Positions 1 through 50,831 of a stretch of 50,831 bases of DNA are shown here, one piece after another. The stretch is from a virus, in the UHGV virus genome UHGV-0144957; one strand, given 5' to 3'. How positions within the stretch are numbered: position 1 is the first letter of the stretch; every line of letters starts with the position of its first letter. The notes under the pieces are model-generated. The model saw only the letters and a list, made by a program, of their open reading frames with translations. It was not told the origin of the DNA and made no database searches. A program made the translations under genes and the position numbers.

Positions 1-156
1 AGAACCAAAGGATAGAATTTTACCTGCGGCATCCAGCAGGTCGGCACCTCGCAGGTAGGCACCCCGAAGGTTGGCCCTTTCACCACCTTCTTCATTTTTC
101 AGCCATTTTGCATGACGCTGTAAAATTTCTATTTCTTTTTTCGTGAGTTCGCGCAT
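1..156 (-). CDS. pentapeptide-repeat protein (5' part only; gene continues beyond window start)
   Basis: Minus-strand ORF starting ATG at 154-156 after the RBS GAGGTGG. The translation MRELTKKEIEILQRHAKWLKNEEGGERANLRGAYLRGADLLDAAGKILSFGS shows A(N/D)LxG pentapeptide repeats. It is below the track length cut-off because it is truncated by the window edge. Confidence 0.45.
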   Translation of the reverse strand, partial: MRELTKKEIEILQRHAKWLKNEEGGERANLRGAYLRGADLLDAAGKILSFGS

Positions 157-432
157 AGTTCCACCTCAATATGCTATTAAAAAGGCCCCTTGTCGGGGCC
201 ATGAAATTCAGGTTCATCGGGAATGGTACGGTCTACGCTTTCGCGTTCCGCGTCGTACATGTCGGCTTCCGGCTTCATTGCATGGCCTCCATTCCGTATA
301 AGAGCTGTGGAAGAATGCAGATCCCAAGCATGACCGACATAAAGATGATGACCGCTGCAACCCTAGCCCGGTCAACCTTCTTTCTAGGCCGTTTCAGTGA
401 TACCTTGGCGTGCTTCATGTAAACGTTGGAAA

Positions 433-678
433 TCATGCCGCCACCCCCACCTTTTCAAGAACAGCGTCGATTCCGCCAGCCTCATCGACAAGGAGGCAGT
501 CCGTAATGGGCCATGTTGGGACGAGTTCCCCATTGTCCCATTCCGCCGCCCAGAGGTTCCAGCCGTCCCGTGTAGCCTTGAGGAACGACATCACGGCTGC
601 GGATGAATTGAAAAAGCGTCTGACCGTCCCGCCGTAGAGCGAGTTCCCGGTTTCGATGCAGAAGAATGTTTGAGCCAT
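433..678 (-). CDS. hypothetical protein (81 aa)
   Basis: ORF track. It is preceded by junction repeat B and an RBS (GGAGAAAAATT-ATG), and is followed by two tiny overlapping minus-strand ORFs (ATGA overlaps) in a polycistronic arrangement. Confidence 0.4.
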   Translation of the reverse strand: MAQTFFCIETGNSLYGGTVRRFFNSSAAVMSFLKATRDGWNLWAAEWDNGELVPTWPITDCLLVDEAGGIDAVLEKVGVAA

Positions 679-707
679 AATTTTTCTCCTACGTTGAAGT
701 TTGGATT

Positions 708-762
708 GTTCCCAATCCCGATCAAAAAGCCCCGATTCATCGGGGCTTCTACGGGGCTAGGC
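708..762 (-). repeat. cassette-junction repeat B: GCC-TAG-CCCC stop box + GC hairpin + GGGATTGGGA box
   Basis: Read on the minus strand: GCCTAGCCCCGTAGAAGCCCCGATGAATCGGGGCTTTTTGATCGGGATTGGGAA. The TAG is the stop codon of ORF 757-1038. Confidence 0.6.
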
Positions 763-1038
763 AGGAATGATTTCTTTGATGCAGCAAGCGGGAACGCCAC
801 AACAGCTGATGTTAGCTTCCTTCCTATCAAAATAGGCAACGGTCACTACCCAACCACCTTTTTCAAACCCCAACACAACACCTCGAACGCCTTCCGTGTC
901 CACCACTTCATCGCCACGTTTTAATGAAGTGATTTTGTGAATCCAAGAAAGGCATTCTTTTTCTGATTCAAACTTTGTGGTTTCCGATTTTTCTTGCAAT
1001 TTTTGCAGCATTGATTCCAGAAATTCCTTTTCATTCAT
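757..1038 (-). CDS. hypothetical protein (94 aa; start moved to MNEKEF...)
   Basis: The first 36 codons of track ORF 757..1146 translate junction repeat A. An internal ATG at 1036-1038 follows the RBS AAAGGAGTG. The gene ends with ...IIPA encoded by ATT CCT GCC TAG. Confidence 0.5.
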   Translation of the reverse strand: MNEKEFLESMLQKLQEKSETTKFESEKECLSWIHKITSLKRGDEVVDTEGVRGVVLGFEKGGWVVTVAYFDRKEANISCCGVPACCIKEIIPA

Positions 1039-1068
1039 TTCAGCACTCCTTTTTTTTCGAGATTGATT

Positions 1069-1124
1069 TATCCCAATCCCAATGAAAAAGCCCGGTTGTT
1101 TCGGGCTTTTCGATGGGGCTAGGC
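1069..1124 (-). repeat. cassette-junction repeat A
   Basis: Minus strand: GCCTAGCCCCATCGAAAAGCCCGAAACAACCGGGCTTTTTCATTGGGATTGGGATAAATC. It has a terminator-like hairpin with a T-run. The TAG is the stop codon of ORF 1119-1343. Confidence 0.6.
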
Positions 1125-1343
1125 TCCATGCTTTTTTATGTAGCAATCTCTACATAAATACGGAGAATTGTAGGTTATCGCGATGTTCGATTCATCAGTA
1201 TACTGTACAGGATTTGGTTCTTTGCATCCGCATTCTTCGCATCTTCCGGCATAGTGCCGCGGCTTGCTGTACTTTTTCAGCAAGCGTTGCTGCTTTTGCT
1301 GTTCACGAAAAATACGCCGCTGCATTCTTTCCATTGCGTTCAT
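1119..1343 (-). CDS. small zinc-ribbon-like protein (74 aa)
   Basis: ORF track. The translation has two CxxC pairs (CEECGC...CRDC) and ends ...KKHGA* with GCC TAG inside junction repeat A. Confidence 0.5.
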   Translation of the reverse strand: MNAMERMQRRIFREQQKQQRLLKKYSKPRHYAGRCEECGCKEPNPVQYTDESNIAITYNSPYLCRDCYIKKHGA

Positions 1344-1349
1344 TATCTA

Positions 1350-1372
1350 TCCTTTCCGGTTTGGTTTTTCGA
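1350..1372 (-). repeat. cassette-junction repeat D (stop-box half only)
   Basis: GCCTAGCCCCATCGAAAAACC. It lacks the hairpin and the GGGATTGGG box and is followed directly by RBS GGAAAGGATAGATA-ATG of ORF 1119-1343. The TAG is the stop of ORF 1378-1656. Confidence 0.5.
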
Positions 1373-1377
1373 TGGGG

Positions 1378-1656
1378 CTAGGCGGGAAGTAAATTTACTT
1401 CTTTTACAGGCATCCAAGGGCAGTCGCTATCTATGTAGTACCTGCGCCCTGAGCAGTAGAGGCCCTCGTTGTCTGCCCGCTCCATAACCTTCGTTATAGT
1501 CATGCCTTCAAAAATACAGCCGTAATCATTTATATATGTTACCTTATCGCCAACTTTGAATTTCAGTTCTTTGCCATTTTCAGGGGGAAATGGCTTTATT
1601 TCATCATGCTCTTTAATTAAACGCGCTATCGCTTCGTGATGACTGATACATTCCAT
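1378..1656 (-). CDS. hypothetical protein (92 aa)
   Basis: ORF track. RBS GAGGGACTACTC-ATG. It ends ...NLLPA* with GCC TAG in junction repeat D. Confidence 0.5.
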   Translation of the reverse strand: MECISHHEAIARLIKEHDEIKPFPPENGKELKFKVGDKVTYINDYGCIFEGMTITKVMERADNEGLYCSGRRYYIDSDCPWMPVKEVNLLPA

Positions 1657-1818
1657 GAGTAGTCCCTCTATCGGAATTCAATAAATCAAGGTTATTCAAT
1701 TCCTTTCTCATTTCTCTGCCCCGGCTTGCTTCTTCCGCCGGGGGCTCAGGCTTGCCGCTGGTGTCCAGCTTCGGGCCTTCATCGCGCTGCTTGTCAAAGA
1801 ACCGTGCGTCGCTATGAG

Positions 1819-2046
1819 CTACCAAGCCCTGTACAGCGTCGCCGGAAAGTCGATTCCGGGGCGCACGCCGAAATATGCGGGCGTCCATTCGGCATCGTCA
1901 TCCCAAGGTTCAGCCTGAGCCTCTTCTTCGCCGGGAAAGTCGTTGATGTACTGGCGGGCATCTTCGAGGCAGTCGAGATGTTCGATTTCGATTGCTCCGG
2001 TTGATGTCACTGTCAGAACTGTGCAGGGCGTAGAAAAATCGGTCAT
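1819..2046 (-). CDS. acidic hypothetical protein (75 aa)
   Basis: ORF track. RBS AAAAGGAGAACAGCC-ATG lies immediately downstream of junction repeat C. The product is rich in Asp, Glu and Trp. Confidence 0.45.
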   Translation of the reverse strand: MTDFSTPCTVLTVTSTGAIEIEHLDCLEDARQYINDFPGEEEAQAEPWDDDAEWTPAYFGVRPGIDFPATLYRAW

Positions 2047-2069
2047 GGCTGTTCTCCTTTTCGGGCTTG

Positions 2070-2123
2070 AATCCCAATCCCGGTTGCTACCCCGAAGAAT
2101 CGGGGCAGGGGCCGGGGCTAGGC
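2070..2123 (-). repeat. cassette-junction repeat C
   Basis: Minus strand: GCCTAGCCCCGGCCCCTGCCCCGATTCTTCGGGGTAGCAACCGGGATTGGGATTCAAG. The TAG is the stop of ORF 2118-2363. Confidence 0.6.
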
Positions 2124-2363
2124 GGCAATAAAGAAACGGCTGGGCAAGTCCATAAGTTCGAGTTCTTCACAGTCGATCCAGCGTTCAAAGGCTTCCGCAT
2201 CCCTCTTCTCCAGTTCGTCCATGATCCAGCCGCGAACCATCATTTCTTCCAGCAGATTTTCCCTGCTCGTGCAGTTTGTGGCCTCGAACATCTCGCAAAG
2301 TTGAGCCGTCGAGCGATTGGCGATAATGGCGCGGGCGATATTTTCCTTTCTCTGAGCGTTCAT
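2118..2363 (-). CDS. hypothetical protein (81 aa)
   Basis: ORF track. Strong RBS AAAGGAG 7 nt before the ATG. It ends ...FFIAA* with GCC TAG in junction repeat C. Confidence 0.5.
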   Translation of the reverse strand: MNAQRKENIARAIIANRSTAQLCEMFEATNCTSRENLLEEMMVRGWIMDELEKRDAEAFERWIDCEELELMDLPSRFFIAA

Positions 2364-2406
2364 TCTGTTTTCTCCTTTGGGGGTTCGTCCCCCTTTCGTT
2401 AAAAAC

Positions 2407-2436
2407 AGTATAGGTAATTTTTACCTCTTTTGTCAA
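2407..2436 (-). promoter_or_regulatory. sigma70-like promoter TTGACA-N18-TATACT with 15-bp palindromic operator AGGTAATTTTTACCT (2412-2426) in the spacer
   Basis: Minus-strand read: TTGACAAAAGAGGTAAAAATTACCTATACTG. A 5'-UTR hairpin GGGGGACGAACCCCC and RBS follow. Confidence 0.5.
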
Positions 2437-2527
2437 TATTTATTTAGCAAAAAAATTACCTAAAATTTTAAAATAAAAAAGGCCAGCATTTTGCCAGCCT
2501 TTTTGATATGAGCTTTCAGGAGATGAA

Positions 2528-2872
2528 CTATTTAATAGCCGCTAACCTAGCTTCTTCCTGTACTCGTTCAGCGTATTTAATCGCTTGGTCAAAAACCTTT
2601 TTCCACGGCAGGCCCACAGCCTCGCATAAGTTCAGGATGTCAGTGCCCCGCAGTTGTTGGGGCTTTCTGTTCTCACCTGCTCCTTGTCCTTTACGTATAG
2701 ACTGAACCTTACGCCTTGCATCTGCCACGTGAGGGAACGCCAACTTACCGAGCGAAGATTCGGTCATGTTACGTGAAGACCGCTCTTCCTCGATCTGGCT
2801 TCTGACGGATTCTTCAAAGGCCGCCATACCTATTTCGTTGAGCATACGAAATTCTCCTTTTCCCCTCATCAT
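2528..2872 (-). CDS. hypothetical protein (114 aa; start moved to MMRGKG...)
   Basis: Track ORF 2528..3196 is far too long. The upstream part runs through a second operator palindrome (AGGTAACTTTTACCT, 2922-2936) and a TTGACT box. An internal ATGATG at 2872 follows the RBS AAAGGAG. Confidence 0.4.
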   Translation of the reverse strand: MMRGKGEFRMLNEIGMAAFEESVRSQIEEERSSRNMTESSLGKLAFPHVADARRKVQSIRKGQGAGENRKPQQLRGTDILNLCEAVGLPWKKVFDQAIKYAERVQEEARLAAIK

Positions 2873-3663
2873 AGCAAAAATAACTCCTTTCTGAATTGCG
2901 TGATTTTTTTGCTTGACTGTGAGGTAACTTTTACCTAAAACGAAGTCAAGGCCACCCGGCGAGAACGGCCCCAGCGTATCCGTAAATACCCCACCGCCGC
3001 CGGGTGCGCCTTGCTGATAGCGGCCTTTCCCCTCCGGTGTAGTGGGGAACGCGAGTCGTCTTGCGAAGTAGACGACGGGGAATGTCTGGACGGTATTCAG
3101 ACGGTGGCGGACTTCCCTTGATTCAAAATCCCCCGAAGCCACGAAGCGAGTGTCGGGGTGTCCAGAGACGAAAGTGGAGAAGGGACAATCTCGCAAGACG
3201 GCGCATCAGCCGGAAAGCTCCAAGGCCACAGCATGATGCCTGCGTGTGGCTGCCGAAGCGATAGGGACGGCTCCATACCTGAACCTGTCGAGGCAATGTC
3301 CTGCCCCCGTGTGACAGCGGGTAAGGGCGAGACTTGCCTTTGCTCCTGAGACTCACCACCCTGAACTCAGGGAAAGTCAAAATGCCTTTCTACCTTGCTT
3401 AGTTTTATGTGTAGTTTATGAGCAATTTATGGGATTTTATGAGTTTTAATAAAATTAATATTTCCCATATGATACACTCATTTTATAGTCCGAATAAAAC
3501 CATTTTAATAATCGCTCTTTGACAACCAGCCCCGACGAACCCGCATCCTACGCCATGCCCGGACGTGAACAACGCCGCCTGCCGAAGGATGAACAGGGGG
3601 AGGGATTGAGGACAGAATCCTCTCGCGCTTGGAAGGCAGTTTAGACCGGGGCGCGAAACCTCT

Positions 3664-4098
3664 TCACCAAAACAGAGGTGATGTTCCGGCAGGATAGAAG
3701 CAGAATAGTCGTGGAAAGCATTCCCTGACCATTTTTACAGCCGTATCATCTGGAACATAATTGCAGATAGCAAAGGTTGATTCCGGTTGCCTGTCTGCGT
3801 ATTTTTTGATCCATTGTTGAATGCTCATGACTGCATGGGTTGTATTGGGACACCTAAAACGTTTCATCCCGACGGTATCAACGCCGATATAACGTTTATG
3901 GTTTCGGAAAAACCAGCACTGTGCAGCAAGGTAACAACCAAAATCAATAATAGTGAAATATGGGGGAATAATCTTTGAAATGGCCTCATATTCTTCAATA
4001 AACCCCGCAAAATCACTATCCAATTCGCATCTGTTTTGTGAAAGGATAGATGCAACATCTCTACTTGGGAATTTCCTGTAGAGCGTTTGTGGCTTCAA
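3664..4098 (-). CDS. hypothetical protein (144 aa) on an AT-rich island
   Basis: ORF track. The local composition is markedly AT-richer than its surroundings. I recognise no family for this product. Confidence 0.4.
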   Translation of the reverse strand: MKPQTLYRKFPSRDVASILSQNRCELDSDFAGFIEEYEAISKIIPPYFTIIDFGCYLAAQCWFFRNHKRYIGVDTVGMKRFRCPNTTHAVMSIQQWIKKYADRQPESTFAICNYVPDDTAVKMVRECFPRLFCFYPAGTSPLFW

Positions 4099-4119
4099 TT
4101 TAACCCCCTTTTCATGAGG

Positions 4120-4893
4120 TCAGGCTGCCTTACGGTTCTTTCCGATGTACCTGTTGACGAAATAGACCTGACCTTTTCCGGTGACTTTCGTTGTGAGCGT
4201 GATGCGGACGGAACCGTCAGGATTATTGACGGTACGCTCTTTCAGCTCGAACAGGCCCATTTCCAAGGCCCGCTGTGTCGGGCAATTCCGGCGCTCTCCG
4301 AACTTGATCAGGAATCCATCATTGCGGAGGCGCTCGAAAAGTCGGTTCTGGCCGATGTTCACGCCGTTTTGTTTGAGCAGGGCCGCAAGCTGGCCCACAA
4401 GGATGGAAGACTCCGATGCTGATACTGAATCGGCGAAGAGCTCCTTGGGCTTCATCCGCTGCACATCCTCCTCAAGTTCCACCGTTCGGTTCTTCAAACG
4501 TTCGATTGTTTCCTGCGCGACCAGCACGGCGCGGGCCATGATTGTTTCCGGGGTGTCGTCAGCTTTCGTCAGCATGTAGCCGCCAGTCTTGCGAAGAGAA
4601 GGAATGACCTCTTCGCAAACCCAATCCTGAAATTCTATCGCGGTGGGAAGGTTTGACCGCATGACAAGGCGGTATACGTCGCTTTCCGGGATGATTTTCG
4701 GAGATGGCACCGACGGTGAAACACCCATATTGGAATCATTGATTTTTTTGCAGTGCCTTTGAATAGCGTCTGCCGGATCGGCGTAGCCAAGCGCAACGGC
4801 AACATCCCTTGCCACAAACCACGGCTCGCCGTTGCGCATGACAATGCGAACCTTGCCGAACTCCGCCTTCTCGAAAATCTGCAATTCGTTCAT
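4120..4893 (-). CDS. phage antirepressor, Bro-N domain + KilA-C-like C-terminus
   Basis: The N-terminus NELQIFEKAEFGKVRIVMRNGEPWFVARDVAVALGYADPADAIQRHCKKINDS is a typical Bro-N domain. The C-terminal half resembles phage antirepressor KilA-C. Confidence 0.8.
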   Translation of the reverse strand: MNELQIFEKAEFGKVRIVMRNGEPWFVARDVAVALGYADPADAIQRHCKKINDSNMGVSPSVPSPKIIPESDVYRLVMRSNLPTAIEFQDWVCEEVIPSLRKTGGYMLTKADDTPETIMARAVLVAQETIERLKNRTVELEEDVQRMKPKELFADSVSASESSILVGQLAALLKQNGVNIGQNRLFERLRNDGFLIKFGERRNCPTQRALEMGLFELKERTVNNPDGSVRITLTTKVTGKGQVYFVNRYIGKNRKAA

Positions 4894-5077
4894 TCATCAC
4901 TTCCTTTGCTGTGGTCAAAAAGCACCCGGCGAGGCCAATCCCCGCCGGGGCGCGCTCCCCATGCGGCACATCTAAACGCATGGTTCGGCGCAACGCGCAT
5001 TGTCGCTGCGCCTTTCATGCGGGGCGGTGAATTGTCGAAAAGTCAACTGACCGCCCGTAATTTAGATATTTCGCTTT

Positions 5078-5233
5078 TTATTCTTCCCTTTTCTTCAACA
5101 AAGGCCAGAGCATAACAAACACGCCGGATACAAAAAACAGGTCACTGACTACAGACATGAGCATGTTCGTAAAGTCGATGCCCACGGCACACAGTCCACA
5201 AGCAATTGCTCCAGCAACGCGCCAGTTAAACAT
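5078..5233 (-). CDS. small hydrophobic protein (51 aa, 2 predicted TM helices)
   Basis: ATG at 5231-5233 overlaps the TerB-like stop (ATGTTTAA coupling). The product is MFNWRVAGAIACGLCAVGIDF...VMLWPLLKKREE. No clear SD sequence. Confidence 0.3.
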   Translation of the reverse strand: MFNWRVAGAIACGLCAVGIDFTNMLMSVVSDLFFVSGVFVMLWPLLKKREE

Positions 5234-5678
5234 TTTCGAGCCCGTAATCACGCAGGTTGATGCCAAGCATAGAGGCAACTTCCTTGAGTACCTTAACCTC
5301 TTCGGGCTCAATTTCGCCGTCAGATTCGGCGATAGTCACCATGACATTGAAGCATAAAAGCTTTTCGTCAGGGTTGGCCTTGAGGTCTTCGATTTCCTTC
5401 ATGGCCTTCTGGCGGCCAATACGGAAACCGGTTTCAAACTGCATTCTGAACCGGTTGATAGTTTCACTGATCTCGCTTCCGAAGTGTTGCAGTTCAGGCA
5501 GCGCATTGATGGTCTTGTCGAGCTTGGCAAGTTCCGCGTCTTCGCATTCACCGTCAGCGTAGGCGACCAAAAGAGCGCCGCCGACGATGGCTTGCATGAG
5601 GTCGCGGTTTTCAACCTTGGCAAGTTCTGCTTTGCCTTCCTGAACCTTTTTGCCGAACATCTTACTAAAGAATCCCAT
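5226..5678 (-). CDS. TerB-like (tellurite-resistance TerB family) protein
   Basis: Two acidic DG-E helix-repeat motifs, LLVAYADGECEDAEL and MVTIAESDGEIEPEEVKVLKEV, are typical of the TerB fold. Recognition is by eye. Confidence 0.5.
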   Translation of the reverse strand: MGFFSKMFGKKVQEGKAELAKVENRDLMQAIVGGALLVAYADGECEDAELAKLDKTINALPELQHFGSEISETINRFRMQFETGFRIGRQKAMKEIEDLKANPDEKLLCFNVMVTIAESDGEIEPEEVKVLKEVASMLGINLRDYGLENV

Positions 5679-5840
5679 TTAATTCGCCCTTATGTTTGAG
5701 TTTTACGCTGCTATGGTCGGTCAACAGCTACCTTGCGCCCTTTCGGGGTACGTCATTCCTCATGACGCCTTTTCTCGCACCATACCCCCGAAGGGCACCT
5801 TGTCCTTTGCCTTCTGAATCGGAACGCCGTTCTGTGTTGA

Positions 5841-5926
5841 GGGAAGGAAAGGGATTTGAACCCTTGGAGGAGCTTATCCCTCTACGGTTTTCACCGCTGC
5901 AATCGGCCTCTCTGCCATCCTTCCTT
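5841..5926 (-). tRNA. tRNA-like element, type II (long extra arm), no canonical 7-nt anticodon loop
   Basis: Minus-strand read: GGAAGGATGGCAGAGAGGCCGATTGCAGCGGTGAAAACCGTAGAGGGATAAGCTCCTCCAAGGGTTCAAATCCCTTTCCTTCCC. The acceptor stem is a perfect 7 bp (GGAAGGA/TCCTTCC). The T-arm is perfect (AAGGG-TTCAAAT-CCCTT). A D-arm is present. The arm at the anticodon position folds as GCGGT-GAAA-ACCGT with a 4-nt loop. The 3' CCA is not encoded. Confidence 0.45.
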
Positions 5927-6002
5927 TGGTGGGAATGCCGGGATTTGAACCCGAAACCCGCAGATTATGAGTCTGACGCTCTGCCCATTGAGCTACATTC
6001 CC
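5927..6002 (-). tRNA. tRNA-Met (anticodon CAT), CCA encoded
   Basis: Minus-strand read: GGGAATGTAGCTCAATGGGCAGAGCGTCAGACTCATAATCTGCGGGTTTCGGGTTCAAATCCCGGCATTCCCACCA. Cloverleaf with a 7-bp acceptor stem, D stem GCTC/GAGC, anticodon loop CTCATAA and T loop TTCAAAT. It could equally be a tRNA-Ile(LAU)-type. Confidence 0.75.
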
Positions 6003-6295
6003 TAGTCTCTGAACCTCACCAACTCCATTTTTAGCCTCGTTCGTGCGCTCTACTTGCCTGTAAGCGTTCGATTGCTCCCTACCGCTGAGAATTGGCTTCC
6101 TCCGCCCGACTCCAGCTTTAAGCGGGCCGTTGCCGCGCCATGTTCGCCTTCCCCGGTCGTCGTGGGAAAATAGTCTCTAAAAAGAAACTTTATGTCAATA
6201 GTTTTTCGCATAAAAGATATTTAAACGACGTTTAGAATTTTCTTTTATGAGACTGAAAAGGCGTCAACATTGCTAACCAATTGGACAAAGGGCAT

Positions 6296-6323
6296 AAAAA
6301 AAGCCCCTCATAGTGAGGGGCAG
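6296..6323 (-). terminator. rho-independent terminator downstream of the cI-like gene
   Basis: Minus-strand hairpin GCCCCTCACTATGAGGGGC followed by TTTTTTT. Confidence 0.5.
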
Positions 6324-6400
6324 GAAATGGTTATGGCAGAACCAACAGATTTATATCACTTGTTTTATAAAGTTAATAATTACTATGTGTTATCGTTGAA

Positions 6401-7030
6401 TTATATCACTCTCCCGAACCAACGAACCCGGCCATAAACACGAAAGTTTTCAAGATCCGTACCTTCTACAGCTACGTCTACAAAGTCGCGATTTTCCGAG
6501 CGCAGGAGCCAGCCGCGCGGAGTCCTCTGAACACGTTTAACAAGGAGCTCCTCCCCAAAACCTACAAGAAAGATTTCTCCATCCTTCAAGTCTTTTGTGG
6601 ATTGATCAACGAGAATGGTGTCTTTGTGACGGATAAGGGGTTCCATGCTGTGTCCGAGGACATCCATCATGACAGAATCCTTAGAATGAATGCCCACTCG
6701 ACAAAGAAAATCGTCCCGAAATGCGTACATCCCTAGAACATCATCCGAGGTGACAAGCGAAGAACCTGCTCCCGCTTGTGCTGAAACCTTGGGGATGAGT
6801 GTAAAGCCCTCCAGTTTTTCATCCGGCGGAGTAATCCGAAAGCCTAGGCGATCCAACCATTCAATAAGAGCATCGGCCTTTGGTACGCTTGCGCCAGATA
6901 AGAATTTGTAAAATTTTGATTTTTCTGTGTCAGGGTCAACACCAGCCAGTCGCATCAGGGTCGCCTTGTTTCCGCCCCGCCTCTCGATAAGCTGGTTCAA
7001 TTGGTTAAGAATCTTATCGTATTTCTTCAT
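6401..7030 (-). CDS. cI/LexA-like repressor, S24 peptidase family
   Basis: N-terminal HTH region. The C-terminal domain carries the Ser (GHSMEP) and Lys (LLVKR) catalytic-dyad motifs of S24 autoproteases. It is divergent from a Cro-like gene. Confidence 0.85.
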   Translation of the reverse strand: MKKYDKILNQLNQLIERRGGNKATLMRLAGVDPDTEKSKFYKFLSGASVPKADALIEWLDRLGFRITPPDEKLEGFTLIPKVSAQAGAGSSLVTSDDVLGMYAFRDDFLCRVGIHSKDSVMMDVLGHSMEPLIRHKDTILVDQSTKDLKDGEIFLVGFGEELLVKRVQRTPRGWLLRSENRDFVDVAVEGTDLENFRVYGRVRWFGRVI

Positions 7031-7126
7031 AATATTAGGATATTACCATATTGTCTCAAGAAAGATACTGCTGTTTTATGCACAATTTTCTTGACAATTT
7101 GTATCTAAAAAGAGATTTTAAAGGGC
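7031..7126. promoter_or_regulatory. divergent immunity-switch promoter/operator region
   Basis: A 96-bp AT-rich gap between the cI-like and Cro-like genes. It has a TTGACA box (CTTGACAATTTGTATC) and partial dyads (TTGTCTCAAG / TTGACAA). Confidence 0.4.
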
Positions 7127-7363
7127 ATGAAATATACAGAAGCCATTACTTCCTATCTCGATCAGGCAGATGAAACAGGGGACGCTCTCGCAGAACGTTC
7201 CGGTGTTTCAAGGGCGACATTTTACCGAATTTTACGCGGAAACAATGACCCAAGGCTTAGTAGTATCGAAAATCTTTTGAAGGCGGCGGGGTATGTTCTT
7301 GAAGCTATTCCAGCCACCTCCAGCACGCCCAGCGAATCCGAAAAGGTAAGCCATGTTGGGTGA
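7127..7363 (+). CDS. Cro-like HTH (XRE-family) regulator
   Basis: 78 aa. The HTH is LAERSGVSRATFYRILRGNN. The gene is positioned as cro, opposite the cI-like gene. Confidence 0.7.
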   Translation: MKYTEAITSYLDQADETGDALAERSGVSRATFYRILRGNNDPRLSSIENLLKAAGYVLEAIPATSSTPSESEKVSHVG

Positions 7364-7618
7364 CATTCTGCTTGCGCTTGGCGTCGCTGTCGTCGTGGCC
7401 TTCATCTTTTTCCCGGCGCGCTAACCCTTCCGCGCACCGTCGGGCTACGGCTTCCGGCGTCGGGTAGTCCTCGGCGCGGTATGTCCGCCAGCATGGGCGG
7501 GGTTCGCCGGGAATCAGAATGCGGACGCGCCAGACGTCGCCGTGCCGGGTGAGGAGCAAATGGATAACTGATTCCATATCCCCATTAAAGCATGAGGATA
7601 CATCAAGGGAAATGATCG

Positions 7619-8065
7619 ATGAATACCCAAGATTATAACACGTTGACCGAAGTCATTGAGGCCATGATCGATGAAGGGGAAAAGCCGGTTAAGGCCATTG
7701 CCGCTGAAATCGGCAAGCCGTACCCAACCCTTAAGCGCGAACTGAATCCGGCTGATGATGGTGCAAAGCTTGGAGCGGATGTCTTGCTTGGAATCATGCG
7801 CTCATGTGGTTCCATCGCCCCTTTGGAATGGTTGGCTGACAGACTTGGATATGTCGTAAGGCGTAAGGGATGGTCGGAACCCGATAGGGCTTCGTGGGGT
7901 GAAGAAATGGTTGATGTGCAGGATGCCACCGGAGAAATGGCGTCCCGAATGCTTCGGCGTGAGCACCCTTCACTTGTGCATAATGCTTCGGACTTGGTTA
8001 AAATTCAGCTTGATCAAGCATGTACCAAGTATGAGCGCGGGTTCCCCAAAGCGGGGGAACAATGA
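7619..8065 (+). CDS. CII-like regulatory protein (phage CP76/CII family-like)
   Basis: The segment VKAIAAEIGKPYPTLKRELNPADDGAKLGADVLLGIMRSCGSIAPLEWLADRLGYVV resembles the 186/P2-type CII regulator family. The gene is the first of the rightward operon. Confidence 0.45.
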   Translation: MNTQDYNTLTEVIEAMIDEGEKPVKAIAAEIGKPYPTLKRELNPADDGAKLGADVLLGIMRSCGSIAPLEWLADRLGYVVRRKGWSEPDRASWGEEMVDVQDATGEMASRMLRREHPSLVHNASDLVKIQLDQACTKYERGFPKAGEQ

Positions 8066-8490
8066 TGCCGATTGTGATTTGCCAGCAGTGCGGGCGGATG
8101 TTTGAAGTGAGGCCGTGTAAAGCCCAAAAGGCTAAGTACTGCTCAAAGGCATGTAAAGACAAAGCGGCGCATACACGTCCACGTATCAAATGCAAATGTT
8201 GCGGGAGTGAGTTCATATCACGCAGCAATAAGCAGAAATATTGTTCCAATATTTGCTTCAACGCAGCGCAAAGCGGAATGACGCGGGAAGCGTATCTTGC
8301 ATTAAAAGAAATAGAAAAAGCAGACCCCCGCGAGAGTATGCATCTGTGTGTGGGGATCGGGGGCAAAACCTGCGGAAAACTGATCCCGGAAGGTTTCCGC
8401 CGTTGCCCAGAATGCTGGAAAAAGCTCCGAGGCAGTTCAGAAGTAGATGACACCTCAGAGTATGAAGTTTTGGGGCAGGCATGGGTATAG
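8062..8490 (+). CDS. cysteine-rich zinc-ribbon protein (142 aa)
   Basis: Multiple CxxC pairs (CQQCG, CKCCG, CPEC). ATGA overlap with the upstream gene. Confidence 0.5.
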   Translation: MMPIVICQQCGRMFEVRPCKAQKAKYCSKACKDKAAHTRPRIKCKCCGSEFISRSNKQKYCSNICFNAAQSGMTREAYLALKEIEKADPRESMHLCVGIGGKTCGKLIPEGFRRCPECWKKLRGSSEVDDTSEYEVLGQAWV

Positions 8491-8711
8491 CGCCGTGCCG
8501 CTTTGGTCGGCTTCACCGTGACGGTCGCCGTGTCATGTGTTTTGCGGACTGGTCGAAAGAATACGGGGTTCCGGCGTTTTTTACGAAAAACGGCTACGTC
8601 AAAGACGTGGACTATTGCCGCCTGTACTGCGAGAAGCGCCCGGATATTGTTGAAGTGGAACTTGAAGGGAGGAAGGAAAGTGGAAGAACAGAAAATACTT
8701 ACGCCCATTAA
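8481..8711 (+). CDS. hypothetical protein (76 aa)
   Basis: ATG overlaps the upstream stop. The amino-acid composition is more protein-like than the alternative frame (8503..) over the same DNA. Confidence 0.3.
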   Translation: MGIAPCRFGRLHRDGRRVMCFADWSKEYGVPAFFTKNGYVKDVDYCRLYCEKRPDIVEVELEGRKESGRTENTYAH

Positions 8712-8916
8712 GGCGATCCGTGCCAAGTGCATTGAGTGCTCAGGCGGGAATAGAAGTGAGGCTGATAGATGTCAGATCAAAGACTGCCCGTTGTACACGT
8801 ACCGCCACGGAAGGAACCCGAACAGAAAGCCCCGTGTAATGACCGAAGAGCAGCGCGAGAAGATGCGGGTCAATCTGGAAAAGGCGAGAGAAAAGCGATT
8901 TCAGAAATCGGCATAG
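8680..8916 (+). CDS. small zinc-ribbon protein (78 aa, GTG start)
   Basis: RBS GGGAGGAAGGAAA then GTG at 8680. The product has CIECSGG...CQIKDC motifs. Start choice is uncertain. Confidence 0.3.
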   Translation: MEEQKILTPIKAIRAKCIECSGGNRSEADRCQIKDCPLYTYRHGRNPNRKPRVMTEEQREKMRVNLEKAREKRFQKSA

Positions 8917-8988
8917 GCGAAAGAAAAGGCCCGATGCGGGAACATCGGGCTAAACACAAAACCAACAAAACATGAAAGCAGGATACAT

Positions 8989-9762
8989 ATGGAACACGGA
9001 TATGTCAAGCTTTGGCGGAAATGTTTAGACAGCGGATTGCTTCAAAATGGCCCCGCATGGCAGCTTTTTGGATACTTGCTGCTCAAGACTACGCACAGGC
9101 CGCATCGCCAGATTATCGGTGGCATGGTTTTTGAGCTTGAGCCGGGGGAAGTCATCTTTGGGCGAGCTAAAGCAGCCTCTGATCTGGGGCTGAGCGAAAA
9201 GCAGGTAAGAACAGCTTTTGAGCTGCTTAAAAAACTCGAAATTGTGGCCAGCAGATCGACCAACCGCTGCACGGTGGTTTCTTTTGTTAATTGGCATAGA
9301 TACCAAGATGAAGGGCCAGCAGGAGGCCAACAAGAGGGCCAGCCGCAGGGCCAACAAGAGGCCAGCAGAGGGCCAGCAGAGGGCCAGCAGAGGGCCACAA
9401 ACAAGAATGAAAGAACAAAGAATAAAGAAGAAGAAAAGAAAGTAAGTAAGGCGCGGGCGCGCGAGAAGGACGACCGCACAGAAAGCCGGGCGAGCTATGA
9501 CTCAATGGTGGCGGAATATGCATCGTCCCCCGGATTGAGATCCGCGCTCGGTGATTTCATCGTCATGCGCCAGCGCATCCGCGCACCGGTGACAAACGCG
9601 GCATTGAAGCAAACGTTTCGTGAACTGGACAAGATGGCTGGCGATAATGAAAGCCTGAAAGCGGCGATTGTGGAGCAGAGCGTACAGCGTGCATGGCGGG
9701 GAGTTTTCCCCCTGCGTGAAAATCCCAAAATTCAATCTGACCCGTGGGCAGGCGCGATATGA
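8989..9762 (+). CDS. replication initiation protein (lambda O / DnaD-like N-terminal domain) with internal iteron-encoded low-complexity linker
   Basis: The N-terminal winged-helix-like region WRKCLDSGLLQNGPAWQLFGYLLLK...IFGRAKAASDLGLSEKQVRTAFELLKKLEIV is typical of phage replisome organiser N-domains. The central Q/G/P-rich linker is encoded by tandem DNA repeats. Confidence 0.55.
   Translation: MEHGYVKLWRKCLDSGLLQNGPAWQLFGYLLLKTTHRPHRQIIGGMVFELEPGEVIFGRAKAASDLGLSEKQVRTAFELLKKLEIVASRSTNRCTVVSFVNWHRYQDEGPAGGQQEGQPQGQQEASRGPAEGQQRATNKNERTKNKEEEKKVSKARAREKDDRTESRASYDSMVAEYASSPGLRSALGDFIVMRQRIRAPVTNAALKQTFRELDKMAGDNESLKAAIVEQSVQRAWRGVFPLRENPKIQSDPWAGAI
9311..9393 (+). repeat. iteron-like direct repeats: GGCCAACAAGAG x2 and GCCAGCAGAGG x3
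   Basis: Tandem 11-12 bp repeats lie inside the replication gene. They are immediately followed by a purine/AT-rich tract (9395-9445). Confidence 0.5.
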
Positions 9763-11564
9763 GCAGCATGAAGCAATACGACATCCGGCAAATTTCTGAA
9801 ATGCTGGCGGCAAGGGCCGAATCCGTATGCGAGTGGCTTTTGCCGGGCGGGAAGCGTGAAGGCAGGGAATGGCGGGCGGGAAGCGTAATGGGGGAACCGG
9901 GCCAGTCCCTTGGGGTCAACCTTTCCGGGAAGCCGGGAGTATGGCGTGATTTTGCTGACGATGCCAAAGGCGGCGATCTTATCGACCTCATTCAAGCCGT
10001 GCATGGGATCACGAAGGCGGATGCCGTCAGGGAGGCGAAAGAATTTCTTGGCATAGCCTCAGAACGCCCACAATTCGCTCCTGAGCGCAAAAAGTACGTT
10101 AAGCCGACTCGTCCATCGGGATTAACGAAACCAAGCCCTGAAATGCTTCTCTGGTTTGAAAAACGGGGCATCAGCAAAGAGGTCGTTGAAGCGTTCAAAA
10201 TTGGGCAGCTAAACCATGCCCAGAAAGGGCCTGTCATCGTGTTCCCGTATCTGCGCGGCGGGGAACTTGTTTTTATCAAGTATCGCCCCTTGTATGACAA
10301 AAAAGGCATGTGGACGAGCAAGGATTCTGAACCCTGTCTGTTCGGCTGGGATTTGATGCCGGAGAATGCGAGGACGCTGGTTATTTGCGAAGGGGAACCG
10401 GATGCAATGGCTTTTCGGCAAGCTGGGATTTGCGCCGTTTCCGTGCCCCGTGGAGCTGGCGATGGAGATAAGCAGGACGGGTGGATTGATGCGGAGTGGG
10501 AGCGCCTCCAACTTTTTGACACAATTTACCTTGCGCTTGATCAGGACGAGCAAGGCCATAAAGCGATGGAGCATATTTCCCGCCGTTTGGGGCAGCATCG
10601 CTGTTTCATCGTCAGTTTTGGCGGGTACAAGGATGCAAATGAAGCTTTGGTTTCCGGGGTTGACCTGAAATCCGTTTTTGAATCTGCAAAGACTATCGAT
10701 CCTGTGGAACTGCATTCCGCTTCTGACTATCTTGACGAAGTATTTGCATATTTTAGTGACGCTCAAGAAGCAGGGGGGATCAAGCTGCCGTGGGCGAAGA
10801 CGCATACTACGGTAGGGCTCAGGAATGGGGAAACTACCATCTGGGCCGGGATAAACGGGCATGGGAAAAGCCAGATTTTGGGGCATGTTGCTGTTGATTC
10901 AATGGCGAAAGGAAACCGCTGGTGCGTCGCATCGATGGAGTTCAAGCCATATAAATTTCTTGCAAGGATGGCTCGTCAGGCTTGCGCGGCAAACCAGCCT
11001 TCTTCTCAAGATAAATCGTCCCTCGAATCTTTTTGGGCAGACAGGCTTTGGGTTTTTGATGTCCAGGGAACGGCAAAAGCTCAAAGAATCCTTGAAGTGT
11101 TTGAATATGCCTATCGTCGCTATGGTGTCCGCAATTTTTTGATTGATTCCCTTGCTAAGTGCGGCTTTGGCGAAGATGCATACAATGAGCAAAAAGAGTT
11201 TGTAGATAAGCTGTCTGACTTTGCCCGGAATAATGAAGTACAGATTCATCTGGTATGTCATTCCCGAAAGCGTAATGATGAATCCGATATTCCAGACAAA
11301 TTTGATATTAAGGGGACAGGCGCAATAACTGATATGGTCGATAATGTTTTTATTGTTTGGAGGAATAAGCCAAAAGAGCAGAAGGTACAGGAAGCAAACA
11401 GCGATTGGGGAAAACAGCAGGCGCAGTCAGAGGGGCCAGATGCCATTTTGAGTTGTTGCAAGCAGCGCAACGGTGAATGGGAAGGCAAAATAAAACTGTG
11501 GTTTGATAAAGCTTCACTGCAATATCTTGAATCCTCAACCTCTTCTCCGACGAGGTATTGCTGA
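9759..11564 (+). CDS. bifunctional DNA primase/helicase (zinc-binding N-domain + TOPRIM + DnaB-like P-loop helicase)
   Basis: TOPRIM-like segment LVICEGEPDAMAFRQAGICAVSVPRGAGDGD. Walker A motif GINGHGKSQ. Helicase segment with HLVCHSRK. ATGA overlap with the replication initiator. Confidence 0.8.
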   Translation: MSSMKQYDIRQISEMLAARAESVCEWLLPGGKREGREWRAGSVMGEPGQSLGVNLSGKPGVWRDFADDAKGGDLIDLIQAVHGITKADAVREAKEFLGIASERPQFAPERKKYVKPTRPSGLTKPSPEMLLWFEKRGISKEVVEAFKIGQLNHAQKGPVIVFPYLRGGELVFIKYRPLYDKKGMWTSKDSEPCLFGWDLMPENARTLVICEGEPDAMAFRQAGICAVSVPRGAGDGDKQDGWIDAEWERLQLFDTIYLALDQDEQGHKAMEHISRRLGQHRCFIVSFGGYKDANEALVSGVDLKSVFESAKTIDPVELHSASDYLDEVFAYFSDAQEAGGIKLPWAKTHTTVGLRNGETTIWAGINGHGKSQILGHVAVDSMAKGNRWCVASMEFKPYKFLARMARQACAANQPSSQDKSSLESFWADRLWVFDVQGTAKAQRILEVFEYAYRRYGVRNFLIDSLAKCGFGEDAYNEQKEFVDKLSDFARNNEVQIHLVCHSRKRNDESDIPDKFDIKGTGAITDMVDNVFIVWRNKPKEQKVQEANSDWGKQQAQSEGPDAILSCCKQRNGEWEGKIKLWFDKASLQYLESSTSSPTRYC

Positions 11565-11750
11565 TGCTCAGGCTTCGCTGGTTTTTGAAGGGCTGCATCG
11601 TATCCGCCGCATGTCATGGGGCTATCGGGCCAAAAACCGCGCATTGGCTTTTGTCTGTTCTTGGGCTGGTTCATGTTTGAGTGCCCAAGGTATTGTGAAA
11701 TCTTCGGCCCCGGTGCGTGTGTTGGGGTATTTGATGAAAAGGAGTGCGTG

Positions 11751-12143
11751 ATGAATGCACCACAAACTGCAATGGAAACCTTGCGTCTTGAACTTCCCAT
11801 TCCGCCGCTCGTCAATCACTACTGGCGGCACATTACAATCAAAGGTGCCCCTAGAACGCTCATATCAGCCCGTGGGCGCGATTTTAGGGAAAGCGTGGTG
11901 CGGATTGTGGGCCGAGAGAAAAAGGCCCTTAAAATTGATTCCCGCGTCAAGGTCAATGTTCGGGTTTACCCTCCGGACAGACGCAAGCGTGACATAGACG
12001 GGTATCTGAAAGCCCTTCTTGATTCCCTTACCCACGCCGGGGTGTGGCTGGACGACGAGCAAGTGGACTCGATTTACATCACACGCGGCGAGGTAGTGAA
12101 AGGCGGAAAGGCCGTTGTCGAAATCTTGCCGATGGGAGAGTGA
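11751..12143 (+). CDS. rusA: RusA-family Holliday junction resolvase
   Basis: The N-terminal ELPIPPLVNHYWRH motif is characteristic of RusA, as is the ~130 aa size. RBS AAAAGGAGTG. Confidence 0.75.
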   Translation: MNAPQTAMETLRLELPIPPLVNHYWRHITIKGAPRTLISARGRDFRESVVRIVGREKKALKIDSRVKVNVRVYPPDRRKRDIDGYLKALLDSLTHAGVWLDDEQVDSIYITRGEVVKGGKAVVEILPMGE

Positions 12144-12145
12144 GC

Positions 12146-12334
12146 ATGGCTGATAAAGAACGCAGGCTGTTGTGCGGCTGGAAGGCCATTACAGCCTATA
12201 CTGGGGTTAGCCGTCTGCTCATGATTCGCTACGCCTATCCCGTTCATGACTGTGATAGGGCCACGCATCGCGGGTACGGTGTCTGCGCCTATACCGACGA
12301 GCTTGACGCCCACAAGGAGGCTATCAGTGCATAA
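12146..12334 (+). CDS. hypothetical protein (62 aa)
   Basis: ATG 3 nt after the RusA stop. Possibly HTH-containing. Confidence 0.35.
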   Translation: MADKERRLLCGWKAITAYTGVSRLLMIRYAYPVHDCDRATHRGYGVCAYTDELDAHKEAISA

Positions 12335-12578
12335 CATCGACATCACAATACTTGGTGAACAGGCTCTTGCGGCGCTCATGCAGCGGCTGTCAGAAGCACG
12401 CGGGAAGCATCCTGTTTTCGCGGAGGGCAGATACCACGCGCTTGGCGTCATCGGGGAGGAGTACAGGGAGCTTGTACATGCCGTTGAACATGAGTCCCCG
12501 GAGCGCATCCGCGACGAGGCCCTCGACGTAGCGGTAACGGCCCTGCGGCTCTGGCTTGGGGAACACGAGGAGGCGTAA
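12327..12578 (+). CDS. small all-alpha protein, possibly MazG-like NTP pyrophosphohydrolase domain
   Basis: GTG start 6 nt after RBS AAGGAGG. The segment GVIGEEYRELVHAVEHESPERIRDEALDVAVTALRL resembles MazG/HisE-type helical NTP-PPase domains. This is a weak call. Confidence 0.3.
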   Translation: MHNIDITILGEQALAALMQRLSEARGKHPVFAEGRYHALGVIGEEYRELVHAVEHESPERIRDEALDVAVTALRLWLGEHEEA

Positions 12579-12946
12579 TGAGCGAGACGTGGGTCAGCCG
12601 TGAGGAGCTGGTCGAAGTCATGGGGGACGTCGGGGCGGTCATCCTCTGCGCACAATGCGGGGGGCGGAAATGCTTTGTACCGCTTAAGGCAGGAGGGTTC
12701 CTGCTTGACCTGCTGGGCCCCCGGCGGGCCGAGCTTCTCTGTTCGGCCTTTGGAGGCATGCACATCATCGTGCCCAACCTGCGCCGTGGGGGGCCGTTCA
12801 AAGAGCGCATCATATCACGGCTGGAAGCCGGGGAGAAGCCGGACGCCATCGCAGAAGCCCTCAGCGTAACCACACGGTACGTCCGCAGGCTCAAGAAGCA
12901 GCTTCGTGAGAAACCGGAACCGCAACGGCAATATCGGTTGCTGTAA
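12578..12946 (+). CDS. Mor/C-family-like late transcription activator
   Basis: ~120 aa with the C-terminal HTH IAEALSVTTRYVRRLKK. It sits immediately upstream of the first copy of the conserved late-promoter motif and the lysis genes, mirroring the position of Mu C. Confidence 0.45.
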   Translation: MSETWVSREELVEVMGDVGAVILCAQCGGRKCFVPLKAGGFLLDLLGPRRAELLCSAFGGMHIIVPNLRRGGPFKERIISRLEAGEKPDAIAEALSVTTRYVRRLKKQLREKPEPQRQYRLL

Positions 12947-12947
12947 C

Positions 12948-12966
12948 GCGAACCTTGTTCACGGTG
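12948..12966 (+). promoter_or_regulatory. conserved late-promoter motif copy 1 (GCGAACCTTGTTCACGGTG)
   Basis: A dyad-containing 19-mer lies 48 nt upstream of the endolysin ATG. Near-identical copies occur at 18179-18198, 27477-27496 and 28861-28878. Confidence 0.5.
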
Positions 12967-13013
12967 CCTCCTCACGCCTCACCGTGGTACAGTGGACGCA
13001 GGAGGATTTTTTT

Positions 13014-13400
13014 ATGGCTGTTCTTCCCTTGCGCCATTTCTCCCCGGTCGAATTCCGCTGCAAGTGCGGGTGCGGCGCGGGCATGGAGAAGATGGACGCC
13101 GACCTGCTCCAGATGCTTGATGAGGCCCGCGATTTGGCGGGCATCCCGTTCCCCCTTTCTTCCGCCTACCGCTGTCCGAAGCACAACAAGGCGGTCGGCG
13201 GCGTGCCCACCTCCGCCCATACGCGAGGTTACGCCGTGGACATCCGCTGTGTTGATTCCCATTCCCGTTTCGCCATCCTTCAAGCGTTGCTTGAAGCCGG
13301 GTTCCGGCGCATCGAGCTGGCCCCGACGTGGATTCATGTGGACAACGATCCGGACAAGCCGCGCGACGTGGCGCTCTACCAACAGGGAGGCAAATACTGA
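13014..13400 (+). CDS. endolysin, peptidase M15 (zinc D-Ala-D-Ala carboxypeptidase-like) family
   Basis: SAYRCPKHNKAVGGVPTSAHTRGYAVDIR is the M15 metal-binding core. RBS GGAGG. Confidence 0.75.
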   Translation: MAVLPLRHFSPVEFRCKCGCGAGMEKMDADLLQMLDEARDLAGIPFPLSSAYRCPKHNKAVGGVPTSAHTRGYAVDIRCVDSHSRFAILQALLEAGFRRIELAPTWIHVDNDPDKPRDVALYQQGGKY

Positions 13401-13690
13401 TGGAACAGACCGTGATTGATTTCCTTTTTTCGACACTGGCAAGCCTTGCCGCGCAGTACCCCGAAGCCTCGTGGATCGTCACCGCCGTCGCCGTGTTCAT
13501 GTCCCTGTGCAGTGTGGCTGCCGTCGCGACCATCTGGCTTCCCGTGCCCAAAGAAACGTCCGGGGCCTATGCCGTCTTCTATCGCTGGGCGCACGCCCTT
13601 GCCGCGCATTTCGGGCAGAACAAGGGCGCCGTGGCGGACGGCAAGTCCGAAACCGTGCGGGCCGAAGTCAGAGCCGTGACGGGGAAGTGA
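13400..13690 (+). CDS. holin-like membrane protein (96 aa)
   Basis: ATGA overlap with the endolysin. Two hydrophobic helices (FLFSTLASLAAQY..., VTAVAVFMSLCSVAAVATIWL). Confidence 0.5.
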   Translation: MEQTVIDFLFSTLASLAAQYPEASWIVTAVAVFMSLCSVAAVATIWLPVPKETSGAYAVFYRWAHALAAHFGQNKGAVADGKSETVRAEVRAVTGK

Positions 13691-13758
13691 TGTGCGGGCC
13701 GTCCTTGAGTTCCTCGCCTCTCTCGTCGAGCTCCTCAAGCTGTGGCTTCGCCAAAAGT

Positions 13759-14010
13759 ATGGCGAACGCCGCGAGGCTGATCGCGCTGCTGTTTGTGATG
13801 ACGCCGGCGGCGAGTGGGTGCGCTCGATGGGCGGAACCGACCGCCGCGACAAGCCCGGCCCCCTTGACGCCGGGGGCGGTCGTGACGGGTGAGTGGTCCT
13901 ACACCTACCGGGGCGAGACGTTCACCGAGCCCGGCGAATGGGTACACCTGCCCGCTGGCGAGGCCGGGAACCTGCTCCTGTGGATCAGGGGCGTTGGGGA
14001 GGCGCAATGA
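13759..14010 (+). CDS. lipoprotein (spanin-like lysis accessory protein)
   Basis: Signal peptide with lipobox MANAARLIALLFVMTPAASGC. Confidence 0.45.
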   Translation: MANAARLIALLFVMTPAASGCARWAEPTAATSPAPLTPGAVVTGEWSYTYRGETFTEPGEWVHLPAGEAGNLLLWIRGVGEAQ

Positions 14011-14285
14011 GCGACGACGTGCAGCTTGTCCGTGAAATCGGGGAAGTGAAGGCCGAACTTTCCGGGCTCAAGGCCGAAGTCGCGGGCACCAACCAGCGCC
14101 TCGACGACATCGTGATTACGCAGCTCAAGGATCACGGCAAACGTATCGCCGGGCAGGATGTCCGTATTTCGGCACTTGAAGCGGCGGAGAACAAACGCGC
14201 CGGGGGACTGTCCGTGCTTGCCGGCGTGGCTGCGGCGGCAGGCAGCCTCGGTGCGCTCATCATGAAGCTGATCGGCCCGATGTGA
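14007..14285 (+). CDS. coiled-coil protein with C-terminal TM helix (lysis-associated, spanin/holin-like)
   Basis: ATGA overlap with the lipoprotein gene. Coiled-coil segment VKAELSGLKAEVAGTNQRL. C-terminal hydrophobic stretch LSVLAGVAAAAGSLGALIMKLIG. Confidence 0.4.
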   Translation: MSDDVQLVREIGEVKAELSGLKAEVAGTNQRLDDIVITQLKDHGKRIAGQDVRISALEAAENKRAGGLSVLAGVAAAAGSLGALIMKLIGPM

Positions 14286-14325
14286 GCAGGAAACATCCCC
14301 ATGTGTGTGAGGAAGCTCCATTTCC

Positions 14326-14841
14326 GTGAAGACGAATGCCGTGGGGATGACAGGCTGGCACAGTAATATCATCACTGTAATGGACACCTACGCGCTCCAG
14401 CGCCGGCTTCTTCAGGCGGAACTTCTTCCAACGGAAAAGCTTGTAGGTATGGCGCTCGCCCTGCACATGGACAAACGGACCGGAAAAATCCGCGTGCGGC
14501 AGGAAACCGTCGCGCAGGAGTGCGGCGTGTCTGCGCGAACAGTGCGCAGGGCCGTTGCTGCGCTCGTATCCTCCGGGGTGTTCGTCTCCGTGGCAACCGG
14601 ACGCTCCTCGGTTTTGGTTGCTGGTTCTGGAAAGAGTACTGGAAGAGTGGACCGGCCACCGGTGTCCTATCAGACCGGTCACCGGTGTCCGCATTTGAAG
14701 AGGAAAAGGGCCCCTTGGGAGTATGATTTGGCGTACAGCACGAGGCCGGAGGAAGAGGAGAAACGGGGGCATGAAAGGTTCTTGAGGGAACGGGAAGAGC
14801 GCAGGCCAAACAGGGGGTGCGACGATGGCGGCACGATTTGA
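14326..14841 (+). CDS. HTH DNA-binding protein (171 aa)
   Basis: Winged-helix-like segment VRQETVAQECGVSARTVRRAVAALVSSGVF. Confidence 0.45.
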   Translation: MKTNAVGMTGWHSNIITVMDTYALQRRLLQAELLPTEKLVGMALALHMDKRTGKIRVRQETVAQECGVSARTVRRAVAALVSSGVFVSVATGRSSVLVAGSGKSTGRVDRPPVSYQTGHRCPHLKRKRAPWEYDLAYSTRPEEEEKRGHERFLREREERRPNRGCDDGGTI

Positions 14842-15364
14842 TTGGGAATCCATCCGGGCCGAGTACGAAGTGGGGGCGAGCCAGTCCGATCTGTCCAAGC
14901 GGTACGGTGTGAGCCGGACGGCCATCCAGAAGCGCATCCGGGCCGAAGGCTGGGTGCAGGACATTTCCGGCACCGTGAACCGCATGGCGGAGGCCAAGGT
15001 TGCGGGCGTGGTTACAGGCTGCAACCCTCAAAAAAAGGCCGAAGCCTTGGATCGCGCCGCCGAAGCCAAGGCCGCCGTCATCACCCGCCACCAGCGGGAG
15101 TGGGATCGGCATCAGGCCATTATGGATGAGGCGTTGTCCGAAGGCAGTTTCGACAAGGCCAAGCTCGCCAAGATTACCGCCGAGACGATCAAGATCCGGC
15201 AGGAGGGCGAGCGCAAGGCGTGGGGCATCGTGGACAAAACCGCCTTGGATCACACTTCATCCGACGGTTCCCTGTCTCAGCGTCCGGTGGATCTCTCACG
15301 CCTCTCCCCGGACGAGCTGCTTCGCCTGACGAAGGAAGCCTTCAAAACGCCGGATCATGAGTAG
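14825..15364 (+). CDS. terminase small subunit
   Basis: N-terminal HTH YEVGASQSDLSKRYGVSRTAIQKRIRAEGW. It overlaps the large-subunit gene directly upstream. Confidence 0.6.
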   Translation: MAARFDWESIRAEYEVGASQSDLSKRYGVSRTAIQKRIRAEGWVQDISGTVNRMAEAKVAGVVTGCNPQKKAEALDRAAEAKAAVITRHQREWDRHQAIMDEALSEGSFDKAKLAKITAETIKIRQEGERKAWGIVDKTALDHTSSDGSLSQRPVDLSRLSPDELLRLTKEAFKTPDHE

Positions 15365-16832
15365 CCCAGCCATCCTTGCCGACATCAGGAAGGCGCTGGC
15401 CCGGAGTTGCCTCGCGGCCTTCGTGCGCTACACCATGCCCGGCTACAAGATGGGATGGGTGCATGAGGAAATCTGTTCCGAGCTGGACGCCTTCCTTGCC
15501 GATGTCGTGGCCGGACGTTCCCCGCGCCTCATGCTGACCATGCCGCCCCGCCACGGGAAAAGCGAGCTGGCCTCCCGCCGTTTCCCGGCCTACGCCTTGG
15601 GCCGTTACCCCGATCTCTCCATTATCTCCACAAGCTACGCCGCCGACCTGTCCTCGCGCATGAACCGCGACGTGCAGCGCGTCATCGACAGCCCGGAATA
15701 TCGGGAACTTTTTCCCGGCACGGCGCTGTACGGCAAGAACATCCGCACAGTCGGGAACGGCTCCTACCTCCGCAATTCGGACATATTCGAGGTGGTGGGG
15801 CACGCTGGCTGCTACCGTTCCGCTGGCGTGGGGGGCGGCATCACGGGCATGGGTGGGCATATCGTCATCGTCGACGACCCATTCAAAGATCGGGCGTCCG
15901 CAGATTCCCCGACCATCCGCCAGAACGTCTGGGACTGGTACACGTCCACGCTGTACACGCGCCTCGCGCCCGGCGGGGGGGTGCTCATCATCAATACGCG
16001 CTGGCACATGGCCGACCTTTCCGGGCGGCTGCTTGAGGCCGCCGCACGGGGGGAGGGCGACCACTGGCGCGTGGTGGACTTCCCGGCCATCGCAACGGAG
16101 GACGAGCCCCACCGCAAGGCCGGGGAAGCCCTGCACCCGGAACGCTACCCGCTGAGCCAGCTCCTTGCCATCAAGAAAGCCCTCGGCACACGCGACTGGG
16201 AGGCCCTGTACCAGCAGCGGCCCACCCCCGACGGGGGCAACATTTTCAAGGCAGAATGGTTGCGCTTCTGGCTGCCCAAAGACCTGCCGGAGCGGTTCGA
16301 CCAGCTTCTTATCTCGTGGGACATGACGTTCAAGGACGGCGACGATACCGATTTTGTTGTTGGGCAGGTGTGGGGCCGCAGGGGGGCCGACCGTTACCTT
16401 CTCGATCAGGTACGGCGGCGTATGGGGTTTACGGACACGGTCTCCGCATTCCGGGCGCTTGCCGCCAAATGGCCCGGCGCCACCCGCAAACTGGTGGAGG
16501 ACAAGGCCAACGGCCCGGCGGTCATCGACGCGCTGAAACACGCCGTGCCCGGCATCATCCCCGTGGAGCCGGACGGCAGCAAGACGGCCCGCGCCCATGC
16601 CGTGACCACGTTCTTCGAGGCCGGGAACGTCCTGCTCCCGCACCCTGAGCATTGCCCGTGGGCTCAGGAGTACGTCGCGGAACTGACGCAGTTCCCCGGA
16701 GCGCCCCATGACGACCAAGTGGACGCCACAACGCAGGCCCTGCGCGATTTCGATACCAAACGGCCCATGTGCATCGACACCCGGATACTGCGCCAGCCGC
16801 GCATGGGGCTGAGGCGCATCGGGGGGATTTGA
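15357..16832 (+). CDS. terminase large subunit
   Basis: ATPase/nuclease architecture. Acidic nuclease motif VIVDDPFKD. 491 aa. Confidence 0.85.
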   Translation: MSSPAILADIRKALARSCLAAFVRYTMPGYKMGWVHEEICSELDAFLADVVAGRSPRLMLTMPPRHGKSELASRRFPAYALGRYPDLSIISTSYAADLSSRMNRDVQRVIDSPEYRELFPGTALYGKNIRTVGNGSYLRNSDIFEVVGHAGCYRSAGVGGGITGMGGHIVIVDDPFKDRASADSPTIRQNVWDWYTSTLYTRLAPGGGVLIINTRWHMADLSGRLLEAAARGEGDHWRVVDFPAIATEDEPHRKAGEALHPERYPLSQLLAIKKALGTRDWEALYQQRPTPDGGNIFKAEWLRFWLPKDLPERFDQLLISWDMTFKDGDDTDFVVGQVWGRRGADRYLLDQVRRRMGFTDTVSAFRALAAKWPGATRKLVEDKANGPAVIDALKHAVPGIIPVEPDGSKTARAHAVTTFFEAGNVLLPHPEHCPWAQEYVAELTQFPGAPHDDQVDATTQALRDFDTKRPMCIDTRILRQPRMGLRRIGGI

Positions 16833-17208
16833 GGCTGCGTGGGACCCACGCGTGGCCCCTGCGTGGGCCACGCACCATATATCTAACTGTAATGGTTGAT
16901 TATTTTTTTGGGGCGTAGGTCTTTACATTTTCCGCGTTTTGTGCTGTTCTTTTCCTACGGTGCTCATCACACCAACCATAGGCGGACAACGCCACCCGAC
17001 AGCATGGCGCTTTTTTGTGCCCTTTTTCCAAAGTCAAGAGTTTTTCTTGGCTGTCTTTTGGGCTATTATTGCATCCAATGTTTGCCGGGTGTGCCCGATA
17101 TGTCCAAGGCTTCGGCCTAAAGGCGGGCAGCCGCACCTATGGGCGGTGATGAACACCCGGCATCGTCATTCATCGGCGGTGTCAATCCTCTCACCATAGG
17201 AGTGGCAC

Positions 17209-18138
17209 ATGTCACAGCTTTCTTCTTCCGTTTCCCTTCCTCAGATTGCCTACAAGGGCATCCCCGTTGTCACCACAGAAACGCTTGCTCGTGCGTATGA
17301 GGTGAAGCCCATCAACATTCAAAAGAACTTCTCGGCAAACAAGGACAGGTTTGTCGAAGGTAGGCATTACTACACTATTTCTGGTAACGATTTAAGGGAG
17401 CTAAAGCACAGACTAACCGAAAGTAAGTCTGTGAAAATCGCCCGAAATGTAAACGCCCTCACCCTCTGGACTGAGCGCGGAGCAGCCCGCCATGCCAAGA
17501 TGCTAAATAGCGATAAGGCGTGGGACATGTTCGAGTTGCTGGAAGAAACATTTTTTGCAGTGGTCAAGACAGAGCAGCCCGCCCCTTCCCCCATCTCCAA
17601 GCGCACCGACCCGGAGCGCAAGGCACTGACCGCCATCATCAACACGTGGGTGGGCATGGCGCCGATTCACTATGCTTCGGCACGGGCACAGGTGAACGCC
17701 CATTTCGGCGTCACTTCTGTGGACGCCCTGACCGTGGCGCAGGTTAAGGAGGCTATTCAGTGGGTACAGGCAAAGATTGACGCTCTCCCCGCTGTGCCCG
17801 CCCCCGCCCGTACCCCGGCGCTCGCCGCCTTCAACGTCTACCGTGACCGTGTGAAGGAGCTTGAACGCCTTGAAGTCAAGTTCATGGAATTCGCGGGGGA
17901 AACCAGAACCCGCCTTTCCGAACTCAACGCGGAGTACATCCGCCTGAATCAAGGGGCCTATGCCGCCATGCTTGGCCTCATCCCTTCGATACAGCCCGGC
18001 TCCAAGGATAGGCTTATCGACGCGCTGGCGTCTCAATCATATGATGCCTACAACTGGATTGATGAAGGCTTGCAGCGTATGAGGCTGGCAATCATCGCCG
18101 CACGGTCGGCAAACAGGACAATCGCAGAAGCGAACTAG
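17209..18138 (+). CDS. antirepressor-like protein with ORF6N domain
   Basis: N-terminal IAYKGIPVVTTETLARAYEVKPINIQKNFSANKDRFVEGRHYYTISGNDLRELK is a typical ORF6N (KilA-N-related) domain. The gene has its own ~375-bp upstream region, between terminase and portal. Confidence 0.7.
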   Translation: MSQLSSSVSLPQIAYKGIPVVTTETLARAYEVKPINIQKNFSANKDRFVEGRHYYTISGNDLRELKHRLTESKSVKIARNVNALTLWTERGAARHAKMLNSDKAWDMFELLEETFFAVVKTEQPAPSPISKRTDPERKALTAIINTWVGMAPIHYASARAQVNAHFGVTSVDALTVAQVKEAIQWVQAKIDALPAVPAPARTPALAAFNVYRDRVKELERLEVKFMEFAGETRTRLSELNAEYIRLNQGAYAAMLGLIPSIQPGSKDRLIDALASQSYDAYNWIDEGLQRMRLAIIAARSANRTIAEAN

Positions 18139-18143
18139 CAAAC

Positions 18144-18173
18144 AAGGCCCCCGGAAACGGGGGCTTTTTTTTG
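18144..18173 (+). terminator. rho-independent terminator
   Basis: Hairpin GGCCCCCGGAAACGGGGGC followed by TTTTTTTT. Confidence 0.55.
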
Positions 18174-18178
18174 CCCTA

Positions 18179-18198
18179 TGCGAACCTTGTTCACGGTG
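18179..18198 (+). promoter_or_regulatory. conserved late-promoter motif copy 2
   Basis: TGCGAACCTTGTTCACGGTG, 34 nt upstream of the portal ATG. Confidence 0.5.
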
Positions 18199-18231
18199 TA
18201 AATTCTTCTTCGCTCATAGCATGATGCCCTC

Positions 18232-20508
18232 ATGAGCAAGAAGCGCACTTATCGCCATGCTACCTCCATAGCCCCGCAAGCCGTGCCGCCGTCGCGCCGT
18301 CTGTCACTCTCCCCGGACGTGCGCGGCGGCCTTGCTCAACCCTTGCCGCCTACGCCCGACGACATCAGCCGGATGTACGGCCCTGCGAAGACGCTCGGCG
18401 CGCCCGAAGAGGTGCAGCTTGCGATGGATGCGCGGCTTGCGGATTCCGGCGTCTACTCCCTGCTTCAGCATTCTCTTGAGCTTGGGGTTGGGATTGCGCC
18501 GCAATTCATGGGCTACGGCGTCCTCCAGAACCTTGCACAGAACGGCCTGATCCGTGCCTGCGTCGAGACGGTATCCGACGACATGACCCGTGCATGGATT
18601 GAGTTCAAGCGCGAAGGGGAGGGCGGTGATGACGCTTTGCTTACTGACCTCGCACAGTCGTGCAAACGGTTCGCCCTGCAGCGCCTTTTCCATGAGGCCG
18701 TGGAGCTTGTAGGCTACGAAGGCGGCGCGTTCCTCTTCATCGATACCGGGGCCATCGGAAAAGAGCTGGAGCACCCGCTGAACATCAGCCCGTATTCCGC
18801 CGAACTCAGGCCCGGCGGCCTCCTGCGCTTCGTCGTCATCGACCCTGTGAACGTCTTCCCCGGCGACTACAACAGCCTTTCGCCGCTCGAACCGGACTAC
18901 TTCCGCCCCCGCTGGTGGTGGGTGCTTGGGCAGCGCGTGCATGCTTCCCGGCTCATCCGGCTGGTGGCGAACGAATGCCCGGTGCTGCTGCGGCCCGCAT
19001 ATAACTTTTTAGGCATCCCGCAGGCGCAGATACTTTGGGATTACGTGCTGCACTTTCAGGAGTGCCGCGCGGCGGAAGCCCGGCTGTTAACGAAGTTTTC
19101 GTTAACCGTCTTCAAGACGAAGATGGAAGACATCCTGTACGCGGCTGGAGGCACGGCGCAGCTTGATACCCGCATCCGGTACATGATCCAGTCCATGACG
19201 AACGACGGCGTGCTTGCCGTGGACAAGGAAACGGAAGAGGTGGTGAAGCTGGAAACGCCGCTTTCCGGCGTGACTGACATCGTGCGCCAGTCCCTTGAAA
19301 TCCTCGCCGCCCTGAACCGCACCCCGGCGGTCAAGCTGCTCGGCATCAGCCCGTCCGGGTTCAACGCCACGGGCGAATCGGATATCCGAAACTATTACGA
19401 CCACATCACGAGCCAACAGGAGAAAGTCCTGCGCGACGGCATCAAAAAGGCGCTCGACTGTATCCAGCTCCATTTGCGCGGAACCATCGACCCGTCCGTG
19501 ACGTTCAACTTCGCGCCCCTTGGCGAAGAAGACAGGGCGGCCCTTGCGACGCTCCAGAAGACCAAGGCCGACACCATCGCCGTCTACATGGATCGGGACA
19601 TCATCTCTCAGGAAGAGGCCCGGCAGTCCCTTGCCAGTGACCCGGACAGCGGCTTCTCCGACATAGACCCGGCGGAAGTGCCGCAGGGCAACGGAATGCC
19701 CGACGCCCTGCCGGAAGCCGGGGAAGGGGGCTTGATGCCCGACATCGACGATGTGGACAAGGCCGGGGCCGTCTACGACGCCGCGTGGGACGAGGATGTC
19801 TGGCGTACCGCCGAGAACGGGAAACGGTATCAGATCGACACTGAAACAGGCGAGATCAAGAAGGGGAATGTGAGGCAGCCCGTCGTCAACCGGGAATCAC
19901 GTCCCGTGGAGTCCTCCAAGCCGGACACGGCCCGTTATGAGGCCTTGGTGCGGGAGCACGGCGGTGACCACAAGAAGGCTGCGCATGCTTATTTCCGCGA
20001 AAAATTGCAGGGGCGGCATGTCACCGCGCAGACGGATAATGGGCCGATAGAGGCGTGTTTTACCGGGGCAAGTTGGAAGGAACTCAAAAAAGATATGGCT
20101 ATCGATCCGCTTAAGGCGGAGCTTGTTCCTCATTTGCCGGAAATCATCGCTACAGGGCGTTATGAATCCTCCACCCCGATGCATTTTCATCCCGACGTGT
20201 CCGTATTCCATTCATATACGAAAAGCGTTTCCACCTCGGAAGGTGAAAAGGAAGCCATTGTCGATATAGCGGAACGGCCCATGCGAGAACCCAAGCACCT
20301 TGTTTACAATCTCACACGGGAGGGGACTCGACCCTATACGGATCGAAGGCAAAAAGAATCGGCGCTTTCAGGAGCGATCCGTGGGCAAAACCACGGGAAC
20401 CTGAAAACGCCGACTCATGGCAGCGATGCTGCTTTTGAAAGAAATATAGCTCCTTTCTTCGAGGTTGTAAATATCCGTTTTGTTGGTGAAGGGGCCGCTG
20501 ATGCCTAA
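18232..20508 (+). CDS. portal protein with ~200-aa C-terminal extension domain
   Basis: 758 aa, located between terminase and the MuF-like gene. The N-terminal ~500 aa look portal-like. The C-terminal part (DNA ~19880-20508) is compositionally distinct. Confidence 0.65.
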   Translation: MSKKRTYRHATSIAPQAVPPSRRLSLSPDVRGGLAQPLPPTPDDISRMYGPAKTLGAPEEVQLAMDARLADSGVYSLLQHSLELGVGIAPQFMGYGVLQNLAQNGLIRACVETVSDDMTRAWIEFKREGEGGDDALLTDLAQSCKRFALQRLFHEAVELVGYEGGAFLFIDTGAIGKELEHPLNISPYSAELRPGGLLRFVVIDPVNVFPGDYNSLSPLEPDYFRPRWWWVLGQRVHASRLIRLVANECPVLLRPAYNFLGIPQAQILWDYVLHFQECRAAEARLLTKFSLTVFKTKMEDILYAAGGTAQLDTRIRYMIQSMTNDGVLAVDKETEEVVKLETPLSGVTDIVRQSLEILAALNRTPAVKLLGISPSGFNATGESDIRNYYDHITSQQEKVLRDGIKKALDCIQLHLRGTIDPSVTFNFAPLGEEDRAALATLQKTKADTIAVYMDRDIISQEEARQSLASDPDSGFSDIDPAEVPQGNGMPDALPEAGEGGLMPDIDDVDKAGAVYDAAWDEDVWRTAENGKRYQIDTETGEIKKGNVRQPVVNRESRPVESSKPDTARYEALVREHGGDHKKAAHAYFREKLQGRHVTAQTDNGPIEACFTGASWKELKKDMAIDPLKAELVPHLPEIIATGRYESSTPMHFHPDVSVFHSYTKSVSTSEGEKEAIVDIAERPMREPKHLVYNLTREGTRPYTDRRQKESALSGAIRGQNHGNLKTPTHGSDAAFERNIAPFFEVVNIRFVGEGAADA

Positions 20509-21283
20509 AATCCTCCGCGCCATCAAGCCCAACGCGGGCATCCGGGCGAAATACCGGAAGCGGCTGGTGTCGCTTCTCGACGAGATGCAGCGTTCCGTCG
20601 TGTGGTGGCTGCGCGCCGAGTACAGGAAGCAGGAAACCCGCATAGCACAGGATGCGTCCCCTGCGAGAGACCTACAAGACCGCCTCAAGCGCCTGTTCCG
20701 GTACTGGACGAAGCGGTGGAGGGAAAGCGCGGAGAGTTTCGCACGGGAGTTCGTGGGCAGTACGAGGCGGCGCACGGAAGCCGGGATGAGGCAGGCGTTA
20801 AAAGACGCGGGCTTCACGGTGAGGATGGATAGGAGCAGGGCCATGAGCGACGTGGCGCGGGCCCTCTTCGAGGAAAACGTCAACCTCATCAAGTCCATCC
20901 CGCAGCACTATTTCACGGAAGTGACGGGGCTTGTACAGCGATCCGCCAGCATGGGCCGTGACGTGGAGTTCCTCGCCGACGAACTCCACAAGCGGTACGA
21001 GATCACCCGGCGCCGGGCCGAATTCATTGCCCGCGACCAGTCCAACAAGGCGACCGAGGCCCTTAAGCGGGTGCAGGACAAAGAGCTCGGCATCACCGAA
21101 GGCATCTGGGTGCATGTGCCGGGAAAGAAGACAAGCCGCCATACCCATCAGCTCATGAACGGGAAAAGGTTCGTCATCGCGGAAGGGCTCTACGACTCTG
21201 ACGTGAAGCGCAAGGTGCTTTGCGGCGAGCTTCCGGGGTGCCAATGTACGTATCGGGCCGTCATCCCTGAATTTGGAGACTAG
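20501..21283 (+). CDS. head morphogenesis protein, Mu F / SPP1 gp7 family
   Basis: Characteristic MuF-family segments, with ...HTHQLMNGKRF... near the C-terminus. The ATG at 20501 overlaps the portal stop. Confidence 0.75.
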   Translation: MPKILRAIKPNAGIRAKYRKRLVSLLDEMQRSVVWWLRAEYRKQETRIAQDASPARDLQDRLKRLFRYWTKRWRESAESFAREFVGSTRRRTEAGMRQALKDAGFTVRMDRSRAMSDVARALFEENVNLIKSIPQHYFTEVTGLVQRSASMGRDVEFLADELHKRYEITRRRAEFIARDQSNKATEALKRVQDKELGITEGIWVHVPGKKTSRHTHQLMNGKRFVIAEGLYDSDVKRKVLCGELPGCQCTYRAVIPEFGD

Positions 21284-21286
21284 TCT

Positions 21287-22999
21287 ATGCATCAAGGCAA
21301 AGGCGTCGCCTTCGACGCGGCCCCCTCGCAGCGGGCAACCGACGAGAACGGGTTCCTGCACGTCGGGGCGTCGCACATCACCAAAGCGGCGGTGAACCCC
21401 TACTACGGGAGGGAGGTTCCGGGCTGGCAGGAGGCCGGGCTTGACCCTGAGGCCGTCTACTACGGCCTGCGCGACCCGGAAGAACTTCAAGCATCGCTTG
21501 AGACATGGGCCGGGCTGCCGCTGCACATCGAGCACCATATCGACAGCGCGGAAGAACCGCAGAAGCTCACCCGCGTGGGAGCGGTGGGCACGGGCGCGGT
21601 CTGGAACCCGCCGTATGTGGATGCGCCGTTGACCGTGTGGGATCGGGCCGCCATCGACGCCATCGAAGATGGTTCCTTCCGGGAGCTTTCCTGCGCCTAC
21701 CGTTACGACCCGGATTTCACGCCGGGCAGCTACGAGGGCATCCCCTACGATTTCATCATGCGGAACATCCGCGGCAACCACGTCGCGTTGGTCGAGGAAG
21801 GGCGGGCCGGGCCGGACGTGGTGGTGGCGGATTCTCATCCAACTTCAACGAAAAAAGGAACGCTTATGGGCACGTTCAAGAAATGGTTCCGGGGCGCGCA
21901 AGACGACAACCCGGACATCGAAAAGCAGGAAGTGGAGCTTGCGCAGGCCATCATCGACCTGCACAAGGTCGACCCCGTGACAGGCGAAATCGTGGATGTC
22001 ACCGAAGACGAGGACAAGGCGGAGGAAATCCGCAAGCTCGTCGGTGAATTGTCCGCCAAGCTCGATCCTGAGGACGTCAAGAAGCTGACGGATTCCCTCT
22101 CCGATCTGGCCTACTCCAAGGCCACGGGCGACGGGAAAGCGGAGAAAAAGGACGCGCTGGACGAAGACGCCAGGAAAGCTATGGACGCCTGCGGGCTTGA
22201 TGCGGAAGACCCCGCCGAATCCCGTGCCTTTGCCGAAGGCGTGAAGTACGGCGAGAAACTGGAGCGTAACCCGGAAGAGCGCAGGAAGCTCGACCGCGAA
22301 CATGAGTCCGAGGGCATGAAAAAGGCTATGGATGCCTGCGGCCTCGACGCCGAGAACCCGCAGGAGAGCAAAGCCTTTGCCGAGGGCGTCAAGTACGGTG
22401 AGGAGTTGATCCGGGATCCTGATGAACGGCGCAAGCTCGACCGTGAGCATGAATCCGAAGGCGAACGCCGCGAGCTCGGCAAGGACGAGGACAAGGACGC
22501 GGCCATCAAGCGCATCCTCGCTGCCGTCCCCGGCCTCACGCCGGAACAGCAGAAGAAGCTGACCGACTCCCTGCAAGACCTCGCCTATTCCCCGGCGACC
22601 GGAGATGAAGACCCGGACGGCAAGGGAACCGCTCAGGACAGGGCATTCCGCCGCCGTGGGCCCCGCCCCCTCACCGCGATGGACGCCGCCCGCATCAAGG
22701 CATCCGCAGTCGCCGAAGCGCAGGAACATATGCGGAACCTCACCCGTGCCGTGCGCGACGTGCGCGGGCTGGTGGGCGAGCTTGACCCGTTGTCCTTCGA
22801 CTCCGCGTCCGACGTCTACGGCTACGCGCTGGAGCAGCTTGGGGAGGAGCCCCGCAAGTATCCCCGGCAGGCATGGCCCGGCATGATCGACATCCTCCGC
22901 AAGCAGAAGGCGGCCCCTTCCATCGCCCGCGACGCGGCCCCCGTCGGGCGCATGTCCGGCAGCTTCGCCGGGCTTTCCAACATCACCATTGCCGAATAG
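21287..22999 (+). CDS. prohead protease/scaffolding-like protein (DUF2213-type N-domain) with internal tandem repeats
   Basis: The N-domain contains ...[15 protein letters not shown]... The acidic C-terminal half has two ~49-aa tandem repeats (MDACGLDAE(D/N)P...[10 protein letters not shown]). Confidence 0.45.
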
Positions 23000-23009
23000 G
23001 AGGCACAAC

Positions 23010-23648
23010 ATGCCTTTGCAGTCCCAAGTCAATCTTTCCGTCGCTCCCGGCATCGCGGGCGACAAAGCGACGCCCGACCAGAGCATCTATACCCCGCTCA
23101 ACCCCCTGGCGGCGGTGGCCCTCCCCGTGGGGCGCTTCGTCTTCCCGGTCGTGGATTCCGGCGTGATCGACAACACGCGGGCCACCAACGTCGCGGGTGA
23201 GGCCACTGCCGTGCTCGGCTTCGTGGAGCGCGTCATCAACTATGTGAACTATGAACTGCTTTCTGACGGCACTTTGACCGTCCCGGCAGGCTCGAACCTC
23301 ACCGTCGCCGTGAAGGGCGACTATTGGGCCGTTTCCACGACCAAGGCCACGGTGGGGCAGGCCGTCCTTGCCTCCACCGCCGACGGTTCCATCAGCACCG
23401 GGACGCCCGACGGGACGCACCTCGATACGGGGTGGGTCGTCAAGACCCCCGGCGAAATCGGGGAACCGATCATCATCAGCAACTGGGGACAGGCCGCATC
23501 GTCTGGCTCCGGCGGCGACACCTCGAACCTGATGCGGAAAGATTTCAGCAACGCCACCGGTGCGCTCGGCGTAGCCAACGGCGGAACCGGCGCAACCACT
23601 GCGGAACAGGCCCGCACCAACCTCGGCGCAGCCGCCGCCGGAGCGTAG
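23010..23648 (+). CDS. head structural/decoration-like protein with fiber-type C-terminal motif
   Basis: RBS AGGAGG 6 nt upstream. The gene sits between the scaffold and capsid genes. The C-terminus GALGVANGGTGATTAEQARTNLGAAAAGA resembles the GGTGATTAxxARxNLG motif of phage tail-fiber proteins. Confidence 0.4.
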   Translation: MPLQSQVNLSVAPGIAGDKATPDQSIYTPLNPLAAVALPVGRFVFPVVDSGVIDNTRATNVAGEATAVLGFVERVINYVNYELLSDGTLTVPAGSNLTVAVKGDYWAVSTTKATVGQAVLASTADGSISTGTPDGTHLDTGWVVKTPGEIGEPIIISNWGQAASSGSGGDTSNLMRKDFSNATGALGVANGGTGATTAEQARTNLGAAAAGA

Positions 23649-23658
23649 GAGGAACGTT

Positions 23659-24672
23659 ATGAACCCGACATTTGAACAGGCCCGGCGCTACGGCTTCGTC
23701 TTCCCCCATGCGCGCATGTGGACCACGCCCGAAAACCGCGCCCGCATTGCGCAGGACGCCGCGCTCATCACCACGCCGAACACGACCGTCCCCGCCGAAC
23801 TGCTGGCGTATATCGACCCGATGGTCATCGAAATCCTGACCGCGCCCCGGCGCGCCCGTGAAATCTTCGGGGAAGAGAAAAAAGGCGACTGGACGACCCC
23901 GTACATGAAGTGGCGCGTGGACGAAATGACCGGGAAGACCGAGCCGTATTCCGACTATGCCAACGGCACGACTTCGGGCGTGAACTCCGAATGGCAGACC
24001 CGCGTGCAGTATGTCTTTCAGACGTCCATCACCTACGGCGACTTTGAAGTGGACATGTCGAGCACGGCGAAAGTCAACCTTGCGGCCTCCAAACAGCGCG
24101 CGGCGGCCAACGTCATCGACATCGACCAGAACCGTTTCTACCTGCTCGGCGTCGCCGGGAAGGAGATTTACGGCATCCTCAACGACCCGAACCTCCCCGC
24201 AGCCATCACCGCCGGGGCCACGGGAGAGGGCAGCTCCACGAAATGGGCCGACAAGACCACGGTGCAGATCTACAATGACGTCCTCGCCCTGTTCGCGCAG
24301 CTCTCCGAGCAGTCCAGCGGTCTTATCGACAAGGATACGCCGCTGAAGCTCTGCCTTTCCCCCGAACTGGCCGTGCGCCTCGGCGCGGCTACCGATTTCA
24401 ACGTGTCCGTGCTGGACATGCTGAAGCGGTACTTCAGCCGCATCGACATCGTGACCGTGCCCGAACTGCACAGCATGACCGCCGGGGAAACCATGTTCCT
24501 CATCGCTCCCGAGGTGAACGGGCAGCGCTCCGGAACGCTGGCCTTCGGCGAAAAGATGCGTGCGGGCCGCGTCGTGCCCGACCTGTCCAGCTTCCGCCAG
24601 AAGTTCGTCGGCACCACCTACGGCGGCATCGTGCTCATGCCCTTTGCGTTCGCGCAAATGACTGGCATGTAG
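23659..24672 (+). CDS. major capsid protein (Mu gpT-like)
   Basis: 337 aa, positioned after the scaffold/decoration genes, with capsid-like composition. Confidence 0.65.
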   Translation: MNPTFEQARRYGFVFPHARMWTTPENRARIAQDAALITTPNTTVPAELLAYIDPMVIEILTAPRRAREIFGEEKKGDWTTPYMKWRVDEMTGKTEPYSDYANGTTSGVNSEWQTRVQYVFQTSITYGDFEVDMSSTAKVNLAASKQRAAANVIDIDQNRFYLLGVAGKEIYGILNDPNLPAAITAGATGEGSSTKWADKTTVQIYNDVLALFAQLSEQSSGLIDKDTPLKLCLSPELAVRLGAATDFNVSVLDMLKRYFSRIDIVTVPELHSMTAGETMFLIAPEVNGQRSGTLAFGEKMRAGRVVPDLSSFRQKFVGTTYGGIVLMPFAFAQMTGM

Positions 24673-24749
24673 AGCCTCTCCCTTCCCCCATGTGAAAGCC
24701 CCAACCGCCTGTTTAACGGTTGGGGCTTATTTGCCTCTTTGGGAGCTGT

Positions 24750-25016
24750 TCAGTAATGATAGCGGCATTGGAGTACGATCAGGGCTTCGCTCTTTTCGTC
24801 CAGCTTATAGACGAGCCGATCCTCCTGATTGATGCGTCGTGACCAGCATCCGGAAAGATCGAACCGGAGCGGTTCCGGCTTGCCTAGCCCTTCAAAAGGA
24901 TTCCGCATGGCATCGCGCAGCAATTCGTTGATCCGTTTGACCGTGCGCTTGTCCGCATGCTGCCAATAGAGGTAGTCCTCCCACGCCTGCGGCGTCCACG
25001 TAAGCAGCATGCTCAA
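24750..25016 (-). CDS. yoeB: YoeB-family toxin (RelE superfamily mRNA interferase)
   Basis: Near-colinear with E. coli YoeB: WTPQAWEDYLYWQ...DKRTVKRINELL...NPFEGLGKPEPL...SGCWSRRINQEDRLVY...LQCRYHY. Confidence 0.85.
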   Translation of the reverse strand: MSMLLTWTPQAWEDYLYWQHADKRTVKRINELLRDAMRNPFEGLGKPEPLRFDLSGCWSRRINQEDRLVYKLDEKSEALIVLQCRYHY

Positions 25017-25267
25017 TCCTCCAGCTCATGCGGCATGGCCTTGCCCGCATCGGCGGCCTGCATCGCTTCCCTGAGCCGTGCGGCGTTGGCGGGCGAACGG
25101 AGCAGATACGCCGTCTCCATGATGGCGTTATAATCCTCAAGCGACATCATGACCACAGAGGGCGATTTTTGCCGAGTAATGATGACCGGCTCATGGTGAT
25201 CGCAGACGCGGCTCATGGTTTCCGCAAGGTTCTGCCGGGCTTCGGAGTAGGTAATGGCCTGTGACAT
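25013..25267 (-). CDS. yefM: YefM-family antitoxin
   Basis: MSQAITYSEARQNLAETMSRVCDHHEPVIITRQ... Strong RBS AAGGAGG. 4-nt overlap with yoeB. Confidence 0.8.
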   Translation of the reverse strand: MSQAITYSEARQNLAETMSRVCDHHEPVIITRQKSPSVVMMSLEDYNAIMETAYLLRSPANAARLREAMQAADAGKAMPHELED

Positions 25268-25369
25268 GACGCCTCCTTTATTTTGTACAAAAATACGTAC
25301 AAACAAGGCAGGCGTCAAGAATAAAAGGCGGCTCCGAAGAACCGCCTTTTCTACCATATTCTTTTCTCG

Positions 25370-25825
25370 TTAGAATCCAATCCAGCCGAAGCCTTTGGCC
25401 ATGATCGCGGCAAGGGCAAAGGCTATGGCGAACTGCCATTTGAGCAGATCATATTTGACCTTTTCAACTTCGCCACGCACTTTTTCGATCTCAGTCCGTA
25501 AGCGGGCTTCGGTTTCCTTTACCTCGCCACGGACTTTTTCCGTCTCGCCACGGATCTTCTCGATTTCTACCGTCAACCGCGCTTCCGTTTCCTTCATTTC
25601 GGCACGGATTTTTTCAGTTTCCCCGCGAACCTTTTCCAGTTCGACTTGTAAGCGCAACTCGGTTTCGCGCAGGTCTTCTTTGGTCGCGGACTTATCCTCA
25701 CGCTTTTCCAGCACCTCTACAAGAGCGTCGAACTGCTCGGCAGTAAACGCTTTTTCCAGTTTTTTCCCGGTATCGAACAGCAACATGGGGGAATCCCTCC
25801 GTTGGTAAAGTCTTATATGATTCAT
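25370..25825 (-). CDS. DUF1640-like coiled-coil membrane-anchored protein
   Basis: Repeated TEKVRGEV(K/E)ETEARL heptad-like units plus a C-terminal TM helix LLKWQFAIAFALAAIMAKGFGWIGF. The encoding DNA contains matching tandem repeats. Confidence 0.45.
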   Translation of the reverse strand: MNHIRLYQRRDSPMLLFDTGKKLEKAFTAEQFDALVEVLEKREDKSATKEDLRETELRLQVELEKVRGETEKIRAEMKETEARLTVEIEKIRGETEKVRGEVKETEARLRTEIEKVRGEVEKVKYDLLKWQFAIAFALAAIMAKGFGWIGF

Positions 25826-25841
25826 GCAGGGTTGCCAAGGA

Positions 25842-26123
25842 TTACTCTAGCATCATCCTGTTCGAGGTCTTCGCGGCACGGATGGCAAGGTGCATGTCGT
25901 CAAGTGCGGATTCGAGGTTTTGCCGGGCGATGTAGGTCGGGGCGGTCATGAGCTGGACAAGCGCGTCAACGGGCGTATTCCCGGATAACGAGACGTACCG
26001 GAGCAGTTCGGGATACGTCCCCTGCGTCACCCGACGGAAGTCCCGTTCCAGCCCATAAGCCTGCTCGCGGATCAGGGCTGCAAGCTCAATCCATTCCTGC
26101 TCAAGCCGTTCAAGCGCCCTCAC
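25842..26123 (-). CDS. small helical hypothetical protein (93 aa) abutting the CRISPR array
   Basis: ORF track. It ends 18 bp from the trailer-end CRISPR repeat. A weak resemblance to HepT/HI0074-type helical proteins could not be supported by a motif. Confidence 0.4.
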   Translation of the reverse strand: MRALERLEQEWIELAALIREQAYGLERDFRRVTQGTYPELLRYVSLSGNTPVDALVQLMTAPTYIARQNLESALDDMHLAIRAAKTSNRMMLE

Positions 26124-26141
26124 GCGGTCGCGGTAGATAGG

Positions 26142-26388
26142 CTTCTAAGCCGCCTACACGGCGGATAATAGGACTCTTGTGGGCGTGCTTAATTTGTGAG
26201 ACTTCTAAGCCACCTACACGGCGGATAATTGGCTGCGCGAGCACGTCGATCCGTTGTTGGCTTTCTAAGCCGCCTACACGGCGGATAACTTCTGGTTGAG
26301 CTTCTAAGCCGCCTACACGGCGGATAATTTCCCCCTAAGAGTTGAGTTTGATGCCGGAAACTTCTAAGCCGCCTACACGGCGGATAAT
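26142..26388 (-). CRISPR. orphan CRISPR array, 5 repeats x 28 nt (type I-F-like), spacers 32/32/11/32 nt, no cas genes
   Basis: Repeats at 26142-169, 26202-229, 26262-289, 26301-328 and 26361-388 read CTTCTAAGCCGCCTACACGGCGGATAAT, with single-nt variants in the 2nd and 3rd. The reverse complement ATTATCCGCCGTGTAGGCGGCTTAGAAG matches the I-F consensus GTTCACTGCCGTATAGGCAGCTAAGAAA at 20/28 positions. It has the same 5-bp stem, 5-nt loop and CTTAGAAG handle. The AT-rich leader lies on the right (26389 onward), so the array is transcribed from the minus strand. Confidence 0.8.
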
Positions 26389-26597
26389 AAGAAATATTTG
26401 ATAACTCCTTTTTACTTTTTAGTGGGTTGCATCAACAGCCTTATCAAAACCTTCGTTTTCATGGCTACTTTACAACCACCTTATTTCAAAAGATTTTCCC
26501 AGACAACTTTTTATGAAGCTGGAAGAATCCATAAGAGAGTATGGGGAGTACCATTGCTGGCTGTGATAGGCTCTTTCATCAAGTAAAAGGATTGACA

Positions 26598-26685
26598 GAA
26601 ACACCCCACGTGCGTGGGGAAGACTTGGCTCCGGTGGAATTGACGTTGAGTGTCGGGGAAACACCCCCACGTACGTGGGGAAGAC
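26598..26685. CRISPR. putative 2-repeat mini-array (27/28-nt palindromic repeats, one 33-nt spacer)
   Basis: GAAACACCCCACGTGCGTGGGGAAGAC (26598-624) and GAAACACCCCCACGTACGTGGGGAAGAC (26658-685) are separated by 33 nt. The reverse complement GTCTTCCCCACGCACGTGGGGTGTTTC is reminiscent of I-E-type repeats. The mini-array shares the AT-rich region 26389-26597 with the larger array. Confidence 0.4.
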
Positions 26686-26726
26686 CTCTCTTGCTAAAGA
26701 GTGTTGGCAAGAGTTAAATTGAAAAG

Positions 26727-26747
26727 TCATTGGAAAAGCCCCGTTCA
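26727..26747 (-). terminator. terminator hairpin downstream of gene 26769-27380
   Basis: AGCCCCG-TTCAGGG-CGGGGCT stem-loop, with a T-run on the minus strand. Confidence 0.4.
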
Positions 26748-26768
26748 GGGCGGGGCTTTAAAAAGATT

Positions 26769-27380
26769 CTACCGTAACAAGCTGCAGTCGTCGGCTACCA
26801 CATTACCCAGTGCCATACCTTTAACCGTACACATGAGGGAAACTTTCCCACCTTTTCTTAAAGACGCGGCAGAATCCGTTTGCCCGCGTTCCAAATCGGC
26901 AAAAATATTTTCCAAGAAGCCTGTCCCTTCGAGGGTCAATCTTGCCAGCCCGGTAACGGATTTGGATATATCAGTTACTGTTCCAGTAATAATAATCTCT
27001 TTTCCTTTATATTTTTGGTCAGCGGCAATCTCGTTGGACTTGTACTCACGGACGAGCTGGACAGACGTGATCCGAGGCATTTTTGCTATTTTCTCCTGCT
27101 CGGCTGCGGCTCGCTCAGCTTGTTTACGCAGTTTATACTCTTCATTGGCAGCTTCAATACGGGCTTTCTCTTCTGGAGTTTGCGTTACCGCCTTGAATGC
27201 TCCAATAGCGAAGAAGATAAGGAAAATATAGCCTATCCATTTGATAATTTTTTTCCCGAATATCCCTGATGAACTCCCTTTTTTTCTGTCAGCATCAGTT
27301 ACAGGACGCCCGCATTTAGGGCAAGCCGCTGCGGAAGTCGAAACTTTGGATTTGCAATCCGGGCATTTGAAGGTAGCCAT
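26769..27380 (-). CDS. zinc-ribbon + TM + OB-fold (tRNA_anti-like) domain protein
   Basis: N-terminal CPDCKSK...CPKCGRP ribbon. TM helix IIKWIGYIFLIFFAIGAF. A coiled linker. C-terminal OB-fold-like region (GKEIIITGTVTDISKS...). The gene sits on an AT-rich island. Confidence 0.5.
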   Translation of the reverse strand: MATFKCPDCKSKVSTSAAACPKCGRPVTDADRKKGSSSGIFGKKIIKWIGYIFLIFFAIGAFKAVTQTPEEKARIEAANEEYKLRKQAERAAAEQEKIAKMPRITSVQLVREYKSNEIAADQKYKGKEIIITGTVTDISKSVTGLARLTLEGTGFLENIFADLERGQTDSAASLRKGGKVSLMCTVKGMALGNVVADDCSLLR

Positions 27381-27476
27381 ACATCATCCCCCTTATTTAT
27401 AGATGAGGCTATCATGGCATAGGCCGTTTCAAAAATCCACCGCCGCCGCTCCGAAAGGGGCTTTTGTTTTGCCCTG

Positions 27477-27496
27477 TGCGAACCTTGTTCACGGTA
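27477..27496 (+). promoter_or_regulatory. conserved late-promoter motif copy 3
   Basis: TGCGAACCTTGTTCACGGTA follows a terminator-like hairpin (GCTCCGAAAGGGGCTTTTGTTTT), 48 nt upstream of ATG 27544. Confidence 0.5.
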
Positions 27497-27543
27497 CATC
27501 ATTTCTTTTTTTCAGGGCATCATCCTGAAAAAGGAAGGTCCGC

Positions 27544-27741
27544 ATGTACGTTGAAAATACCAATTATTGGGTTGAGGTTGTGTTGCGGCAGTTAAAGGGG
27601 TTTGTCCCCAAGGGCGAGCCTGTCCATTTTCACATTTGTTTTTCCATGGTGGGGGGGGAACCCACGATAGATTTCACGGCTGTTCAGGTTTTTGATGAGG
27701 AAGATCAACTACAACCTCAAACCGAACCCGCGATGTGCTAG
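27544..27741 (+). CDS. hypothetical protein (65 aa)
   Basis: Good RBS AAAAAGGAAGG and late-promoter motif copy 3 upstream. Convergently overlaps the next gene by 68 nt. Confidence 0.35.
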   Translation: MYVENTNYWVEVVLRQLKGFVPKGEPVHFHICFSMVGGEPTIDFTAVQVFDEEDQLQPQTEPAMC

Positions 27742-28039
27742 AATCGGATGTTTCCCGGTGCCCATCCGCCTTCAGACTTGCGGCAATCACGGCCACGCCA
27801 AAGCCGCCTCCAGCCTTGCCAGACTTGCTGGCCGTAATGGCAATATCAAAAGCCACGGTCTGCAATTGGGTTTGGGAATGAAACGCTTCGGGGTTCTTGA
27901 TCCGTTCAGGGCCATTTTCTTTAGCACGGTAGTACGGATTGATGAGCGCCCCAGAGCCCCGCAACCGCGTCTGCGCGCCGTGGATGCCCTCGGCGATCTG
28001 GCACAGCGTTTCTTCTACAAAGCTCTTCAAGTCCATCAT
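27674..28039 (-). CDS. hypothetical protein (121 aa)
   Basis: ORF track. Globular-looking composition. I have a vague recollection of similarity to small domains associated with trypsin-like/defence modules (AFDIAITASKSGKAGGGFGVAV...), but this is unverified. Confidence 0.35.
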   Translation of the reverse strand: MMDLKSFVEETLCQIAEGIHGAQTRLRGSGALINPYYRAKENGPERIKNPEAFHSQTQLQTVAFDIAITASKSGKAGGGFGVAVIAASLKADGHRETSDSSTSRVRFEVVVDLPHQKPEQP

Positions 28040-28068
28040 TATGGCCGAAACACTATGGAGGTTCAGCG

Positions 28069-28857
28069 ATGGAAAATTCCCCCTTGGCTTTTTTTGAGCA
28101 TGAAAAGTTCGGTTCTCTTCGTGTCGTCAGAAGGGAGCAGGGCGAACCGTGGTTCATGGCGAAAGACGTATGTGGATGTCTCGGTCTGGATACCAGTAAC
28201 CTTTCAAAAATGCTGGATGAAGACGAGCTTTCGACCTGCCCCGTACAGTATACGGATCAGGTCAGGAATCTTTCCGTTGTTTCCGAACCCGGCCTGTATT
28301 CCCTCATCCTCCGTTCCCGCAAGCACGAAGCCAAGGCGTTCAAGCGGTGGGTGACGCACGAGGTCATCCCCTCCATCCGCAAGACGGGCGGGTATCTGGC
28401 AACGAAACCCGACGATACCCCCGAAGCCATCCTTGCCCACGCCGTGCTGGTCGCGCAGGACACCATCAGGCGCATTGAAGCCGAACGCGACGATGCGATC
28501 CGCACCAAGGCCGAAATCAGTTCACGCCGCGAGGCCACCGCAATGGCGACCGCATCCGCCGCCGTCCGCAAGGCTGCGGCTCTTGAGAACGAGCTTGGGC
28601 GGGGCAGGGACTACAAGTCCGTGAAGGGCATCCCGTGGTTCCTTGACGTCTTTGCGGATACGCCAGCCGCGTACTCCGTCGCGGGACGCAAGCTCTCCGA
28701 TATGTCCCGCCGTATGGATTACGAGATCCGGGAGATCGAGGACAGCCGTTTCGGGAGCGTGAAGGCGTACCACGTCGACGTGATTGAAGCCTTCCGGCTG
28801 GCCCTGAAAAACGACCTGAACATGCTGGGCAAGTACCGCCTTCGCCGGGCGGCATAG
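28069..28857 (+). CDS. phage antirepressor, Bro-N domain + KilA-C-like (second copy)
   Basis: LAFFEHEKFGSLRVVRREQGEPWFMAKDVCGCLGL is a Bro-N domain. The C-terminal half is alignable with the gene at 4120-4893 (…VIPSIRKTGGY…PDDTPE…ILAHAVLVAQ…). Confidence 0.8.
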   Translation: MENSPLAFFEHEKFGSLRVVRREQGEPWFMAKDVCGCLGLDTSNLSKMLDEDELSTCPVQYTDQVRNLSVVSEPGLYSLILRSRKHEAKAFKRWVTHEVIPSIRKTGGYLATKPDDTPEAILAHAVLVAQDTIRRIEAERDDAIRTKAEISSRREATAMATASAAVRKAAALENELGRGRDYKSVKGIPWFLDVFADTPAAYSVAGRKLSDMSRRMDYEIREIEDSRFGSVKAYHVDVIEAFRLALKNDLNMLGKYRLRRAA

Positions 28858-28860
28858 CCT

Positions 28861-28878
28861 CGAATTTTGTTCACGGTG
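28861..28878 (+). promoter_or_regulatory. conserved late-promoter motif copy 4 (degenerate)
   Basis: CGAATTTTGTTCACGGTG lies 51 nt upstream of ATG 28929, the start of the head-completion/tail genes. Confidence 0.4.
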
Positions 28879-28928
28879 ATTTCTCTCCGTCCTTTTTGCC
28901 ATGATGACCAAAACAACGGAGGACAGAT

Positions 28929-29333
28929 ATGGCTAGACCCAAAAAGAATACCGCCCCGGAAACGGTGCAGGCGACGAAGGCGGATACCGTGATGGTCGCC
29001 CTGAACCGGACGACCGGGATCATGTTCCCGATGCCCGACGGACGCAAGGTGCTCATCGAAGGCAACGCCGCCAGCCTGCGCGGAAAGGAAAAGGGCGTGC
29101 TGCCCGTGGGCGCGTTCGGGCTGACGCGGGTGAATGCCGACGATTGGGCGTACATCGAAAAGACCTATGGCCCGCACATGGAGATTTTCAAGTCTGGCCT
29201 CATCTTCGCGCAGGCGCGCAAGGCCGACGCTGTGGACGAGGCCGACGAAAGGGCGGAACTGCGCCACGGCCTGGAACCCGTGGACGTAGCCAAGGCGCAG
29301 ACCGAACCGCTCCAGAGCAAGGCGGGGTTCTAG
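28929..29333 (+). CDS. hypothetical virion protein (134 aa)
   Basis: First gene of the resumed structural operon. RBS AACGGAGGACAG. Confidence 0.4.
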   Translation: MARPKKNTAPETVQATKADTVMVALNRTTGIMFPMPDGRKVLIEGNAASLRGKEKGVLPVGAFGLTRVNADDWAYIEKTYGPHMEIFKSGLIFAQARKADAVDEADERAELRHGLEPVDVAKAQTEPLQSKAGF

Positions 29334-29336
29334 CCC

Positions 29337-29768
29337 GTGTCCGTGGTCGTCTTTGATCCGCAGGAGTTCCGGGAGGCCTATCCGCGCTTCGTCGATCCGA
29401 AGACCGGGCAGCCTCTTCTGACTGACGCACAGCTTCGGCAGGCGTTCGACGTCGCCTGTCTGCTTCTGGACAACACGGACTCCTCCCCGGTTCCCTACGA
29501 CCCGGCCCACGGCGTCATGATCCGCAAGACGCTGCTGTACCTCCTCGTCTGCCATCTGGCGACGCTGGCCTTGTGGCCGACGGGACAGGCCGGGCCCGTG
29601 GCTTCGGCGACGGAAGGGACTGTCAGCGTCAGCTTTTCCGTACCTCAGAACACCGGGAAAGCCTTCTATGTGCAGACGCCGTGCGGACAGGCGTTTTGGC
29701 AGGCCATCCAGCCCTATGCCGTGGGCGGGCGCTACTATGCCGCCCGGTATTGGCATCCGTGGGGATAA
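29337..29768 (+). CDS. head-tail connector-like protein (DUF4054-like?)
   Basis: GTG start 3 nt after the upstream stop. 143 aa. The functional call rests on position alone. Confidence 0.35.
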   Translation: MSVVVFDPQEFREAYPRFVDPKTGQPLLTDAQLRQAFDVACLLLDNTDSSPVPYDPAHGVMIRKTLLYLLVCHLATLALWPTGQAGPVASATEGTVSVSFSVPQNTGKAFYVQTPCGQAFWQAIQPYAVGGRYYAARYWHPWG

Positions 29769-29772
29769 AACT

Positions 29773-30333
29773 GTGCCCGGAGAACTCGAAAAACTGCTCA
29801 AGCGGTACATCACCCCAGATATCGTCGTGAAGGCCGGGGTGCTCGAAAATGCGACGCGGGGCGAAGGCGGTACGCCCGTTGCGGAGTATGCGGCGTACAA
29901 CGAATACGGCGCAACAATCGAAATCCCTGAGCGGACGCAAACCTTGTACTTCAAGCGGAAGCGTGACGGCAGCGTCGGGAATCGGTTCGTAAAGAAGGGC
30001 AAAAGCGATTTTGCGCAGGATGCGACGGTCAAAGCCCACACCGTCACCATCCCCTCCCGGCCTTTCCTGCGGTCAACGCTCGATACCAAGGCGGACGTAT
30101 GGTGCGATAACCTCGCGAAAGCGTTGGAAACCGGACGGACGCCGAAAGAGGCGATGCGGCTTGTGGGGCGTCGCATGGCTGACGACATCCAAGCGACGAT
30201 CAAGAGCAATATGCCCCCGGACAACGCCGAGTCCACCAAGCGCCGCAAGAACGCCAAGGGCGCGGGAAAGGGGACGCTCATCGACTCCGGGAGCCTGCTC
30301 AAGTCCATTGATTACGAGGTAGTCAAAAGATGA
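29773..30333 (+). CDS. virion morphogenesis / HK97 gp10-like tail-component protein
   Basis: GTG start after GGGGA. The C-terminal TLIDSGSLLKSIDYEV resembles the DTGxLRxSI motif of the gp10 family. Confidence 0.4.
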   Translation: MPGELEKLLKRYITPDIVVKAGVLENATRGEGGTPVAEYAAYNEYGATIEIPERTQTLYFKRKRDGSVGNRFVKKGKSDFAQDATVKAHTVTIPSRPFLRSTLDTKADVWCDNLAKALETGRTPKEAMRLVGRRMADDIQATIKSNMPPDNAESTKRRKNAKGAGKGTLIDSGSLLKSIDYEVVKR

Positions 30334-30761
30334 ATCTTCATGAGCTGGTGCGTCCGCTTGTCGGCATCGTGAACCCTTTCCAGCCGGTTGTGATTCTCGT
30401 CTCTGTGGGGTTCACGGTGAACGCGCAGTATGAGCAGGTTCCGGCATGGGCCCCTGCCGTGGAGGTCATGGCGCAGCCTCAGCCTGTCGCGGACAAGACG
30501 CTGCAATTCCTCGTGCAGCAGCGCCAGAATACGATCTGGCACGATTTTTACCTTTCCGGGGACTGGTCGGCCCTTGATCGTCCGGCGGAGCAGGGCGGCG
30601 ATCTCGTCTATTGGGATGGCGCCGAGTGGCAGGTTGATCAGGTCTTGGAACGCTGGAACCCCACGGCGGGCTGGACGAAAATCCGGTGCGTAAAGCTCCG
30701 GGAAACCGCGCCGCCGGAAATCGGGGCCACGGAACCGCCCAAAGGGGAAGACGATGAGTGA
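30330..30761 (+). CDS. hypothetical tail-completion protein (143 aa)
   Basis: ATGA overlap. Position in the Mu-like morphogenesis block. Confidence 0.4.
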   Translation: MNLHELVRPLVGIVNPFQPVVILVSVGFTVNAQYEQVPAWAPAVEVMAQPQPVADKTLQFLVQQRQNTIWHDFYLSGDWSALDRPAEQGGDLVYWDGAEWQVDQVLERWNPTAGWTKIRCVKLRETAPPEIGATEPPKGEDDE

Positions 30762-31239
30762 CGGCATCCTCGTGCAGGCCCTTGGAGACTTCTGCAAACG
30801 CTACCTCGGCGATTCCGCCGTTGTTGTGCGCGGCTACGTCAACCGCGTGAGCAAGCCGAAGACGAAAAGCTACGTGCTCGTTACCCCCATGACCATGACG
30901 CGCCTTTCGACGAACCTGCATCAAACGGAGTGCGGCGGGACAGCCATCGTACAGCCGCAGCGCCGCCGGGTACAGCTCGACGTCTATGGGCCGACCGCCG
31001 CCGACCGCGCCCAAACGCTCGCAACGCTCCTGCGCGACGGCGTGGGGTGCCGCTTCCTCCAGACATACGGGATCGCCCCCCTGTACGTCGAAGACCCGCA
31101 GGACATGACGCAGGCGGAAGGTGACGAGCAGTACAATCCCCGCTTCATGCTCAACGTGCTGATTCAGGCTAACCGCGTTGAACACGTTGAGATGGATACT
31201 TTTACCGACGCGGACTTTTCCGTTCATCCGCTGGCATAG
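30754..31239 (+). CDS. hypothetical neck/tail terminator-like protein (161 aa)
   Basis: Overlapping start. It lies immediately upstream of the sheath gene. Confidence 0.4.
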   Translation: MSDGILVQALGDFCKRYLGDSAVVVRGYVNRVSKPKTKSYVLVTPMTMTRLSTNLHQTECGGTAIVQPQRRRVQLDVYGPTAADRAQTLATLLRDGVGCRFLQTYGIAPLYVEDPQDMTQAEGDEQYNPRFMLNVLIQANRVEHVEMDTFTDADFSVHPLA

Positions 31240-31257
31240 CAAACACAGGAGGGCGCA

Positions 31258-32763
31258 ATGAGCGTCAATGCCGACAAACTAGTCCAAATCATCCCCCGCA
31301 TCATCGAAGGCGGCACGCCGGGCCTGACCTTCGCCGGGCTCCTGCTCTCGCAGTCCGAGCTTTTGCCCGCAGGCCGGGTTGTGCAGTTCGCCAGTGCGCA
31401 GGCCGTGGTGAATTATTTCGGATCGCTCTCGGAAGAGGCGGGCATGGCTTCCATGTACTTTTCCGGCTACGTGAACACGACGAGCCTCCCGGACAAGATC
31501 TTCTTTGCCCGGTACAACGGCGATGCCGTGGGCGCATGGCTGCGCGGCGCGAAGTACACGGGCAATCTCGCCGTGTTGCAGGCAGTGACCAACGGCGCGA
31601 TGGTTATTTCCATCGACAACACGCCGTACACGCTTTCCTCCGTGGATTTGTCCGCCGCAACGAGCTTTTCGCAGGTGGCGGAGAAGCTCCAGACCGCGCT
31701 CACGACGGCGGGCGCGACCGGGGCGAAGGTGGCCTACTCCAGCCAGACCGGGGCCTTCCAGATCGACAGCCCGACGACCGGGACAAGTTCCGCCGTGGCC
31801 TTCCCGACGCCGCCGGAATCCGGGACCGACCTCGGCGCGCTTTTGCTGCTCACCGAGCAGGCCGGGGCCGTGCAGTCCGTGGGCATGGCCGCTCAGACGC
31901 TTCCCGACTGCATGACCAACGTGCTCCTGTACGCCCGCGATTGGGTGACGTTCGGGACTGTCTGGGAGCCTGAGCTTGACGACAAAATTTCACTTGCCCG
32001 GTGGTGCGCGGGGTATGACACCCGTTTCGCCTACGTGATGTGGGATACCGACAACGCCGCGCAGGTCGCGGGCTCTACGGCCTCGGCGGGGTATCAGATC
32101 GCCAAGGTGCTCGAACTCGACGGGACGGTTCCCGTGTTCAACACGCCTGAGCTTGCGGCGTGGGTCATGGGCACGGCTGCCTCCATCAACTTTGAAGAGA
32201 CGAACGGACGGCTCACCTTCGCGTTCAAGCAGGGCGAAGGGCTTGCCGTAACCTGCGACAACGACGAGAACTATGACGCGCTGATCGCCAACGGCTACAA
32301 CTGCTATGCGGACTTCGCCACGGCCTCCAGCCAGTTCAAGTTTTTCCAGAACGGGCAGGTTTCCGGCAAATGGGGCTGGCTCGACACCTACCTTGACGCC
32401 ATCGCCATCAAGGACGGCCTCCAGCTGAACCTCCTTGATCTGTTCAAGGCCGTAAAGTGCATCCCGTATAACGAGAGCGGCTACGGCATGATCCGCACGG
32501 CCTGCCTCGACACCATCACCCGTTTCCTCGACTTCGGGGCCATCCGCACCGGAGTGACCCTCTCGAACACCCAAAAAGTGCAGCTTCTTGCTGAAATCGG
32601 GCAGGACGTTTCCCAGACGCTTGAAACGCAGGGCTGGTACATGCAGGTCAAGGACCCCGGCGCGACCGTGCGCGGACAGCGCCAATCCCCGGAATGCAAA
32701 TTCTATTACATGGACGGCGGCAGCGTGCAGCAAATCGTCATGCCCGCCACGGCCATTCAGTGA
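31258..32763 (+). CDS. contractile tail sheath protein
   Basis: 501 aa, directly upstream of the tube and chaperone genes. RBS ACAGGAGGG. Confidence 0.6.
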   Translation: MSVNADKLVQIIPRIIEGGTPGLTFAGLLLSQSELLPAGRVVQFASAQAVVNYFGSLSEEAGMASMYFSGYVNTTSLPDKIFFARYNGDAVGAWLRGAKYTGNLAVLQAVTNGAMVISIDNTPYTLSSVDLSAATSFSQVAEKLQTALTTAGATGAKVAYSSQTGAFQIDSPTTGTSSAVAFPTPPESGTDLGALLLLTEQAGAVQSVGMAAQTLPDCMTNVLLYARDWVTFGTVWEPELDDKISLARWCAGYDTRFAYVMWDTDNAAQVAGSTASAGYQIAKVLELDGTVPVFNTPELAAWVMGTAASINFEETNGRLTFAFKQGEGLAVTCDNDENYDALIANGYNCYADFATASSQFKFFQNGQVSGKWGWLDTYLDAIAIKDGLQLNLLDLFKAVKCIPYNESGYGMIRTACLDTITRFLDFGAIRTGVTLSNTQKVQLLAEIGQDVSQTLETQGWYMQVKDPGATVRGQRQSPECKFYYMDGGSVQQIVMPATAIQ

Positions 32764-32774
32764 TGAGGTAAAAC

Positions 32775-33224
32775 ATGGCTGACAACTTCGGCAACATGAC
32801 GATTACAGCGGCAAATTGCACGCTTTTCCTGACGGTTCCCGGCCTCTACGACAGCCCCGTGCAGATCGAGGGGTTCAGCACCGACGCGATGGTCAGCGTC
32901 GCTGCGAATACGCCCATCGTCGCTGAAAAGGGCGTTGACGGGCATACCTCTTTTGGGTGGGTCCCGACCAACAAGGAAGTCACGATCACCCTCGCTGCGG
33001 ACTCGCCCAGCCGCCAGCTCATGGAAGATTGGGCGACATATCAGGAAACGGCACGGGAGGTGATGCTCTGCAATGCCGAGTTCGCCATGCCGAGCATCAA
33101 CCGGAAGATCACCGGGAAGCGGGGCGGCCTCACCTCCGTGCAGTCCAGCCCCAACGCCGCTCAGACCTTGCAGGCGAGCGCCTTCGTCATCACCTTCGAC
33201 CAGTGGACCGCGAGCCCGCTTTAA
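32775..33224 (+). CDS. tail tube protein
   Basis: 149 aa, located between the sheath and chaperone genes. Confidence 0.55.
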   Translation: MADNFGNMTITAANCTLFLTVPGLYDSPVQIEGFSTDAMVSVAANTPIVAEKGVDGHTSFGWVPTNKEVTITLAADSPSRQLMEDWATYQETAREVMLCNAEFAMPSINRKITGKRGGLTSVQSSPNAAQTLQASAFVITFDQWTASPL

Positions 33225-33239
33225 ACCGTGGAGGCCGTC

Positions 33240-33737
33240 ATGCTCAACGAAAAGATCATTGCCATCGACAAGGGCCGGGACGCCGGGAAGACCTTCAAGG
33301 TCAAGGAAATGCCCGTCACGAAACTGGAAAAATGGGCCGCCCGCGTGCTGCTCGCCGTCTTCGGTTCCGAGATGCCCGCCGACATCCGGGCGCTCTCCGC
33401 GTCATCGAACACAGCCGCGCTGCTTTCCGCAGGACTCCGGGGGCTGTCCGGGCTGAAGTGGGAACAGGCCGAACCGCTCTATGACGAGCTCCTCGGACAG
33501 ATCTACCGCGTCCCGAACCCCGGAAAGCCCGATGACGTCATCAGGCTCACCCCGCAAAACCTCGACGCGCATATTGAGGACGTAGGCACGATCTACCGCC
33601 TGCGCTGGGAGGCCATCGCCGTCTGTCTGGATTTTTTGCAGGGCGGCGAGGGCTTGACCTCCCGCCTGTCGCAGATCCTCAACCTCTCGGACTCCGGGAC
33701 TACGCAAACCTCCCCGGATGCGTCGGTATCCCGGTAA
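33240..33737 (+). CDS. tail assembly chaperone (G-like); a -1 frameshift at 33632-33638 would give an extended G-T-like product ending at 33865
   Basis: GGAGG 5 nt before ATG 33240. The slippery heptamer T_TTT_TTG lies in the 0 frame. The -1 frame is open from 33578 to 33865 and encodes a plausible peptide (...LHEMQTVYGLSDAYELMEIIAVDGHNQRLWSKHDRR). Confidence 0.5.
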   Translation: MLNEKIIAIDKGRDAGKTFKVKEMPVTKLEKWAARVLLAVFGSEMPADIRALSASSNTAALLSAGLRGLSGLKWEQAEPLYDELLGQIYRVPNPGKPDDVIRLTPQNLDAHIEDVGTIYRLRWEAIAVCLDFLQGGEGLTSRLSQILNLSDSGTTQTSPDASVSR

Positions 33738-33851
33738 GCCGGAACCTCGCGACGCTGCACGAAATGCAGACCGTGTATGGCCTGTCCGATGCCTACGAAC
33801 TGATGGAAATTATTGCCGTGGACGGACATAACCAACGTCTCTGGAGCAAAC

Positions 33852-35516
33852 ATGACCGCCGGTGAACTTGTCGTTTCTCTCATCCTCTCCGTAGGAGATT
33901 TTAAAGCGCAGGTGCAGGCCGCACAAAAGGGGCTGGACGGCGTGCAGGCCGCAGCCGTTGACGCGGGGCGCGACATAGCGGACGCCGCAAAAAGAGGAGG
34001 ACGCGGCCTTGATAATCTTGGCTCGGCTGCACGTTCTGCCGGAAAGGAACTCGAAGAGGCAGGGAATCGGGGCGCACTCAGTTTTGAAAATCTTAAGGGA
34101 ACACTTACGAAAGTTTTTGGAGTGATCGGCGGTGTTGCCTTCATCAAAAGCCAGCTCACAGAGTTTACCGACGCAGCTCTTGAAGTCGATACGGCGAGCA
34201 AGACTTTGGGGATGGACATCAAAGAGTTCCAAGGCTGGCAAAAAGCGGCGGAGAAAGTCGGGCTTGAGACGCAAGATCTGGTGCAGCTTTTCGGTGACGT
34301 CAGCGACCGGATGTATGATGCTGTCCTGCATGATGCAGGCCCGTTCAAAGACGCCGTCGAGGATATTGGGATTTCACTCAAGGGTGTCAAAGAAGGGGCC
34401 ACTTCTTCCGCGGATATGCTTTTACGTTTTGCAAAAGCTGTAGAAAAGATGCCGATGGACAAAGCCCACGGCCTTCTCACTCAGTACGGCTTCGATCCTG
34501 AGAGCATCAAGCTCATCATGATGGGGGAAAAAGAGCTTGAAAAGCTGATCAAAACGGGAAAGGAGAAGGCCCGTTTTGATCAGCAAGATATTGAGAACGC
34601 GAAAAAGTTATGGGAAGCGCAGCAGAGGCTTACTGCCGCTTGGCGCACCCTCTCTACTCTTTTTGTAAGTACAGTCTCCCCTGCGGTTACATTTTTAACT
34701 AACTTGTTTAGTGATCTCCTTGGGTGGGTGAAAGAAAACAAGCAGTTCGTGATCATCTTTTTCACAGCACTGGCTGGGGTCATCACTGGGCTTATGCTCC
34801 CGGCCTTAACCGCGATGGCAACGGCTGCATGGGCTGCAATTGCACCTTTTACACCGCTAATTGCAATCATCGGTGCCATCGGACTAGTTGTCGAAGATCT
34901 TATTACTTATATCCAAGGTGGAGAATCTGAACTTTCAAATTTGTGGTCAGTATTTGGATCTGGTGAAGAAATAGGGGAACAATTCAAATCATTATGGGAA
35001 GGTATAAAAAGTGTTCTTGAGAGTATCTGGGAGGCACTGAAAACCATTTCCAAGGTTTTCATACTCATCTTTTCGTTGACCGGGGAAGGGGTTATCGCGG
35101 CAATCGAAGGAATTTGGAAAGGTGTCACCAAGCTTTATGATACGCTTAGATCGATGCTGAATTGGGTAGCCCAAAAGCTCTACAATTTGCTTCCCGACTG
35201 GATCAAGGACTGGCTCGGCGGCGATGAGTCTTCACGACCGGAAGAAACGAAGGCCGAGGCCGCGCCCGGAGGCGTTGCCGATTCGATGCGGGTTGGTGAT
35301 GTCCGTCCGTCAATTCTGCCGCCGCAGGTGCGCGCCGGGGATGCGCGTCCGGGAAGTGTGAGCAACGTCAACAATTCTCGTCAAATGACGTCAACCACCA
35401 ACGTAGGTGAGGTCAAAATTTACACGCAGGCTACGGATGCTGAGGGAATAGCCGAAGGAGTGGTTCCGGCACTTCGCAATCAGACCGCGCAGGCAGACAG
35501 CGCATTCGGGTACTGA
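33852..35516 (+). CDS. tail tape measure protein
   Basis: Long alpha-helical protein with a central block of hydrophobic helices. GGAG-6-ATG at 33852, internal to the track ORF 33813. Confidence 0.75.
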   Translation: MTAGELVVSLILSVGDFKAQVQAAQKGLDGVQAAAVDAGRDIADAAKRGGRGLDNLGSAARSAGKELEEAGNRGALSFENLKGTLTKVFGVIGGVAFIKSQLTEFTDAALEVDTASKTLGMDIKEFQGWQKAAEKVGLETQDLVQLFGDVSDRMYDAVLHDAGPFKDAVEDIGISLKGVKEGATSSADMLLRFAKAVEKMPMDKAHGLLTQYGFDPESIKLIMMGEKELEKLIKTGKEKARFDQQDIENAKKLWEAQQRLTAAWRTLSTLFVSTVSPAVTFLTNLFSDLLGWVKENKQFVIIFFTALAGVITGLMLPALTAMATAAWAAIAPFTPLIAIIGAIGLVVEDLITYIQGGESELSNLWSVFGSGEEIGEQFKSLWEGIKSVLESIWEALKTISKVFILIFSLTGEGVIAAIEGIWKGVTKLYDTLRSMLNWVAQKLYNLLPDWIKDWLGGDESSRPEETKAEAAPGGVADSMRVGDVRPSILPPQVRAGDARPGSVSNVNNSRQMTSTTNVGEVKIYTQATDAEGIAEGVVPALRNQTAQADSAFGY

Positions 35517-35517
35517 C

Positions 35518-36075
35518 ATGGCATTCGGCGCGCTCCCGCCGGGACAGCCCGGCAACTGGTCGATTTTCGATAAAGACGGCGCCAAGGCCCTCAACTTTGA
35601 CACGTTCTTTTCGTGTTCGATCAAGGCCGAGAATAAAATCAGCTCCAACCCTGTCGAGAAAGGGAGTTTCGCGGATTACAACAAGGTCGCTTCTCCCACG
35701 GCGGTATCGGTCGTGTTGGGTCGTACGGGGAAGAGCGACGAGCTTGCGGCATTTCTGACGTCGCTGGACAAGCTGGCGGACAGCACCGACCTCGTGAGCA
35801 TCGTCACCCCGGAAAAGACGTTTCTCGACTACAATCTTGTCTCCTACGACTATGACCGTAAGGCTGAAAACGGCGTGGACAGGCTGCTTGTGGGGCTCAT
35901 GCTGCAAGAGATCCGGCAAGTCGAGCCGCAGTACAGCAATGAAAATATAAAGTCGATTAGTAAGGCGCAGGCCAAAAATCCGACCGACGCAAGCACGACC
36001 CCGGCAGGGAAACAGCAGGGGCAGACAACGCAAAAAAGCACACTGAAAAAGCTAAAAGAGGGGATTTTTGGATGA
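35518..36075 (+). CDS. tail/baseplate protein (185 aa)
   Basis: Position immediately after the tape measure gene (the Mu gp43 slot). Confidence 0.4.
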   Translation: MAFGALPPGQPGNWSIFDKDGAKALNFDTFFSCSIKAENKISSNPVEKGSFADYNKVASPTAVSVVLGRTGKSDELAAFLTSLDKLADSTDLVSIVTPEKTFLDYNLVSYDYDRKAENGVDRLLVGLMLQEIRQVEPQYSNENIKSISKAQAKNPTDASTTPAGKQQGQTTQKSTLKKLKEGIFG

Positions 36076-36374
36076 TGACCGTACCGCTCCGGCAGGAGCC
36101 GAACCAGTCACTCCAGATCGTGCTCGGTGAACAGAACTGCACCCTCCGGTTCATCTCCAGAGGCGTGAACCTGTACTGCGACCTTGCCGTTGACCAGACG
36201 GTCATTTGGTCGGGGTTCATCTGCCGCAACCTCGTCGGCTTGAAGCTGTATGACTATCTCGCCTTCCGGGGGCAGCTCTACTTTGTCGATATGCAGGGAG
36301 AAGAGGATCCGCACTGGTCGGGACTCGGCGACCGATTCCAGCTCGTTTATGTGGAAGAGGGGGAAACGCTGTGA
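36072..36374 (+). CDS. small baseplate-associated protein (100 aa)
   Basis: ATGA overlap on both sides. Confidence 0.35.
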   Translation: MMTVPLRQEPNQSLQIVLGEQNCTLRFISRGVNLYCDLAVDQTVIWSGFICRNLVGLKLYDYLAFRGQLYFVDMQGEEDPHWSGLGDRFQLVYVEEGETL

Positions 36375-37273
36375 ATACGAGCTTCACCAAAAAGCTGCTT
36401 GAAGCGCACATTACGCTCGCCGAGGGCGGCTTCAACACGGCTACCGGGCAAGGTGCGAACACCAAGATCATCCGGCTCGGCATGGATGTGGACATCCAGA
36501 AGCCCGGTGGGAAAGAGAAGAACAAGGCCAAGGTCAAAATTTTCAACATGCCATTGGCGGACATGGAAACGCTGACGACGCTGGCGTTCAAGCCGCTGCA
36601 GGCGTCGAAAAACCGTATTGCCGTGTACGCGGGCGACGAAGCGCACGGGCTGTCTTTGGCCTTTTCCGGCGACATCGTGAGCGCCGTCCCGAACTTCAAT
36701 TCCGCCCCTGATCCCTCTTTCGATATTGAGTGCATCACGGGATACGTCGCCAGCATCACGCCCGTACCGCCGTTGACGGCGCAGGGTTCGCAGGACGTTG
36801 CAACGCTCATGCGGGGGCTCGCGAAACAAATGGGGCTGGCTTTCGTCAACCGGGGCGTGTCCGTTTCCCTTCGCAATGTCGCCCTCGTCGGGGGGCCGAT
36901 GGAGCAGGCGCAGCGGCTTGCCCACGACGCCCGCATCGATCTTATCGTCGACGACGGCGAGATGGTCATCTCCCCGCCAGCGACGCTCCGCAGCGATGAC
37001 GGCGGCTCGACGCCCGTGTGGTCTGCGAAAAGCGGGATGCTCGGCTATCCGAGCTTCGACAACGAGGGCGTGACGGTAAAAGGCATCTACGAGCCGAAAC
37101 TCCAAATCGGGGGCCCGGTGCGCATTGAGAGCATCGTCCCCCGCGCGTCCGGCCTCTGGCAGATCGTGAGCCTGAGCCATAAGCTCCAGGCCGGATACCC
37201 CGGTGCAACGCAGTGGGTGAGCCAGATCAAGGCGAGCTACCCCGGCGCGAAACCGAAGAAGGACAAGGAATAA
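36371..37273 (+). CDS. baseplate hub protein (P2 gpD / Mu gp44-like)
   Basis: 300 aa. The C-terminal LWQIVSLSHKLQAGYPGATQWVSQIKASYPG is gpD-like. Called from position and motif. Confidence 0.45.
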   Translation: MNTSFTKKLLEAHITLAEGGFNTATGQGANTKIIRLGMDVDIQKPGGKEKNKAKVKIFNMPLADMETLTTLAFKPLQASKNRIAVYAGDEAHGLSLAFSGDIVSAVPNFNSAPDPSFDIECITGYVASITPVPPLTAQGSQDVATLMRGLAKQMGLAFVNRGVSVSLRNVALVGGPMEQAQRLAHDARIDLIVDDGEMVISPPATLRSDDGGSTPVWSAKSGMLGYPSFDNEGVTVKGIYEPKLQIGGPVRIESIVPRASGLWQIVSLSHKLQAGYPGATQWVSQIKASYPGAKPKKDKE

Positions 37274-37995
37274 TGCAGGGACAACGCGGCCTCTCGACAA
37301 ACTCCAGCGAGTACAACGCGCAGGACTTCATGATCCGGCAGCTCATCGGCCAGATTGCTACGGCTGAACCCGTGCGCGTGGTCGCCATATCCGGTTCGGG
37401 CATCTCCCCGGTCGGCTTCGTCGATGTGCAGCCCCTCGTCAACCTCGTGACCGGCGAGCGGAAGGTGCAGGAGCAGAGCGTGCTCTTCAAGCTCCCATAC
37501 CTGCGCATCCAAGGCGGGAAAAACGCCCTCGTCGTCGACCCGCAGCCGGGCGACATCGGCCTCGCCGTCTATGCCATGCGCGACACGGAATCGCTCAAGG
37601 AAAGCCGGGGGAAGGACGGGAACGTCAATCCGGGATCGGCGCGCTCACTGAGTAAAGGCGACGGCTTCTACCTCGGCGGTTTTCTGAACGATGCGCCGGA
37701 ACGCTATGTGCTGGTCGACGACGAGGGCGTCACCATCGAAGGCGTGGCAAAATTGACGATGCACGGGGAAACCTCAGTCCTGACGGCGGAAAGCGGCCTC
37801 ACGATCAACGCCGACGTGCGCATTAACGGCAGCCTCACATGGACGGGCACGGCGCAGGGCGACGGCGGCCCGGCCCGGTTCTCCGGCGGCCTCACGAACG
37901 CGGGCGGCACGGTTGAGAGCAATGGCAAGGTCTTGGAAACGCACGTTCATACCGGGGTAGAACCCGGATCCGGCATATCCGGTCAACCGCAATAA
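37273..37995 (+). CDS. baseplate spike protein (gpV / Mu gp45-like)
   Basis: TAATG overlap. It has an N-terminal OB-like region and a C-terminal Gly-rich beta-helix-like region (GTAQGDGGPARFSGGLTNAGGTVESNGKVLETHVHTG). Confidence 0.5.
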   Translation: MQGQRGLSTNSSEYNAQDFMIRQLIGQIATAEPVRVVAISGSGISPVGFVDVQPLVNLVTGERKVQEQSVLFKLPYLRIQGGKNALVVDPQPGDIGLAVYAMRDTESLKESRGKDGNVNPGSARSLSKGDGFYLGGFLNDAPERYVLVDDEGVTIEGVAKLTMHGETSVLTAESGLTINADVRINGSLTWTGTAQGDGGPARFSGGLTNAGGTVESNGKVLETHVHTGVEPGSGISGQPQ

Positions 37996-38005
37996 AGGAA
38001 AATTT

Positions 38006-39343
38006 ATGCCCGATTTTCAGTACCAGCCCCCGACAGGACCGCTGTCCGGCAGCGAGTTCGAGAGACAAACCACACGGTTCTTTCAACAGGTGCAGGGAGC
38101 CGCAGGCGCAGCGCAGTCTGCCGCATCTGCGGCACAGGTTAAGGCAAATAAGGCACTTGAGCGCGCCCAAGCCCCAAACCTCGTCGATGGAAAGACTACG
38201 CAGGCTGACGCAAGCGGTAAGATCACCGTGAAGGATGTGGCGATAGGCGGGGACGCGTCGGATCTGGCGAGTGCGAGAGGGTTCTTCTACGATAACTATG
38301 TACCTTGGTATGCCGGTACTCCGGCAGACACGTATTTGATCACTGATTTTAACGAGTTTACGAAGCCCGGACGTTACCATATCCGCTGGCGTGAGGGATC
38401 GCCCGCGAGCACTGGCGAAGAAGTAACTGCAAATAACCCAAATTTGGGAAATGGGGCAGGGGGATGGTTCGACGCTATCTTAGAGATAGACGGCCTATTA
38501 CCCGCTTTATATGTCACAAGTAACGCACGTATTGTACAGCGAGTTATAGTAACGAATACCGTCAACAACCAAAATAACCGTATAGCGAGCCGATTACATG
38601 CTGGCAATACTTGGTATCCTTGGAAAGTTACAACGCTCAATTCGGACTTTGGCGACGGCCTGCGTATCACTAATTATAAAATTTCTGTGCCTGAGATGGA
38701 AGGAGCTACAGCTTCGGCCAATGGCGTGTCTGGCCTCGTCCCGCCTCCGTTGAAAGCAGATCTTGGGAAGTCTCTTGGAGCCAACGGAGAGTGGACGTAT
38801 CCGGCAGATGTGGCGGTTGGCGGGGATGTGAACGATCTGGCGAGTATGCGGGGACAGATCGGGCAAGCACGAGAACTTGGGGATAACGTAGACTACAATA
38901 CGGTTGTCGAAGCCGGGTTTTACTTAATAAATGCGAATGGCAGTGTGAACGCCCCGTTCGCTGGAAATGCATTCTTCCTGCAAGTTTTTCGTAGTAAAAA
39001 AGACACGCTCAACAAGAATTTTTATCAGATAGCATATAACTATTCATCGGCAAGAGAAAGGACCTTCATCAGGCAGTATCGCACAGCGAGCAAAGATTGG
39101 TCTCCCTGGTCAGAGAGCTTGACGTCTTCCAATACCGGCGACGGCATCACTGTGAATAACGGTATCATCTCCGTGCCCGAATATGAAGGCGCGACGACTT
39201 CGGCCGCCGGAACCTCCGGCCTTGTGCCCCCCGCAGCCGCCGGACAAGCCGACTATGTGCTTTGCGGCGACGGTGAATGGCGCGACATCAAGACGCTTGT
39301 CGCCGCTGCACAGGCCCGGCTTGCAGACGAGAAAACATCATGA
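38006..39343 (+). CDS. fiber-like protein with internal ~200-aa duplication
   Basis: Repeated blocks VAIGGDASDLASARG / VAVGGDVNDLASMRG and VPEMEGATASANGVSGLVPPP / VPEYEGATTSAAGTSGLVPPA. The gene contains AT-rich patches. Confidence 0.5.
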   Translation: MPDFQYQPPTGPLSGSEFERQTTRFFQQVQGAAGAAQSAASAAQVKANKALERAQAPNLVDGKTTQADASGKITVKDVAIGGDASDLASARGFFYDNYVPWYAGTPADTYLITDFNEFTKPGRYHIRWREGSPASTGEEVTANNPNLGNGAGGWFDAILEIDGLLPALYVTSNARIVQRVIVTNTVNNQNNRIASRLHAGNTWYPWKVTTLNSDFGDGLRITNYKISVPEMEGATASANGVSGLVPPPLKADLGKSLGANGEWTYPADVAVGGDVNDLASMRGQIGQARELGDNVDYNTVVEAGFYLINANGSVNAPFAGNAFFLQVFRSKKDTLNKNFYQIAYNYSSARERTFIRQYRTASKDWSPWSESLTSSNTGDGITVNNGIISVPEYEGATTSAAGTSGLVPPAAAGQADYVLCGDGEWRDIKTLVAAAQARLADEKTS

Positions 39344-39780
39344 ATTTCCGAGCTGTTTTGAATATCCGCGCGCTCTCCAATATTCGTGATGAAGCACAAG
39401 CGCAATCTATAGCCGAAGAGACAGATTTTGGACTCCGTTCATTACGGCTTGATGATACGTGGGATTTGACGCTCTCCGCAGGGGGCGATCTTGCTTCGGC
39501 GGGGGGGACTGTGCGCATCGTGCAGGATGTGGCCTCGTATGTACGCACGTTTCAAGGAGAACCGTACTACGCGCAGCAAGACGGCATACCGTATTTTATA
39601 CGTGAGCTTGGCTCCCTTCCCCCCGCCGAACTCGTTCGGGCGCGCTCAAATGCCCGTGCGCTTGAAGTACCCGGCGTAGCGCAGGCCAACACGCAGCTTT
39701 CCCGGCTTGAAAAACGCATCTTGAGCGGGACGATCCGCATCACTACAGAGACGGGGGAAACCGCAGATGTCACAGTCTAG
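39340..39780 (+). CDS. baseplate protein (Mu gp46-like)
   Basis: 146 aa, immediately upstream of the baseplate J gene. ATGA overlap. Confidence 0.4.
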   Translation: MNFRAVLNIRALSNIRDEAQAQSIAEETDFGLRSLRLDDTWDLTLSAGGDLASAGGTVRIVQDVASYVRTFQGEPYYAQQDGIPYFIRELGSLPPAELVRARSNARALEVPGVAQANTQLSRLEKRILSGTIRITTETGETADVTV

Positions 39781-41020
39781 CATCGATTTTACCGAAAACG
39801 GCCCGGTCGTCCCCGATACCGCAACCGTCCGGGACGCCGTTGAAACGGACTGGCAGGCGGCCTTTGGCAATCGGCTGAACCCGGATCCGGCAACGCCGCA
39901 GGGGCAGCTCATCACGTCCGAAACGGCCATCGTACAGGACAAGAACAGCCAGTTGCTTTTCTTGGCGGGCATGTTCAACCCGGAGACTGCGGAAGGCATC
40001 TATCAAGACGCGCTCGCCAAGATTTACTTTCTGACCCGGCAGCCCTCCCGCCCCACGGTTGTCCCCTGCACCTGCACGGGGCTTCCCGGCACCGTTATCC
40101 CCGGCACCGACAGCGACGCCCCGGCGCTTGCAAAGGATGCGGACGGGAACATCTTGGTCTGTCAGACAGGCGGCACGATCCCCCAATCCGGCAGCATTGT
40201 CCTTAATTTTGCCTGTCAGGTTCCGGGGCCCATTGAAATCCGGCAGGGAACCGTGACCACGATCGTGCGGACTATCCCCGGATGGGACACGATCACCAAT
40301 GACGCCGGGATTACCGGACAGAACGTCGAGAGCCGGGCGGCATTCGAGGCCCGGCGCTACGCCAGCGTCGCGAAGAACGCCCGGAGCGTCGCGGCTGCCG
40401 TCTATGCCAACGTCGGCGATCTGGATGGCGTGCTTGACGTCTGTGTACGCGAGAACAAAACCAGCGCGCCGCTTGAAGTGCAGGGCATCACGCTCAAGCC
40501 TCACTCGATTTACGTTGCGGTCGTCGGCAGCGCGGCGGATAGTGATATTGCAGAGGCCATCTATGCCCGGTGTTCCGCCGGATGCGACTACAACGGCAAC
40601 ACCAGCGTGACCGTGACCGATCCGCTGACCGGAGCAGTGGAAACGGTGCTCTTCGAGCGCCCGGAATCGCTTCCGGTGGGTATTCGGGTTACTATCCGCA
40701 AAAACGCCTCGATGCCGAGCAACGTTGAGGAACTCATCAAGGCCGCTGTTGTCGCAGAATTTTACGGAGAAAACGCCGATGCCTGCGGAAATGCTGGGCA
40801 GCGGGTGCGTATCGGGGACACGGTGTACGCCAGCCGTTTTTATTCGGCGGTGCTCGGAACGGGCGTCACCGACTTGGTGAGCATCGAAATCGCGGCGCCC
40901 GTCGGTGAAGGCTCCCAAACATGGGGCGACTACATCACCATCAATATAGATGAAGCCCCCACGCTCGTCTCCGGCAACGTCACGGTGAACATTCTTGAGG
41001 CGAGGTCAGGACGTGGATAA
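39767..41020 (+). CDS. baseplate J-like protein (Mu gp47 / P2 gpJ family)
   Basis: 417 aa. The N-terminal region is typical of Baseplate_J. Confidence 0.75.
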   Translation: MSQSSIDFTENGPVVPDTATVRDAVETDWQAAFGNRLNPDPATPQGQLITSETAIVQDKNSQLLFLAGMFNPETAEGIYQDALAKIYFLTRQPSRPTVVPCTCTGLPGTVIPGTDSDAPALAKDADGNILVCQTGGTIPQSGSIVLNFACQVPGPIEIRQGTVTTIVRTIPGWDTITNDAGITGQNVESRAAFEARRYASVAKNARSVAAAVYANVGDLDGVLDVCVRENKTSAPLEVQGITLKPHSIYVAVVGSAADSDIAEAIYARCSAGCDYNGNTSVTVTDPLTGAVETVLFERPESLPVGIRVTIRKNASMPSNVEELIKAAVVAEFYGENADACGNAGQRVRIGDTVYASRFYSAVLGTGVTDLVSIEIAAPVGEGSQTWGDYITINIDEAPTLVSGNVTVNILEARSGRG

Positions 41021-41678
41021 CTGGCGCGAAACGATACTTTCGCAGTACGACAACTCGGAACGGCTGCTGGCGCTCATCGAATCGATGAATACCGCCATTG
41101 AGCCCACGGCGGATATTGCGGCGTTCTATGAGTCCGTCTTTGACCCCGAAACGGCGTTCGGATGGGGGCTTGACGTATGGGGGCGCATCGTCGCCATCCC
41201 CCGGACGCTTGAAGTGGAGGCGACGGACATCAAACCGTTCGGTTTTACGGGATCAAACCTCAGCAACTTCGGGCACGGCCCGTTTGCTTACGAGAGCAAG
41301 TCGAACACCTTTGTCTTGCAAGACAATGCGTACCGGCTTTTGATCTGGATGAAGGCCGCTTCAAACGTCACCGACGGTAGCCTCCTTGATCTGAACAAGA
41401 TCGTCCACTGGCTTTTTTCTGAGCGTGGACACATCGCCGTCGTGCATGTCGGTACAATGAAAATCCGCTACGTCATCGGGTTCAAGCTCCAGCCGTACGA
41501 ACGGGCGCTTCTCCTGCGCGATGACGTTCCCCCAAAGCCGGCTGGCGTCGGCTATGACGTTTATCAGGTCATCCCAAAGCATACTTGGGGATTCGCCGGT
41601 TCCGGCGGACGAAATTTCAATAACGGCGTTTTTCAGCCGTATGGAGGCCCTGTAGATGCCTATTCCCTCAACGCCTAG
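41013..41678 (+). CDS. tail protein, DUF2313 (Mu gp48 / P2 gpI-like)
   Basis: GTG start overlapping the baseplate J stop. 221 aa. Conserved position. Confidence 0.55.
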   Translation: MDNWRETILSQYDNSERLLALIESMNTAIEPTADIAAFYESVFDPETAFGWGLDVWGRIVAIPRTLEVEATDIKPFGFTGSNLSNFGHGPFAYESKSNTFVLQDNAYRLLIWMKAASNVTDGSLLDLNKIVHWLFSERGHIAVVHVGTMKIRYVIGFKLQPYERALLLRDDVPPKPAGVGYDVYQVIPKHTWGFAGSGGRNFNNGVFQPYGGPVDAYSLNA

Positions 41679-42702
41679 CATCATGCCCAACGTCTTGGGA
41701 TATGCAGCGGATACCGTGCAGCTCCCTGAAACAACCCCCACAGGTCAAGGCATTCCTTCTTTCCGGGATCTCTTTCCTGTCATCACGCAAGTCGACCCCG
41801 ACGCGGGCGGCGTCATGGTCGAACGGGTATGGATGAATGCGCTTTTCAACCTGCTGGGGCAGCACGCCTTTTTCCAGCAATCCGGCTGCGTCTACCCGTG
41901 GCAGGCGACACTTGATTATATCGCCGGATGCCATGTGCTCGGAAGCAATGGTGTGGAGTACATCGCTTTGCAGTCGTCTGGACCTGACATATCCGCAGGA
42001 GCAAAAGATCCCGTTCAGGAAGCGAACCGTACGTACTGGGTTTCTCTCACGTCTTTTGTCTCTAGAGGTTTCGTTCCGAATTCACGGAAGGTCATCGCAG
42101 GAACAGGACTTTCAGGCGGGGGGGCGCTTTCAAACGATATAACCATCTCTCTATCTAAAACGAATAGCGCGAATATTGATGCCGCTGAAGCGTTACGCAA
42201 GACATGGATCGGTATTCCCCGCCCGTGGCGCAGTACGGCGCTGCCAGACGGTTTTGTGTGGGCCGACGGCGGACTCGTTCTTTTTGAAGACTACCCCGAA
42301 CTCGAAGAGGTGTATAATTCCGGTGGGTTTGCAGGGATGTTGCTCGACTGGAATGCCACGGAAGAGATTATCGCAGCAAACCTTGGCAAGTGGCGTCCTA
42401 ATGCGTCTAACCCCACAGGAGTATATACTCCTTTTTGTGGCGGTCAGTTTTCCCGCGCCTGGGTGCCCGGACAAAGCATGGACGCGGGGCGGGAAGCGGG
42501 CTCGTTTCAGCGTGACGAACTTAAGGCGCATGCCCACAGATACGGTTACGTAGGAGATACAAACGGTTTTCATACTGATCCAATAGATACGGCTTTCTTT
42601 TATTCTGGAGATGCATGGGCCACTACATCGACGGGAGGAAGCGAAACGAGGCCGATGAATATCGCACAGCCTTATGCCATTTATCTTGGTGTAATCAAAT
42701 AG
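41656..42702 (+). CDS. tail fiber protein with C-terminal phage tail-collar domain
   Basis: C-terminal ...GIPRPWRSTALPDGFVWADGGLV...GGSETRPMNIAQPYAIYLGVIK matches the tail-collar fiber domain signature (ETRPxN...I). Confidence 0.7.
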   Translation: MPIPSTPSIMPNVLGYAADTVQLPETTPTGQGIPSFRDLFPVITQVDPDAGGVMVERVWMNALFNLLGQHAFFQQSGCVYPWQATLDYIAGCHVLGSNGVEYIALQSSGPDISAGAKDPVQEANRTYWVSLTSFVSRGFVPNSRKVIAGTGLSGGGALSNDITISLSKTNSANIDAAEALRKTWIGIPRPWRSTALPDGFVWADGGLVLFEDYPELEEVYNSGGFAGMLLDWNATEEIIAANLGKWRPNASNPTGVYTPFCGGQFSRAWVPGQSMDAGREAGSFQRDELKAHAHRYGYVGDTNGFHTDPIDTAFFYSGDAWATTSTGGSETRPMNIAQPYAIYLGVIK

Positions 42703-42726
42703 TTTTTTATATAATGACAGGTGATG

Positions 42727-43334
42727 CTATGAACACAATTCCCAAATTGTATTTGTATGATCCAAAGACAAAAGAACTGCTCGGCCAGCGAGACGCAGCC
42801 GCACGTCCCCGTGAGCGTGGCTATATCTTGCAAGCCACGTTTGCCACGCCAGTTGTCCCACCTGACGTACCGGATGGCTACGTAGCGCGCTGGACTGGTG
42901 AGGTGTGGAAGGTGGTGGAAGATCACCGTCAACATATGGATGATATCGGTCGGAAAGAAGGCGGGACGCCGTACTGGCTTCCCGGTGATACGTGGCGTTC
43001 AGAGCCCCGGTATATGGATGAGCTTGGGCCGCTCCCGGAAAACGCCTTGCTTGAGCGCCCCGAGCGCCCGCTCGGTGAATACAAGGCTGATAAACGGCGG
43101 GAGATCGCCGCGGGCTATACGGCGGCACTGACGGCAACCCTGACTATGCCCGCCGAATCCCCGTCCGCGGCGGAAGTGGCGACGGGAGCAGCGCTTTTCG
43201 CTGTTGACGACGCCGAGGGGCTTGCCGACGTGCAGACGATCTTGATCGCGAGGAGGGGCGAGTTGTTGGCGGCGGTGGATGCGGCAGCCAACAGGGAAGA
43301 GCTTAATGAAATTGTCATAGAATATCCGGTTTGA
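42727..43334 (+). CDS. tail fiber assembly protein (Tfa/gp38-like chaperone)
   Basis: RBS AGGTGA 6 nt upstream. 202 aa. It lies downstream of the fiber gene. The N-terminal KLYLYDPKTKELLG is typical. Confidence 0.6.
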
Positions 43335-43383
43335 TCATATTTCTCCAGTACGGTACTCTCCGCTCCCAAAAAGGAGAGAAGCT

Positions 43384-43614
43384 ATGCCCTTGCCAATGCC
43401 CGAAGAAGAGGAAAACTTGCGCTGCCCGCACGGTGAACGCTACCAAGCCTTAATGCTGTGCTCTCTGGACTGTGCAACAAGTGGTGCCCACCCAGACAGA
43501 AAAACAAAGGCCGATGGGCGGTTCATCATCACGCCGTGGTGGTGTCTGCACAAATGCAAATGGCTGCCTGAGCACAGAGACGAGATCAGGTTTGTGGTGA
43601 AAAAGCCTGAGTGA
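43384..43614 (+). CDS. cysteine-rich hypothetical protein (76 aa)
   Basis: Strong RBS AAAAGGAGAGAAGCT-ATG. Last gene before the terminator and att region. Confidence 0.45.
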   Translation: MPLPMPEEEENLRCPHGERYQALMLCSLDCATSGAHPDRKTKADGRFIITPWWCLHKCKWLPEHRDEIRFVVKKPE

Positions 43615-43627
43615 AGGCACAAAAAAA

Positions 43628-43662
43628 TCCCCCTCCCGGCGTGAACCGAGAGGGGAATTTTT
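43628..43662 (+). terminator. rho-independent terminator ending the late operon
   Basis: CCCCTC-CCGGCGTGAACCGA-GAGGGG stem-loop followed by AATTTTT. Confidence 0.6.
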
Positions 43663-43686
43663 CTATGCGTGATTCTATGCGTGATT
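43663..43686 (+). repeat. arm-type site pair, left of the att core (CTATGCGTGATT x2 tandem)
   Basis: The same 12-mer pair recurs at 43893-43916, on the other side of the tRNA fragment. Confidence 0.55.
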
Positions 43687-43801
43687 TACTTTGTATATTG
43701 ATGTGGTATATACCAGTCTATACCATAAAATATAGTGTTTTTAGGTAAATATGGACATATACATCCCTATGCACAAGATTGGAAATCGTGTGTACTCAAA
43801 A

Positions 43802-43835
43802 GGTACCGGGAGTTCGAATCTCCCCCTCTCCGCCA
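43802..43835 (+). other. att core: 3' 34 nt of a tRNA-Ser gene (T-arm + acceptor 3' strand + CCA), no 5' half present
   Basis: GGTACCGGGAGTTCGAATCTCCCCCTCTCCGCCA compares with the canonical tRNA-Ser 3' end ...GGGGGTTCGAATCCCCCCCTCTCCGCCA. No complementary 5' acceptor strand lies upstream. Confidence 0.6.
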
Positions 43836-43849
43836 GAAATTTTAAGGGC

Positions 43850-44911
43850 TTACTGGTTTTCAGTAAGCCCTTTTTTTGTACATTCATTTTCGCTATGCGT
43901 GATTTTATGCGTGATGTCTTCAAAAATGCCAGCAGCTTCCCTGTCGACACCAAGGTCATGCAGATAGATCTCTGTAGTGCGGATGTTCATGTGTCCAAGC
44001 ACCTTCTGCGCCCGGCGCGGGTCTTTGAAGTGGGTAGCCATGAAGTGGCGTAGGCTGTGGGCCGCAAAGAACGGTATACCCGCCTTCTCGCAAAGGCGTT
44101 TCATAAGATACTTGATGCGCGGCGTGGTGCGGGGGTAGGGGAGGCCAGTTCCGGGGGCTTCAAAAACGAAACGCTCATTTTCGCGCAGCGCATAAAGCCG
44201 GAACAGTACACTATATAAGGTAGGACTCATGGCGATGGTGCGCGATTCCCGGTTCCCTCCCCGGCGTTTGCTTGTCCATAACCGGACGGTTCGATTTTCC
44301 AGATCCACATCTTCCCACGCCATTTCCCGGATTTCAGAAATGCGCCCCGCTGTGTGAAGAAGACAGATCAAAAAATCCCGCTCGAAACCAGTAGCGCAAG
44401 CCATGAGCTTGGCAATGTCCCCTTCCGGGGGGATGTACTTTACTGACTGTACCGTTGCGAAAGGTTCCGTCTGCCGAGCAACATTGACCGGAACGTATCC
44501 CTCTCGTGCGGCCCATGAGTAGAGTGCTGATAACTCGATACGGTACTTGTTCGCGGATTTTGCGCTCACGGCTTCCTTGGCCGCTTCGAGGAAGGCTTCA
44601 AGATCGTTTTTTGTGATGGTGGAGAATTCGGTTTTAGGGCCGATGAATTTGTTCAGCTTTCTGAGGACGCTTTTCTTATAGATAAGAGTGTTCTTCTTGC
44701 ATCGTCCTTCGCGTTTTTGCAGATAGAGCGCCGTGACCTCATACAAGGCCAAGCGTTTGGGCATAGTCACGGAGTCCTTGGCGGTCGATTCCCACTTGAG
44801 CGCCTCCAGCTTGGTCAAAAATCCGCCCCGGTACGCGATTCTTTGCCCTCCTTCGAATACTTCCGCCGCGTATCGCATACCATTCTTCGTCTTGTATTTC
44901 CTGATGGACAT
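43850..44911 (-). CDS. int: tyrosine-type site-specific integrase
   Basis: N-terminal arm-binding-type segment SIRKYKTKNGMRYAAEVFEGG. The C-terminal catalytic domain has HSLRHFMATH ... and HMNIRTTEIYLHD (R..H..R..Y). Confidence 0.9.
   Translation of the reverse strand: MSIRKYKTKNGMRYAAEVFEGGQRIAYRGGFLTKLEALKWESTAKDSVTMPKRLALYEVTALYLQKREGRCKKNTLIYKKSVLRKLNKFIGPKTEFSTITKNDLEAFLEAAKEAVSAKSANKYRIELSALYSWAAREGYVPVNVARQTEPFATVQSVKYIPPEGDIAKLMACATGFERDFLICLLHTAGRISEIREMAWEDVDLENRTVRLWTSKRRGGNRESRTIAMSPTLYSVLFRLYALRENERFVFEAPGTGLPYPRTTPRIKYLMKRLCEKAGIPFFAAHSLRHFMATHFKDPRRAQKVLGHMNIRTTEIYLHDLGVDREAAGIFEDITHKITHSENECTKKGLTENQ
43893..43916 (+). repeat. arm-type site pair, right of the att core (CTATGCGTGATT + TTATGCGTGATG)
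   Basis: Direct repeat of 43663-43686, inside the 3' end of the integrase gene region. Confidence 0.55.
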
Positions 44912-45074
44912 GAGAAACCTCTTTGAGTGTATCGCTATCCCATAGAAATCGGACAGAGCGAAGCGTTTTTCCGCGTCCTACGGGGATGTGTGGGTAAATC
45001 TTCCAGATCCTACGGAACGTTTCCCGGCTGATGCCAAGTCGTTCACTCATCTCGTCAGCGGTAAGGGTTTCCAT
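44739..45074 (-). CDS. excisionase/AlpA-like HTH protein (Xis)
   Basis: Strong RBS AAAAGGAGAAAGA-ATG. METLTADEMSERLGISRETFRRIWKIYPHIPVGRGKTLRSVRF is AlpA/Xis-like. The ORF has no stop until 44739, so it overlaps the integrase start in another frame. The true end is uncertain. Confidence 0.5.
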   Translation of the reverse strand: METLTADEMSERLGISRETFRRIWKIYPHIPVGRGKTLRSVRFLWDSDTLKEVSHVHQEIQDEEWYAIRGGSIRRRAKNRVPGRIFDQAGGAQVGIDRQGLRDYAQTLGLV

Positions 45075-45087
45075 TCTTTCTCCTTTT

Positions 45088-45582
45088 CTACGCGGCCCGC
45101 TCATACACCCGCGTCCCAATCTCGGCTATCTGCGGATCAACCTTTTCGAGCGCATTGCACAGCTTGGTTAGCGTTTTAAGCAGGTTGTGCCAGTGAAGGC
45201 CCCGGAAGTATGCGGGGCAGGTGTTCCGGGCGTCTTCGAGGAACGTGAGCCCCGCCCACATTCCGGCGGCCCATTGCGTCCAGCGGGTGGCATCGGTGGT
45301 TGCCGTCTGAACATCCCCGACGTGCCCGGCAAGGATATGGAACCGGGCATCTAGATCCCGCTTTGCGCCAGCGGAGAGCCTGCGTTTCTGTGTGTCGTCT
45401 CCGCATCGGTCAAGCCAGCGGTTGACCTTTTCGATCTGCTTGCCAAGGTCGCCGAGGTGAGGAATGGTTTCCGGCTTGAGGAGTGACAGCGCCACGGTGA
45501 TCATTGACAGGGCCAGAACGCAGCGGGTGTGTTGTATGGCTTCGTGCGGGTATGGGATGATGGGGGTGGTGGGTCTTCGCAT
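45088..45582 (-). CDS. hypothetical protein (164 aa)
   Basis: ORF track. Confidence 0.4.
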   Translation of the reverse strand: MRRPTTPIIPYPHEAIQHTRCVLALSMITVALSLLKPETIPHLGDLGKQIEKVNRWLDRCGDDTQKRRLSAGAKRDLDARFHILAGHVGDVQTATTDATRWTQWAAGMWAGLTFLEDARNTCPAYFRGLHWHNLLKTLTKLCNALEKVDPQIAEIGTRVYERAA

Positions 45583-45622
45583 GATGCTTCTCCTCTATTA
45601 AAAGAAAAGCCCCTGTTCGGGG

Positions 45623-45838
45623 CTACTTCGGTTCGTATTTGTCGGTGGGGACGCATACGGCTATCACTGTATGATTTATCCCGTGTTGCGTCATTATATG
45701 CTTGGCATGTTCTGTACACTGGAACATGCTATTCTGCGGATACTCTCTGGTGTACTCCGAATGCCTTGCGGATTGCCCCTCAATGGTGAGAGGGGAGACG
45801 ATCACGGTCACGATGAGCATTACTCCTGTTACTGCCAT
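45623..45838 (-). CDS. hypothetical membrane-anchored protein (71 aa)
   Basis: N-terminal hydrophobic stretch VTGVMLIVTVIVSPLTI. Weak RBS. Confidence 0.3.
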   Translation of the reverse strand: MAVTGVMLIVTVIVSPLTIEGQSARHSEYTREYPQNSMFQCTEHAKHIMTQHGINHTVIAVCVPTDKYEPK

Positions 45839-45840
45839 AA

Positions 45841-46221
45841 TTACGCCTTCGGTTCACGGGGTTCGGGGATGGGGCCAGCCCATAGTTCATATTGAGAACA
45901 TCCCATTCGGCCCAATTGTTCGATACGGTATTTACTCACATTAATAATACACATTTCATTAGGATAATTTTTTGATCTATTCCAATACATACCCGGCGCC
46001 TTCGGCGGCTCGTCCGTCCACGTCAGCGCACGGGGCAGGGCGTTCCACAATGCGGCGGCTGTTTCTCTGGAACCGTGTTCGCTTGTGGTCAAGCATCCCC
46101 GCGTGCATTGCGCGATCCAACCTATTACGACGTGTCCTTTGTTGTCTCTCTCAAATGCATCTAAAATATGTGCTTCCTCGCCACACGCCGGGCACGGTAG
46201 CAACGTCAGTTCTTCGGGCAT
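45841..46221 (-). CDS. Lar-family restriction-alleviation-like zinc-finger protein
   Basis: Start moved to MPEELTLLPCPACGEEAHILDAF... after RBS AAGGAGAGG. The motif CPxCG...C..C...ALWNALPR is Lar-like. The track's longer N-extension overlaps the methyltransferase gene. Confidence 0.5.
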   Translation of the reverse strand: MPEELTLLPCPACGEEAHILDAFERDNKGHVVIGWIAQCTRGCLTTSEHGSRETAAALWNALPRALTWTDEPPKAPGMYWNRSKNYPNEMCIINVSKYRIEQLGRMGCSQYELWAGPIPEPREPKA

Positions 46222-46727
46222 GATTCCTCTCCTTCCCCCACGGCCTCGCGTGCGGCTTTGTAAAAAGTCATCCAGTGCGTATCTCGGCGTTTCGTTGTCG
46301 TATGTCCAAAAACTGGGCGTCTTGAAAAGCAGGAAAGTACCTCGCGCAAGCTGATTTGTGTTTCGTTCCATTTGAAAATCAAAGTTCCGCCCGGTTTCAA
46401 GACCCTCCAACATTCATCAAAACCTTTGGACAGATCTTCACTCCATGTCAGGCGGTCAAGGCTCCCATATTTTTTCTTTATCCAAGACGTTTCTCCAGCC
46501 TGCAAGAGGTGTGGAGGATCGAAGCAAATAAGAAAAAAGGATTCGTCAGGAAAGGGTAACTTGCGAAAATCGCATATCGTATCCGGGTTTACTTCAAAGA
46601 CTCTGCCGTCACAAAGTATATGCTTTTCTCGTCTGCGGTCACAAAATGCAGCACGACGATCATTTTTATTAAACCAAAGCATTTTTCCACCGCAACAAGG
46701 ATCAAGAATTTGTGGTGCCGTAGTCAT
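46206..46727 (-). CDS. orphan DNA methyltransferase (N6-adenine/N4-cytosine class)
   Basis: Motif I ILDPCCGG and motif IV FDPPHLL (the DPPY/DPPH box). Start chosen at MTTAPQ after RBS AAGGGAGATAGAAAG. No restriction-endonuclease partner is seen. Confidence 0.7.
   Translation of the reverse strand: MTTAPQILDPCCGGKMLWFNKNDRRAAFCDRRREKHILCDGRVFEVNPDTICDFRKLPFPDESFFLICFDPPHLLQAGETSWIKKKYGSLDRLTWSEDLSKGFDECWRVLKPGGTLIFKWNETQISLREVLSCFSRRPVFGHTTTKRRDTHWMTFYKAAREAVGEGEESCPKN
46226..46258 (-). repeat. gene-junction repeat copy 1 (encodes ...AAREAVGEG + RBS + start of next gene)
   Basis: Minus strand: AAGCCGCACGCGAGGCCGTGGGGGAAGGAGAGG. Near-identical copy at 46736-46766. Shorter copies at 47269-47284 and 47093-47104. 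Confidence 0.6.
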
Positions 46728-46731
46728 CTTT

Positions 46732-47082
46732 CTATCTCCCTTCCCCCACGGCCTCGCGTGCGGCTTCCACGAGCCCTTCTGGACTGTCATAAAGCCCCGC
46801 CGTCCCGTCAAACGCTATAATCGCCAGCCAGTACAACTCTCTCTCCAACCGTGCTATCTCTACCTCTTTATAGCCTAGCTGTCTGGTGAATAACTCTCGC
46901 ACGTATTTAGTCTCTTCACGCCAGAAAAATGCTTCTTGCTTTAGCCGTGCTATTTCTTCCTCGGTTTGGTTCAGCGCATTAAGTAGCCGAATGGTGAAAG
47001 TCGTGTGTTCTGCATCGAAACAAGTTAAGTGTGAGAGCAGCCGTTCACGCCACTGGTCGCGCGCTTCTTTCGTTGGGATCAT
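46732..47082 (-). CDS. hypothetical protein (116 aa) ending ...EAAREAVGEGR
   Basis: ORF track. The C-terminus is encoded by junction repeat copy 2 (46736-46766). Confidence 0.45.
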   Translation of the reverse strand: MIPTKEARDQWRERLLSHLTCFDAEHTTFTIRLLNALNQTEEEIARLKQEAFFWREETKYVRELFTRQLGYKEVEIARLERELYWLAIIAFDGTAGLYDSPEGLVEAAREAVGEGR

Positions 47083-47267
47083 TTTTCTTCCACAGCCTCG
47101 CGCCTTTTGATTATCTCATCAGCCTTTTTTATCCAGCACAGTTTTCTTGATACGATGTTTTGACAGCTGTGCAGCCCTCTAAGAGTACATCCTTTACATC
47201 CACCAGAGATGGCAAGCAATTCTGCCAATACCCATATCCTTGCGGCATTTCTTTCATTGGAGTTCAT
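47079..47267 (-). CDS. small hypothetical protein (62 aa) ending ...REAVEEK
   Basis: Internal start MNSNERN of track ORF 47079..47303. The C-terminus again uses the GCCTCGCG junction motif. Confidence 0.3.
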   Translation of the reverse strand: MNSNERNAARIWVLAELLAISGGCKGCTLRGLHSCQNIVSRKLCWIKKADEIIKRREAVEEK

Positions 47268-47775
47268 CTTTTCTGACTGCCTCGCGTGCGGCTTCGCGTA
47301 CATCTTCCGGCAACGGCGGATTCATCGCGCCAGAGTCGATATCGGGCATGAGATCGATGTCTATATATGCGTTTGCAAGCCAAATGCTTAGGACATCAGC
47401 CTCCCGATCCAGCCGCTTAATCTCTTGGCACAGCCTGAAAACCGTAGCCGCAGGCCCCATTTCATCGAGCGCCTTGGAGTCTCCGAGCATGTCGCCAACG
47501 GCGGCGGTTCGGATGCGGGCGAGTTCTTCGGTTCGAGTTTGTGGGCCTCTGTGAGGGAGTTGACCACGATTACTATCTGCGGTTCGGGCATCCTCTTTTT
47601 CCCGCTCACTGTTCAATACTTTATCCCAATCTTGAGGGCGAATGGTCGTGCAAAACAGACATCCAAAGGGGCACTTTTCCACCGGACACTCCATTTCTCC
47701 ATTGTTGCACATATACGCCCGCGCAATGGCCTCTTTCGAGCACTGCATGATGGATTCAAGCGTGGTTTCGTTCAT
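47254..47775 (-). CDS. cysteine-rich hypothetical protein (173 aa) ending ...EAAREAVRKDELQ
   Basis: ORF track. Cys cluster CPVEKCPFGCLFC. Confidence 0.45.
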   Translation of the reverse strand: MNETTLESIMQCSKEAIARAYMCNNGEMECPVEKCPFGCLFCTTIRPQDWDKVLNSEREKEDARTADSNRGQLPHRGPQTRTEELARIRTAAVGDMLGDSKALDEMGPAATVFRLCQEIKRLDREADVLSIWLANAYIDIDLMPDIDSGAMNPPLPEDVREAAREAVRKDELQ

Positions 47776-47953
47776 TGTCTATTTTCTCCCTTTCTTCCCC
47801 GCCCTCTGCTCCATACTTTGCAATAAGCTCTCTCAGTAACTTATGCGCACGGTTCAGATTTTCATTGCTGTGAGAATCCGCAGGGCGGACATCATGCAAC
47901 GCCATGCGTACAGCCCATAATGAGTTAACCAGATCGTATTTATCTTTATTCAC
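47756..47953 (-). CDS. hypothetical protein (65 aa)
   Basis: ORF track, overlapping starts and stops in a tightly packed minus-strand operon. Confidence 0.35.
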   Translation of the reverse strand: MNKDKYDLVNSLWAVRMALHDVRPADSHSNENLNRAHKLLRELIAKYGAEGGEEREKIDNERNHA

Positions 47954-48219
47954 TCTTCCATCTCCTGCTCAACATCTTTTTCATAGCTTGGGCGTCTCCG
48001 CAGGTCAGCAAGTGCTCTTGTCAAATCCATGCTGGATCTAAGTGCGGCGGCATTATATTTTCCTCCATACCAACCTTCTGCATTCAAAGCTGCTTCTGCC
48101 TTTTCAATAAAGCGCTTTGCTTCAAAAATTGCCTTATTGATATTCTTTTTTGTCATACTCATATCTTCATCTCCCGCGCGTTGTTCATGCAGCCGCGCCC
48201 CTGCGCACCATCCACACAA
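47950..48219 (-). CDS. hypothetical protein (89 aa)
   Basis: ORF track. Confidence 0.4.
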   Translation of the reverse strand: MCGWCAGARLHEQRAGDEDMSMTKKNINKAIFEAKRFIEKAEAALNAEGWYGGKYNAAALRSSMDLTRALADLRRRPSYEKDVEQEMEE

Positions 48220-48270
48220 TCCATATGAAGAAGGCGACCCACACCCATGTGAGCCGCCTTTCCCATTTCG

Positions 48271-48618
48271 TCATTTTGATTTTGCCTTTAGTTTTACGAT
48301 GTGTTTTATAATCCTTCTCTCTGGAGCTCGGCAAAAGCTCTTTAAGCGTTCAAGCGCCATTTTTGCGCCTTCATCGTCATCTTTGAGCCCTGTTCCACCA
48401 CAATGAGGACATCCCTCATTAAAATAACGATATTGTTTTTTGAATTGTTTATACGACCACCATGTTGCAAAATCCTCGTATACAATCCAAACCCATATTT
48501 CGCGAAATATTGAGAATATTACCTGTATAAGACAATATATAAGAAAAAGAACAATTGCAGAGCATACAGCAATCCAAAAAACAGCTCCTGTCCAGTACAA
48601 ACAATTATCTAATGTCAT
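48271..48618 (-). CDS. membrane protein with C-terminal CPHCGG zinc-finger (115 aa)
   Basis: Two N-terminal TM helices, then ...NEGCPHCGGTG... Confidence 0.4.
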   Translation of the reverse strand: MTLDNCLYWTGAVFWIAVCSAIVLFLIYCLIQVIFSIFREIWVWIVYEDFATWWSYKQFKKQYRYFNEGCPHCGGTGLKDDDEGAKMALERLKSFCRAPERRIIKHIVKLKAKSK

Positions 48619-48698
48619 ATCTTCCCGCGTGATTCGTATGCGCGGCCCACGGTTTGGGGTATGGAAAGCCCCGCCGGGGGAGGGCGGGGAGTGGGGTG

Positions 48699-48968
48699 CT
48701 ACGCTTTCTCAGCAATCCTTAGCTTGCTTGCCGGAACCGTCCATTTCCCCTCGTAGCCGTATACATTGACGTACATAGCCTTGCGGCCTTTCCCGAAATC
48801 ACGGGGATACGGAGCACAGGATGCCGTCACGGTGACGGTTTGGCGTTCGCCGCCAATCTTCGCCCGGTAGAGGAAACGACGCCCCGGAAAAATTGATGCC
48901 AAATCAGGACATTTTAGTCTGATTTTGGGGAGGTCGTCGGTGTTGGGCATGGCGTATTCTCCATACAA
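48699..48968 (-). CDS. hypothetical protein (89 aa)
   Basis: ORF track. Confidence 0.4.
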   Translation of the reverse strand: MYGEYAMPNTDDLPKIRLKCPDLASIFPGRRFLYRAKIGGERQTVTVTASCAPYPRDFGKGRKAMYVNVYGYEGKWTVPASKLRIAEKA

Positions 48969-48992
48969 CCGGTTTGAGCCGGGCCGGGGTGG

Positions 48993-49490
48993 TTATCGTA
49001 CTTGCAAGCTGTATGTCTTCACCAGAGCACAGCCGGGGATGTGCAGACCTCCCTTGAGGGCTTCTTTGATCGTGGCCTTGTCCGGTTCCATCGTTGTTTT
49101 CGTTCTGCGGTACAACTCTGGAAGCTCTTCCGTTTGCGCCGTTACCGCTACAGCCTCAGATTCCCGAACGCTGATTGTGTAGGCATTTCCTGATACCTTC
49201 TTGAGGCCGTTTTCCCTGAGAATGATAGTGTAGTGTTCCTTGAGCCATGCAAGGCGAGATTCCGCTGCCCTTGCCTTGGCTGCAAGGCGTCTGGACTCTT
49301 CCTTGCAGGCTCCGGCAAGTGCCGACTGGATTTTCAAGAACTGCCCGAATCCATCCACCTTGTCGGCTTCAAGTTTAGCGAGTTCATCAAGATAGGCATC
49401 CATCGCCTCGCGCTGTTCCGGGGTAAGTTCTTCATCGGGAATGGAAAGCATCCCGGCGAGTTCTTGCTGAATTTCGTTGAAAGTCGGCAT
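48993..49490 (-). CDS. Gp157-family-like protein (phage early protein)
   Basis: ~165 aa helical protein located immediately upstream of ssb/erf, as in many siphophage recombination modules. The family call is by recollection only. Confidence 0.4.
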   Translation of the reverse strand: MPTFNEIQQELAGMLSIPDEELTPEQREAMDAYLDELAKLEADKVDGFGQFLKIQSALAGACKEESRRLAAKARAAESRLAWLKEHYTIILRENGLKKVSGNAYTISVRESEAVAVTAQTEELPELYRRTKTTMEPDKATIKEALKGGLHIPGCALVKTYSLQVR

Positions 49491-49500
49491 GTTTCACCTC

Positions 49501-49896
49501 CTAGAAGGGCACAGTGTCCATGCCGGAAGATTCAGAGGGGAAGGATGAACCGGATTTTCCTCCATCCTTTTTGTCGAGGAATTGGATGCGCTGCGCTTTG
49601 ATTTCCGTAGTGTATCGCTTCTGTCCCTGCTGATCCTGCCATTCCCGTGTAGATAATGAACCCTCCACGAATACAAGACTTCCCTTGCTCAAGTATTGGC
49701 TGCAATGTTCAGCGGACTTCTGGAATACAACGACGCTATGCCATTCGGCCTTTTGCACCCGTTTCCCTTCCCGATCCGTGTAACTTTCGTCAGTAGCGAC
49801 ATTGAGACGGCAAATTGCCGCTCCGTTCTGGGAATATTTGAGTTCTGGATCGCGTCCAAGGCGTCCGATGATTTCAACACGATTGAGGCTAGCCAT
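49501..49896 (-). CDS. ssb: single-stranded DNA-binding protein
   Basis: OB-fold N-domain (VEIIGRLGRDPELKYSQNGAAICRLNVATDESY...). Gly/Ser-rich tail ending in the acidic/aromatic tip DTVPF. Confidence 0.85.
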   Translation of the reverse strand: MASLNRVEIIGRLGRDPELKYSQNGAAICRLNVATDESYTDREGKRVQKAEWHSVVVFQKSAEHCSQYLSKGSLVFVEGSLSTREWQDQQGQKRYTTEIKAQRIQFLDKKDGGKSGSSFPSESSGMDTVPF

Positions 49897-50557
49897 TTCG
49901 TCCTCCGTTGATGGCGTTCAGAAATTCGGAAACATCGGCTTTTGTCAGTTCACGGGAGCTTGCAATGGGACGCCCGAAGAATCGTGAAAGTTCGGCAAGG
50001 TAAGCTTCTCGGCTGTCACCATGCCGTTTTGTCAGATAGGACATGAGAAGATCTGACTGTTTTTGCGTCATCGGGCTGGTATTTTCCGCCTTTGCCTTTG
50101 CGCGTTGCTGTGCGGCCCCGTTTTTGGGAGCGAGGTGATCCGTTTCGGCGTCTGGGTCAGGCATTTCCTCCGTAGGGATACAGAACGTCTGGAACATGGC
50201 GTATTTCATGGCAATAGACTGCGCCTTGGGTAACGCCTTGTCTCCGCTGTCCATCGCTTCGCCTACTGTCACACAATGAACGCTGGAACCGTCCTCAGCG
50301 TAAAACGTGAAACGCACCTTTGCGGTCACGTAAGCCATGATTGTGCCTTTGGCATTCGCCCGTTCCTCACGGGTCGTTTCCAGCACTTCCGGCACACAGA
50401 ACACGCCATGCTGTGACATGACTGGATGCAAGGCGTTGTAGACATCATCAATTCCTCGGAACTTAAACGATGCAAAACCACTGGTTTGTCTATCCTTACC
50501 GATTGAGCCACAATCACGCATCACTGCAATGATTGCACTGTAGATCTTTGCTTCCAT
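49889..50557 (-). CDS. erf: ERF-family single-strand annealing recombinase
   Basis: N-terminal ...SGFASFKFRGIDDVYNALHPVMSQHGVF... is typical of the ERF superfamily. It overlaps the ssb start. Confidence 0.7.
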   Translation of the reverse strand: MEAKIYSAIIAVMRDCGSIGKDRQTSGFASFKFRGIDDVYNALHPVMSQHGVFCVPEVLETTREERANAKGTIMAYVTAKVRFTFYAEDGSSVHCVTVGEAMDSGDKALPKAQSIAMKYAMFQTFCIPTEEMPDPDAETDHLAPKNGAAQQRAKAKAENTSPMTQKQSDLLMSYLTKRHGDSREAYLAELSRFFGRPIASSRELTKADVSEFLNAINGGRNG

Positions 50558-50621
50558 ACTTCATCCTTTCACCGCCCATCGGCGGGAACCAAAAACCCCG
50601 GTTGTACCGGGGCCTTCGTTG

Positions 50622-50804
50622 CTATTCTTCGGCATCATCTTGCCAACAAGCGGCATCATGCGCTTTGATGAACTCGATTGCCGCTTTGTAGTATTTCCCA
50701 TGTTGAGAATCACCGTGTTTTTCTTCAACTTTCGCGGTAAACTCTTTCAGCGTACCATAGAAACAACCACATCGAATGTGGATAATCTGCTCGGTTTTGG
50801 TCAC
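50622..50804 (-). CDS. hypothetical protein (60 aa)
   Basis: ORF track. CxxC...C motif. Confidence 0.3.
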   Translation of the reverse strand: MTKTEQIIHIRCGCFYGTLKEFTAKVEEKHGDSQHGKYYKAAIEFIKAHDAACWQDDAEE

Positions 50805-50831
50805 ATATGCTATTTCCTGTCGGGAACCAAT

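Follow-up and report, generated by a model that had tools for sequence, protein, structure and literature searches.

Small genes in the leftward early operon of the phage analysed here are separated by a conserved junction element of 50-54 nt, hereafter J, which stands between many different genes in related phages and at whose edges sequence similarity begins and ends. On balance, J is probably a cis-acting intercistronic RNA hairpin whose conserved feet double as recombination linkers. It is best read as a new variant of the 'regulatory linker' idea of the PeSL type, PeSLs being the promoter-early stem-loops of T4-type phages (Arbiol et al. 2010, PMC2839356; Comeau et al. 2014, PMC4122927).

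Four junctions in a leftward early operon

The window, that is, the whole 50.8-kb stretch of DNA that was analysed (UHGV virus genome UHGV-0144957), carries the following features, given in the direction of transcription.

2407..2436, minus strand: near-consensus sigma-70 promoter (TTGACA-18-TATACT; scan, 11/12 hexamer matches)
2118..2363, minus strand: gene A, 81 aa, ends ...FFIAA-TAG, with GCC-TAG from the stop box
2072..2123, minus strand: junction J2118, hairpin type c, 52 nt (sequence, folding)
1819..2046, minus strand: gene B, 75 aa, mosaic F1 family
1677..1808, minus strand: module M, second conserved intergenic unit, about 110-130 nt
1378..1656, minus strand: gene D, 92 aa, ends ...LLPA-TAG in the stop box
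1344..1383, minus strand: truncated junction J1378 (sequence, folding, relatives)
1119..1343, minus strand: gene E, 74 aa, Cys-rich, ends ...KKHGA-TAG in the stop box
1071..1124, minus strand: junction J1119, hairpin type e, 54 nt (sequence, folding)
757..1038, minus strand: gene F, 93 aa, ends ...EIIPA-TAG in the stop box
710..762, minus strand: junction J757, hairpin type b, 53 nt (sequence, folding)
433..678, minus strand: gene G, 81 aa, no box; its TGA stop overlaps the start codon (ATG) of gene H
275..436, minus strand: gene H, 53 aa, hydrophobic, no box

The 10-mer GCCTAGCCCC (5' box, or stop box) occurs exactly four times (753-762, 1115-1124, 1374-1383 and 2114-2123), always on the minus strand, against a chance expectation of 0.16; none of 100 shuffles reached four copies. 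The 3' box, GGGATTGGGA, has exactly three copies (710-719, 1071-1080 and 2072-2081), again all on the minus strand, where 0.20 would be expected by chance and three were reached in one of 100 shuffles. No further exact copy of either box was found in the whole window, and all copies lie inside 710-2123, clustered within 1.4 kb. As an earlier note on this DNA had described, the ORFs 2363..2118, 1656..1378, 1343..1119 and 1038..757 each end in an Ala codon (GCC) and TAG within GCCTAGCCCC. That note had also taken the four genes to be consecutive, which they are not: gene B intervenes and ends TGG-TAG without a box, and it is followed by a different conserved unit, module M, which takes the place of a J junction. 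Module M has its own hairpin (1719-1744), of which a compensated variant exists in two relatives (L003 and L120), and it adjoins different genes among relatives. The F1 family, to which gene B belongs, has the common C-terminal tail FGV(L/R)PGIDFPATLxRAW. Gene A gave no match to Pfam.

Complete elements of 52-54 nt are present at three junctions, in the order GCCTAGCCCC, GC-rich hairpin, (C/T)GGGATTGGGA, Shine-Dalgarno (SD) sequence and next ATG. In J2118, the 5' box (2123-2114) and the 3' box (2081-2072) flank an inner stem (2108-2100 with 2095-2087) in a two-tier hairpin with a minimum free energy (MFE) of -34.7 kcal/mol, and a leader of 25 nt runs from the 3' box to the ATG at 2046. J1119 consists of a 5' box (1124-1115), an inner stem (1111-1102 with 1094-1085) followed by a U-tract, a 3' box (1080-1071) and a 32-nt leader up to the ATG at 1038. 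The corresponding parts of J757 are the 5' box at 762-753, an inner stem (750-740 with 735-725) that has a U-tract, the 3' box at 719-710 and a 31-nt leader of the CAATCC type up to the ATG at 678. Thus, the succession of hairpin, box and leader reported earlier for three junctions stands, but the description of the hairpins as terminator-like does not hold throughout, since J2118 has no U-tract. The fourth site, J1378, is a decayed junction copy. What remains of it is the stop box (1383-1374) with the initial 8 nt of a spacer of type e. This copy shares GCCTAGCCCCATCGAAAA with the 1119-type junction and has lost the 3' arm of the hairpin and the GGGATTGGGA box; folding revealed no structure (z = 0.56). 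The gene family that precedes it has a complete junction in L003 and L120.

The promoter at 2436-2407 drives the leftward early operon that contains the array. Its spacer holds a 15-bp palindrome, AGGTAATTTTTACCT, at 2412-2426; the same AGGTAA-N3-TTACCT arrangement is present at 2922-2936, and from its sequence and position the palindrome looks like an operator. A mycobacteriophage stoperator was rejected as an identity for the junctions, the palindrome being unrelated to either box. Erf, SSB, Gp157 and a tyrosine recombinase are encoded in the operon of the array, and the only tyrosine recombinase of the window lies at 43850..44911. The variable slot ends with gene H, which is conserved, and in many relatives a J junction is found directly upstream of this gene.

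J folds as a two-tier hairpin in the sense transcript

In the sense transcript, J folds as a two-tier hairpin of about 20 bp in which the boxes pair with each other, partly through G.U pairs, around a variable inner hairpin. The outer pairing of GCCUAGCCCC(R) with (Y)GGGAUUGGGA comprises 5 bp, a C.A mismatch and a further 4-5 bp, with three G.U pairs; within these feet are a small internal loop, which is asymmetric, and an inner stem of 9-11 bp, whose sequence varies freely while its pairing is kept. All 17 distinct cores of the first set had this MFE fold (-24 to -35 kcal/mol, 18-20 pairs), and box variants found later reached 22 predicted pairs. The sense strand folded better than the antisense strand in every case, by 1.6-10 kcal/mol, and the outer 5-bp stem formed on the sense strand only. 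Among 25 distinct cores, 98.9% of cells were paired, against 82.7% in shuffles; the inner helix showed changes on both sides in 10 of 11 pairs, its 100% pairing being partly circular because its register was set by the individual fold of each sequence. The columns of the outer helix were not fitted; this helix was 97.8% paired and exchanges G-C for A-U at the position adjoining the boxes, the one position with changes on both sides. Since the sequences are closely related, covariation power is low. Box variants were mostly compatible with pairing (C2U, C8U, C9U, U4C, G6A, G1U opposite A, C7U opposite A and G7'A); four rare ones break a pair. In partition-function folds in native context (80 nt on each side), the mean probability was 0.52 for the outer stem and 0.68 for the middle stem. 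The downstream SD was predicted to be unpaired only 31% of the time, which gives no support to a role for J as an insulator holding the ribosome site open.

This architecture suggests that J may serve as an intercistronic processing or stability site, by analogy with the RNase III sites between T7 early genes, or alternatively as a protective 3' hairpin. Like the T7 sites of the R1.1 type, J is intercistronic in a phage early polycistronic transcript, has a duplex of about two turns that is interrupted asymmetrically by an internal loop, and conserves its lower-stem sequence among copies. It differs in that its stop codon sits in the lower stem, and its cleavage is suggested by analogy. The RNase III sites of T7 are not known to act as points of gene shuffling. 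RNase III substrates span about two helical turns, and internal loops can limit cleavage to one strand and leave a protective 3' hairpin (PMC1540722); in every J core, 18-22 pairs are predicted, together with a 1x1 mismatch and an internal loop that is asymmetric.

The 3' box is conserved in 158 of 164 true copies, in 22 of 22 copies in a scan anchored on the leader and in 24 of 24 in a scan anchored on the 5' half. This is far more than pairing needs and points to an additional sequence-specific reader. One could therefore suppose that GGGATTGGGA is primarily read, as DNA or RNA, by a phage or host protein (an antiterminator, a translational repressor or a nuclease), its pairing with the stop box being secondary. 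The box persists in one relative where the 5' box has been lost (L122), and in the commonest leader class it forms part of a 7-5-7 palindrome, GGATTGG-N5-CCAATCC, that resembles a dimer site. It also resembles the SAS box of mycobacteriophages, GGGATAGGAGCCC. In Cluster K mycobacteriophages, SAS is a 13-bp box that contains the SD sequence and lies 3-8 bp upstream of the start codon; like GGGATTGGGA it is asymmetric, G-rich and found in one orientation ahead of non-structural genes, and an imperfect inverted repeat with a variable spacer (ESAS) precedes about half of the copies (PMC3203893). However, the J 3' box lies 25-35 nt upstream of the ATG, has a separate SD and finds its pairing partner in the box at the stop codon of the preceding gene. 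Furthermore, no candidate reader was found, the palindrome partner is absent from the other leader classes, the operator-like palindrome in the promoter of the operon has no relation to the box, and protein binding as the primary function leaves the co-occurrence of the 5' box and the pair-compatible variation unexplained. We consider it unlikely as the whole explanation of J, although binding of a protein to the 3' box is compatible with the hairpin-and-linker reading that we prefer.

J is specific to one lineage of Bilophila phages

J was recovered in about 144 non-redundant contexts, from Bilophila prophages and human-gut phage contigs. The composite motif was present only in 31 IMG/VR contigs and Bilophila genome records; other taxa gave single chance-level matches that lack the architecture. 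In a scan of species-representative genomes, the B. wadsworthia ATCC 49260 genome had the motif only on a 72-kb scaffold that is listed as a prophage in IMG/VR and holds two J copies. The element was absent from the 77 distant Erf-encoding phages searched, and Rfam covariance models run against the junctions gave no match at the gathering threshold or at E<=1. In all contexts, J is co-oriented with the genes, in a repressor-controlled leftward early operon, and in contiguous contigs Erf follows on the same strand, 0.5-1.5 kb downstream of J. As a cis element between small accessory genes, J is restricted to a single lineage of temperate Bilophila phages of the lambdoid type.

Genes and hairpins reassort at the boxes

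The earlier note had regarded each gene as a swappable cassette delimited by conserved boundaries, and comparison with relatives bears this out. Across the 144 contexts, members of 29 protein families adjoin the same 50-54 nt element, in 48 different upstream/downstream adjacencies; one upstream family has nine downstream partners and one downstream family has nine upstream partners. A single upstream gene may be combined with up to three hairpin types, and the same is true of a single downstream unit, while the exact runs common to different hairpin types are only 4-12 nt long. The upstream gene, the inner hairpin type and the downstream leader with its gene therefore reassort independently, which places the exchange points in the 10-11 nt boxes or at their edges. 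In accordance with this, blastn similarity to the window begins and ends at box edges, with HSP ends clustered at 761/762, 1071, 1124/1125, 1374/1375 and 2123-2126. The J-delimited arrays gain one junction per added gene and range from a single junction between two genes, of the form 1 <a> 2, to the three-and-a-half junctions of the window. The stop codon lies inside the box in 12 of 20 upstream families, and unrelated proteins all end in Ala-TAG because the 5' foot contains both the stop and the sense codon before it (NCC, usually Ala).

In evolutionary terms, the conserved feet would provide short homologies for the insertion, deletion and replacement of single-gene cassettes. Such exchange would take place among co-infecting or resident relatives by a homologous or microhomology-mediated route, plausibly aided by the Erf-type annealing protein of the phage or by template switching at the hairpin. 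Boxes of 10-11 nt are short for RecA-type recombination.

The same breakpoints could be produced by an integron-like site, folded as single-stranded DNA, at whose boxes a phage recombinase would move single-gene cassettes. J does have a loosely attC-like appearance, with imperfectly pairing conserved feet, an unpaired spacer, a variable terminal hairpin and a strand-asymmetric G:T bias, and in attC sites, too, the stop codon often falls within the site. As in integrons, a single promoter precedes an array of promoterless small genes, here ORFans; the 3' box hardly varies, exchange occurs within boxes that are short for general recombination, and the operon has both a tyrosine recombinase and Erf. 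However, the integrase at 43850..44911 is a generic phage integrase and not IntI (52 bits against TIGR02249, cutoff 265; 22.5 bits against NF011946, cutoff 435). attC R boxes follow RYYYAAC / GTTRRRY with a conserved AAC/GTT core (PMC5027507), a triplet that is absent from GCCTAGCCCC and GGGATTGGGA on either strand. Moreover, J is shorter than the attC range (50-54 nt versus 57-141 bp), its better-folding strand is the coding (top) strand and not the bottom strand as in attC, and its hairpin reassorts with both upstream and downstream genes, whereas attC stays with the upstream ORF. No single recombination module is common to all J phages, and close Erf relatives were found on only three contigs. 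An integron-like site is accordingly quite improbable.

A dedicated cassette platform independent of integrons would be a bolder variant, and we give it just as small a chance. Here, the hairpin and its invariant feet would be recognised by a putative phage annealing protein, nuclease or recombinase, an activity that would capture, excise and reorder single accessory genes in the early operon, with the site giving each captured gene its last codon and stop codon.

Transcription signals at the junctions

The idea, also from the earlier note, that GGGATTGGGA re-initiates transcription after each terminator, as a promoter or a site for a regulator, is unsupported. Such a cassette of terminator and promoter would resemble PeSLs, which occupy a similar position between stop codon and SD and mediate shuffling (PMC2839356). 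Among the six hairpin types (a-f), types b and e do look like intrinsic terminators, with a GC stem followed by 5-6 U, and the TTGGGA within the 3' box matches the -35 consensus at 4/6 positions. However, types b and e account for only 27 of the 144 contexts, including J757 and J1119, whereas types a, c, d and f, which have no U-tract, account for 116, including J2118, so that there is usually no terminator to recover from. A sigma-70 scan of positions 1-6500 detected the site at 2436-2407 only and none in the window junctions, the five leader classes have no common -10-like hexamer at 16-18 nt, and the predicted transcript fold pairs the 3' box with the stop box. We therefore regard stopping and restarting of transcription at J as very unlikely. 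A sequence-specific factor may bind the 3' box. If J is, as we prefer, an RNA hairpin with linker feet, its b and e variants could also work as intrinsic attenuators.

The likeness to PeSLs extends further. Both are short, conserved and intergenic, occupy the stretch between the stop codon of one gene and the SD of the next, contain a stable GC-rich stem-loop with G-T pairs, and lie among small ORFan early genes of hyperplastic regions at points of insertion, deletion or replacement between related phages. A further hallmark of PeSLs is that adjacent copies can recombine to form mini-circles. PeSLs, however, are defined by a strong sigma-70 promoter, which J does not have. J conserves two mutually pairing 10-nt feet, including the stop codon, while the interior of its stem-loop is variable, and it belongs to temperate lambdoid-type phages of an anaerobic Desulfovibrionaceae host, in contrast to the lytic T4-like myoviruses that carry PeSLs.

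Repetition by local duplication was a further possibility raised at the outset, to be recognised by the same genes in the same order in related phages; their gene content and order differ. REP elements are imperfect palindromes downstream of stop codons, and REP/BIME sequences, which are intercistronic and lie just past the stop, can stabilise upstream mRNA. Although the window copies lie within 1.4 kb of each other, a functionless duplication, or a host-wide REP-like repeat caught in a prophage by chance, is hardly credible, given that J stands between different genes in many phages, is confined in B. wadsworthia to the prophage scaffold and is not dispersed in the host chromosome, and shows strict co-orientation with genes and pair-compatible substitutions. 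The linker ('boundary') sequences of lambdoid phages are likewise short and conserved, lie at gene boundaries and permit module exchange; compared with them, J has far sharper limits and is repeated more often. As identities for J, an integron attC, a REP element and a plain terminator/promoter unit were all rejected.

Significance for phage mosaicism

Whether mosaicism at gene boundaries arises through random illegitimate joins followed by selection or through conserved linkers is an old question, and the J locus exemplifies the conserved-linker route in nature with unusual clarity. Its 10-nt feet are observable exchange points, seen in dozens of independent gene combinations in human-gut metagenomes, and the availability of a culturable host, Bilophila wadsworthia ATCC 49260, makes both the recombination pathway and the RNA function directly testable. 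The locus also illustrates that unrelated proteins can be made to share their C-terminal residue and stop codon when a cis element extends into the end of the ORF. Finally, J is a marker of a variable accessory-gene slot, in which anti-defence or host-takeover genes are likely to be found.

A conserved box ends four genes of a minus-strand array

In the window, the 5' box GCCTAGCCCC (the stop box) occurs in four exact copies on the minus strand (753-762, 1115-1124, 1374-1383 and 2114-2123) and the 3' box GGGATTGGGA in three (710-719, 1071-1080 and 2072-2081), whereas dinucleotide-preserving shuffles predict 0.16 and 0.20 exact matches per window, respectively. No further exact copies of the boxes were found within the 50.8-kb window. 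An earlier note had proposed that the stop box closes four small ORFs with Ala-TAG, and this is borne out: GCC (Ala) and TAG within the box form the end of the minus-strand ORFs 2363..2118, 1656..1378, 1343..1119 and 1038..757. However, these genes are not consecutive as claimed, since gene B (2046..1819) intervenes; it ends without a box and is followed by a different conserved module (module M). Genes 678..433 and 436..275 overlap via ATGA. The promoter and junctions of the array are as follows:

2436 to 2407, minus strand: sigma-70 promoter, near-consensus TTGACA-18-TATACT, immediately before the first array gene; the spacer contains a 15-bp palindrome
2072-2123, minus strand: junction J2118, complete; 25 nt from 3' box to next ATG
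1344-1383, minus strand: junction J1378, stop box and 8 nt spacer identical to J1119; remainder lost, no predicted fold
1071-1124, minus strand: junction J1119, complete; 32 nt from 3' box to next ATG
710-762, minus strand: junction J757, complete; 31 nt from 3' box to next ATG

In the three complete junctions, the order is stop box, GC-rich hairpin, (C/T)GGGATTGGGA, Shine-Dalgarno-bearing leader and ATG. The layout and the distance of ∼25-35 nt to the ATG described earlier therefore stand, but the hairpin is followed by the U-tract of a terminator in only two of the three. The family of the gene ending at the truncated J1378 is followed by a complete junction in two relatives.

The element recurs between varying genes

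The composite pattern was found in 31 viral contigs, with at most three copies per contig. Three additional ascertainments, anchored on the leader, on the stop box and hairpin or on a protein motif, did not require both boxes. The exact 3' box was present in 22 of 22 loci recovered with the commonest downstream leader and in 24 of 24 recovered with the stop box plus the 5' arm of the commonest hairpin. The protein motif of the most conserved array gene gave 80 metagenomic loci, all from human gut, with the same element; the metagenome scan with the F1 family, to which gene B belongs, used a six-sequence alignment. After removal of redundancy by sequence context, 144 junction contexts were retained. 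Their neighbours belong to 29 protein families, 20 on the upstream and 14 on the downstream side, which combine into 48 different adjacencies; a single upstream family was joined to nine downstream families, and a single downstream family to nine upstream ones. Moreover, array maps indicate that the gene-B family and a conserved small hydrophobic gene bracket a variable slot holding zero to several extra genes, with one more junction for each extra gene in junction-delimited arrays. The same element thus lies between varying genes, and what the earlier note had set against each other, a cassette boundary or a local duplication, is decided for the former.

In blastn comparisons, similarity of the relatives to the window both starts and ends at the box edges (761/762, 1071, 1124/1125, 1374/1375 and 2123-2126). 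The inner hairpin falls into six sequence types (a-f) that share exact runs of only 4-12 nt, mostly 4-8. Since one upstream gene, and likewise one downstream leader with its gene, can occur with up to three hairpin types, the upstream gene, the hairpin and the downstream unit reassort independently, which requires crossovers within the two boxes or at their margins. The identity available to such crossovers is 11 nt at each box, adjacent paired base included. Exchange might proceed through annealing by the Erf-type protein of the phage, through template switching as replication stalls at the hairpin foot, or through a dedicated enzyme; that the junction is the site of a dedicated cassette-exchange activity seems to us improbable.

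Within the gene-B family, which is itself a mosaic, a single C-terminal tail, FGV(L/R)PGIDFPATL(H/C/Y)RAW, is combined with three unrelated N-terminal halves and directly precedes the junction (window 1819-1880, the 3' end of gene B; homologues in the loci L005-L030 and L123-L202). This means either that the linker reaches ∼60 nt into the coding frame or that the tail represents a functional peptide module.

Several apparent further copies were discarded. Near-matches in the locus L105 are ordinary terminators, and a 17-copy variant, GCCCAACGCC...GGCATTGGGA, whose outer stem seemed to have changed on both sides in a compensatory way, proved to be a false positive: it lies antisense within the CDS of the small downstream gene. 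In 77 Erf-anchored loci of distant phages (42-61% identity), searched for structure-conserving divergent homologues, neither the element nor an analogous repeated junction was detected.

The two boxes pair in the sense strand

All 17 distinct cores of the first set, each folded alone, adopt one predicted structure. Positions C2-G6 of the 5' box pair with U5'-G9' of the 3' box (C-G, C-G, U.G, A-U, G.U) to form an outer stem; next to it stands a C.A mismatch, after which CCC and the following base pair with GGG and the base preceding the 3' box. A small asymmetric internal loop then leads to an inner stem of 9-11 bp with a loop of 3-7 nt. These cores and the box variants found later have 18-22 predicted pairs in total. 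In every case, the antisense strand loses the outer stem, because three of the nine outer pairs are G.U, and folds worse by 1.6-10 kcal/mol; the structure is therefore specific to the sense transcript or sense DNA strand. When the native flanks are included, the outer stem is predicted with a probability of only ∼0.5.

Because MAFFT misaligned the inner stems, we used a structure-anchored alignment of 25 distinct cores, in which 98.9% of the cells were paired, compared with 82.7% in column shuffles and ∼63% when the partner was slid by one column. In the outer helix, whose columns are fixed by the boxes, 97.8% were paired; one position alternates between G-C and A-U, and four vary only in a wobble-compatible manner. 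In the inner helix, both sides change at 10 of 11 positions, a figure that mainly reflects the constant presence of a hairpin, since the register was set by the fold of each individual sequence.

Of the 164 true copies in the enlarged set, 142 have the consensus 5' box, and pairing is kept or improved by most variants of this box (C2U, C8U, C9U, U4C, G6A, G1U opposite A and C7U opposite A). The 3' box is consensus in 158 of the 164; of its four rare variants, two disrupt a pair, one strengthens a pair and one has a mixed effect. Two changes of the TAG are informative. In TAA, the stop is retained and G.U becomes A-U; in CAG, the stop is gone, U.G becomes C-G and the upstream gene is closed by a TAA of its own that lies nine bases before. 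It thus seems that the helix is the primary constraint and that the stop codon is used when available. Twelve of the 20 upstream families terminate within the box. The last sense codon is NCC, as its second and third bases pair with the GG of the 3' box, which explains the common C-terminal Ala and the rare Ser, Thr and Val.

The 3' box is conserved beyond the needs of pairing. Moreover, it outlasts the loss of the 5' box in one contig, and in the commonest leader class it forms a palindrome, GGATTGG-N5-CCAATCC, predicted to compete with the outer stem. Together, these features make a putative sequence-specific reader of GGGAUUGGGA or GGGATTGGGA likely.

Possible functions of the junction

Lying between cistrons of a phage early transcript, the junction contains a sense-strand-specific helix of about two turns that is interrupted by an internal mismatch and by an asymmetric internal loop. 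As modelled, it fits what has been published on bacterial RNase III substrates, where cleavage is confined to one strand by internal loops and a protective 3' hairpin is left (PMC1540722), and it recalls the intercistronic sites of the T7 early genes. By analogy, an RNA processing or stability element is plausible and is the reading we favour. Some role at the RNA level is probable, while the attribution to RNase III specifically is tentative. The b and e variants, as folded, could possibly act in attenuation in addition.

Other readings fared less well. A general terminator would require a U-tract, which only types b and e possess; they make up 27 of the 144 contexts and two of the three complete junctions of the window. 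An insulator keeping the next ribosome site open is at odds with a predicted in-context SD accessibility of only 0.31. Readthrough fusion or gene-60-like bypassing is not systematic, the combined length of junction and leader being divisible by 3 in only about half the cases worked out by hand, and amber suppression of the TAG is not supported by the tRNA-like gene at 5841-5924, which has no CUA anticodon. The suggestion in the earlier note that the 3' box re-initiates transcription as a promoter was not upheld, as the junctions lack a sigma-70-like site and the five leader classes have no -10-like element in common. For a trans-acting antisense partner, box complements elsewhere in the window amount to chance-level one-mismatch matches. 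An attC site is contradicted by the generic integrase (52 bits against a cutoff of 265), the absence of the AAC/GTT core, a length below the attC range, the better folding of the wrong strand and a hairpin untied from the upstream ORF. Finally, REP elements are dismissed because copies are confined to prophage and stoperators because the boxes are unrelated to the operator-like palindrome, and Rfam gave no match to the junctions at gathering or E<=1.

Phage and host context

The window is the genome of a temperate, lambdoid-style phage, encoding an S24 (CI/LexA-type) repressor, a BRO-N/KilAC antirepressor, TerB, Erf, SSB, Gp157 and a tyrosine integrase; the long plus-strand block is presumably the virion module. 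In related contiguous contigs, Erf is encoded 0.5-1.5 kb downstream of the junctions and in the same orientation. The window is thus permuted, and its array makes up the promoter-proximal portion of a PL-like early operon. No Pfam match was obtained for the array proteins, and their PHROG matches were weak, nearly all to families of unknown function, giving no functional clue.

The host clade is Bilophila. Among species-representative genomes, the composite motif with full architecture was found only in B. wadsworthia ATCC 49260, on scaffold NZ_JNJP01000012, which has two junctions and is listed as prophage by IMG/VR, and in one Bilophila MAG. Five matches in other taxa, each single and without hairpin, SD or gene context, fit chance expectation for a 20-base pattern in 596 Gb.

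Other conserved elements

The window appears to be a circularly permuted contig cut within the early operon. At its start (1-165, minus strand), a truncated ORF contains tandem 15-nt repeats with five-residue periodicity (...ANLRGAYLRGADL...) and would, from its sequence, seem to encode a pentapeptide-repeat protein; positions 5-75 align at several offsets with the relatives (edge-gene repeat loci L006, L039 and L040). The 15-bp palindrome AGGTAA-N3-TTACCT has two copies, one in the early-promoter spacer (2412-2426) and one just upstream of an unannotated 119-aa gene, 2887..2528 (2922-2936), which look like operators of the immunity system.

Module M (window 1677-1808, minus strand; ∼110-130 nt) starts with CGCACGGTTCTTTGACAAKCAGCGCGA, carries a hairpin at 1719-1744 and recurs in the related loci L001, L002, L003, L004, L013 (two copies), L027, L031, L120 and L121, with differing upstream and downstream genes. 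In L003 and L120, ATCGGCC/GGCCGAT, with full compensation, takes the place of the hairpin CCCCGGC/GCCGGGG. The module is probably not coding, since a 1-nt indel among copies argues against this, and may be a second junction type or a small RNA.

A GC-rich stretch of ∼450 nt without a convincing ORF (∼2945-3400, especially 3086-3396, minus strand) is 90-94% conserved in the related loci L002, L026, L028, L031 and L037, with a terminator-like hairpin at 2973-2947 and an AT-rich promoter-like region at 3480-3508. It has no Rfam match and a fold z-score of only -1.85, and could be an unannotated phage RNA or regulatory region. The tRNA-like gene at 5841-5924 (minus strand) adjoins tRNA-Met (5927-6002), scores 38.9 bits with the Rfam tRNA model, has a long variable arm and is ∼79% identical to phage tRNA-Ser genes. 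Its anticodon loop is shortened to 4 nt (GAAA) in the Rfam tRNA-model alignment or 6 nt according to ARAGORN, which could not assign the anticodon; the gene could be a tRNA that has decayed or a tRNA-like element.

Two distant, unrelated Erf-encoding phages have repeats of their own at gene- or sub-gene-length intervals: the 12-mer GTAAAAATCACG occurs four times in L046 (1126, 2488, 3073 and 4494), and the 12-mer TTAAAAATACCA five times in L047 (74-734, ∼160-nt spacing). Both could be further examples of intergenic or iteron-like repeats specific to a lineage.

Relation to known systems

The SAS/ESAS of Cluster K mycobacteriophages, of unknown function, resemble the junction in having a G-rich asymmetric box preceded by an inverted repeat, but are located at the start codon (PMC3203893). 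Among published concepts, PeSL of T4-type phages comes closest: motifs conserved between genes that combine a promoter with a stem-loop, lie amid ORFan early genes and mediate modular shuffling (PMC2839356, PMC4122927). In contrast to PeSL, the junction lacks the defining promoter, consists of two mutually pairing invariant feet with an embedded stop codon and a free interior, and belongs to a temperate phage type with a host of another phylum. Like PeSL, it works as a recombination linker, and its role as a cassette boundary is well supported.

Follow-up and report, generated by a model that had tools for sequence, protein, structure and literature searches.

Cargo slot in the late operon

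What interrupts the late operon of this phage between its major capsid gene and the next virion gene, and do the small genes and CRISPR arrays found there belong together? In the window (the whole 50,831-nt stretch of virus genome UHGV-0144957) the major capsid gene lies at 23659-24672 and a conserved phrog_2085 head gene at 28929-29333. The slot between them, 24673..28928, whose functional parts all fall within 24696..28877, had been read in a preliminary description as an accessory island and a defence and counter-defence hotspot; the genes listed there, both arrays, the AT-rich patch and both late-motif copies are all present. Among more than 40 relatives retrieved via the capsid protein (45 loci with 71-98% identity and 3 further loci at 31%), the slot ranges from 48 bp, and is thus empty (L051, L052, L057 and L059), through 150 bp (L027) to as much as 7.3 kb, which confirms the presence of an accessory island at this position. 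Island segments are common to between 0 and 33 loci in a patchwork blastn pattern, 43 ORF clusters were found in the slot across the relatives, and a conserved gene order in most close relatives is excluded by this comparison. The relatives' cargo comprises an AcrIF11-like ADP-ribosyltransferase with a Cas8f-Cas5f fusion, HSDR_N nuclease-like genes, lipoproteins, other CRISPR arrays, or nothing, in agreement with the hotspot proposed earlier. GC content is 0.445-0.49 across 26200-27600, as against 0.60-0.67 in the flanks.

Region 24673-28928 is a true hypervariable cargo hotspot. The slot is empty in four relatives, with no neighbours conserved; judged by the refuting condition that the preliminary description had set, the island is thus a mosaic built from independent cassettes, and what stood of that description is the defence hotspot, not a coherent set of genes. 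Recombination would have stacked these cassettes in the slot, and most of them are oriented against the late genes, so that they would be expressible from the prophage. The phage itself is a temperate Bilophila wadsworthia prophage, with a tyrosine integrase at 43850-44911 and relatives located in B. wadsworthia assemblies. Overall, we consider it probable that the slot is a hypervariable cargo site in the late operon of a temperate E217-like myophage of this host, and that its CRISPR cassette excludes competitors through host Cas proteins.

Composite CRISPR cassette

The cassette (26136-26732, 597 bp) is cas-less and consists of a type I-E repeat-spacer-repeat, a conserved leader and five type I-F repeats, in that order. 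The I-E-like mini-array (array B, 26596..26685, minus strand) has two 29-nt repeats 61 nt apart, the first at 26657-85 and the terminal one, which has lost one G, at 26596-624, with a 32-nt spacer (26625-56) between them. The leader (26389..26595, minus strand) is conserved over the approximately 135 nt adjoining the I-F array, where identity is about 80% across several phage lineages and phage-specific subfamilies can be distinguished. It is 78-83% identical to the leaders of other phage-borne arrays and 62-63% identical to host cas1-adjacent leaders, whereas shuffled sequence reached at most 57%. In array A (26142..26388, minus strand), all five 28-nt repeats (26361-88, 26301-28, 26262-89, 26202-29 and 26142-69) match Rfam CRISPR-DR4 on the minus strand; they are spaced 60, 60, 39 and 60 nt apart, with spacers of 32, 11, 32 and 32 nt. 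Four of the five open with A where G is the usual base, and all repeat stems in the cassette are intact. Cassettes that combine I-E and I-F units are also present in L100, L008 and L134; the one in L100 has the same order of I-E unit, I-F leader and I-F array and is 84% identical. The window's I-E unit is without the I-E leader present in L100, L141 and L078.

At its left edge the cassette adjoins a broken gene. The listed 93-aa ORF (25842-26123, minus strand), which begins at GTG 26123, is part of a 5'-truncated Bro-N family remnant (25842..26135, minus strand) corresponding to the last 97 codons of a 306-aa gene. The remnant is 85% identical to residues 209-305 encoded by L024:12226-13470, the full-length form carries Bro-N (2.6e-8), and DNA homology stops at 26135, exactly at the array boundary. 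As judged from this homology, the cassette evidently replaced the rest of the Bro-N gene and left the 93-aa ORF as its dead 3' end. The right junction adjoins an intrinsic-terminator-like hairpin (26734..26760, minus strand) located 3' of the Zn-ribbon/OB gene described below, and homology to L038, L045 and L047 restarts at 26733.

Host repeats, spacers and targets

The arrays of the cassette appear to be copies of the host's own. The I-F repeat is also found in cas-adjacent arrays of B. wadsworthia, from whose 28-mer the window's repeats differ at 1-2 positions, and this host-type 28-mer adjoins complete cas2/3-csy1-csy2-csy3-csy4-cas1 operons encoding Cas1f and Cas6f (B. wadsworthia accessions WP_278594132.1 and WP_005024340.1). 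Spacer 1 (26329-26360) matches L064, a syntenic phage with head proteins just 45-50% identical, at 32 of 32 positions beside a 5'-CC PAM; a host array in L145 also targets L064 (31/31). Spacers S3 and S4 and the I-E spacer had no match in IMG/VR, GenBank phages or plasmids, leaving one of the four full-length spacers with a known target, and the window holds no near-matches to its own spacers.

The 866 unique spacers that we collected include 35 that match this phage, 30 of them with a CC PAM, while otherwise identical protospacers in relatives show CA, CT or TC instead of CC, which looks like escape. Because of these matches and PAM changes, the CRISPR system is evidently active in nature. 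Phage-borne arrays are also common in B. wadsworthia: when 63 ORFs from 14 array-bearing loci within L001-L018 were scanned against Pfam, phage genes were found and no Cas families, and L002 and L011, scanned separately, showed phage genes only. Many Bilophila phages carry such cas-less arrays; of 101 spacers sampled from them 95 are different, and spacers from these arrays match other phages at CC PAMs.

Proposed function of the cassette

The most likely function of the cassette, as read from its sequence, is CRISPR-guided exclusion of competitor phages by means of host Cas proteins. A minus-strand transcript would start from the conserved leader and be cut into crRNAs by host Cas6f, with a presumed host I-E Cas6e serving the upstream unit. 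These crRNAs would load into the host Csy/Cascade complex, which would then destroy competitor phages carrying the protospacer beside a CC PAM, so that lysogen and prophage are protected by a form of superinfection exclusion. Several observations run against this reading: one spacer has only 11 nt and four I-F repeats have a variant first base; the I-E unit has neither an I-E leader nor an intact terminal repeat, the latter having lost a G; and the anti-L064 spacer could come from a host array rather than from selection on the phage.

A role of the array RNA in countering host CRISPR is also attractive, because the phage is matched by 35 I-F spacers and does not have the AcrIF11-like operon of its sister phages. 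The two roles are compatible and not mutually exclusive. It is nevertheless unlikely that the transcripts act mainly by soaking up Cas6f/Cas7f or out-competing host crRNAs, thereby blunting host I-F (and I-E) immunity in the manner of Racrs. Such a role would fit the pressure from CC-flanked host spacers, the bona fide anti-I-F operon (AcrIF11_ADP_ribosyl and Cas8f-Cas5f fusion) that occupies the slot in sisters, the report of Racrs near acr genes (PMC10651486), the aberrant crRNA expected from the 11-nt spacer unit and a solitary I-E repeat in the slot of L039. It fits less well with the canonical 32-nt length of three of the four I-F spacers and of the I-E spacer, the conserved leader, the perfect PAM-flanked match to a rival phage, and the SRUFinder definition, by which the cassette is an array or mini-array and not a solitary repeat unit.

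More doubtful still is the idea that the arrays have no function in this phage and are inert debris, left when illegitimate recombination picked up a piece of a host or phage CRISPR locus. The gene destroyed on insertion, the three spacers with no known target and the irregularities of spacer, repeats and I-E leader named above would be expected of debris, but every stem is intact, the 135-nt leader has been kept across phage lineages with its own subfamilies, and recurrent cas-less arrays with diverse spacers match other phages at CC PAMs. Least probable by far is the suggestion in the preliminary description that 25842-26123, 26769-27380 and 27674-28039 form one new defence system with the arrays, since, despite their adjacency within a single island, where most share a strand, and the joint presence of an I-E mini-array, the OB gene and the 121/65-aa pair in L047, the first is a gene fragment, each gene is found without arrays and arrays without the genes, and the pair is kept in another lineage's baseplate hotspot that has no arrays. 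The co-occurrence table contradicts such a grouping: when synteny in relatives was examined for genes co-varying with the array, arrays were present in L048 and L049 with neither the Zn-ribbon/OB gene nor the pair. A PADLOC search gave no matches.

Other cassettes of the slot

On the left, a palindromic hairpin (AAGCCCCAACCG...CGGTTGGGGCTT, 24696..24728), kept in 33 loci and matching in both orientations, is likely a bidirectional terminator that closes the capsid gene (+) and the YoeB operon (-). This operon encodes an 88-aa YoeB toxin (24750..25016, minus strand; Pfam YoeB_toxin, 2.5e-37), found only in this phage among the relatives compared, and an 84-aa YefM antitoxin (25013..25267, minus strand; Pfam PhdYeFM_antitox, 1.1e-25) preceded by an AAGGAGG ribosome-binding site. 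A predicted sigma-70 promoter (TTGACG-17-TATTTT, 25284..25318, minus strand) overlaps TGTACA/CGTACA half-sites 12 nt apart, an arrangement that we take, by comparison with E. coli yefM-yoeB, to be the YefM-type operator layout. By sequence the pair has every mark of an intact, self-regulated toxin-antitoxin: like known type II YefM-YoeB systems it has both Pfam domains at full length, the antitoxin first with a 4-nt overlap, and the promoter over spaced TGTACA-type half-sites. Unlike the usual pair it is borne by a phage, where stabilisation and abortive infection are candidate roles. The adjacent CCDC90-like (former DUF1640) coiled-coil protein with a C-terminal TM helix (25370..25825, minus strand; Pfam 6.5e-9), whose translation probably begins at ATG 25786, has homologues of 51-65% identity in 10 or more relatives and a central repeat region confined, among these, to the window.

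To the right of the cassette, a membrane protein with a Zn-ribbon, TM helix, coiled coil and tRNA_anti-like OB domain (26769..27380, minus strand; Pfam PF12869, 1.4e-20, and Zn_ribbon matches) also matches phrog_8545, 'superinfection exclusion Sie-like' (4.6e-17), and is Sie-like. Its gene is present in L036, L038, L045 and L047, the first three without arrays. The late-operon motif CGAAYYTTGTTCACGGT occurs four times in the window, always on the plus strand (12949, 18181, 27479 and 28861; about 0.03 expected by chance), and is conserved at equivalent places in relatives. The third copy (CGAACCTTGTTCACGGT, 27479..27495, plus strand), located in 130 nt of intergenic sequence (27368-27496) that is conserved across 21-26 relatives, would drive the 262-aa Bro-N antirepressor-family gene (28069..28857, plus strand; Pfam Bro-N, 1.9e-20; phrog_130 Ant, 9e-41), which is in nearly all close relatives. 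The fourth (CGAATTTTGTTCACGGT, 28861..28877, plus strand) would renew late transcription, carrying it into the genes for head completion and the tail.

Between these lie a 65-aa ORF (27544..27741, plus strand) and a convergent gene for a 121-aa Trypco2/Pepco-like protein (27674..28039, minus strand; Pfam Trypco2, 6.9e-5), their 3' ends overlapping by 68 nt. The 65-aa ORF is called as a gene beside every 121-aa homologue, with its length and 25 residues kept in homologues of 49-62% identity. In L027, L028, L044, L045 and L065 the pair is present and the slot has no arrays, and both genes recur with an antirepressor in a baseplate hotspot of another phage lineage, again without arrays; the three are a real conserved unit with no link to the arrays. 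The 121-aa protein scores 23.5 bits against Trypco2, below the 24.2 cut-off, all six homologues match the family, and its AF2 model is of low confidence. Pepco (Trypco1/Trypco2) proteins are protease-activated pore-forming effectors (bioRxiv 10.1101/2025.11.14.688446; Kaur 2020, PMC7159879). The 121-aa protein resembles them in size class, in its consistent though sub-threshold score and in its predicted layout of an N-terminal helix, Gly-rich beta segments forming a hairpin and a Pro/charged C-terminal tail, a likeness that comes with a score just under the Pfam cut-off and no confident structure. Unlike Pepco genes it has no neighbouring protease or sensor, its partners being the 65-aa gene and the antirepressor.

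Comparison with known systems

Anti-CRISPR and moron hotspots are known in phage structural operons, such as the acr locus among the head genes of Mu-like Pseudomonas phages, and defence hotspots in P2 and P4. As in these, the slot is fixed between conserved morphogenesis genes, has its own promoters and terminators, holds different cargo in near-identical phages and shows an enrichment of genes for defence and anti-defence. It differs in belonging to an E217-like family of another host, in its position after the major capsid gene and in holding CRISPR arrays besides acr genes.

Cas-less arrays have been described in Clostridioides difficile prophages (Hargreaves 2014, PMC4173771; Boudry 2015, PMC4556805), and mini-arrays in Sulfolobales viruses (Medvedeva 2019, PMC6858448). 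The cassette shares with them its location on a temperate virus without cas genes, repeats that match a host system, spacers that match related competing viruses and a proposed role in superinfection exclusion via host Cas. In contrast to them, it is found in a gut Desulfovibrionaceae host with type I-F, joins I-E and I-F repeats around a shared leader region and lies inside a head-gene operon. With RNA anti-CRISPRs (Racr) and solitary repeat units (Camara-Wilpert 2023, PMC10651486) it shares host CRISPR repeats copied into a phage with no cas genes, at a locus that holds acr genes in relatives; unlike these it is not solitary, having five plus two repeats, spacers of the canonical 32 nt and a target that is matched beside a PAM.

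The capsid-side island is a variable cargo slot

The island (24673-28928) is bounded on one side by the major capsid gene (23659-24672; phrog_264, 2.6e-66) and on the other by the next of the conserved head genes (28929-29333; phrog_2085), and all of the genes and both repeat arrays listed in the preliminary description were found between these two genes. From the capsid side they are YoeB (24750-25016, minus strand), YefM (25013-25267, minus), a CCDC90-like (former DUF1640) coiled-coil/transmembrane (TM) protein (25370-25825, minus), a 93-aa ORF (25842-26123, minus), the arrays, a Zn-ribbon/TM/OB protein (26769-27380, minus), two convergent ORFs of 65 aa (27544-27741, plus) and 121 aa (27674-28039, minus), and a Bro-N protein (28069-28857, plus). 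GC content is 0.445-0.49 at 26200-27600 vs 0.60-0.67 in the flanks. A tyrosine integrase (43850-44911) and a primase-helicase are encoded elsewhere in the window, and E217-type tail genes are present in near-identical genomes of about 50.8 kb. No match to window positions 20000-33000 was found among GenBank phages by megablast.

To place the island among its relatives, we compared it by blastn with 45 related loci obtained from a capsid-protein search of IMG/VR (loci compared with the window bear L-numbers). Among relatives with capsid proteins 89-98% identical to that of the window, the gap between the capsid and phrog_2085 genes ranges from 48 bp to 7.3 kb: it is 48 bp in four phages (capsid 89% identical), 150 bp in one and 1.0-7.3 kb in the rest. 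Homology to the island is mosaic. A terminator hairpin is common to 33 loci, Bro-N is matched in about 28, a motif-bearing 130-nt intergenic block in 21-26, the 93-aa region in 12-27, the two-ORF module in 6 (99% identity) and the OB gene in 3-4; only the ends of the coiled-coil gene are shared (about 10 loci), and no related locus matches YoeB/YefM. Clustering of the slot ORFs across relatives yielded 43 families. The locus thus has the features of a hotspot, namely a fixed position between core genes, content that varies among close relatives, and some empty members, and by this comparison the island is a hypervariable cargo hotspot and not a co-inherited system. The preliminary description had read it as a defence hotspot whose small unknown genes might form one uncharacterised system with the arrays; the hotspot reading stands, while the one-system reading does not, given the mosaic content and the fact that genes and arrays do not co-vary.

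A 17-nt motif, CGAAYYTTGTTCACGGT, occurs four times in the window, always on the plus strand (12949; 18181, before the portal gene; 27479; 28861), against a chance expectation of about 0.03 copies. With these four copies, and equivalent positions kept in relatives, the earlier remark that a late-promoter motif brackets the right part of the island holds as a fact of sequence (27479 and 28861). Phages of the clade with 96-98% capsid identity retain the motif, those of the 89% clade lack it, and a late activator probably binds to it. It was also seen to stand before late gene blocks.

Genes at both ends of the island belong to known families. The two domains of the YefM-YoeB pair score 127 and 90 bits, both over their cut-offs; the antitoxin gene lies upstream with a 4-nt gene overlap, and the promoter overlaps TGTACA/CGTACA half-sites, so that both domains, the gene order and a putative autoregulatory operator are all recognizable. 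The Bro-N protein (73.7 bits vs a cut-off of 25.6; phrog_130, 9e-41) is assigned by its domain to the antirepressor family. A second antirepressor (Bro-N plus ANT/KilAC) is encoded in the early region (4120-4893, minus), which brings the phage to a minimum of two intact Bro-N proteins, in addition to a stump.

Two array types joined in one mobile cassette

Array A (26142-26388, minus strand) has five 28-nt repeats, four of which begin with ATTATCC (usual form GTTATCCGCCGTGTAGGCGGCTTAGAAG), separated by spacers of 32, 11, 32 and 32 nt. All five match CRISPR-DR4, the type I-F repeat family of Rfam, with a best score of 34.7 bits that is formally just under the gathering score of 35. The repeats are 1-2 positions away from the canonical 28-mer, GTTATCCGCCGTGTAGGCGGYTTAGAAG, of cas-adjacent Bilophila wadsworthia arrays, and the 8-nt 5' handle expected of their I-F crRNAs is CUUAGAAG. 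Judged by these features, array A has the form of a type I-F array, with a 28-nt stem-loop repeat, an 8-nt 5' handle, unique spacers of about 32 nt and a leader. The leader, about 135 nt upstream of the array, is 78-83% identical to leaders of other phage-borne arrays, 67% to those of a second phage subfamily and 62-63% to host cas1-adjacent leaders; shuffled controls average 51% and reach 57% at most. Two ORFs, 26398-26586 (plus) and 26470-26730 (minus), were rejected as genes, both falling within this conserved non-coding leader. PADLOC gave no significant Cas match among the island proteins, and tblastn with a Cas8f-Cas5f fusion of related phages found no match anywhere in the window. Array A is cas-less and must depend on host proteins.

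Array B (26596-26685, minus strand) is a single repeat-spacer-repeat unit with a 61-nt periodicity, a 29-nt I-E-like repeat (GTCTTCCCCACGTACGTGGGGGTGTTTCC) and a 32-nt spacer; its terminal repeat is one G short. The repeat length, a 7-bp GC stem and the periodicity agree with the type I-E form. The repeats had no Rfam match at E<=1. Other Bilophila phages have this repeat in arrays of 3-5 copies. Searches with the array region found no blastn match among GenBank phages and, among plasmids, only weak I-E/IV-like repeat resemblance in Klebsiella and Enterobacter.

Homology of the island to three relatives (L038, L045 and L047) ends at 26135 and resumes at 26733, and the intervening 597 bp (26136-26732) consist of the I-E unit followed by the leader and the I-F array. 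L100 (3320-3900) contains, at 84% identity, a composite of this kind, running from I-E repeat-spacer-repeat through I-F leader to I-F array. L008 (2150-2550) has part of it, and in L134 (1286-1800) an I-F array is fused to an I-E unit whose terminal repeat is G-less like that of the window. These composites in other Bilophila elements indicate that arrays A and B are one mobile cassette. In L134 the fusion joins a truncated I-F repeat directly to the I-E repeat-spacer-repeat.

In relatives, CRISPR elements have entered the hotspot on several independent occasions: L048 and L049 carry three I-F repeats, L046 and L047 an I-E repeat-spacer-repeat, and L039 (12750-12778) a solitary I-E repeat which, being preceded by an I-E leader, is a candidate of the Racr (repeat-mimic RNA) type. 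Other family members have a 10-12-repeat I-F array near the integrase, beside a homologue of the 164-aa gene at window 45088-45582 (minus), as in L016 (5933-7297); since the window has no array there, the cassette has moved between two sites. A recurrent 113-aa ORF beside other arrays was dropped as a likely antisense shadow ORF.

The host encodes a matching type I-F system

In a scan of species-representative genomes, the I-F repeat was found only on Bilophila and Desulfovibrio contigs. In B. wadsworthia ATCC 49260 it lies within another prophage (ERF, DUF1351), and L011, a locus parallel to that prophage, has a CI-type repressor; the repeat is also present on fifteen IMG/VR contigs. No Cas family was detected by Pfam among 63 ORFs taken from 14 of 18 phage-borne I-F repeat loci, and L002 and L011, scanned separately, showed phage genes only. 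Integrases, Mu-like head genes, tail genes and Bro-N turned up instead.

In a metagenome scan, the host-type 28-mer was found in over 120 arrays, many of them directly downstream of complete cas2/3-csy1-csy2-csy3-csy4-cas1 operons (cas-adjacent arrays L084, L092, L116, L119, L122, L145, L154 and L160). L116 encodes a Cas1f and a Cas6f that match B. wadsworthia RefSeq proteins exactly (WP_278594132.1 and WP_005024340.1). From these cas-adjacent arrays and exact matches it follows that the host has a type I-F system, the repeat of which is copied by the phage array, and the host of the phage is B. wadsworthia. L070 (40% GC), which has the closest Cas8f/Cas5f homologues, was ruled out as host because its repeat differs at 9 of 28 positions; the host was identified through the metagenome repeat scan instead.

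Spacers record targeting of phages in nature

Spacer 1 of array A (TTTCCGGCATCAAACTCAACTCTTAGGGGGAA) is identical at 32/32 positions to a site at the end of the scaffold/protease gene of L064 (IMG/VR contig 3300045988_148079), with the type I-F PAM, 5'-CC, directly before it. L064 is a syntenic phage with head proteins only 32-50% identical to those of the window and an essentially empty capsid-side slot. It is also targeted 31/31 by the host array of L145, which adjoins cas genes, and hence is a phage of the same host group. For the I-F spacers S3 and S4 of array A and the sole spacer of array B, we found no IMG/VR match with seed-proximal 24-mers (every sixth base masked), no counterpart among 866 collected spacers and no target in GenBank phages or plasmids. 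Nothing in the window lies within 9 mismatches of its own spacers.

Of these 866 unique I-F spacers, gathered from 130 loci, 35 match the window phage with 0-6 mismatches, four of them perfectly and 30 with a CC PAM (one further listed row, with 14 mismatches, was treated as noise and is outside the 35). The 35 sites span 271-49592 (for example 9353-9384, 21032-21063, 32185-32216 and 45257-45288), and none is in the island. Phage-borne arrays also match other phages, the family of the window phage included. At the protospacers of L012 spacers in L028-L058, near-identical phages differ in the PAM only, CC vs CA, CT or TC, which looks like the pattern expected of PAM escape. In the Bilophila prophage L078, two I-E spacers match L008 at neighbouring sites, one on each strand, and each site is flanked by AAT. 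As judged from these spacers and alleles, the I-F system is clearly active in nature. A separate observation concerns an 11/22-nt tandem repeat (AGGGCCAGCAG) at 9312-9397, within ORF 8989-9762, which is matched perfectly by a phage-borne L015 spacer, and a second time with 4 mismatches.

The small genes are not partners of the arrays

The 93-aa ORF is 85% identical to residues 209-305 of a 306-aa Bro-N protein (L024:12226-13470) whose gene is intact in many relatives, and the alignment begins upstream of the GTG start, exactly at the cassette junction. By this alignment, the ORF is a Bro-N stump left by array insertion and not a partner of the arrays; the comparison with full-length Bro-N genes also disposed of the 93-aa protein as an Aca or Acr partner. 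That one of the unknown genes is a remnant of array insertion illustrates that lying side by side on a phage island is not enough to make genes a system.

The Zn-ribbon/TM/OB protein matches phrog_8545, "superinfection exclusion Sie-like" (4.6e-17, residues 43-201), as well as Pfam tRNA_anti-like, and has a TM helix after the Zn ribbon; this combination of profile match and membrane anchoring is that of a putative Sie-like protein. Its gene is found without arrays in L036, L038 and L045. PDB sequence searches gave no match for this protein or for the 121-aa family.

The 121-aa protein has few homologues, and those of 55-68% identity lie in a spike/baseplate hotspot of another E217-like lineage (L201/L202:1548-6987; L205/L206). 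There the gene is always followed by a 65-aa gene, convergent with it and overlapping it at the 3' end, and next by an antirepressor (pRha/P22_AR_N), often with YefM-YoeB after that and a CCDC90-like gene nearby. This arrangement points to a common pool of cargo or to a functional tie between the 121/65 pair and antirepressors. The 65-aa ORF is probably real, as its length and 25 positions are conserved. Against Pfam Trypco2 the 121-aa protein scores 23.5 bits (gathering score 24.2), and all six homologues match just below threshold (E about 1e-5 to 1e-4); the AlphaFold2 model is poor (pLDDT 52). A recent study (bioRxiv 10.1101/2025.11.14.688446) describes Trypco1/2 ("Pepco") proteins as pre-assembled beta-barrel pore toxins of about 117 aa that become active once a C-terminal tail is removed. 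In every context examined, the neighbours of the 121-aa gene are the 65-aa ORF and the antirepressor, with no trypsin- or caspase-like protease beside it, and we treat the Pepco/Trypco2 identity as a lead only.

Overall, none of the 93-aa, Zn-ribbon/OB and 121-aa genes, proposed earlier as a system with the arrays, co-varies with them. The suggested PADLOC check revealed no defence system, the 10 island and flank proteins giving nothing meaningful beyond coiled-coil noise.

Cargo of sister phages

At least 7 relatives carry in the slot an operon encoding a 73-aa RHH-like protein, a Cas8f-Cas5f fusion, an AcrIF11_ADP_ribosyl protein (PF26151), a 56-aa ORF and a GNAT protein; the window lacks every gene of this operon. 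The fusion (463-465 aa) comprises an N-terminal part of Cas8f plus Cas5f (PADLOC Cas8f 9.5e-24, Cas5f 3.4e-24) and is 38-42% identical to host Csy1/Csy2. It is found as a lone fusion at L024:9796-11193 (minus) and in L020, L022, L023, L033, L042, L058 and L065-L069 (e.g. L065:9517-11606). The Cas8f-Cas5f/AcrIF11 operon was also seen in an unrelated prophage (L069). AcrIF11 ADP-ribosylates Cas8f and thereby blocks PAM reading. In a wider reading that we consider unlikely (see below), the pairing of an AcrIF11-like ADP-ribosyltransferase with a phage Cas8f-Cas5f fusion suggests a take-over of the host Cascade, in which the host PAM-reading subunit would be disabled and a phage-encoded one supplied, which, if true, is more than simple inhibition.

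Other common cargo includes an HSDR_N nuclease-like protein with a glycine-zipper protein, DUF7424 lipoproteins and OB-fold lipoproteins. The commonest slot pair, in 19-20 loci, is the 356-aa HSDR_N nuclease-like protein with a 199-330-aa glycine-zipper membrane protein (e.g. L066:5422-7127). It has no PADLOC match and is a candidate two-gene defence module. The cargo of sister phages shows the slot to be strongly devoted to CRISPR and superinfection conflicts.

A model for the cassette and its alternatives

In the reading with most support, the minus-strand block would be prophage-expressed cargo, arranged in the order OB gene and terminator, I-E unit, leader, I-F array, Bro-N stump, coiled-coil gene and YefM-YoeB. 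The cassette transcript would be cut by host Cas6f (and by Cas6e, if the host has I-E), and the resulting crRNAs would arm host complexes for interference against rival phages such as L064. The motif at 27479 may drive the 65-aa gene and then Bro-N, reading antisense through the 121-aa gene, and that at 28861 may restart late transcription past the island. Sequence comparison shows the layout of the region, its homologies, the I-F system of the host, a PAM-flanked target and natural targeting with escape; expression, processing and interference are inferred, as are the roles of the toxin-antitoxin pair, of the 121/65 pair and of the membrane proteins.

The main alternative, a plausible one, is that the cassette acts as a Racr-like or competitive anti-CRISPR element, for which a phage matched by 35 spacers, with sister phages that carry an acr operon, would be a fitting bearer. 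The cassette itself does not have the solitary repeat of a Racr; with five plus two repeats and canonical spacers, it is an array or mini-array under SRUFinder criteria. The Racr-like and interference roles could coexist. That the arrays are inert debris becomes less likely given that the leader is conserved and that phage-borne arrays are abundant and diverse.

Interference against rivals through host proteins can be extended to a joint reading: the cassette would be a parasitic CRISPR locus of dual type (I-E plus I-F), competent for adaptation, through which host Cas proteins kill rivals while host crRNAs are diluted, the slot a dedicated CRISPR-warfare locus, and the AcrIF11-like protein and Cas8f-Cas5f of sister phages a Cascade take-over. 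Taken as a whole, we consider this reading unlikely.

Relation to known systems

B. wadsworthia is a gut pathobiont whose phage biology is almost unrecorded; we found no paper on its phage-borne arrays, nor one that describes a phage-encoded Cas8f-Cas5f standing alone next to AcrIF11. Together with its relatives, the island offers a compact natural system for CRISPR as an inter-phage weapon, in which host I-F arrays, two types of cas-less phage arrays, PAM-escape alleles and an AcrIF11-like/Cas8f-Cas5f operon alternating at one genomic slot can all be read from sequence alone. Variable anti-defence slots within structural operons occur in Mu-like Pseudomonas phages and in P2/P4. Cas-less arrays that target competing phages are known from C. 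difficile prophages (PMC4173771, PMC4556805), cas-less arrays against competitors from archaeal viruses (PMC6858448), and repeat-mimic RNAs as Racrs (PMC10651486). The island is alike in kind to all of these, in a new host; what is unusual in the window cassette is the joining of I-E and I-F arrays, and in its sister phages the AcrIF11-like protein and Cas8f-Cas5f form a notable neighbourhood.

What the first reader, a model, noticed from the sequence alone, without database searches (positions are those of the whole stretch)
26142..26388. Cas-less, type I-F-like CRISPR array carried inside a phage structural-gene island
Five 28-nt repeats with 32-nt spacers sit between the capsid gene and the head-tail genes. 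One spacer is truncated to 11 nt. The repeat, read on the minus strand, is ATTATCCGCCGTGTAGGCGGCTTAGAAG. It has the same 5-bp stem, 5-nt loop and 8-nt handle as the classical I-F (Cas6f) repeat GTTCACTGCCGTATAGGCAGCTAAGAAA. I could find no cas gene anywhere in the 50.8 kb window. A virus-borne array like this, relying on host Cas proteins to target competing phages or mobile elements, is rare and worth following up. The spacers are direct candidates for protospacer hunting.
Basis: partly seen in the sequence, partly recalled or inferred. Interest (0 to 1): 0.85.

Follow-up and report, generated by a model that had tools for sequence, protein, structure and literature searches.

The report
Phage-borne Cas-less CRISPR arrays in Bilophila
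A temperate phage of the human-gut bacterium Bilophila carries two CRISPR arrays (type I-F and type I-E) but no cas genes; it most likely uses its host's Cas proteins against rival phages, which is a clean new example of a phenomenon already known.

Summary
Five 28-nt repeats lie at 26142-26388 on the minus strand, with spacers of 32, 11, 32 and 32 nt. They fold like canonical I-F repeats. They differ by 1-3 nt from repeats flanking complete I-F cas operons in Bilophila, including isolate 4_1_30. A roughly 135-nt leader is homologous to the cas1-adjacent leader there.

The window is a complete, circular 50.8-kb temperate myovirus with no cas genes.

The leader-proximal spacer matches a divergent related phage 32/32, with the I-F 5'-CC PAM.

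Near-identical copies of this phage from other samples differ only at the leader end of the array. One lacks that spacer, one carries a different spacer, and one has lost the array. This is the pattern expected from ongoing adaptation.

It is a two-repeat type I-E mini-array at 26598-26685, which has gained three spacers in one relative. Cas-adjacent I-E arrays with the same repeat hold spacers against about 40 sites in this phage.

Best explanation: prophage-supplied crRNAs loaded onto host Cas complexes exclude competing phages. Interference itself was not shown.

This is a new member of a known kind (virus-borne mini-arrays; C. difficile prophage arrays). Interest is moderate.

The parts
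26142..26388 (-). Type I-F CRISPR array with 5 repeats and 4 spacers (one of them an 11-nt stub), transcribed right to left in window coordinates.
   Evidence: The repeat is within 1-3 nt of the repeats next to Bilophila I-F cas operons.
26361..26388 (-). I-F repeat R1, leader-proximal: ATTATCCGCCGTGTAGGCGGCTTAGAAG.
26329..26360 (-). Spacer S1, the newest: TTTCCGGCATCAAACTCAACTCTTAGGGGGAA.
   Evidence: It matches L036 (IMGVR_UViG_3300045988_148079) at 2013-2044 in 32/32 positions. The match is preceded by 5'-CC and has no repeats beside it. S1 is absent from L168, which is otherwise 100% identical, and is replaced by a different spacer in L164.
26301..26328 (-). I-F repeat R2.
26290..26300 (-). 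11-nt spacer stub CTCAACCAGAA. It is too short to guide interference, and its origin and role are unexplained.
   Evidence: It is conserved in L163, L164, L166, L167 and L168. In L162 it has been removed, apparently by repeat-repeat recombination. Its only other match, an exact 11-mer in related phages, is at chance level and lacks a CC PAM.
26262..26289 (-). I-F repeat R3: GTTATCCGCCGTGTAGGCGGCTTAGAAA. It gives the best Rfam score of the five.
   Evidence: (34.7 bits).
26230..26261 (-). Spacer S3: GCCAACAACGGATCGACGTGCTCGCGCAGCCA. Its target is unknown.
   Evidence: It is shared by all relatives that have the array. No hit in IMG/VR, INPHARED or PLSDB.
26202..26229 (-). I-F repeat R4. One stem position is changed to a G.U pair.
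26170..26201 (-). Spacer S4, the oldest: TCTCACAAATTAAGCACGCCCACAAGAGTCCT. Its target is unknown.
26142..26169 (-). I-F repeat R5, at the trailer end. It lies 18 nt upstream of the start of the 93-aa ORF.
26389..26525 (-). I-F leader, about 135 nt and AT-rich. It contains conserved blocks such as GGCTTCATAAAAAAGTTGTC and AATAAGGTnGTT.
   Evidence: Alignment A1. The leader is conserved across 16 other loci, including the leader between cas1 and the array in the Bilophila I-F locus L039. A promoter within it is inferred only; the consensus scan found none.
26598..26685 (-). Type I-E mini-array, not part of the original finding. It consists of repeat GTCTTCCCCACGTACGTGGGGGTGTTTC (26658-26685), a 33-nt spacer CCCGACACTCAACGTCAATTCCACCGGAGCCAA (26625-26657), and a terminal repeat with a 1-nt G deletion (26598-26624).
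   Evidence: The same repeat forms large arrays next to cas1e, cas5e and cas7e and next to a full I-E operon. In L162 the array has 3 extra spacers at the leader-proximal end. The original spacer is invariant in all 10 relatives.
26738..26756 (-). GC-rich hairpin followed by a T-run on the minus strand (GCCCCG-CCCTGAA-CGGGGC-TTTT). It is probably the terminator of the Sie-like gene, and it lies about 50 nt upstream of the I-E mini-array.
   Evidence: Read directly from the sequence. The scan did not call it.
26769..27380 (-). 203-aa protein with a zinc ribbon and a tRNA_anti-like (OB) domain; PHROG annotation 'superinfection exclusion Sie-like'. It is the island gene upstream of the arrays.
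25842..26123 (-). 93-aa ORF immediately downstream of the array. It resembles the C-terminal part of pRha/Ant-type anti-repressors.
   Evidence: Searches found no family. tblastx links it to the L039 pRha gene and to window 17848-18126.
25370..25825 (-). Coiled-coil protein of 151 aa (138 aa as called in other contigs). Island gene.
24750..25357 (-). Phd/YefM antitoxin (25013-25357) and RelE/YoeB toxin (24750-25016). The pair is 88% nt identical to the toxin-antitoxin pair that flanks the Bilophila I-F CRISPR-Cas locus.

Best explanation
The window is the complete genome of a temperate myovirus of Bilophila, a human-gut member of the Desulfovibrionaceae. A low-GC accessory-gene ('moron') island on the minus strand, between the head and tail modules, holds two CRISPR arrays without cas genes. 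One is a one-spacer type I-E mini-array. It is followed by a type I-F leader and a five-repeat I-F array.

Proposed mechanism, with each step marked as shown or inferred:
(a) In a lysogen the arrays are transcribed leftward. This is inferred.
(b) Host Cas6f, and Cas6e for the I-E unit, cut at the base of each repeat hairpin. This is inferred from the near-identity of the repeats to host repeats and from their canonical folds.
(c) The crRNAs load into host Csy/Cascade complexes and direct Cas2/3 or Cas3 against incoming DNA that carries the protospacer and PAM. The perfect S1 protospacer with a CC PAM in a rival phage is shown. Interference itself is inferred.
(d) The host Cas1 machinery adds new spacers at the leader end of the phage-borne arrays. 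This is shown by comparative data: near-identical genomes differ by exactly one leader-proximal unit.

The net effect would be CRISPR-based heterotypic superinfection exclusion that travels with the phage and can be updated.
For: Phage identity and absence of cas genes. The genome is circular and complete: the window is 100% identical to ERZ505327 NODE_678_length_50908, and the 77-nt length difference equals a typical assembler k-mer overlap.

I-F identity: the fold, the near-threshold Rfam CRISPR-DR4 hits, and repeats within 1-3 nt of this one flanking full I-F operons in Bilophila sp. 4_1_30 (GCA_000224655.1) and in ENA contigs. The leader is homologous to the cas1-adjacent leader.

Targeting: S1 matches L036 in 32/32 positions with 5'-CC and no flanking repeats. 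L036 is the head module of a related phage at roughly 50% amino-acid identity. The orthologous site in the window has diverged, and no spacer matches the window itself better than 21/32.

A network of the same kind: phage-borne arrays with this repeat in 16 IMG/VR contigs carry 1-14 mostly unique spacers. Several of these spacers hit this window (32/32 at 9353-9384; 30/32 at 18589-18620; 29/32 at 33679-33710; and others), and 5 of 6 hits carry a CC PAM.

Turnover at the leader end: L168 is 100% identical in its flanks but lacks S1. L164 has a different first spacer. L162 has three extra leader-proximal I-E spacers. L165 has lost the array.

Host systems are active against this phage. Forty protospacers in the window are matched by I-E spacers from arrays next to cas1e, cas5e and cas7e, and 28 of the 40 have AA at positions -2 and -1. 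A cas-adjacent I-F spacer in Bilophila sp. 4_1_30 matches window 37077-37104.
Against: No expression, processing or interference data exist; everything rests on sequence.

Only one of the three full I-F spacers has a target. The I-E spacer has none in IMG/VR, INPHARED or PLSDB.

No sigma-70 consensus promoter was found in the leader.

The 11-nt unit cannot guide interference and is conserved. The I-E spacer is invariant in 10 relatives. Both facts would also fit a decoy or regulatory role.

The Rfam hits are below the gathering score.

Four of the five repeats begin with A rather than the G of host repeats. The effect of this on Cas6f or Csy loading is unknown.

The I-E-bearing host is identified only indirectly. 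The nearest named Cas5e homologues are Mailhella and other Desulfovibrionaceae at 67% identity or less.
Confidence: 0.78

Rival explanations
1. Anti-CRISPR RNA decoy or regulator (Racr- or Cracr-like). In this reading the repeat units mainly soak up host Cas6 and Cas7, or redirect Cascade/Csy onto the host's own cas promoter, and so protect this heavily targeted phage. They would not be directed against rival phages. This could apply to the whole locus or only to the 11-nt I-F unit and the invariant I-E unit.
For: The host I-E and I-F systems carry many spacers against this phage, so counter-defence would pay. The 11-nt unit is conserved across relatives, and the I-E spacer is identical in all 10. 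The terminal I-E repeat has a 1-nt deletion; the published I-E Cracr array also has a repeat with a 1-nt deletion, though there it lies in the hairpin loop. Related phage L037 carries truncated I-F and I-E hairpins fused together without handles. Racr and Cracr elements, including multi-spacer 'Cracr arrays', are documented in phages (PMC10651486; bioRxiv 10.1101/2024.10.29.618823).
Against: Spacers are of canonical length (32 or 33 nt), apart from the one stub. S1 has a perfect PAM-flanked protospacer in a rival phage. Both arrays gain canonical spacers at the leader end. No window spacer has a PAM-plus-seed match anywhere in the Bilophila I-F cas loci L039-L041. Racrs are defined as solitary repeats, whereas these are arrayed.
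Confidence: 0.14
2. Inert passenger. The phage picked up a fragment of a host CRISPR locus (array, leader and neighbouring toxin-antitoxin genes) by illegitimate or homologous recombination. The fragment persists without a selected function.
For: The island is syntenic with the left flank of the Bilophila I-F locus: the YoeB/Phd pair is 88% nt identical, followed by a pRha-like gene, then a minus-strand array with its leader. The terminal I-E repeat carries the same 1-nt deletion as the terminal repeat of a chromosomal I-E array (L117). One close relative has simply lost the I-F array (L165). GC content drops to 0.49-0.53 across the island.
Against: Arrays with intact leaders are kept in many diverged phages of this group and at several genomic positions. 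Repeats remain foldable and spacers keep turning over at the leader end, with PAM-correct targets in related phages. That pattern is not expected of decaying junk.
Confidence: 0.06
3. Artefact: a chimeric assembly that joins a chromosomal CRISPR array to a phage contig, or a structured repeat that is not CRISPR.
For: CRISPR repeats are a known cause of metagenome misassembly. The Rfam scores are below the gathering threshold.
Against: The same junctions on both sides of the arrays are found, at 98-100% identity, in contigs from at least 10 different samples and two assembly collections, ENA and Logan. Spacers vary while the flanks stay constant. The repeat is linked to cas operons elsewhere.
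Confidence: 0.02

Closest known systems
Virus-borne mini-CRISPR arrays (Faure et al. 2019 survey, cited from the review PMC11656645; Sulfolobales portogloboviruses SPV1/SPV2, Medvedeva et al. 2019, PMC6858448)
   Same: There are no cas genes in the virus. Repeats and leader resemble the host's. Spacers target related viruses but not the carrier, because the orthologous site in the carrier has diverged. Spacer content differs between close relatives. The proposed function is heterotypic superinfection exclusion using host Cas proteins.
   Different: This host is bacterial and the phage is a tailed temperate phage. The I-F array has 4 spacers, and related phages have up to 14, so it exceeds the '1-2 spacer' definition. 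PMC6858448 states that the bacteriophage mini-arrays known at that time lack leaders; this one has a leader homologous to the cas1-adjacent leader. Two arrays of different subtypes (I-E and I-F) sit in tandem.
Cas-less type I-B CRISPR arrays in Clostridioides difficile prophages (Hargreaves et al. 2014, PMC4173771; Boudry et al. 2015, PMC4556805)
   Same: Multi-spacer arrays lie inside temperate phages of a human-gut bacterium and rely on the chromosomal cas operon. Their spacers target other phages of the same host. Toxin-antitoxin genes lie next to the arrays (PMC5961336, title only).
   Different: The subtype differs (I-B versus I-F plus I-E), as do the phylum and the phage lineage. In C. 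difficile, expression and interference have been shown experimentally; here they have not.
Racr solitary repeat units (Camara-Wilpert et al. 2023, PMC10651486) and Cracr arrays (Liu et al., bioRxiv 10.1101/2024.10.29.618823)
   Same: These are phage-encoded repeat mimics of types I-F and I-E, without cas genes, that engage host Cas6 and Cas7. Some are arranged as small arrays, and some have shortened spacer-like segments.
   Different: Racrs have no spacer. Cracr spacers are complementary to host cas or creT promoters. Here the spacers are full length, one targets a phage, the arrays acquire new spacers, and no match to the I-F cas loci was found. Only the 11-nt unit resembles such elements in form.
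Vibrio phage ICP1 type I-F CRISPR-Cas (from my own knowledge; phage-encoded complete CRISPR systems are mentioned in general terms in PMC11656645)
   Same: Type I-F repeats on a phage, with new spacers acquired at the leader end.
   Different: ICP1 is lytic, encodes its own full set of Cas proteins, and targets a host defence island. This phage is temperate, has no cas genes, and targets another phage.

Membership tests
CRISPR array (generic) | Three or more near-identical direct repeats of 23-47 nt, separated by unique spacers of uniform length | tested here: met
   Five 28-nt repeats with 2 or fewer mismatches. Spacers are 32, 32 and 32 nt plus one 11-nt stub, and all differ from each other.
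CRISPR array (generic) | Spacer content varies between related genomes, with gains at the leader end and shared spacers at the trailer end | tested here: met
   The window, L168, L164 and L162 share S3 and S4 but differ at the leader end, while their flanks are 98-100% identical.
CRISPR array (generic) | Spacers match foreign DNA next to a consistent PAM | tested here: inconclusive
   S1 matches 32/32 with 5'-CC. S3, S4 and the I-E spacer have no match.
Type I-F repeat class | A 28-nt repeat with a 5-bp stem, 5-nt loop and 8-nt 3' handle (the Cas6f substrate architecture), and 32-nt spacers | tested here: met
   The dot-bracket structure is identical to that of the canonical I-F repeat. Spacers are 32 nt.
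Type I-F repeat class | Reaches the Rfam CRISPR-DR4 (RF01317) gathering score | tested here: not met
   Best score is 34.7 bits against a threshold of 35; the others are 28.2 (three copies) and 20.6. All are full-length alignments on the minus strand. This is a near miss; subtype membership rests on the cas linkage below.
Type I-F repeat class | The same repeat lies adjacent to a type I-F cas operon (cas1, cas2/3, csy1-3, cas6f) in some genome | tested here: met
   L039, L040, L176-L179 and Bilophila sp. 4_1_30 have GTTATCCGCCG[A/T/G]GTAGGCGG[T/C]TTAGAAG next to the full operon. Desulfovibrio sp. MES5 has Cas6f and Cas1f next to a 38-repeat array.
Type I-F repeat class | 5'-CC PAM upstream of the protospacer on the strand identical to the crRNA | tested here: met
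   S1 has CC. Of 6 protospacers in the window hit by phage-borne arrays with the same repeat, 5 have CC.
Virus-borne mini-CRISPR array | Located in a bona fide viral genome that lacks cas genes | tested here: met
   All the expected phage modules are present: terminase, portal, protease, major capsid protein, sheath, tape measure, baseplate, integrase, CI-like repressor and primase-helicase. No Cas homologues were found.
Virus-borne mini-CRISPR array | Repeats identical or nearly identical to those of the host's CRISPR-Cas system | tested here: met
   The I-F repeats differ by 1-3 nt from those of the Bilophila I-F locus. The first I-E repeat differs by 1-2 loop positions from the cas-adjacent I-E repeat; the terminal repeat matches the CAC-loop consensus apart from a 1-nt deletion.
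Virus-borne mini-CRISPR array | Only 1-2 spacers | tested here: not met
   The I-F array has 4 spacer slots, 3 of them full length. The adjacent I-E unit, with 1 spacer, does meet the criterion.
Virus-borne mini-CRISPR array | Spacers target related viruses but not the carrier | tested here: met
   S1 targets L036, a related head module at roughly 50% amino-acid identity. There is no self match above 21/32. The other spacers have no known target.
Virus-borne mini-CRISPR array | Host-Cas-dependent exclusion of the targeted virus | not testable with these tools
   This needs infection or interference assays in Bilophila.
Racr (RNA anti-CRISPR, solitary repeat unit) | A solitary repeat with no neighbouring repeat within about 100 bp and no spacer | tested here: not met
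   The repeats are arrayed at 60-61-nt periods. A weak solitary I-E-like 28-mer at 14290-14317 (21/28) was noticed but not substantiated.
Cracr (viral crRNA-like regulator) | A spacer-like segment with at least 9 PAM-proximal bp matching a host cas or creT promoter or a host CreR/CreA element | tested here: inconclusive
   No CC-plus-8-nt seed match of any I-F spacer was found in L025 or L039-L041. The promoter region of the relevant I-E operon could not be retrieved, because the contigs were too short.

The most novel reading that the evidence does not exclude
This phage group may carry adaptation-competent arrays for two different CRISPR subtypes (I-E and I-F) in tandem, each with its own leader-end growth. 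The phage arrays, rather than the small chromosomal I-F arrays, may then be the main site where Bilophila's I-F system records new spacers. In support, the chromosomal I-F arrays are identical in three of the four I-F cas contigs retrieved from different samples (the fourth retains only a two-repeat left array), while the phage-borne arrays differ. On this reading the prophages have effectively taken over the host's CRISPR memory as a mobile, heritable weapon against one another. The shared toxin-antitoxin, array and leader flank would then reflect exchange between the host cas locus and the phages. The 11-nt unit and the fused handle-less hairpins in L037 could be a second, decoy-type use of the same repeats.
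Probability: 0.25. Interest if true: 0.7.

Novelty: new member of a known kind. Interest (0 to 1): 0.5.

Why it matters
Bilophila wadsworthia is a bile-tolerant, sulfite-reducing gut bacterium that can cause disease, and its phages are almost unstudied.

This locus shows that its temperate phages fight each other with the host's own CRISPR machinery. It also provides natural before-and-after genomes for a single spacer acquisition into a Cas-less, phage-borne array. PMC6858448 noted that the bacteriophage mini-arrays then known lack leaders, and suggested they gain spacers by recombination rather than by canonical adaptation. This case argues otherwise.

The locus gives concrete reagents: a repeat, a leader, a spacer-protospacer-PAM triplet, and an isolate (Bilophila sp. 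4_1_30) with the matching I-F operon. With these one could test CRISPR-based superinfection exclusion in a gut anaerobe. One could also ask why a phage that is heavily targeted by I-E and I-F systems keeps arrays for both.

For virome annotation there is a practical point. CRISPR-spacer host prediction and 'host array' calls can be confounded by arrays that travel on phages.

Tried and rejected
Searches and tests that led nowhere:
- Megablast of 24 kb of the window against INPHARED phages: no match. No annotated relative exists.
- Rfam at gathering threshold: only a tRNA. The CRISPR-DR4 hits appear only in E-value mode. No Rfam family hit the I-E repeat.
- Exact or every-6th-position-wildcard scans of IMG/VR for S3, S4, the I-E spacer and the alternative first spacer of L164: no hits.
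- blastn of all spacers against INPHARED and PLSDB: nothing, apart from one spurious hit at E = 0.5.
- Consensus promoter scan of the island: nothing in either leader.
- Cracr test: no PAM-plus-seed matches of the window spacers in the I-F cas loci. A 17/20 match of the I-E spacer to the start of cas1e in an unrelated I-E locus (L103) was rejected, because the cas1e genes next to arrays that target this phage do not share it.
- Attempt to retrieve the promoter region of the relevant I-E operon through Cas5e homologues: only short contigs without cas3 or cse1 came back.

Ideas considered and rejected or left open:
- That the IMG/VR and genome hits with the identical repeat were chromosomal host arrays. 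Rejected: their flanks are phage genes (early-region homologues, Bro-N/Ant, Dit), and no cas genes were seen.
- The 11-nt stub as the remnant of a spacer against L022-type phages. The exact 11-mer match is at chance level and has an AC rather than a CC PAM.
- The I-E-like 28-mer at 14290-14317 (21/28) as a solitary repeat unit. Its stem is imperfect and there was no Rfam hit, so it remains unsubstantiated.
Full report
**1. The observation**

The + strand holds five copies of a 28-nt unit at 26142-26169, 26202-26229, 26262-26289, 26301-26328 and 26361-26388. Start-to-start spacings are 60, 60, 39 and 60 nt. No further copy with 7 or fewer mismatches occurs anywhere in the window.

Read on the minus strand, the unit is ATTATCCGCCGTGTAGGCGGCTTAGAAG. 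It folds into 5 nt, a 5-bp stem, a 5-nt loop and 8 nt, the same structure as the canonical I-F repeat. The single stem substitution, in the copy at 26202-26229, is a G.U pair. Rfam's I-F repeat model CRISPR-DR4 aligns end to end with all five copies on the minus strand. The scores fall just under its gathering score: 34.7, 28.2 (three copies) and 20.6 bits against 35.

**2. What the window is**

PHROG and Pfam scans give a standard temperate tailed-phage layout:
- CI-like S24 repressor (6401-7030, -), CII-like protein, primase-helicase (9744-11564), RusA and an M15 endolysin.
- Large terminase (15357-16832), portal (18232-20508), head morphogenesis protein, protease/scaffold (21287-22999), minor head or cement protein, and major head protein (23659-24672).
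- Neck proteins, sheath (31258-32763), tube-region proteins, tape measure (33813-35516), baseplate and tail fibres.
- Integrase (43850-44911, -), then minus-strand early genes: a DNA methyltransferase, Gam, SSB and Erf.

The window is 100% identical to part of ENA contig ERZ505327 NODE_678_length_50908. That contig is 77 nt longer than the window, the size of a terminal k-mer overlap, so the window is probably a complete circular assembly (the last step is inference).

tblastn with the six I-F Cas proteins of a Bilophila locus, and with seven I-E Cas proteins, found nothing significant in the window. The genome is Cas-less.

**3. The island**

Between the major head gene and the neck genes, GC content falls from 0.60-0.65 to 0.49-0.53 and the coding strand flips. 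Read on the minus strand from right to left, the island contains:
- a zinc-ribbon/OB-fold 'Sie-like' gene (26769-27380) and its terminator hairpin (26738-26756);
- a second, previously unnoticed array (26598-26685);
- about 70 nt of unassigned sequence;
- a roughly 135-nt AT-rich leader (26389-26525);
- the five-repeat array (26142-26388);
- a 93-aa ORF resembling the C-terminus of pRha/Ant proteins;
- a coiled-coil protein;
- a Phd/YefM-RelE/YoeB toxin-antitoxin pair (24750-25357).

**4. The second array**

At 26658-26685 and 26598-26624 the minus strand reads GTCTTCCCCACGTACGTGGGGGTGTTTC and GTCTTCCCCACGCACGTGGGG-TGTTTC. These two repeats are separated by a 33-nt spacer. Both fold into a 6-7-bp stem with a 4-nt loop.

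The same 28-mer, GTCTTCCCCACGCA[C/T]GTGGGGGTGTTTC, occurs in more than 120 metagenome contigs as arrays of up to 87 repeats with a 61-nt period. One such locus, L104, has a complete type I-E operon: Cas3, Cse1, Cse2, Cas6e, Cas7e, Cas5e and Cas1 by Pfam. This is therefore a type I-E mini-array.

**5. Host, and compatible Cas systems**

The 22-nt core of the I-F repeat occurs in 16 IMG/VR contigs and 19 species-representative genome contigs. The near-exact 28-mer, which differs only at the first base (G instead of A), is restricted among the genomes to Bilophila wadsworthia ATCC 49260 and two 'uncultured Desulfovibrio' gut MAGs.

A related array in Desulfovibrio sp. MES5 lies next to Cas6f and Cas1f. 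Homologues of that Cas6f include clusters named as Bilophila sp. 4_1_30 (WP_009368460.1) and Bilophila sp..

Contigs encoding these proteins include the isolate scaffold GCA_000224655.1 JH114233.1. They carry cas2/3-csy1-csy2-csy3-cas6f-cas1, flanked by arrays of GTTATCCGCCG[A/T/G]GTAGGCGG[T/C]TTAGAAG and GTTGTCCGCCGTGTAGGCGGTTTAGAAG. These repeats are 1-3 nt away from the phage repeat, with the differences at position 1, position 4, the loop and position 21.

The phage leader aligns with the leaders of the other phage-borne arrays and with the leader between cas1 and the array in the Bilophila locus. Several blocks are invariant (alignment A1).

A compatible I-F system therefore exists in the host lineage.

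**6. Spacers vary, and vary at the leader end**

Looking up the exact Sie-like protein returned the same island in contigs from ten samples. The results:
- L163 (the window's own contig), L166 and L167 have the same array as the window.
- L168 is 100% identical in its flanks but lacks exactly the leader-proximal repeat-spacer unit (S1).
- L164, at 98.2% identity, has a different leader-proximal spacer in the same slot.
- L162 lacks S1 and the 11-nt unit. Its first repeat is a hybrid, consistent with repeat-repeat recombination. Its I-E mini-array carries three additional spacers at the leader-proximal end.
- L165 has a clean deletion of window 26137-26463, which removes the I-F array and about half of its leader.
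- S3 and S4, at the trailer end, are shared by every relative that has the array.

This polarity is what Cas1-mediated adaptation produces.

**7. Targets**

S1 (TTTCCGGCATCAAACTCAACTCTTAGGGGGAA) has one hit in IMG/VR, at L036 positions 2013-2044. The match is 32/32, has no repeats nearby, and is immediately preceded by 5'-CC on the strand identical to the spacer. 5'-CC is the established I-F PAM (own knowledge).

L036 encodes a portal, head morphogenesis, protease, minor head and major head module that is about 50% identical in amino-acid sequence to the window's. The protospacer spans the protease/minor-head junction. The orthologous junction in the window has diverged, and no window spacer matches the window elsewhere better than 21/32.

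S3, S4 and the I-E spacer gave no hit in IMG/VR, INPHARED or PLSDB.

One weak lead exists. A chromosomal I-E spacer in L156 overlaps the 5' part of the window's I-E spacer at 18/21 positions (p about 0.02 for the roughly 1 Mb loaded). This hints at a common mobile-element target.

**8. The wider pattern**

The 16 IMG/VR loci, and the loci with the exact repeat in Bilophila genomes, are phage contexts. Their flanks are homologous to the window's early region (45-47.5 kb) or to Bro-N/Ant and Dit genes, and none shows cas genes.

They hold 1-14 spacers, almost all unique. Their spacers hit this window:
- 32/32 at 9353-9384
- 30/32 at 18589-18620
- 29/32 at 33679-33710
- 30/32 at 339-370
- 27/32 at 13298-13329
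- 27/32 at 32572-32603

Five of these six protospacers are preceded by CC. I-E arrays on other Bilophila prophages (L038), and a hybrid mini-array (L037), likewise hit other phage contigs of the set. The phages of this host are aiming Cas-less arrays at each other.

In parallel, I-E arrays that sit next to cas1e, cas5e and cas7e carry spacers to 40 distinct sites in this window, and 28 of the 40 have AA at positions -2 and -1. A cas-adjacent I-F spacer of Bilophila sp. 4_1_30 matches window 37077-37104.

**9. Mechanism**

The best-supported reading is prophage-encoded crRNAs that use host Cas proteins for superinfection exclusion of rival phages, with the arrays updated by the host adaptation machinery.

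Shown here: repeat and leader identity with host systems; the absence of cas genes; a perfect PAM-flanked target in a rival phage; the absence of self-targeting; and leader-end turnover in both arrays.

Inferred: transcription; Cas6f and Cas6e processing; loading into Csy or Cascade; and interference.

A promoter in the leader is only suggested by the conserved TTGTC...TAAGGT blocks. The consensus scan found none.

**10. Rivals**

*An anti-CRISPR decoy or regulator (Racr or Cracr)* is a serious alternative for parts of the locus. The phage is heavily targeted, the 11-nt unit cannot guide cleavage yet is conserved, the I-E spacer is invariant, and published viral Cracr arrays look superficially similar. 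Against it as the main function: the spacers are of canonical length, S1 has a phage target, both arrays gain new spacers, and there are no seed matches to the I-F cas loci. For the I-E operon promoter the test could not be run. The two roles are not mutually exclusive.

*A passive captured fragment* is suggested by the synteny with the left flank of the Bilophila I-F locus: the toxin-antitoxin pair at 88% nt identity, a pRha-like gene, and a minus-strand array with its leader. It is also suggested by a terminal I-E repeat identical to a chromosomal terminal repeat. This speaks to the origin of the locus, not to a lack of function.

*Misassembly* is excluded by the recurrence of both junctions in independent assemblies.

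**11. Comparison with known systems, and novelty**

Virus-borne mini-arrays with host-like repeats that target related viruses are established (review PMC11656645; SPV1/SPV2, PMC6858448). This locus is a new member of that kind.

Its distinguishing points are:
- a bona fide leader shared with the cas locus, whereas PMC6858448 notes that the bacteriophage mini-arrays then known lack leaders;
- direct comparative evidence for leader-end acquisition in a Cas-less phage array;
- tandem arrays of two subtypes;
- a host, Bilophila, for which I found no phage or CRISPR literature in the library.

I rate interest at 0.5. The case is solid, well documented and experimentally tractable, but it is not conceptually new.

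Noticed in passing
window 26598-26685 (-): A type I-E mini-array (2 repeats, one 33-nt spacer) lies directly upstream of the I-F leader. The spacer is invariant in 10 relatives, but in one relative (L162) the array has gained 3 spacers at the leader-proximal end.
   Followed up: yes
L037 1985-2110 (-): A related phage contig has an I-F repeat, a 32-nt spacer, a truncated 20-nt I-F hairpin without its 3' handle, and then, fused directly to it, a truncated 22-nt I-E hairpin, just upstream of an ORF. Its spacer hits another phage contig (L015 6462-6493, 31/32). The handle-less hairpins could be decoys or minimal processing sites.
   Followed up: partly
L177 (Bilophila sp. 4_1_30, GCA_000224655.1 JH114233.1:122730-143323); also L039, L176, L178, L179: The Bilophila I-F CRISPR-Cas locus is embedded in phage-like DNA. 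To its left are YoeB/Phd, ASCH, pRha and HTH genes, with the toxin-antitoxin pair 88% nt identical to window 24883-25306. To its right are an HSDR_N protein and a tape-measure protein of 1569-1838 aa, or a Mu-like prophage in L178. The cas operon may itself lie on a prophage or prophage remnant.
   Followed up: partly
L176, L177, L179 compared with L001-L016: The chromosomal I-F arrays (8 and 3 repeats) are identical in three of the four I-F cas contigs retrieved from different samples (the fourth, L178, retains only a two-repeat left array), whereas the phage-borne I-F arrays differ widely. Visible I-F adaptation may occur mainly in the phage arrays. The sample is small.
   Followed up: no
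L040 4809-5373: In another Bilophila-type contig, cas1 is followed by a single I-F repeat and then by a homologue (78% amino-acid identity) of window 43384-43614, the last gene before the integrase/att region. Chromosomal nitrate-reductase genes follow.
   Followed up: no
window 14290-14317 (-): A solitary 28-mer matches the I-E repeat at 21/28 positions (about 0.004 expected by chance in the window). It lies in the intergenic region upstream of the ORFs that precede the large terminase gene. The stem is imperfect and there was no Rfam hit. It could be a degenerate solitary repeat unit or a coincidence.
   Followed up: partly
window 9312-9397: A tandem 11-mer repeat (AGGGCCAGCAG, 7.6 copies) lies inside ORF 8989-9762. 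It is the exact 32/32 target of a spacer in another phage-borne I-F array (L013 spacer 2), with a CC PAM.
   Followed up: partly
window 5841-6002 (-): The phage has two adjacent tRNA genes. One is tRNA-Met (CAT; Rfam 69.8 bits). ARAGORN could not assign an anticodon identity to the other.
   Followed up: no
window 17209-18138, 28069-28857 and 4120-4893: The phage has three separate Bro-N/Ant-type anti-repressor genes. In related phages the arrays often lie next to such genes, and window 16915-17217 is homologous to array-adjacent sequence in L005, L006 and L015.
   Followed up: no
L117 (trailer end of a chromosomal I-E array) compared with window 26598-26624: The terminal repeat of a cas1e-adjacent I-E array has the same 1-nt G deletion as the phage's terminal I-E repeat. 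This suggests the phage unit was captured from the trailer end of a host array.
   Followed up: no

Follow-up and report, generated by a model that had tools for sequence, protein, structure and literature searches.

A cas-less type I-E CRISPR mini-array in tandem with a type I-F array in a temperate phage from the human gut

Virus-borne repeat units and the place of this locus among them

Mini-CRISPR arrays carried by viruses are an established category, known from phages and archaeal viruses and assigned a role in interviral conflict; they have been described in the Sulfolobales viruses SPV1 and SPV2 (PMC6858448) and in phages and prophages (PMC11656645). In the published view, phage mini-arrays mostly lack host-like leaders and gain their spacers by recombination (PMC6858448, PMC7099407), and it has been inferred that bacteriophage mini-arrays, having no functional leaders, cannot adapt canonically (PMC7099407). 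Two further kinds of phage-borne unit are close in form. Racr units are phage-encoded copies of a host CRISPR repeat without cas genes, and those that mimic type I-E repeats are proven inhibitors; under the search that defines them (SRUFinder rules), a repeat that has another full or partial repeat within 100 bp is put aside and counted as an array or mini-array (PMC10651486). Cracr arrays are small phage-borne units of I-E type that resemble mini-arrays, with a terminal pseudo-repeat carrying a 1-nt deletion and with pseudo-spacers of 21-24 nt (preprint 10.1101/2024.10.29.618823).

The locus described here lies in a 50,831-nt stretch of viral DNA (UHGV-0144957, hereafter the window), which is 100% identical to, and makes up all of, metagenome contig ERZ505327 NODE_678 (roughly 50.9 kb) and represents a temperate, myovirus-like phage. 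It resembles the SPV1/SPV2-type mini-arrays in that it has only one or two spacers, lacks cas genes, uses repeats of the host's family and has a temperate carrier, and also in that its spacers are directed against other viruses and not the carrier, that the carrier's orthologous locus has diverged, and that spacers turn over between close strains. It differs from virus-borne mini-arrays in that a bacteriophage here carries two subtypes, I-E and I-F, in tandem, and from the SPV1/SPV2 type in that the nearest targets of its I-E spacer, E1, lie in unrelated phages and not in a close relative. Whereas the described bacteriophage mini-arrays lack host-like leaders, this lineage has a long, conserved I-F leader and, in one variant, a host-like I-E leader end.

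When compared with the chromosomal type I-E arrays of Bilophila wadsworthia ATCC 49260, Mailhella and Desulfovibrio, the I-E unit shares the repeat family, the hairpin and the 61-bp period; its terminal repeat, like theirs, is degenerate, and AA likewise flanks the identified protospacers. In contrast to those arrays, it has a single spacer and no adjacent cas operon, sits inside a phage genome and is preceded by sequence that differs from the host leader. With Racr it shares a phage-encoded copy of a host repeat and the lack of cas genes, but it has two repeats, a canonical spacer of foreign origin and an array that can be extended. The likeness to Cracr arrays lies in the small I-E-type unit and its terminal repeat with a 1-nt deletion; the difference lies in a full-length spacer of 33 nt, instead of 21-24 nt, which matches a phage structural gene and not a cas promoter.

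The repeat pair, its host counterparts and its setting

The first-pass annotation reported two palindromic units 33 nt apart, located 209 bp to the right of a first array, and the letters bear this out. Repeat finding detects the pair at 61-nt spacing (family D4). Read on the minus strand, a canonical 28-nt repeat, GTCTTCCCCACGTACGTGGGGGTGTTTC (26658..26685; plus-strand letters GAAACACCCCCACGTACGTGGGGAAGAC), is followed by the 33-nt spacer E1, CCCGACACTCAACGTCAATTCCACCGGAGCCAA (26625..26657), and then by a 27-nt terminal repeat, GTCTTCCCCACGCACGTGGGGTGTTTC (26598..26624; plus-strand letters GAAACACCCCACGTGCGTGGGGAAGAC). A single loop base and one deleted G distinguish the two copies. Allowing up to two mismatches, the palindromic core CCCCACGNNCGTGGGG occurs at only two places in the 50.8-kb window, which are the two repeats, and in shuffled sequence it is matched 0.21 times on average, with 3 of 100 shuffles reaching two matches. 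The decisive evidence that the pair did not arise by chance is external, because the same 28-nt repeat recurs in long arrays, with more than 120 genome loci among the matches listed.

These loci were found by scanning the repeat pattern GTCTTCCCCACNNNNGTGGGGGTGTTTC against one genome per species. Among the matches listed, arrays of the 28-nt repeat reach 62 units, invariably keep a 61-bp period and are found in Gammaproteobacteria, Betaproteobacteria and Desulfovibrionaceae (Mailhella, Desulfovibrio, Bilophila), and the genome arrays hold hundreds of different 33-nt spacers. The unit in the window, a 28-nt repeat plus a 33-nt spacer, has the same 61-bp geometry. At the loci whose upstream flank could be inspected, same-strand type I-E cas genes precede the arrays: Cas6e (PF08798), Cas7e (PF09344), Cas5e and Cas1 in L059, Cas5 and Cas1 in L041 (Ca. 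Desulfovibrio gallistercoris) and Cas1 in L012 (Mailhella), in each case co-oriented with the array, with PF08798, PF09344, PF09704 and PF01867 as the cas domains across the three loci. Arrays lying downstream of and co-oriented with Cas6e-Cas7e-Cas5e-Cas1 operons thus support the earlier proposal that this is a repeat family different from that of the first array, and I-E-like when read as the reverse complement. Since the host arrays are co-oriented with their I-E cas operons, the crRNA sense of the repeat is the minus strand of the window.

A named counterpart is in B. wadsworthia ATCC 49260 (L125), where an array starts with GTCTTCCCCACGCACGTGGGGGTGTTTC directly after a Cas2-like ORF. With respect to this repeat, the first repeat of the window differs by one loop base and the terminal repeat by one deleted G, and the GCAC loop of the terminal repeat is the loop of the B. 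wadsworthia repeat. Several viral contigs also contain the repeat, either in real arrays (L002, with six copies at 61-bp spacing, L005 and L009) or as solitary copies (L001 and L003). A search of Rfam with E-values up to 10 matched no CRISPR-DR family to the I-E repeat and only recognized the I-F array; we treat this as a gap in the library and not as evidence against CRISPR. The repeat pair is a real type I-E CRISPR mini-array.

Both units fold as hairpins of 6-7 bp, with free energies of -11.7 kcal/mol for the 28-nt repeat and -10.8 kcal/mol for the other (z about -2.5). The G missing from the terminal repeat sits after the hairpin and leaves it intact, so this repeat could still give a crRNA its 3′ hairpin. 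By its sequence, the 28-nt repeat would supply the hairpin for Cas6e, and its 3′-terminal GTGTTTC would become the crRNA's 5′ handle. One crRNA needs exactly what the unit offers, namely a complete first repeat, a canonical 33-nt spacer and a terminal repeat that is degenerate only past its hairpin, and the same minimal design is present in a prophage fragment of a Bilophila metagenome-assembled genome (L042) and in L048, L028 and L184.

The phage encodes an integrase, an S24 repressor, a Bro-N/KilAC antirepressor, a primase-helicase, an ERF recombinase and an M15 endolysin, together with a terminase, portal, protease, capsid and E217-like tail genes. Scans of the window's ORFs with Pfam, PADLOC and NCBIfam detected no cas genes, and the Pfam annotation of 16.7-37.4 kb contains no Cas domain; with no Cas domain in the ORFs scanned, the I-E unit is an orphan array and not part of a complete CRISPR-Cas locus. 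It is situated in an accessory (moron) region, among Sie-like and toxin-antitoxin genes. Upstream, and pointing in the same direction as both arrays, is a Sie-like gene (26769..27380, minus strand) whose product combines a zinc ribbon with a tRNA_anti-like OB-fold and is annotated as superinfection exclusion in PHROG. Downstream are four co-oriented minus-strand morons: orf93, encoding 93 aa (25842-26123), a coiled-coil protein gene (25370-25825), and genes for a YefM antitoxin (25013-25357) and a YoeB toxin (24750-25016). The minus-strand order is therefore the Sie-like gene, a terminator-like hairpin, the upstream sequence, the I-E unit, the 209-bp segment, the I-F array, orf93, the coiled-coil gene and YefM/YoeB. 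The arrays fall within a block of lower GC content that is flanked by the capsid gene and a Bro-N gene. In relatives with a 96-97% identical sheath protein this slot is hypervariable: it may be empty or hold up to about 5 kb, and the majority of these relatives have no arrays in it.

The host is probably Bilophila or a related member of the Desulfovibrionaceae. We infer this because the Bilophila prophage fragment L042 shares genes with the phage, and because Desulfovibrio spacers match its relatives: I-E spacers of the Desulfovibrio metagenome-assembled genome L041 match distant members of the phage family at 27/29 (L186) and 29/32 (L191) positions. None of 1,672 I-E spacers from genome arrays matches the window; the matches are confined to more distant relatives.

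The first array (26142..26388, minus strand) is I-F-like, with five repeats (family D1) and spacers of 32, 11, 32 and 32 nt. It matches the Rfam family CRISPR-DR4, an I-F-type repeat, on the minus strand, with a best score of 34.7 bits against a gathering score of 35. Its repeat reads GTTATCCGCCGTGTAGGCGGCTTAGAAA. No target was found for the I-F spacers of the window. Between the arrays lies an AT-rich segment of 209 bp (26389..26597, minus strand, 36% GC), which on the minus strand follows the I-E unit and precedes the I-F array. The earlier reading took the arrays to be back to back, with this segment as a possible bidirectional leader shared by both. The orientations speak otherwise: the Rfam match puts the I-F repeats, and the orientation of host cas operons puts the I-E repeats, on the minus strand, so the arrays stand head-to-tail, in tandem. 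The segment is about 83% identical to the one that precedes an I-F array in phage contig L004, and this homology ends exactly at 26597, the boundary of the I-E repeat; beyond it, the L004 sequence adjoining its I-F leader is homologous to window positions 16915-17217. Because the homology stops at the I-E boundary, the 209-bp segment is the leader of the I-F array alone, forming a module separate from the I-E unit, and a shared leader can be discarded. The I-F array is independent of the I-E unit and has its own leader.

The 83 nt upstream of the I-E unit (26686..26768, minus strand) may be a leader or a promoter. They include the terminator-like hairpin of the Sie-like gene at 26734-26753 and a 7-bp hairpin at 26688-26713 that abuts the first I-E repeat. 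Directly before the first repeat, the I-E leaders of Desulfovibrionaceae close with a motif resembling AAAAGTTCAATAATAT.TCAGG. A diverged version of it, TTTTCAATTTAACTCTTG, is present in the window, where 22 extra, hairpin-forming bases lie between it and the first repeat. Alignment of the 83-nt region to host I-E leaders gave no significant similarity except with L066 (z 3.7, compared with 1.07 for B. wadsworthia). One variant of the phage, L221, has a host-like leader end at the corresponding position, with 19/24 identities to Mailhella L012 and alignment z values of 2.7-4.2 against L125, L012, L066 and L041 and of 1.25 against L065. A scan of 25700-27500 for sigma-70 consensus promoters found no site.

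Spacer matches and variation among near-identical phages

In viral contigs, exact searches with E1 used its full 33 nt and also the 20 nt nearest the PAM; in metagenome contigs they used the full 33 nt preceded by a non-C base. No exact match was found in these two sets or in a curated phage collection. A blastn comparison of the whole locus and all spacers with 50,697 phage records gave nothing significant. The origin of E1 was recovered with a wobble-masked pattern, in which every third base is masked. At all 22 non-wobble positions, E1 is matched by 21 viral contigs, where practically none would be expected by chance. The reading frame is shared by all 21, each of which encodes the peptide PTLNVNSTGAK in it, and wobble positions account for all of the mismatches. 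The proteins concerned are 300-1,200 aa long, and several match PHROG tail-fibre or tail families. A second metagenome scan yielded the best match, at 31/33 positions, in a tail-fibre-like ORF of a metagenome contig with 60% GC (L224); its mismatches are at positions 7, in the seed, and 19, and its 5′ flank is AG, not AA. Another contig, L212, matches at 29/33 positions and has an AA flank.

Judged by these matches, E1 is a normal spacer derived from the tail-fibre gene of a foreign phage, whose actual donor is unsampled. The 21 contigs otherwise share nothing with the phage in the window, and E1 therefore does not target a close relative. Self-targeting is ruled out: E1 has no second copy in the window, and the phage has no homolog of the tail-fibre gene from which E1 came.

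Other spacers of the same families lead to closer relatives. In a sister phage, L130, the newest I-E spacer, TACTGCGCTATGGAGCTTTTCAGGATGGAGACA, matches about 20 related phages, at 33/33 positions in L165 and 32/33 in most, and every match has AA as its 5′ flank. Its target site lies in a 602-aa tail-region gene. The counterpart of this gene in the carrier, at 33813-35516 in the window and L130 phages, has only about 38% protein identity and no nucleotide match, and the carrier is spared because this counterpart has diverged. An I-E spacer of L005 likewise matches L004 at 32/33 positions with an AA flank. On the I-F side, spacers of L004 match about 20 relatives at 32/32 positions with a CC flank, L042 at 30/32 (mismatches at positions 12 and 18) with a CC flank, and L170 at 31/32 with CT, the only such flank. 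CC is the canonical I-F PAM. The CRISPR4 system of Streptococcus thermophilus, which also has 28-nt repeats and 33-nt spacers, uses an AA PAM; the AA flank recalls this I-E system, an analogy that offers a lead and not a test. No target was found for two further L130 spacers, E2 and E3.

We next compared the locus across near-identical phages. Exact look-ups of the Sie-like protein and orf93 added loci from 14 further or overlapping samples. The unit made of repeat, E1 and 27-nt repeat is identical in 16 of 16 loci that cover it (14 metagenome samples), and this identical unit was found solely in this phage lineage. The arrays around it vary. L130, whose flanks are 99.96% identical, carries three extra repeat-spacer units 5′ of E1 while retaining E1 and the 27-nt terminal repeat. 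The first I-F spacer begins TTTCCGG in the window and TGAACACC in L132 and L137, and is absent from L136 and L130. L133 has lost the whole I-F array and kept the I-E unit, and L221 has two entirely different I-F spacers together with different sequence upstream of the I-E unit. Consequently, near-identical phages both gain and lose spacers at the leader ends, and the arrays are evolutionarily live.

The repeat loops of L130, read from the terminal end, are GCAC, GTAC and then GTGC three times. This series fits sequential additions at the leader end plus one point mutation, with recombination as the alternative. The extra repeats carry GTGC where the first repeat of the window has GTAC, so that simple duplication of the first repeat would require one more mutation, or else recombination. 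The I-E spacers would thus have been gained either by Cas1-Cas2 adaptation or by recombination. It is possible, though we hold it only tentatively, that the tandem I-E and I-F arrays are a dual-subtype guide cassette which the host's Cas1-Cas2 updates on phage-borne leaders, and not by recombination. Consistent with such adaptation are the leader-end variation in both arrays among 99.96%-identical phages, the flanks of the newest spacers, which suit their subtypes (AA or CC), and the stepwise loops GCAC, GTAC and GTGC of L130.

A candidate guide for host Cascade, weighed against its rivals

We consider it probable that this cas-less I-E mini-array serves as a crRNA guide for the host's Cascade and excludes competing phages. 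The minus strand would be transcribed from a point downstream of the Sie-like gene, either from the unit's own promoter or by read-through. Host Cas6e would cut at the base of each repeat hairpin, releasing one complete crRNA, to which the 28-nt repeat would contribute a 7-nt 5′ handle, E1 its 33 nt of spacer sequence and the 27-nt repeat the hairpin at the 3′ end. Loaded with it, host Cascade, together with Cas3, would destroy incoming phage DNA that contains a matching protospacer, here within a tail-fibre gene that the carrier phage does not have. The lysogen and its prophage would be shielded from the competitor, a form of heterotypic superinfection exclusion, and with the tandem I-F array and its own leader the phage might be able to use two CRISPR subtypes of its hosts. 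Several observations count against this guide model. E1 has no exact protospacer, and its best match (31/33) combines a seed mismatch at position 7 with an AG flank; there is no sigma-70-type promoter in the scanned region, and the upstream region is mostly unlike host I-E leaders. The invariance of E1 in 14 samples also fits a passively inherited relic.

That relic would be a piece of a host or phage I-E array that recombination brought in and that now travels next to the I-F leader as a functionless passenger. E1, the trailer-end spacer, is unchanged in every copy, and the published view of phage mini-arrays outlined above agrees with such an origin. For E1 specifically this reading is possible, since no current exact target or promoter was found. 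As an account of the unit as a whole we regard it as unlikely: both repeats keep intact hairpins, the decay of the terminal repeat spares exactly the part that a crRNA needs, the unit is retained where the I-F array is deleted (L133) and where the upstream context differs (L221), and a sister lineage has extended the array with a spacer that perfectly matches co-occurring relatives. The absence of an exact target for an invariant E1 would also suit a Racr-like RNA anti-CRISPR, in which the transcribed hairpins would act as a decoy that titrates Cas6e and Cas7e of the host and blunts its I-E immunity to the phage, with the spacer playing no part. Phage-encoded I-E mimics are, as described, proven inhibitors, this very repeat occurs as solitary copies in L001 and L003, L004 contains a fusion of two truncated hairpins, one I-F and one I-E, and any highly expressed phage crRNA would compete with host crRNAs too. 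A decoy, however, needs neither a spacer of exactly canonical length taken from a phage structural gene nor an array that grows by 61-bp units, and these features count against it, as does the perfect match of the newest spacer to rival phages with a consistent PAM-like flank. Racr candidates are moreover solitary units, whereas two repeats stand 33 nt apart here, and a decoy strikes us as rather improbable. Racr units have a promoter just upstream and often neighbour acr genes; here no consensus promoter was found, and the neighbours are the Sie-like and toxin-antitoxin genes and the uncharacterised orf93.

Two other readings have little to recommend them. A viral Cracr would use a spacer that pairs partly with a host cas or toxin promoter to reprogram Cascade and silence immunity. 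The terminal 1-nt deletion is shared with the phage I-E Cracr arrays, but their short pseudo-spacers contrast with the canonical 33 nt of E1, which follows a coding tail-fibre module codon by codon, not a promoter, and has no match in any cas locus compared; we think this very improbable. The first-pass annotation had itself raised the alternative that the palindromes are protein-binding operators, and one could add transcription terminators, that is, DNA or RNA signals that have nothing to do with CRISPR. Both units are perfect palindromes, and the terminal repeat's hairpin with its U-rich tail is flagged as terminator-like (26619-26604, minus strand). This property is common to every I-E repeat of the family and not specific to the locus, and in hundreds of cas-associated arrays the very same 28 nt serve as the repeat between 33-nt spacers that vary. 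By the first-pass annotation's own check, finding both palindromes with an identical intervening sequence in unrelated genomes would have pointed to a regulatory element. The palindromes with their identical intervening sequence occur only in this phage lineage, while unrelated genomes that have the repeat carry different spacers, which leaves such signals with hardly any credence.

Taken as a probable guide for host Cascade, the locus is a clean natural example, unusually well documented, of a phage mini-array; its lineage belongs to the human gut, and Bilophila, the likely host, is a pathobiont. Three aspects are noteworthy: one phage carries I-E and I-F guides in tandem; spacer gain and loss at both leader ends are captured in near-identical genomes from different metagenomes; and relatives that circulate alongside the carrier, though not the carrier itself, are matched perfectly and with consistent PAM-like flanks by sister spacers. 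The locus is relevant to the published inference that canonical adaptation is closed to bacteriophage mini-arrays (PMC7099407), and it makes testable whether such arrays acquire spacers through the host's Cas1-Cas2 or solely by recombination with host arrays; adaptation by Cas1-Cas2, if true, would contradict that inference. It offers repeat, PAM and host clues for the poorly characterised phages of Desulfovibrionaceae, and a tractable system for CRISPR-mediated superinfection exclusion among gut phages.

Variable gene content and I-E mini-arrays at the moron site

The window's I-E mini-array and I-F array lie in a hypervariable moron site (window about 24700-28050), between the major capsid gene and a Bro-N gene. 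In the window, the site carries YoeB/YefM, a coiled-coil protein, orf93, the I-E and I-F arrays, and a Sie-like protein. Among related phage contigs, the site is empty in L161, L168 and L183, and it holds at most about 5 kb in the others (sheath protein 96-97% identical). In two relatives this site holds a different I-E mini-array, on the strand opposite to the window's (L184 880-1150 and L165 1-200, plus strand). Its elements run in the order degenerate repeat, 33-nt spacer, canonical repeat, 47-nt spacer, truncated repeat; a (CT)n microsatellite comes before the array and a clear intrinsic terminator after it.

Within the window's own unit, the hairpin of the terminal I-E repeat, followed by UGUUUCUGUC, was flagged as terminator-like (window 26604-26619, minus strand). 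A 1-nt deletion in this repeat shortens the distance from the stem to the U-rich tail and, because the tail is thereby brought nearer the stem, the last repeat might also assist termination of the I-E transcript ahead of the I-F leader.

Short, solitary and fused repeats

Two full I-F repeats in the window are separated by an 11-nt 'spacer', CTCAACCAGAA (window 26290-26300, minus strand). Most variants of the locus retain it, and two (L130 and L221) lack it. Its length is far below that needed for guiding interference. A deletion scar is one possible reading; another is a unit like Racr, the solitary-repeat RNA anti-CRISPR decoy, or Cracr, the crRNA-like regulatory RNA, on which a truncated Csy complex would nucleate.

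Two viral contigs each contain the window's I-E repeat as a solitary, full-length copy (L001 2483-2510 and L003 1167-1194). One immediately precedes a small ORF, after which comes a methyltransferase-like gene, recognized by eye from its sequence without a domain search, and the other adjoins a tRNA-like region; both repeats are Racr-type candidates. On the related phage contig L004, an I-F array ends in a truncated I-F repeat that is fused directly to a truncated I-E repeat (2032-1985, minus strand), just upstream of an ORF start. The I-F part is cut immediately past its hairpin (GTTATCCGCCGTGTAGGCGG) and the I-E part is also cut past its hairpin (GTCTTCCCCACGCACGTGGGGG), and the fusion looks like a two-subtype decoy chimera. 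The same contig contains an ORF6N-like gene flanked by two long I-F arrays (8-11 repeats).

Elsewhere in the window, a degenerate I-E-like unit, AGCTTCCTCACACACATGGGGATGTTTC (14290-14317, minus strand), is 23/28 identical to the I-E repeat, retains the 3' handle and forms a hairpin of -8 kcal/mol. The unit is in intergenic DNA, where a repeat-like GTCATCCCCACGG precedes it by 34 nt, and it overlaps the start of a 56-aa ORF. Its conservation does not extend to relatives L141 and L143. Two adjacent tRNA genes occupy window 5841-6002 (minus strand), a tRNA-Met (CAT) and an 84-nt tRNA whose anticodon call is unusual.

A host link for the phage family

Two spacers from the I-E array of a Candidatus Desulfovibrio gallistercoris metagenome-assembled genome (L041 3456-3549) match more distant relatives of the phage family, L186 and L191, at 27/29 and 29/32 positions. 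These matches link the phage family to Desulfovibrionaceae hosts equipped with this I-E system.
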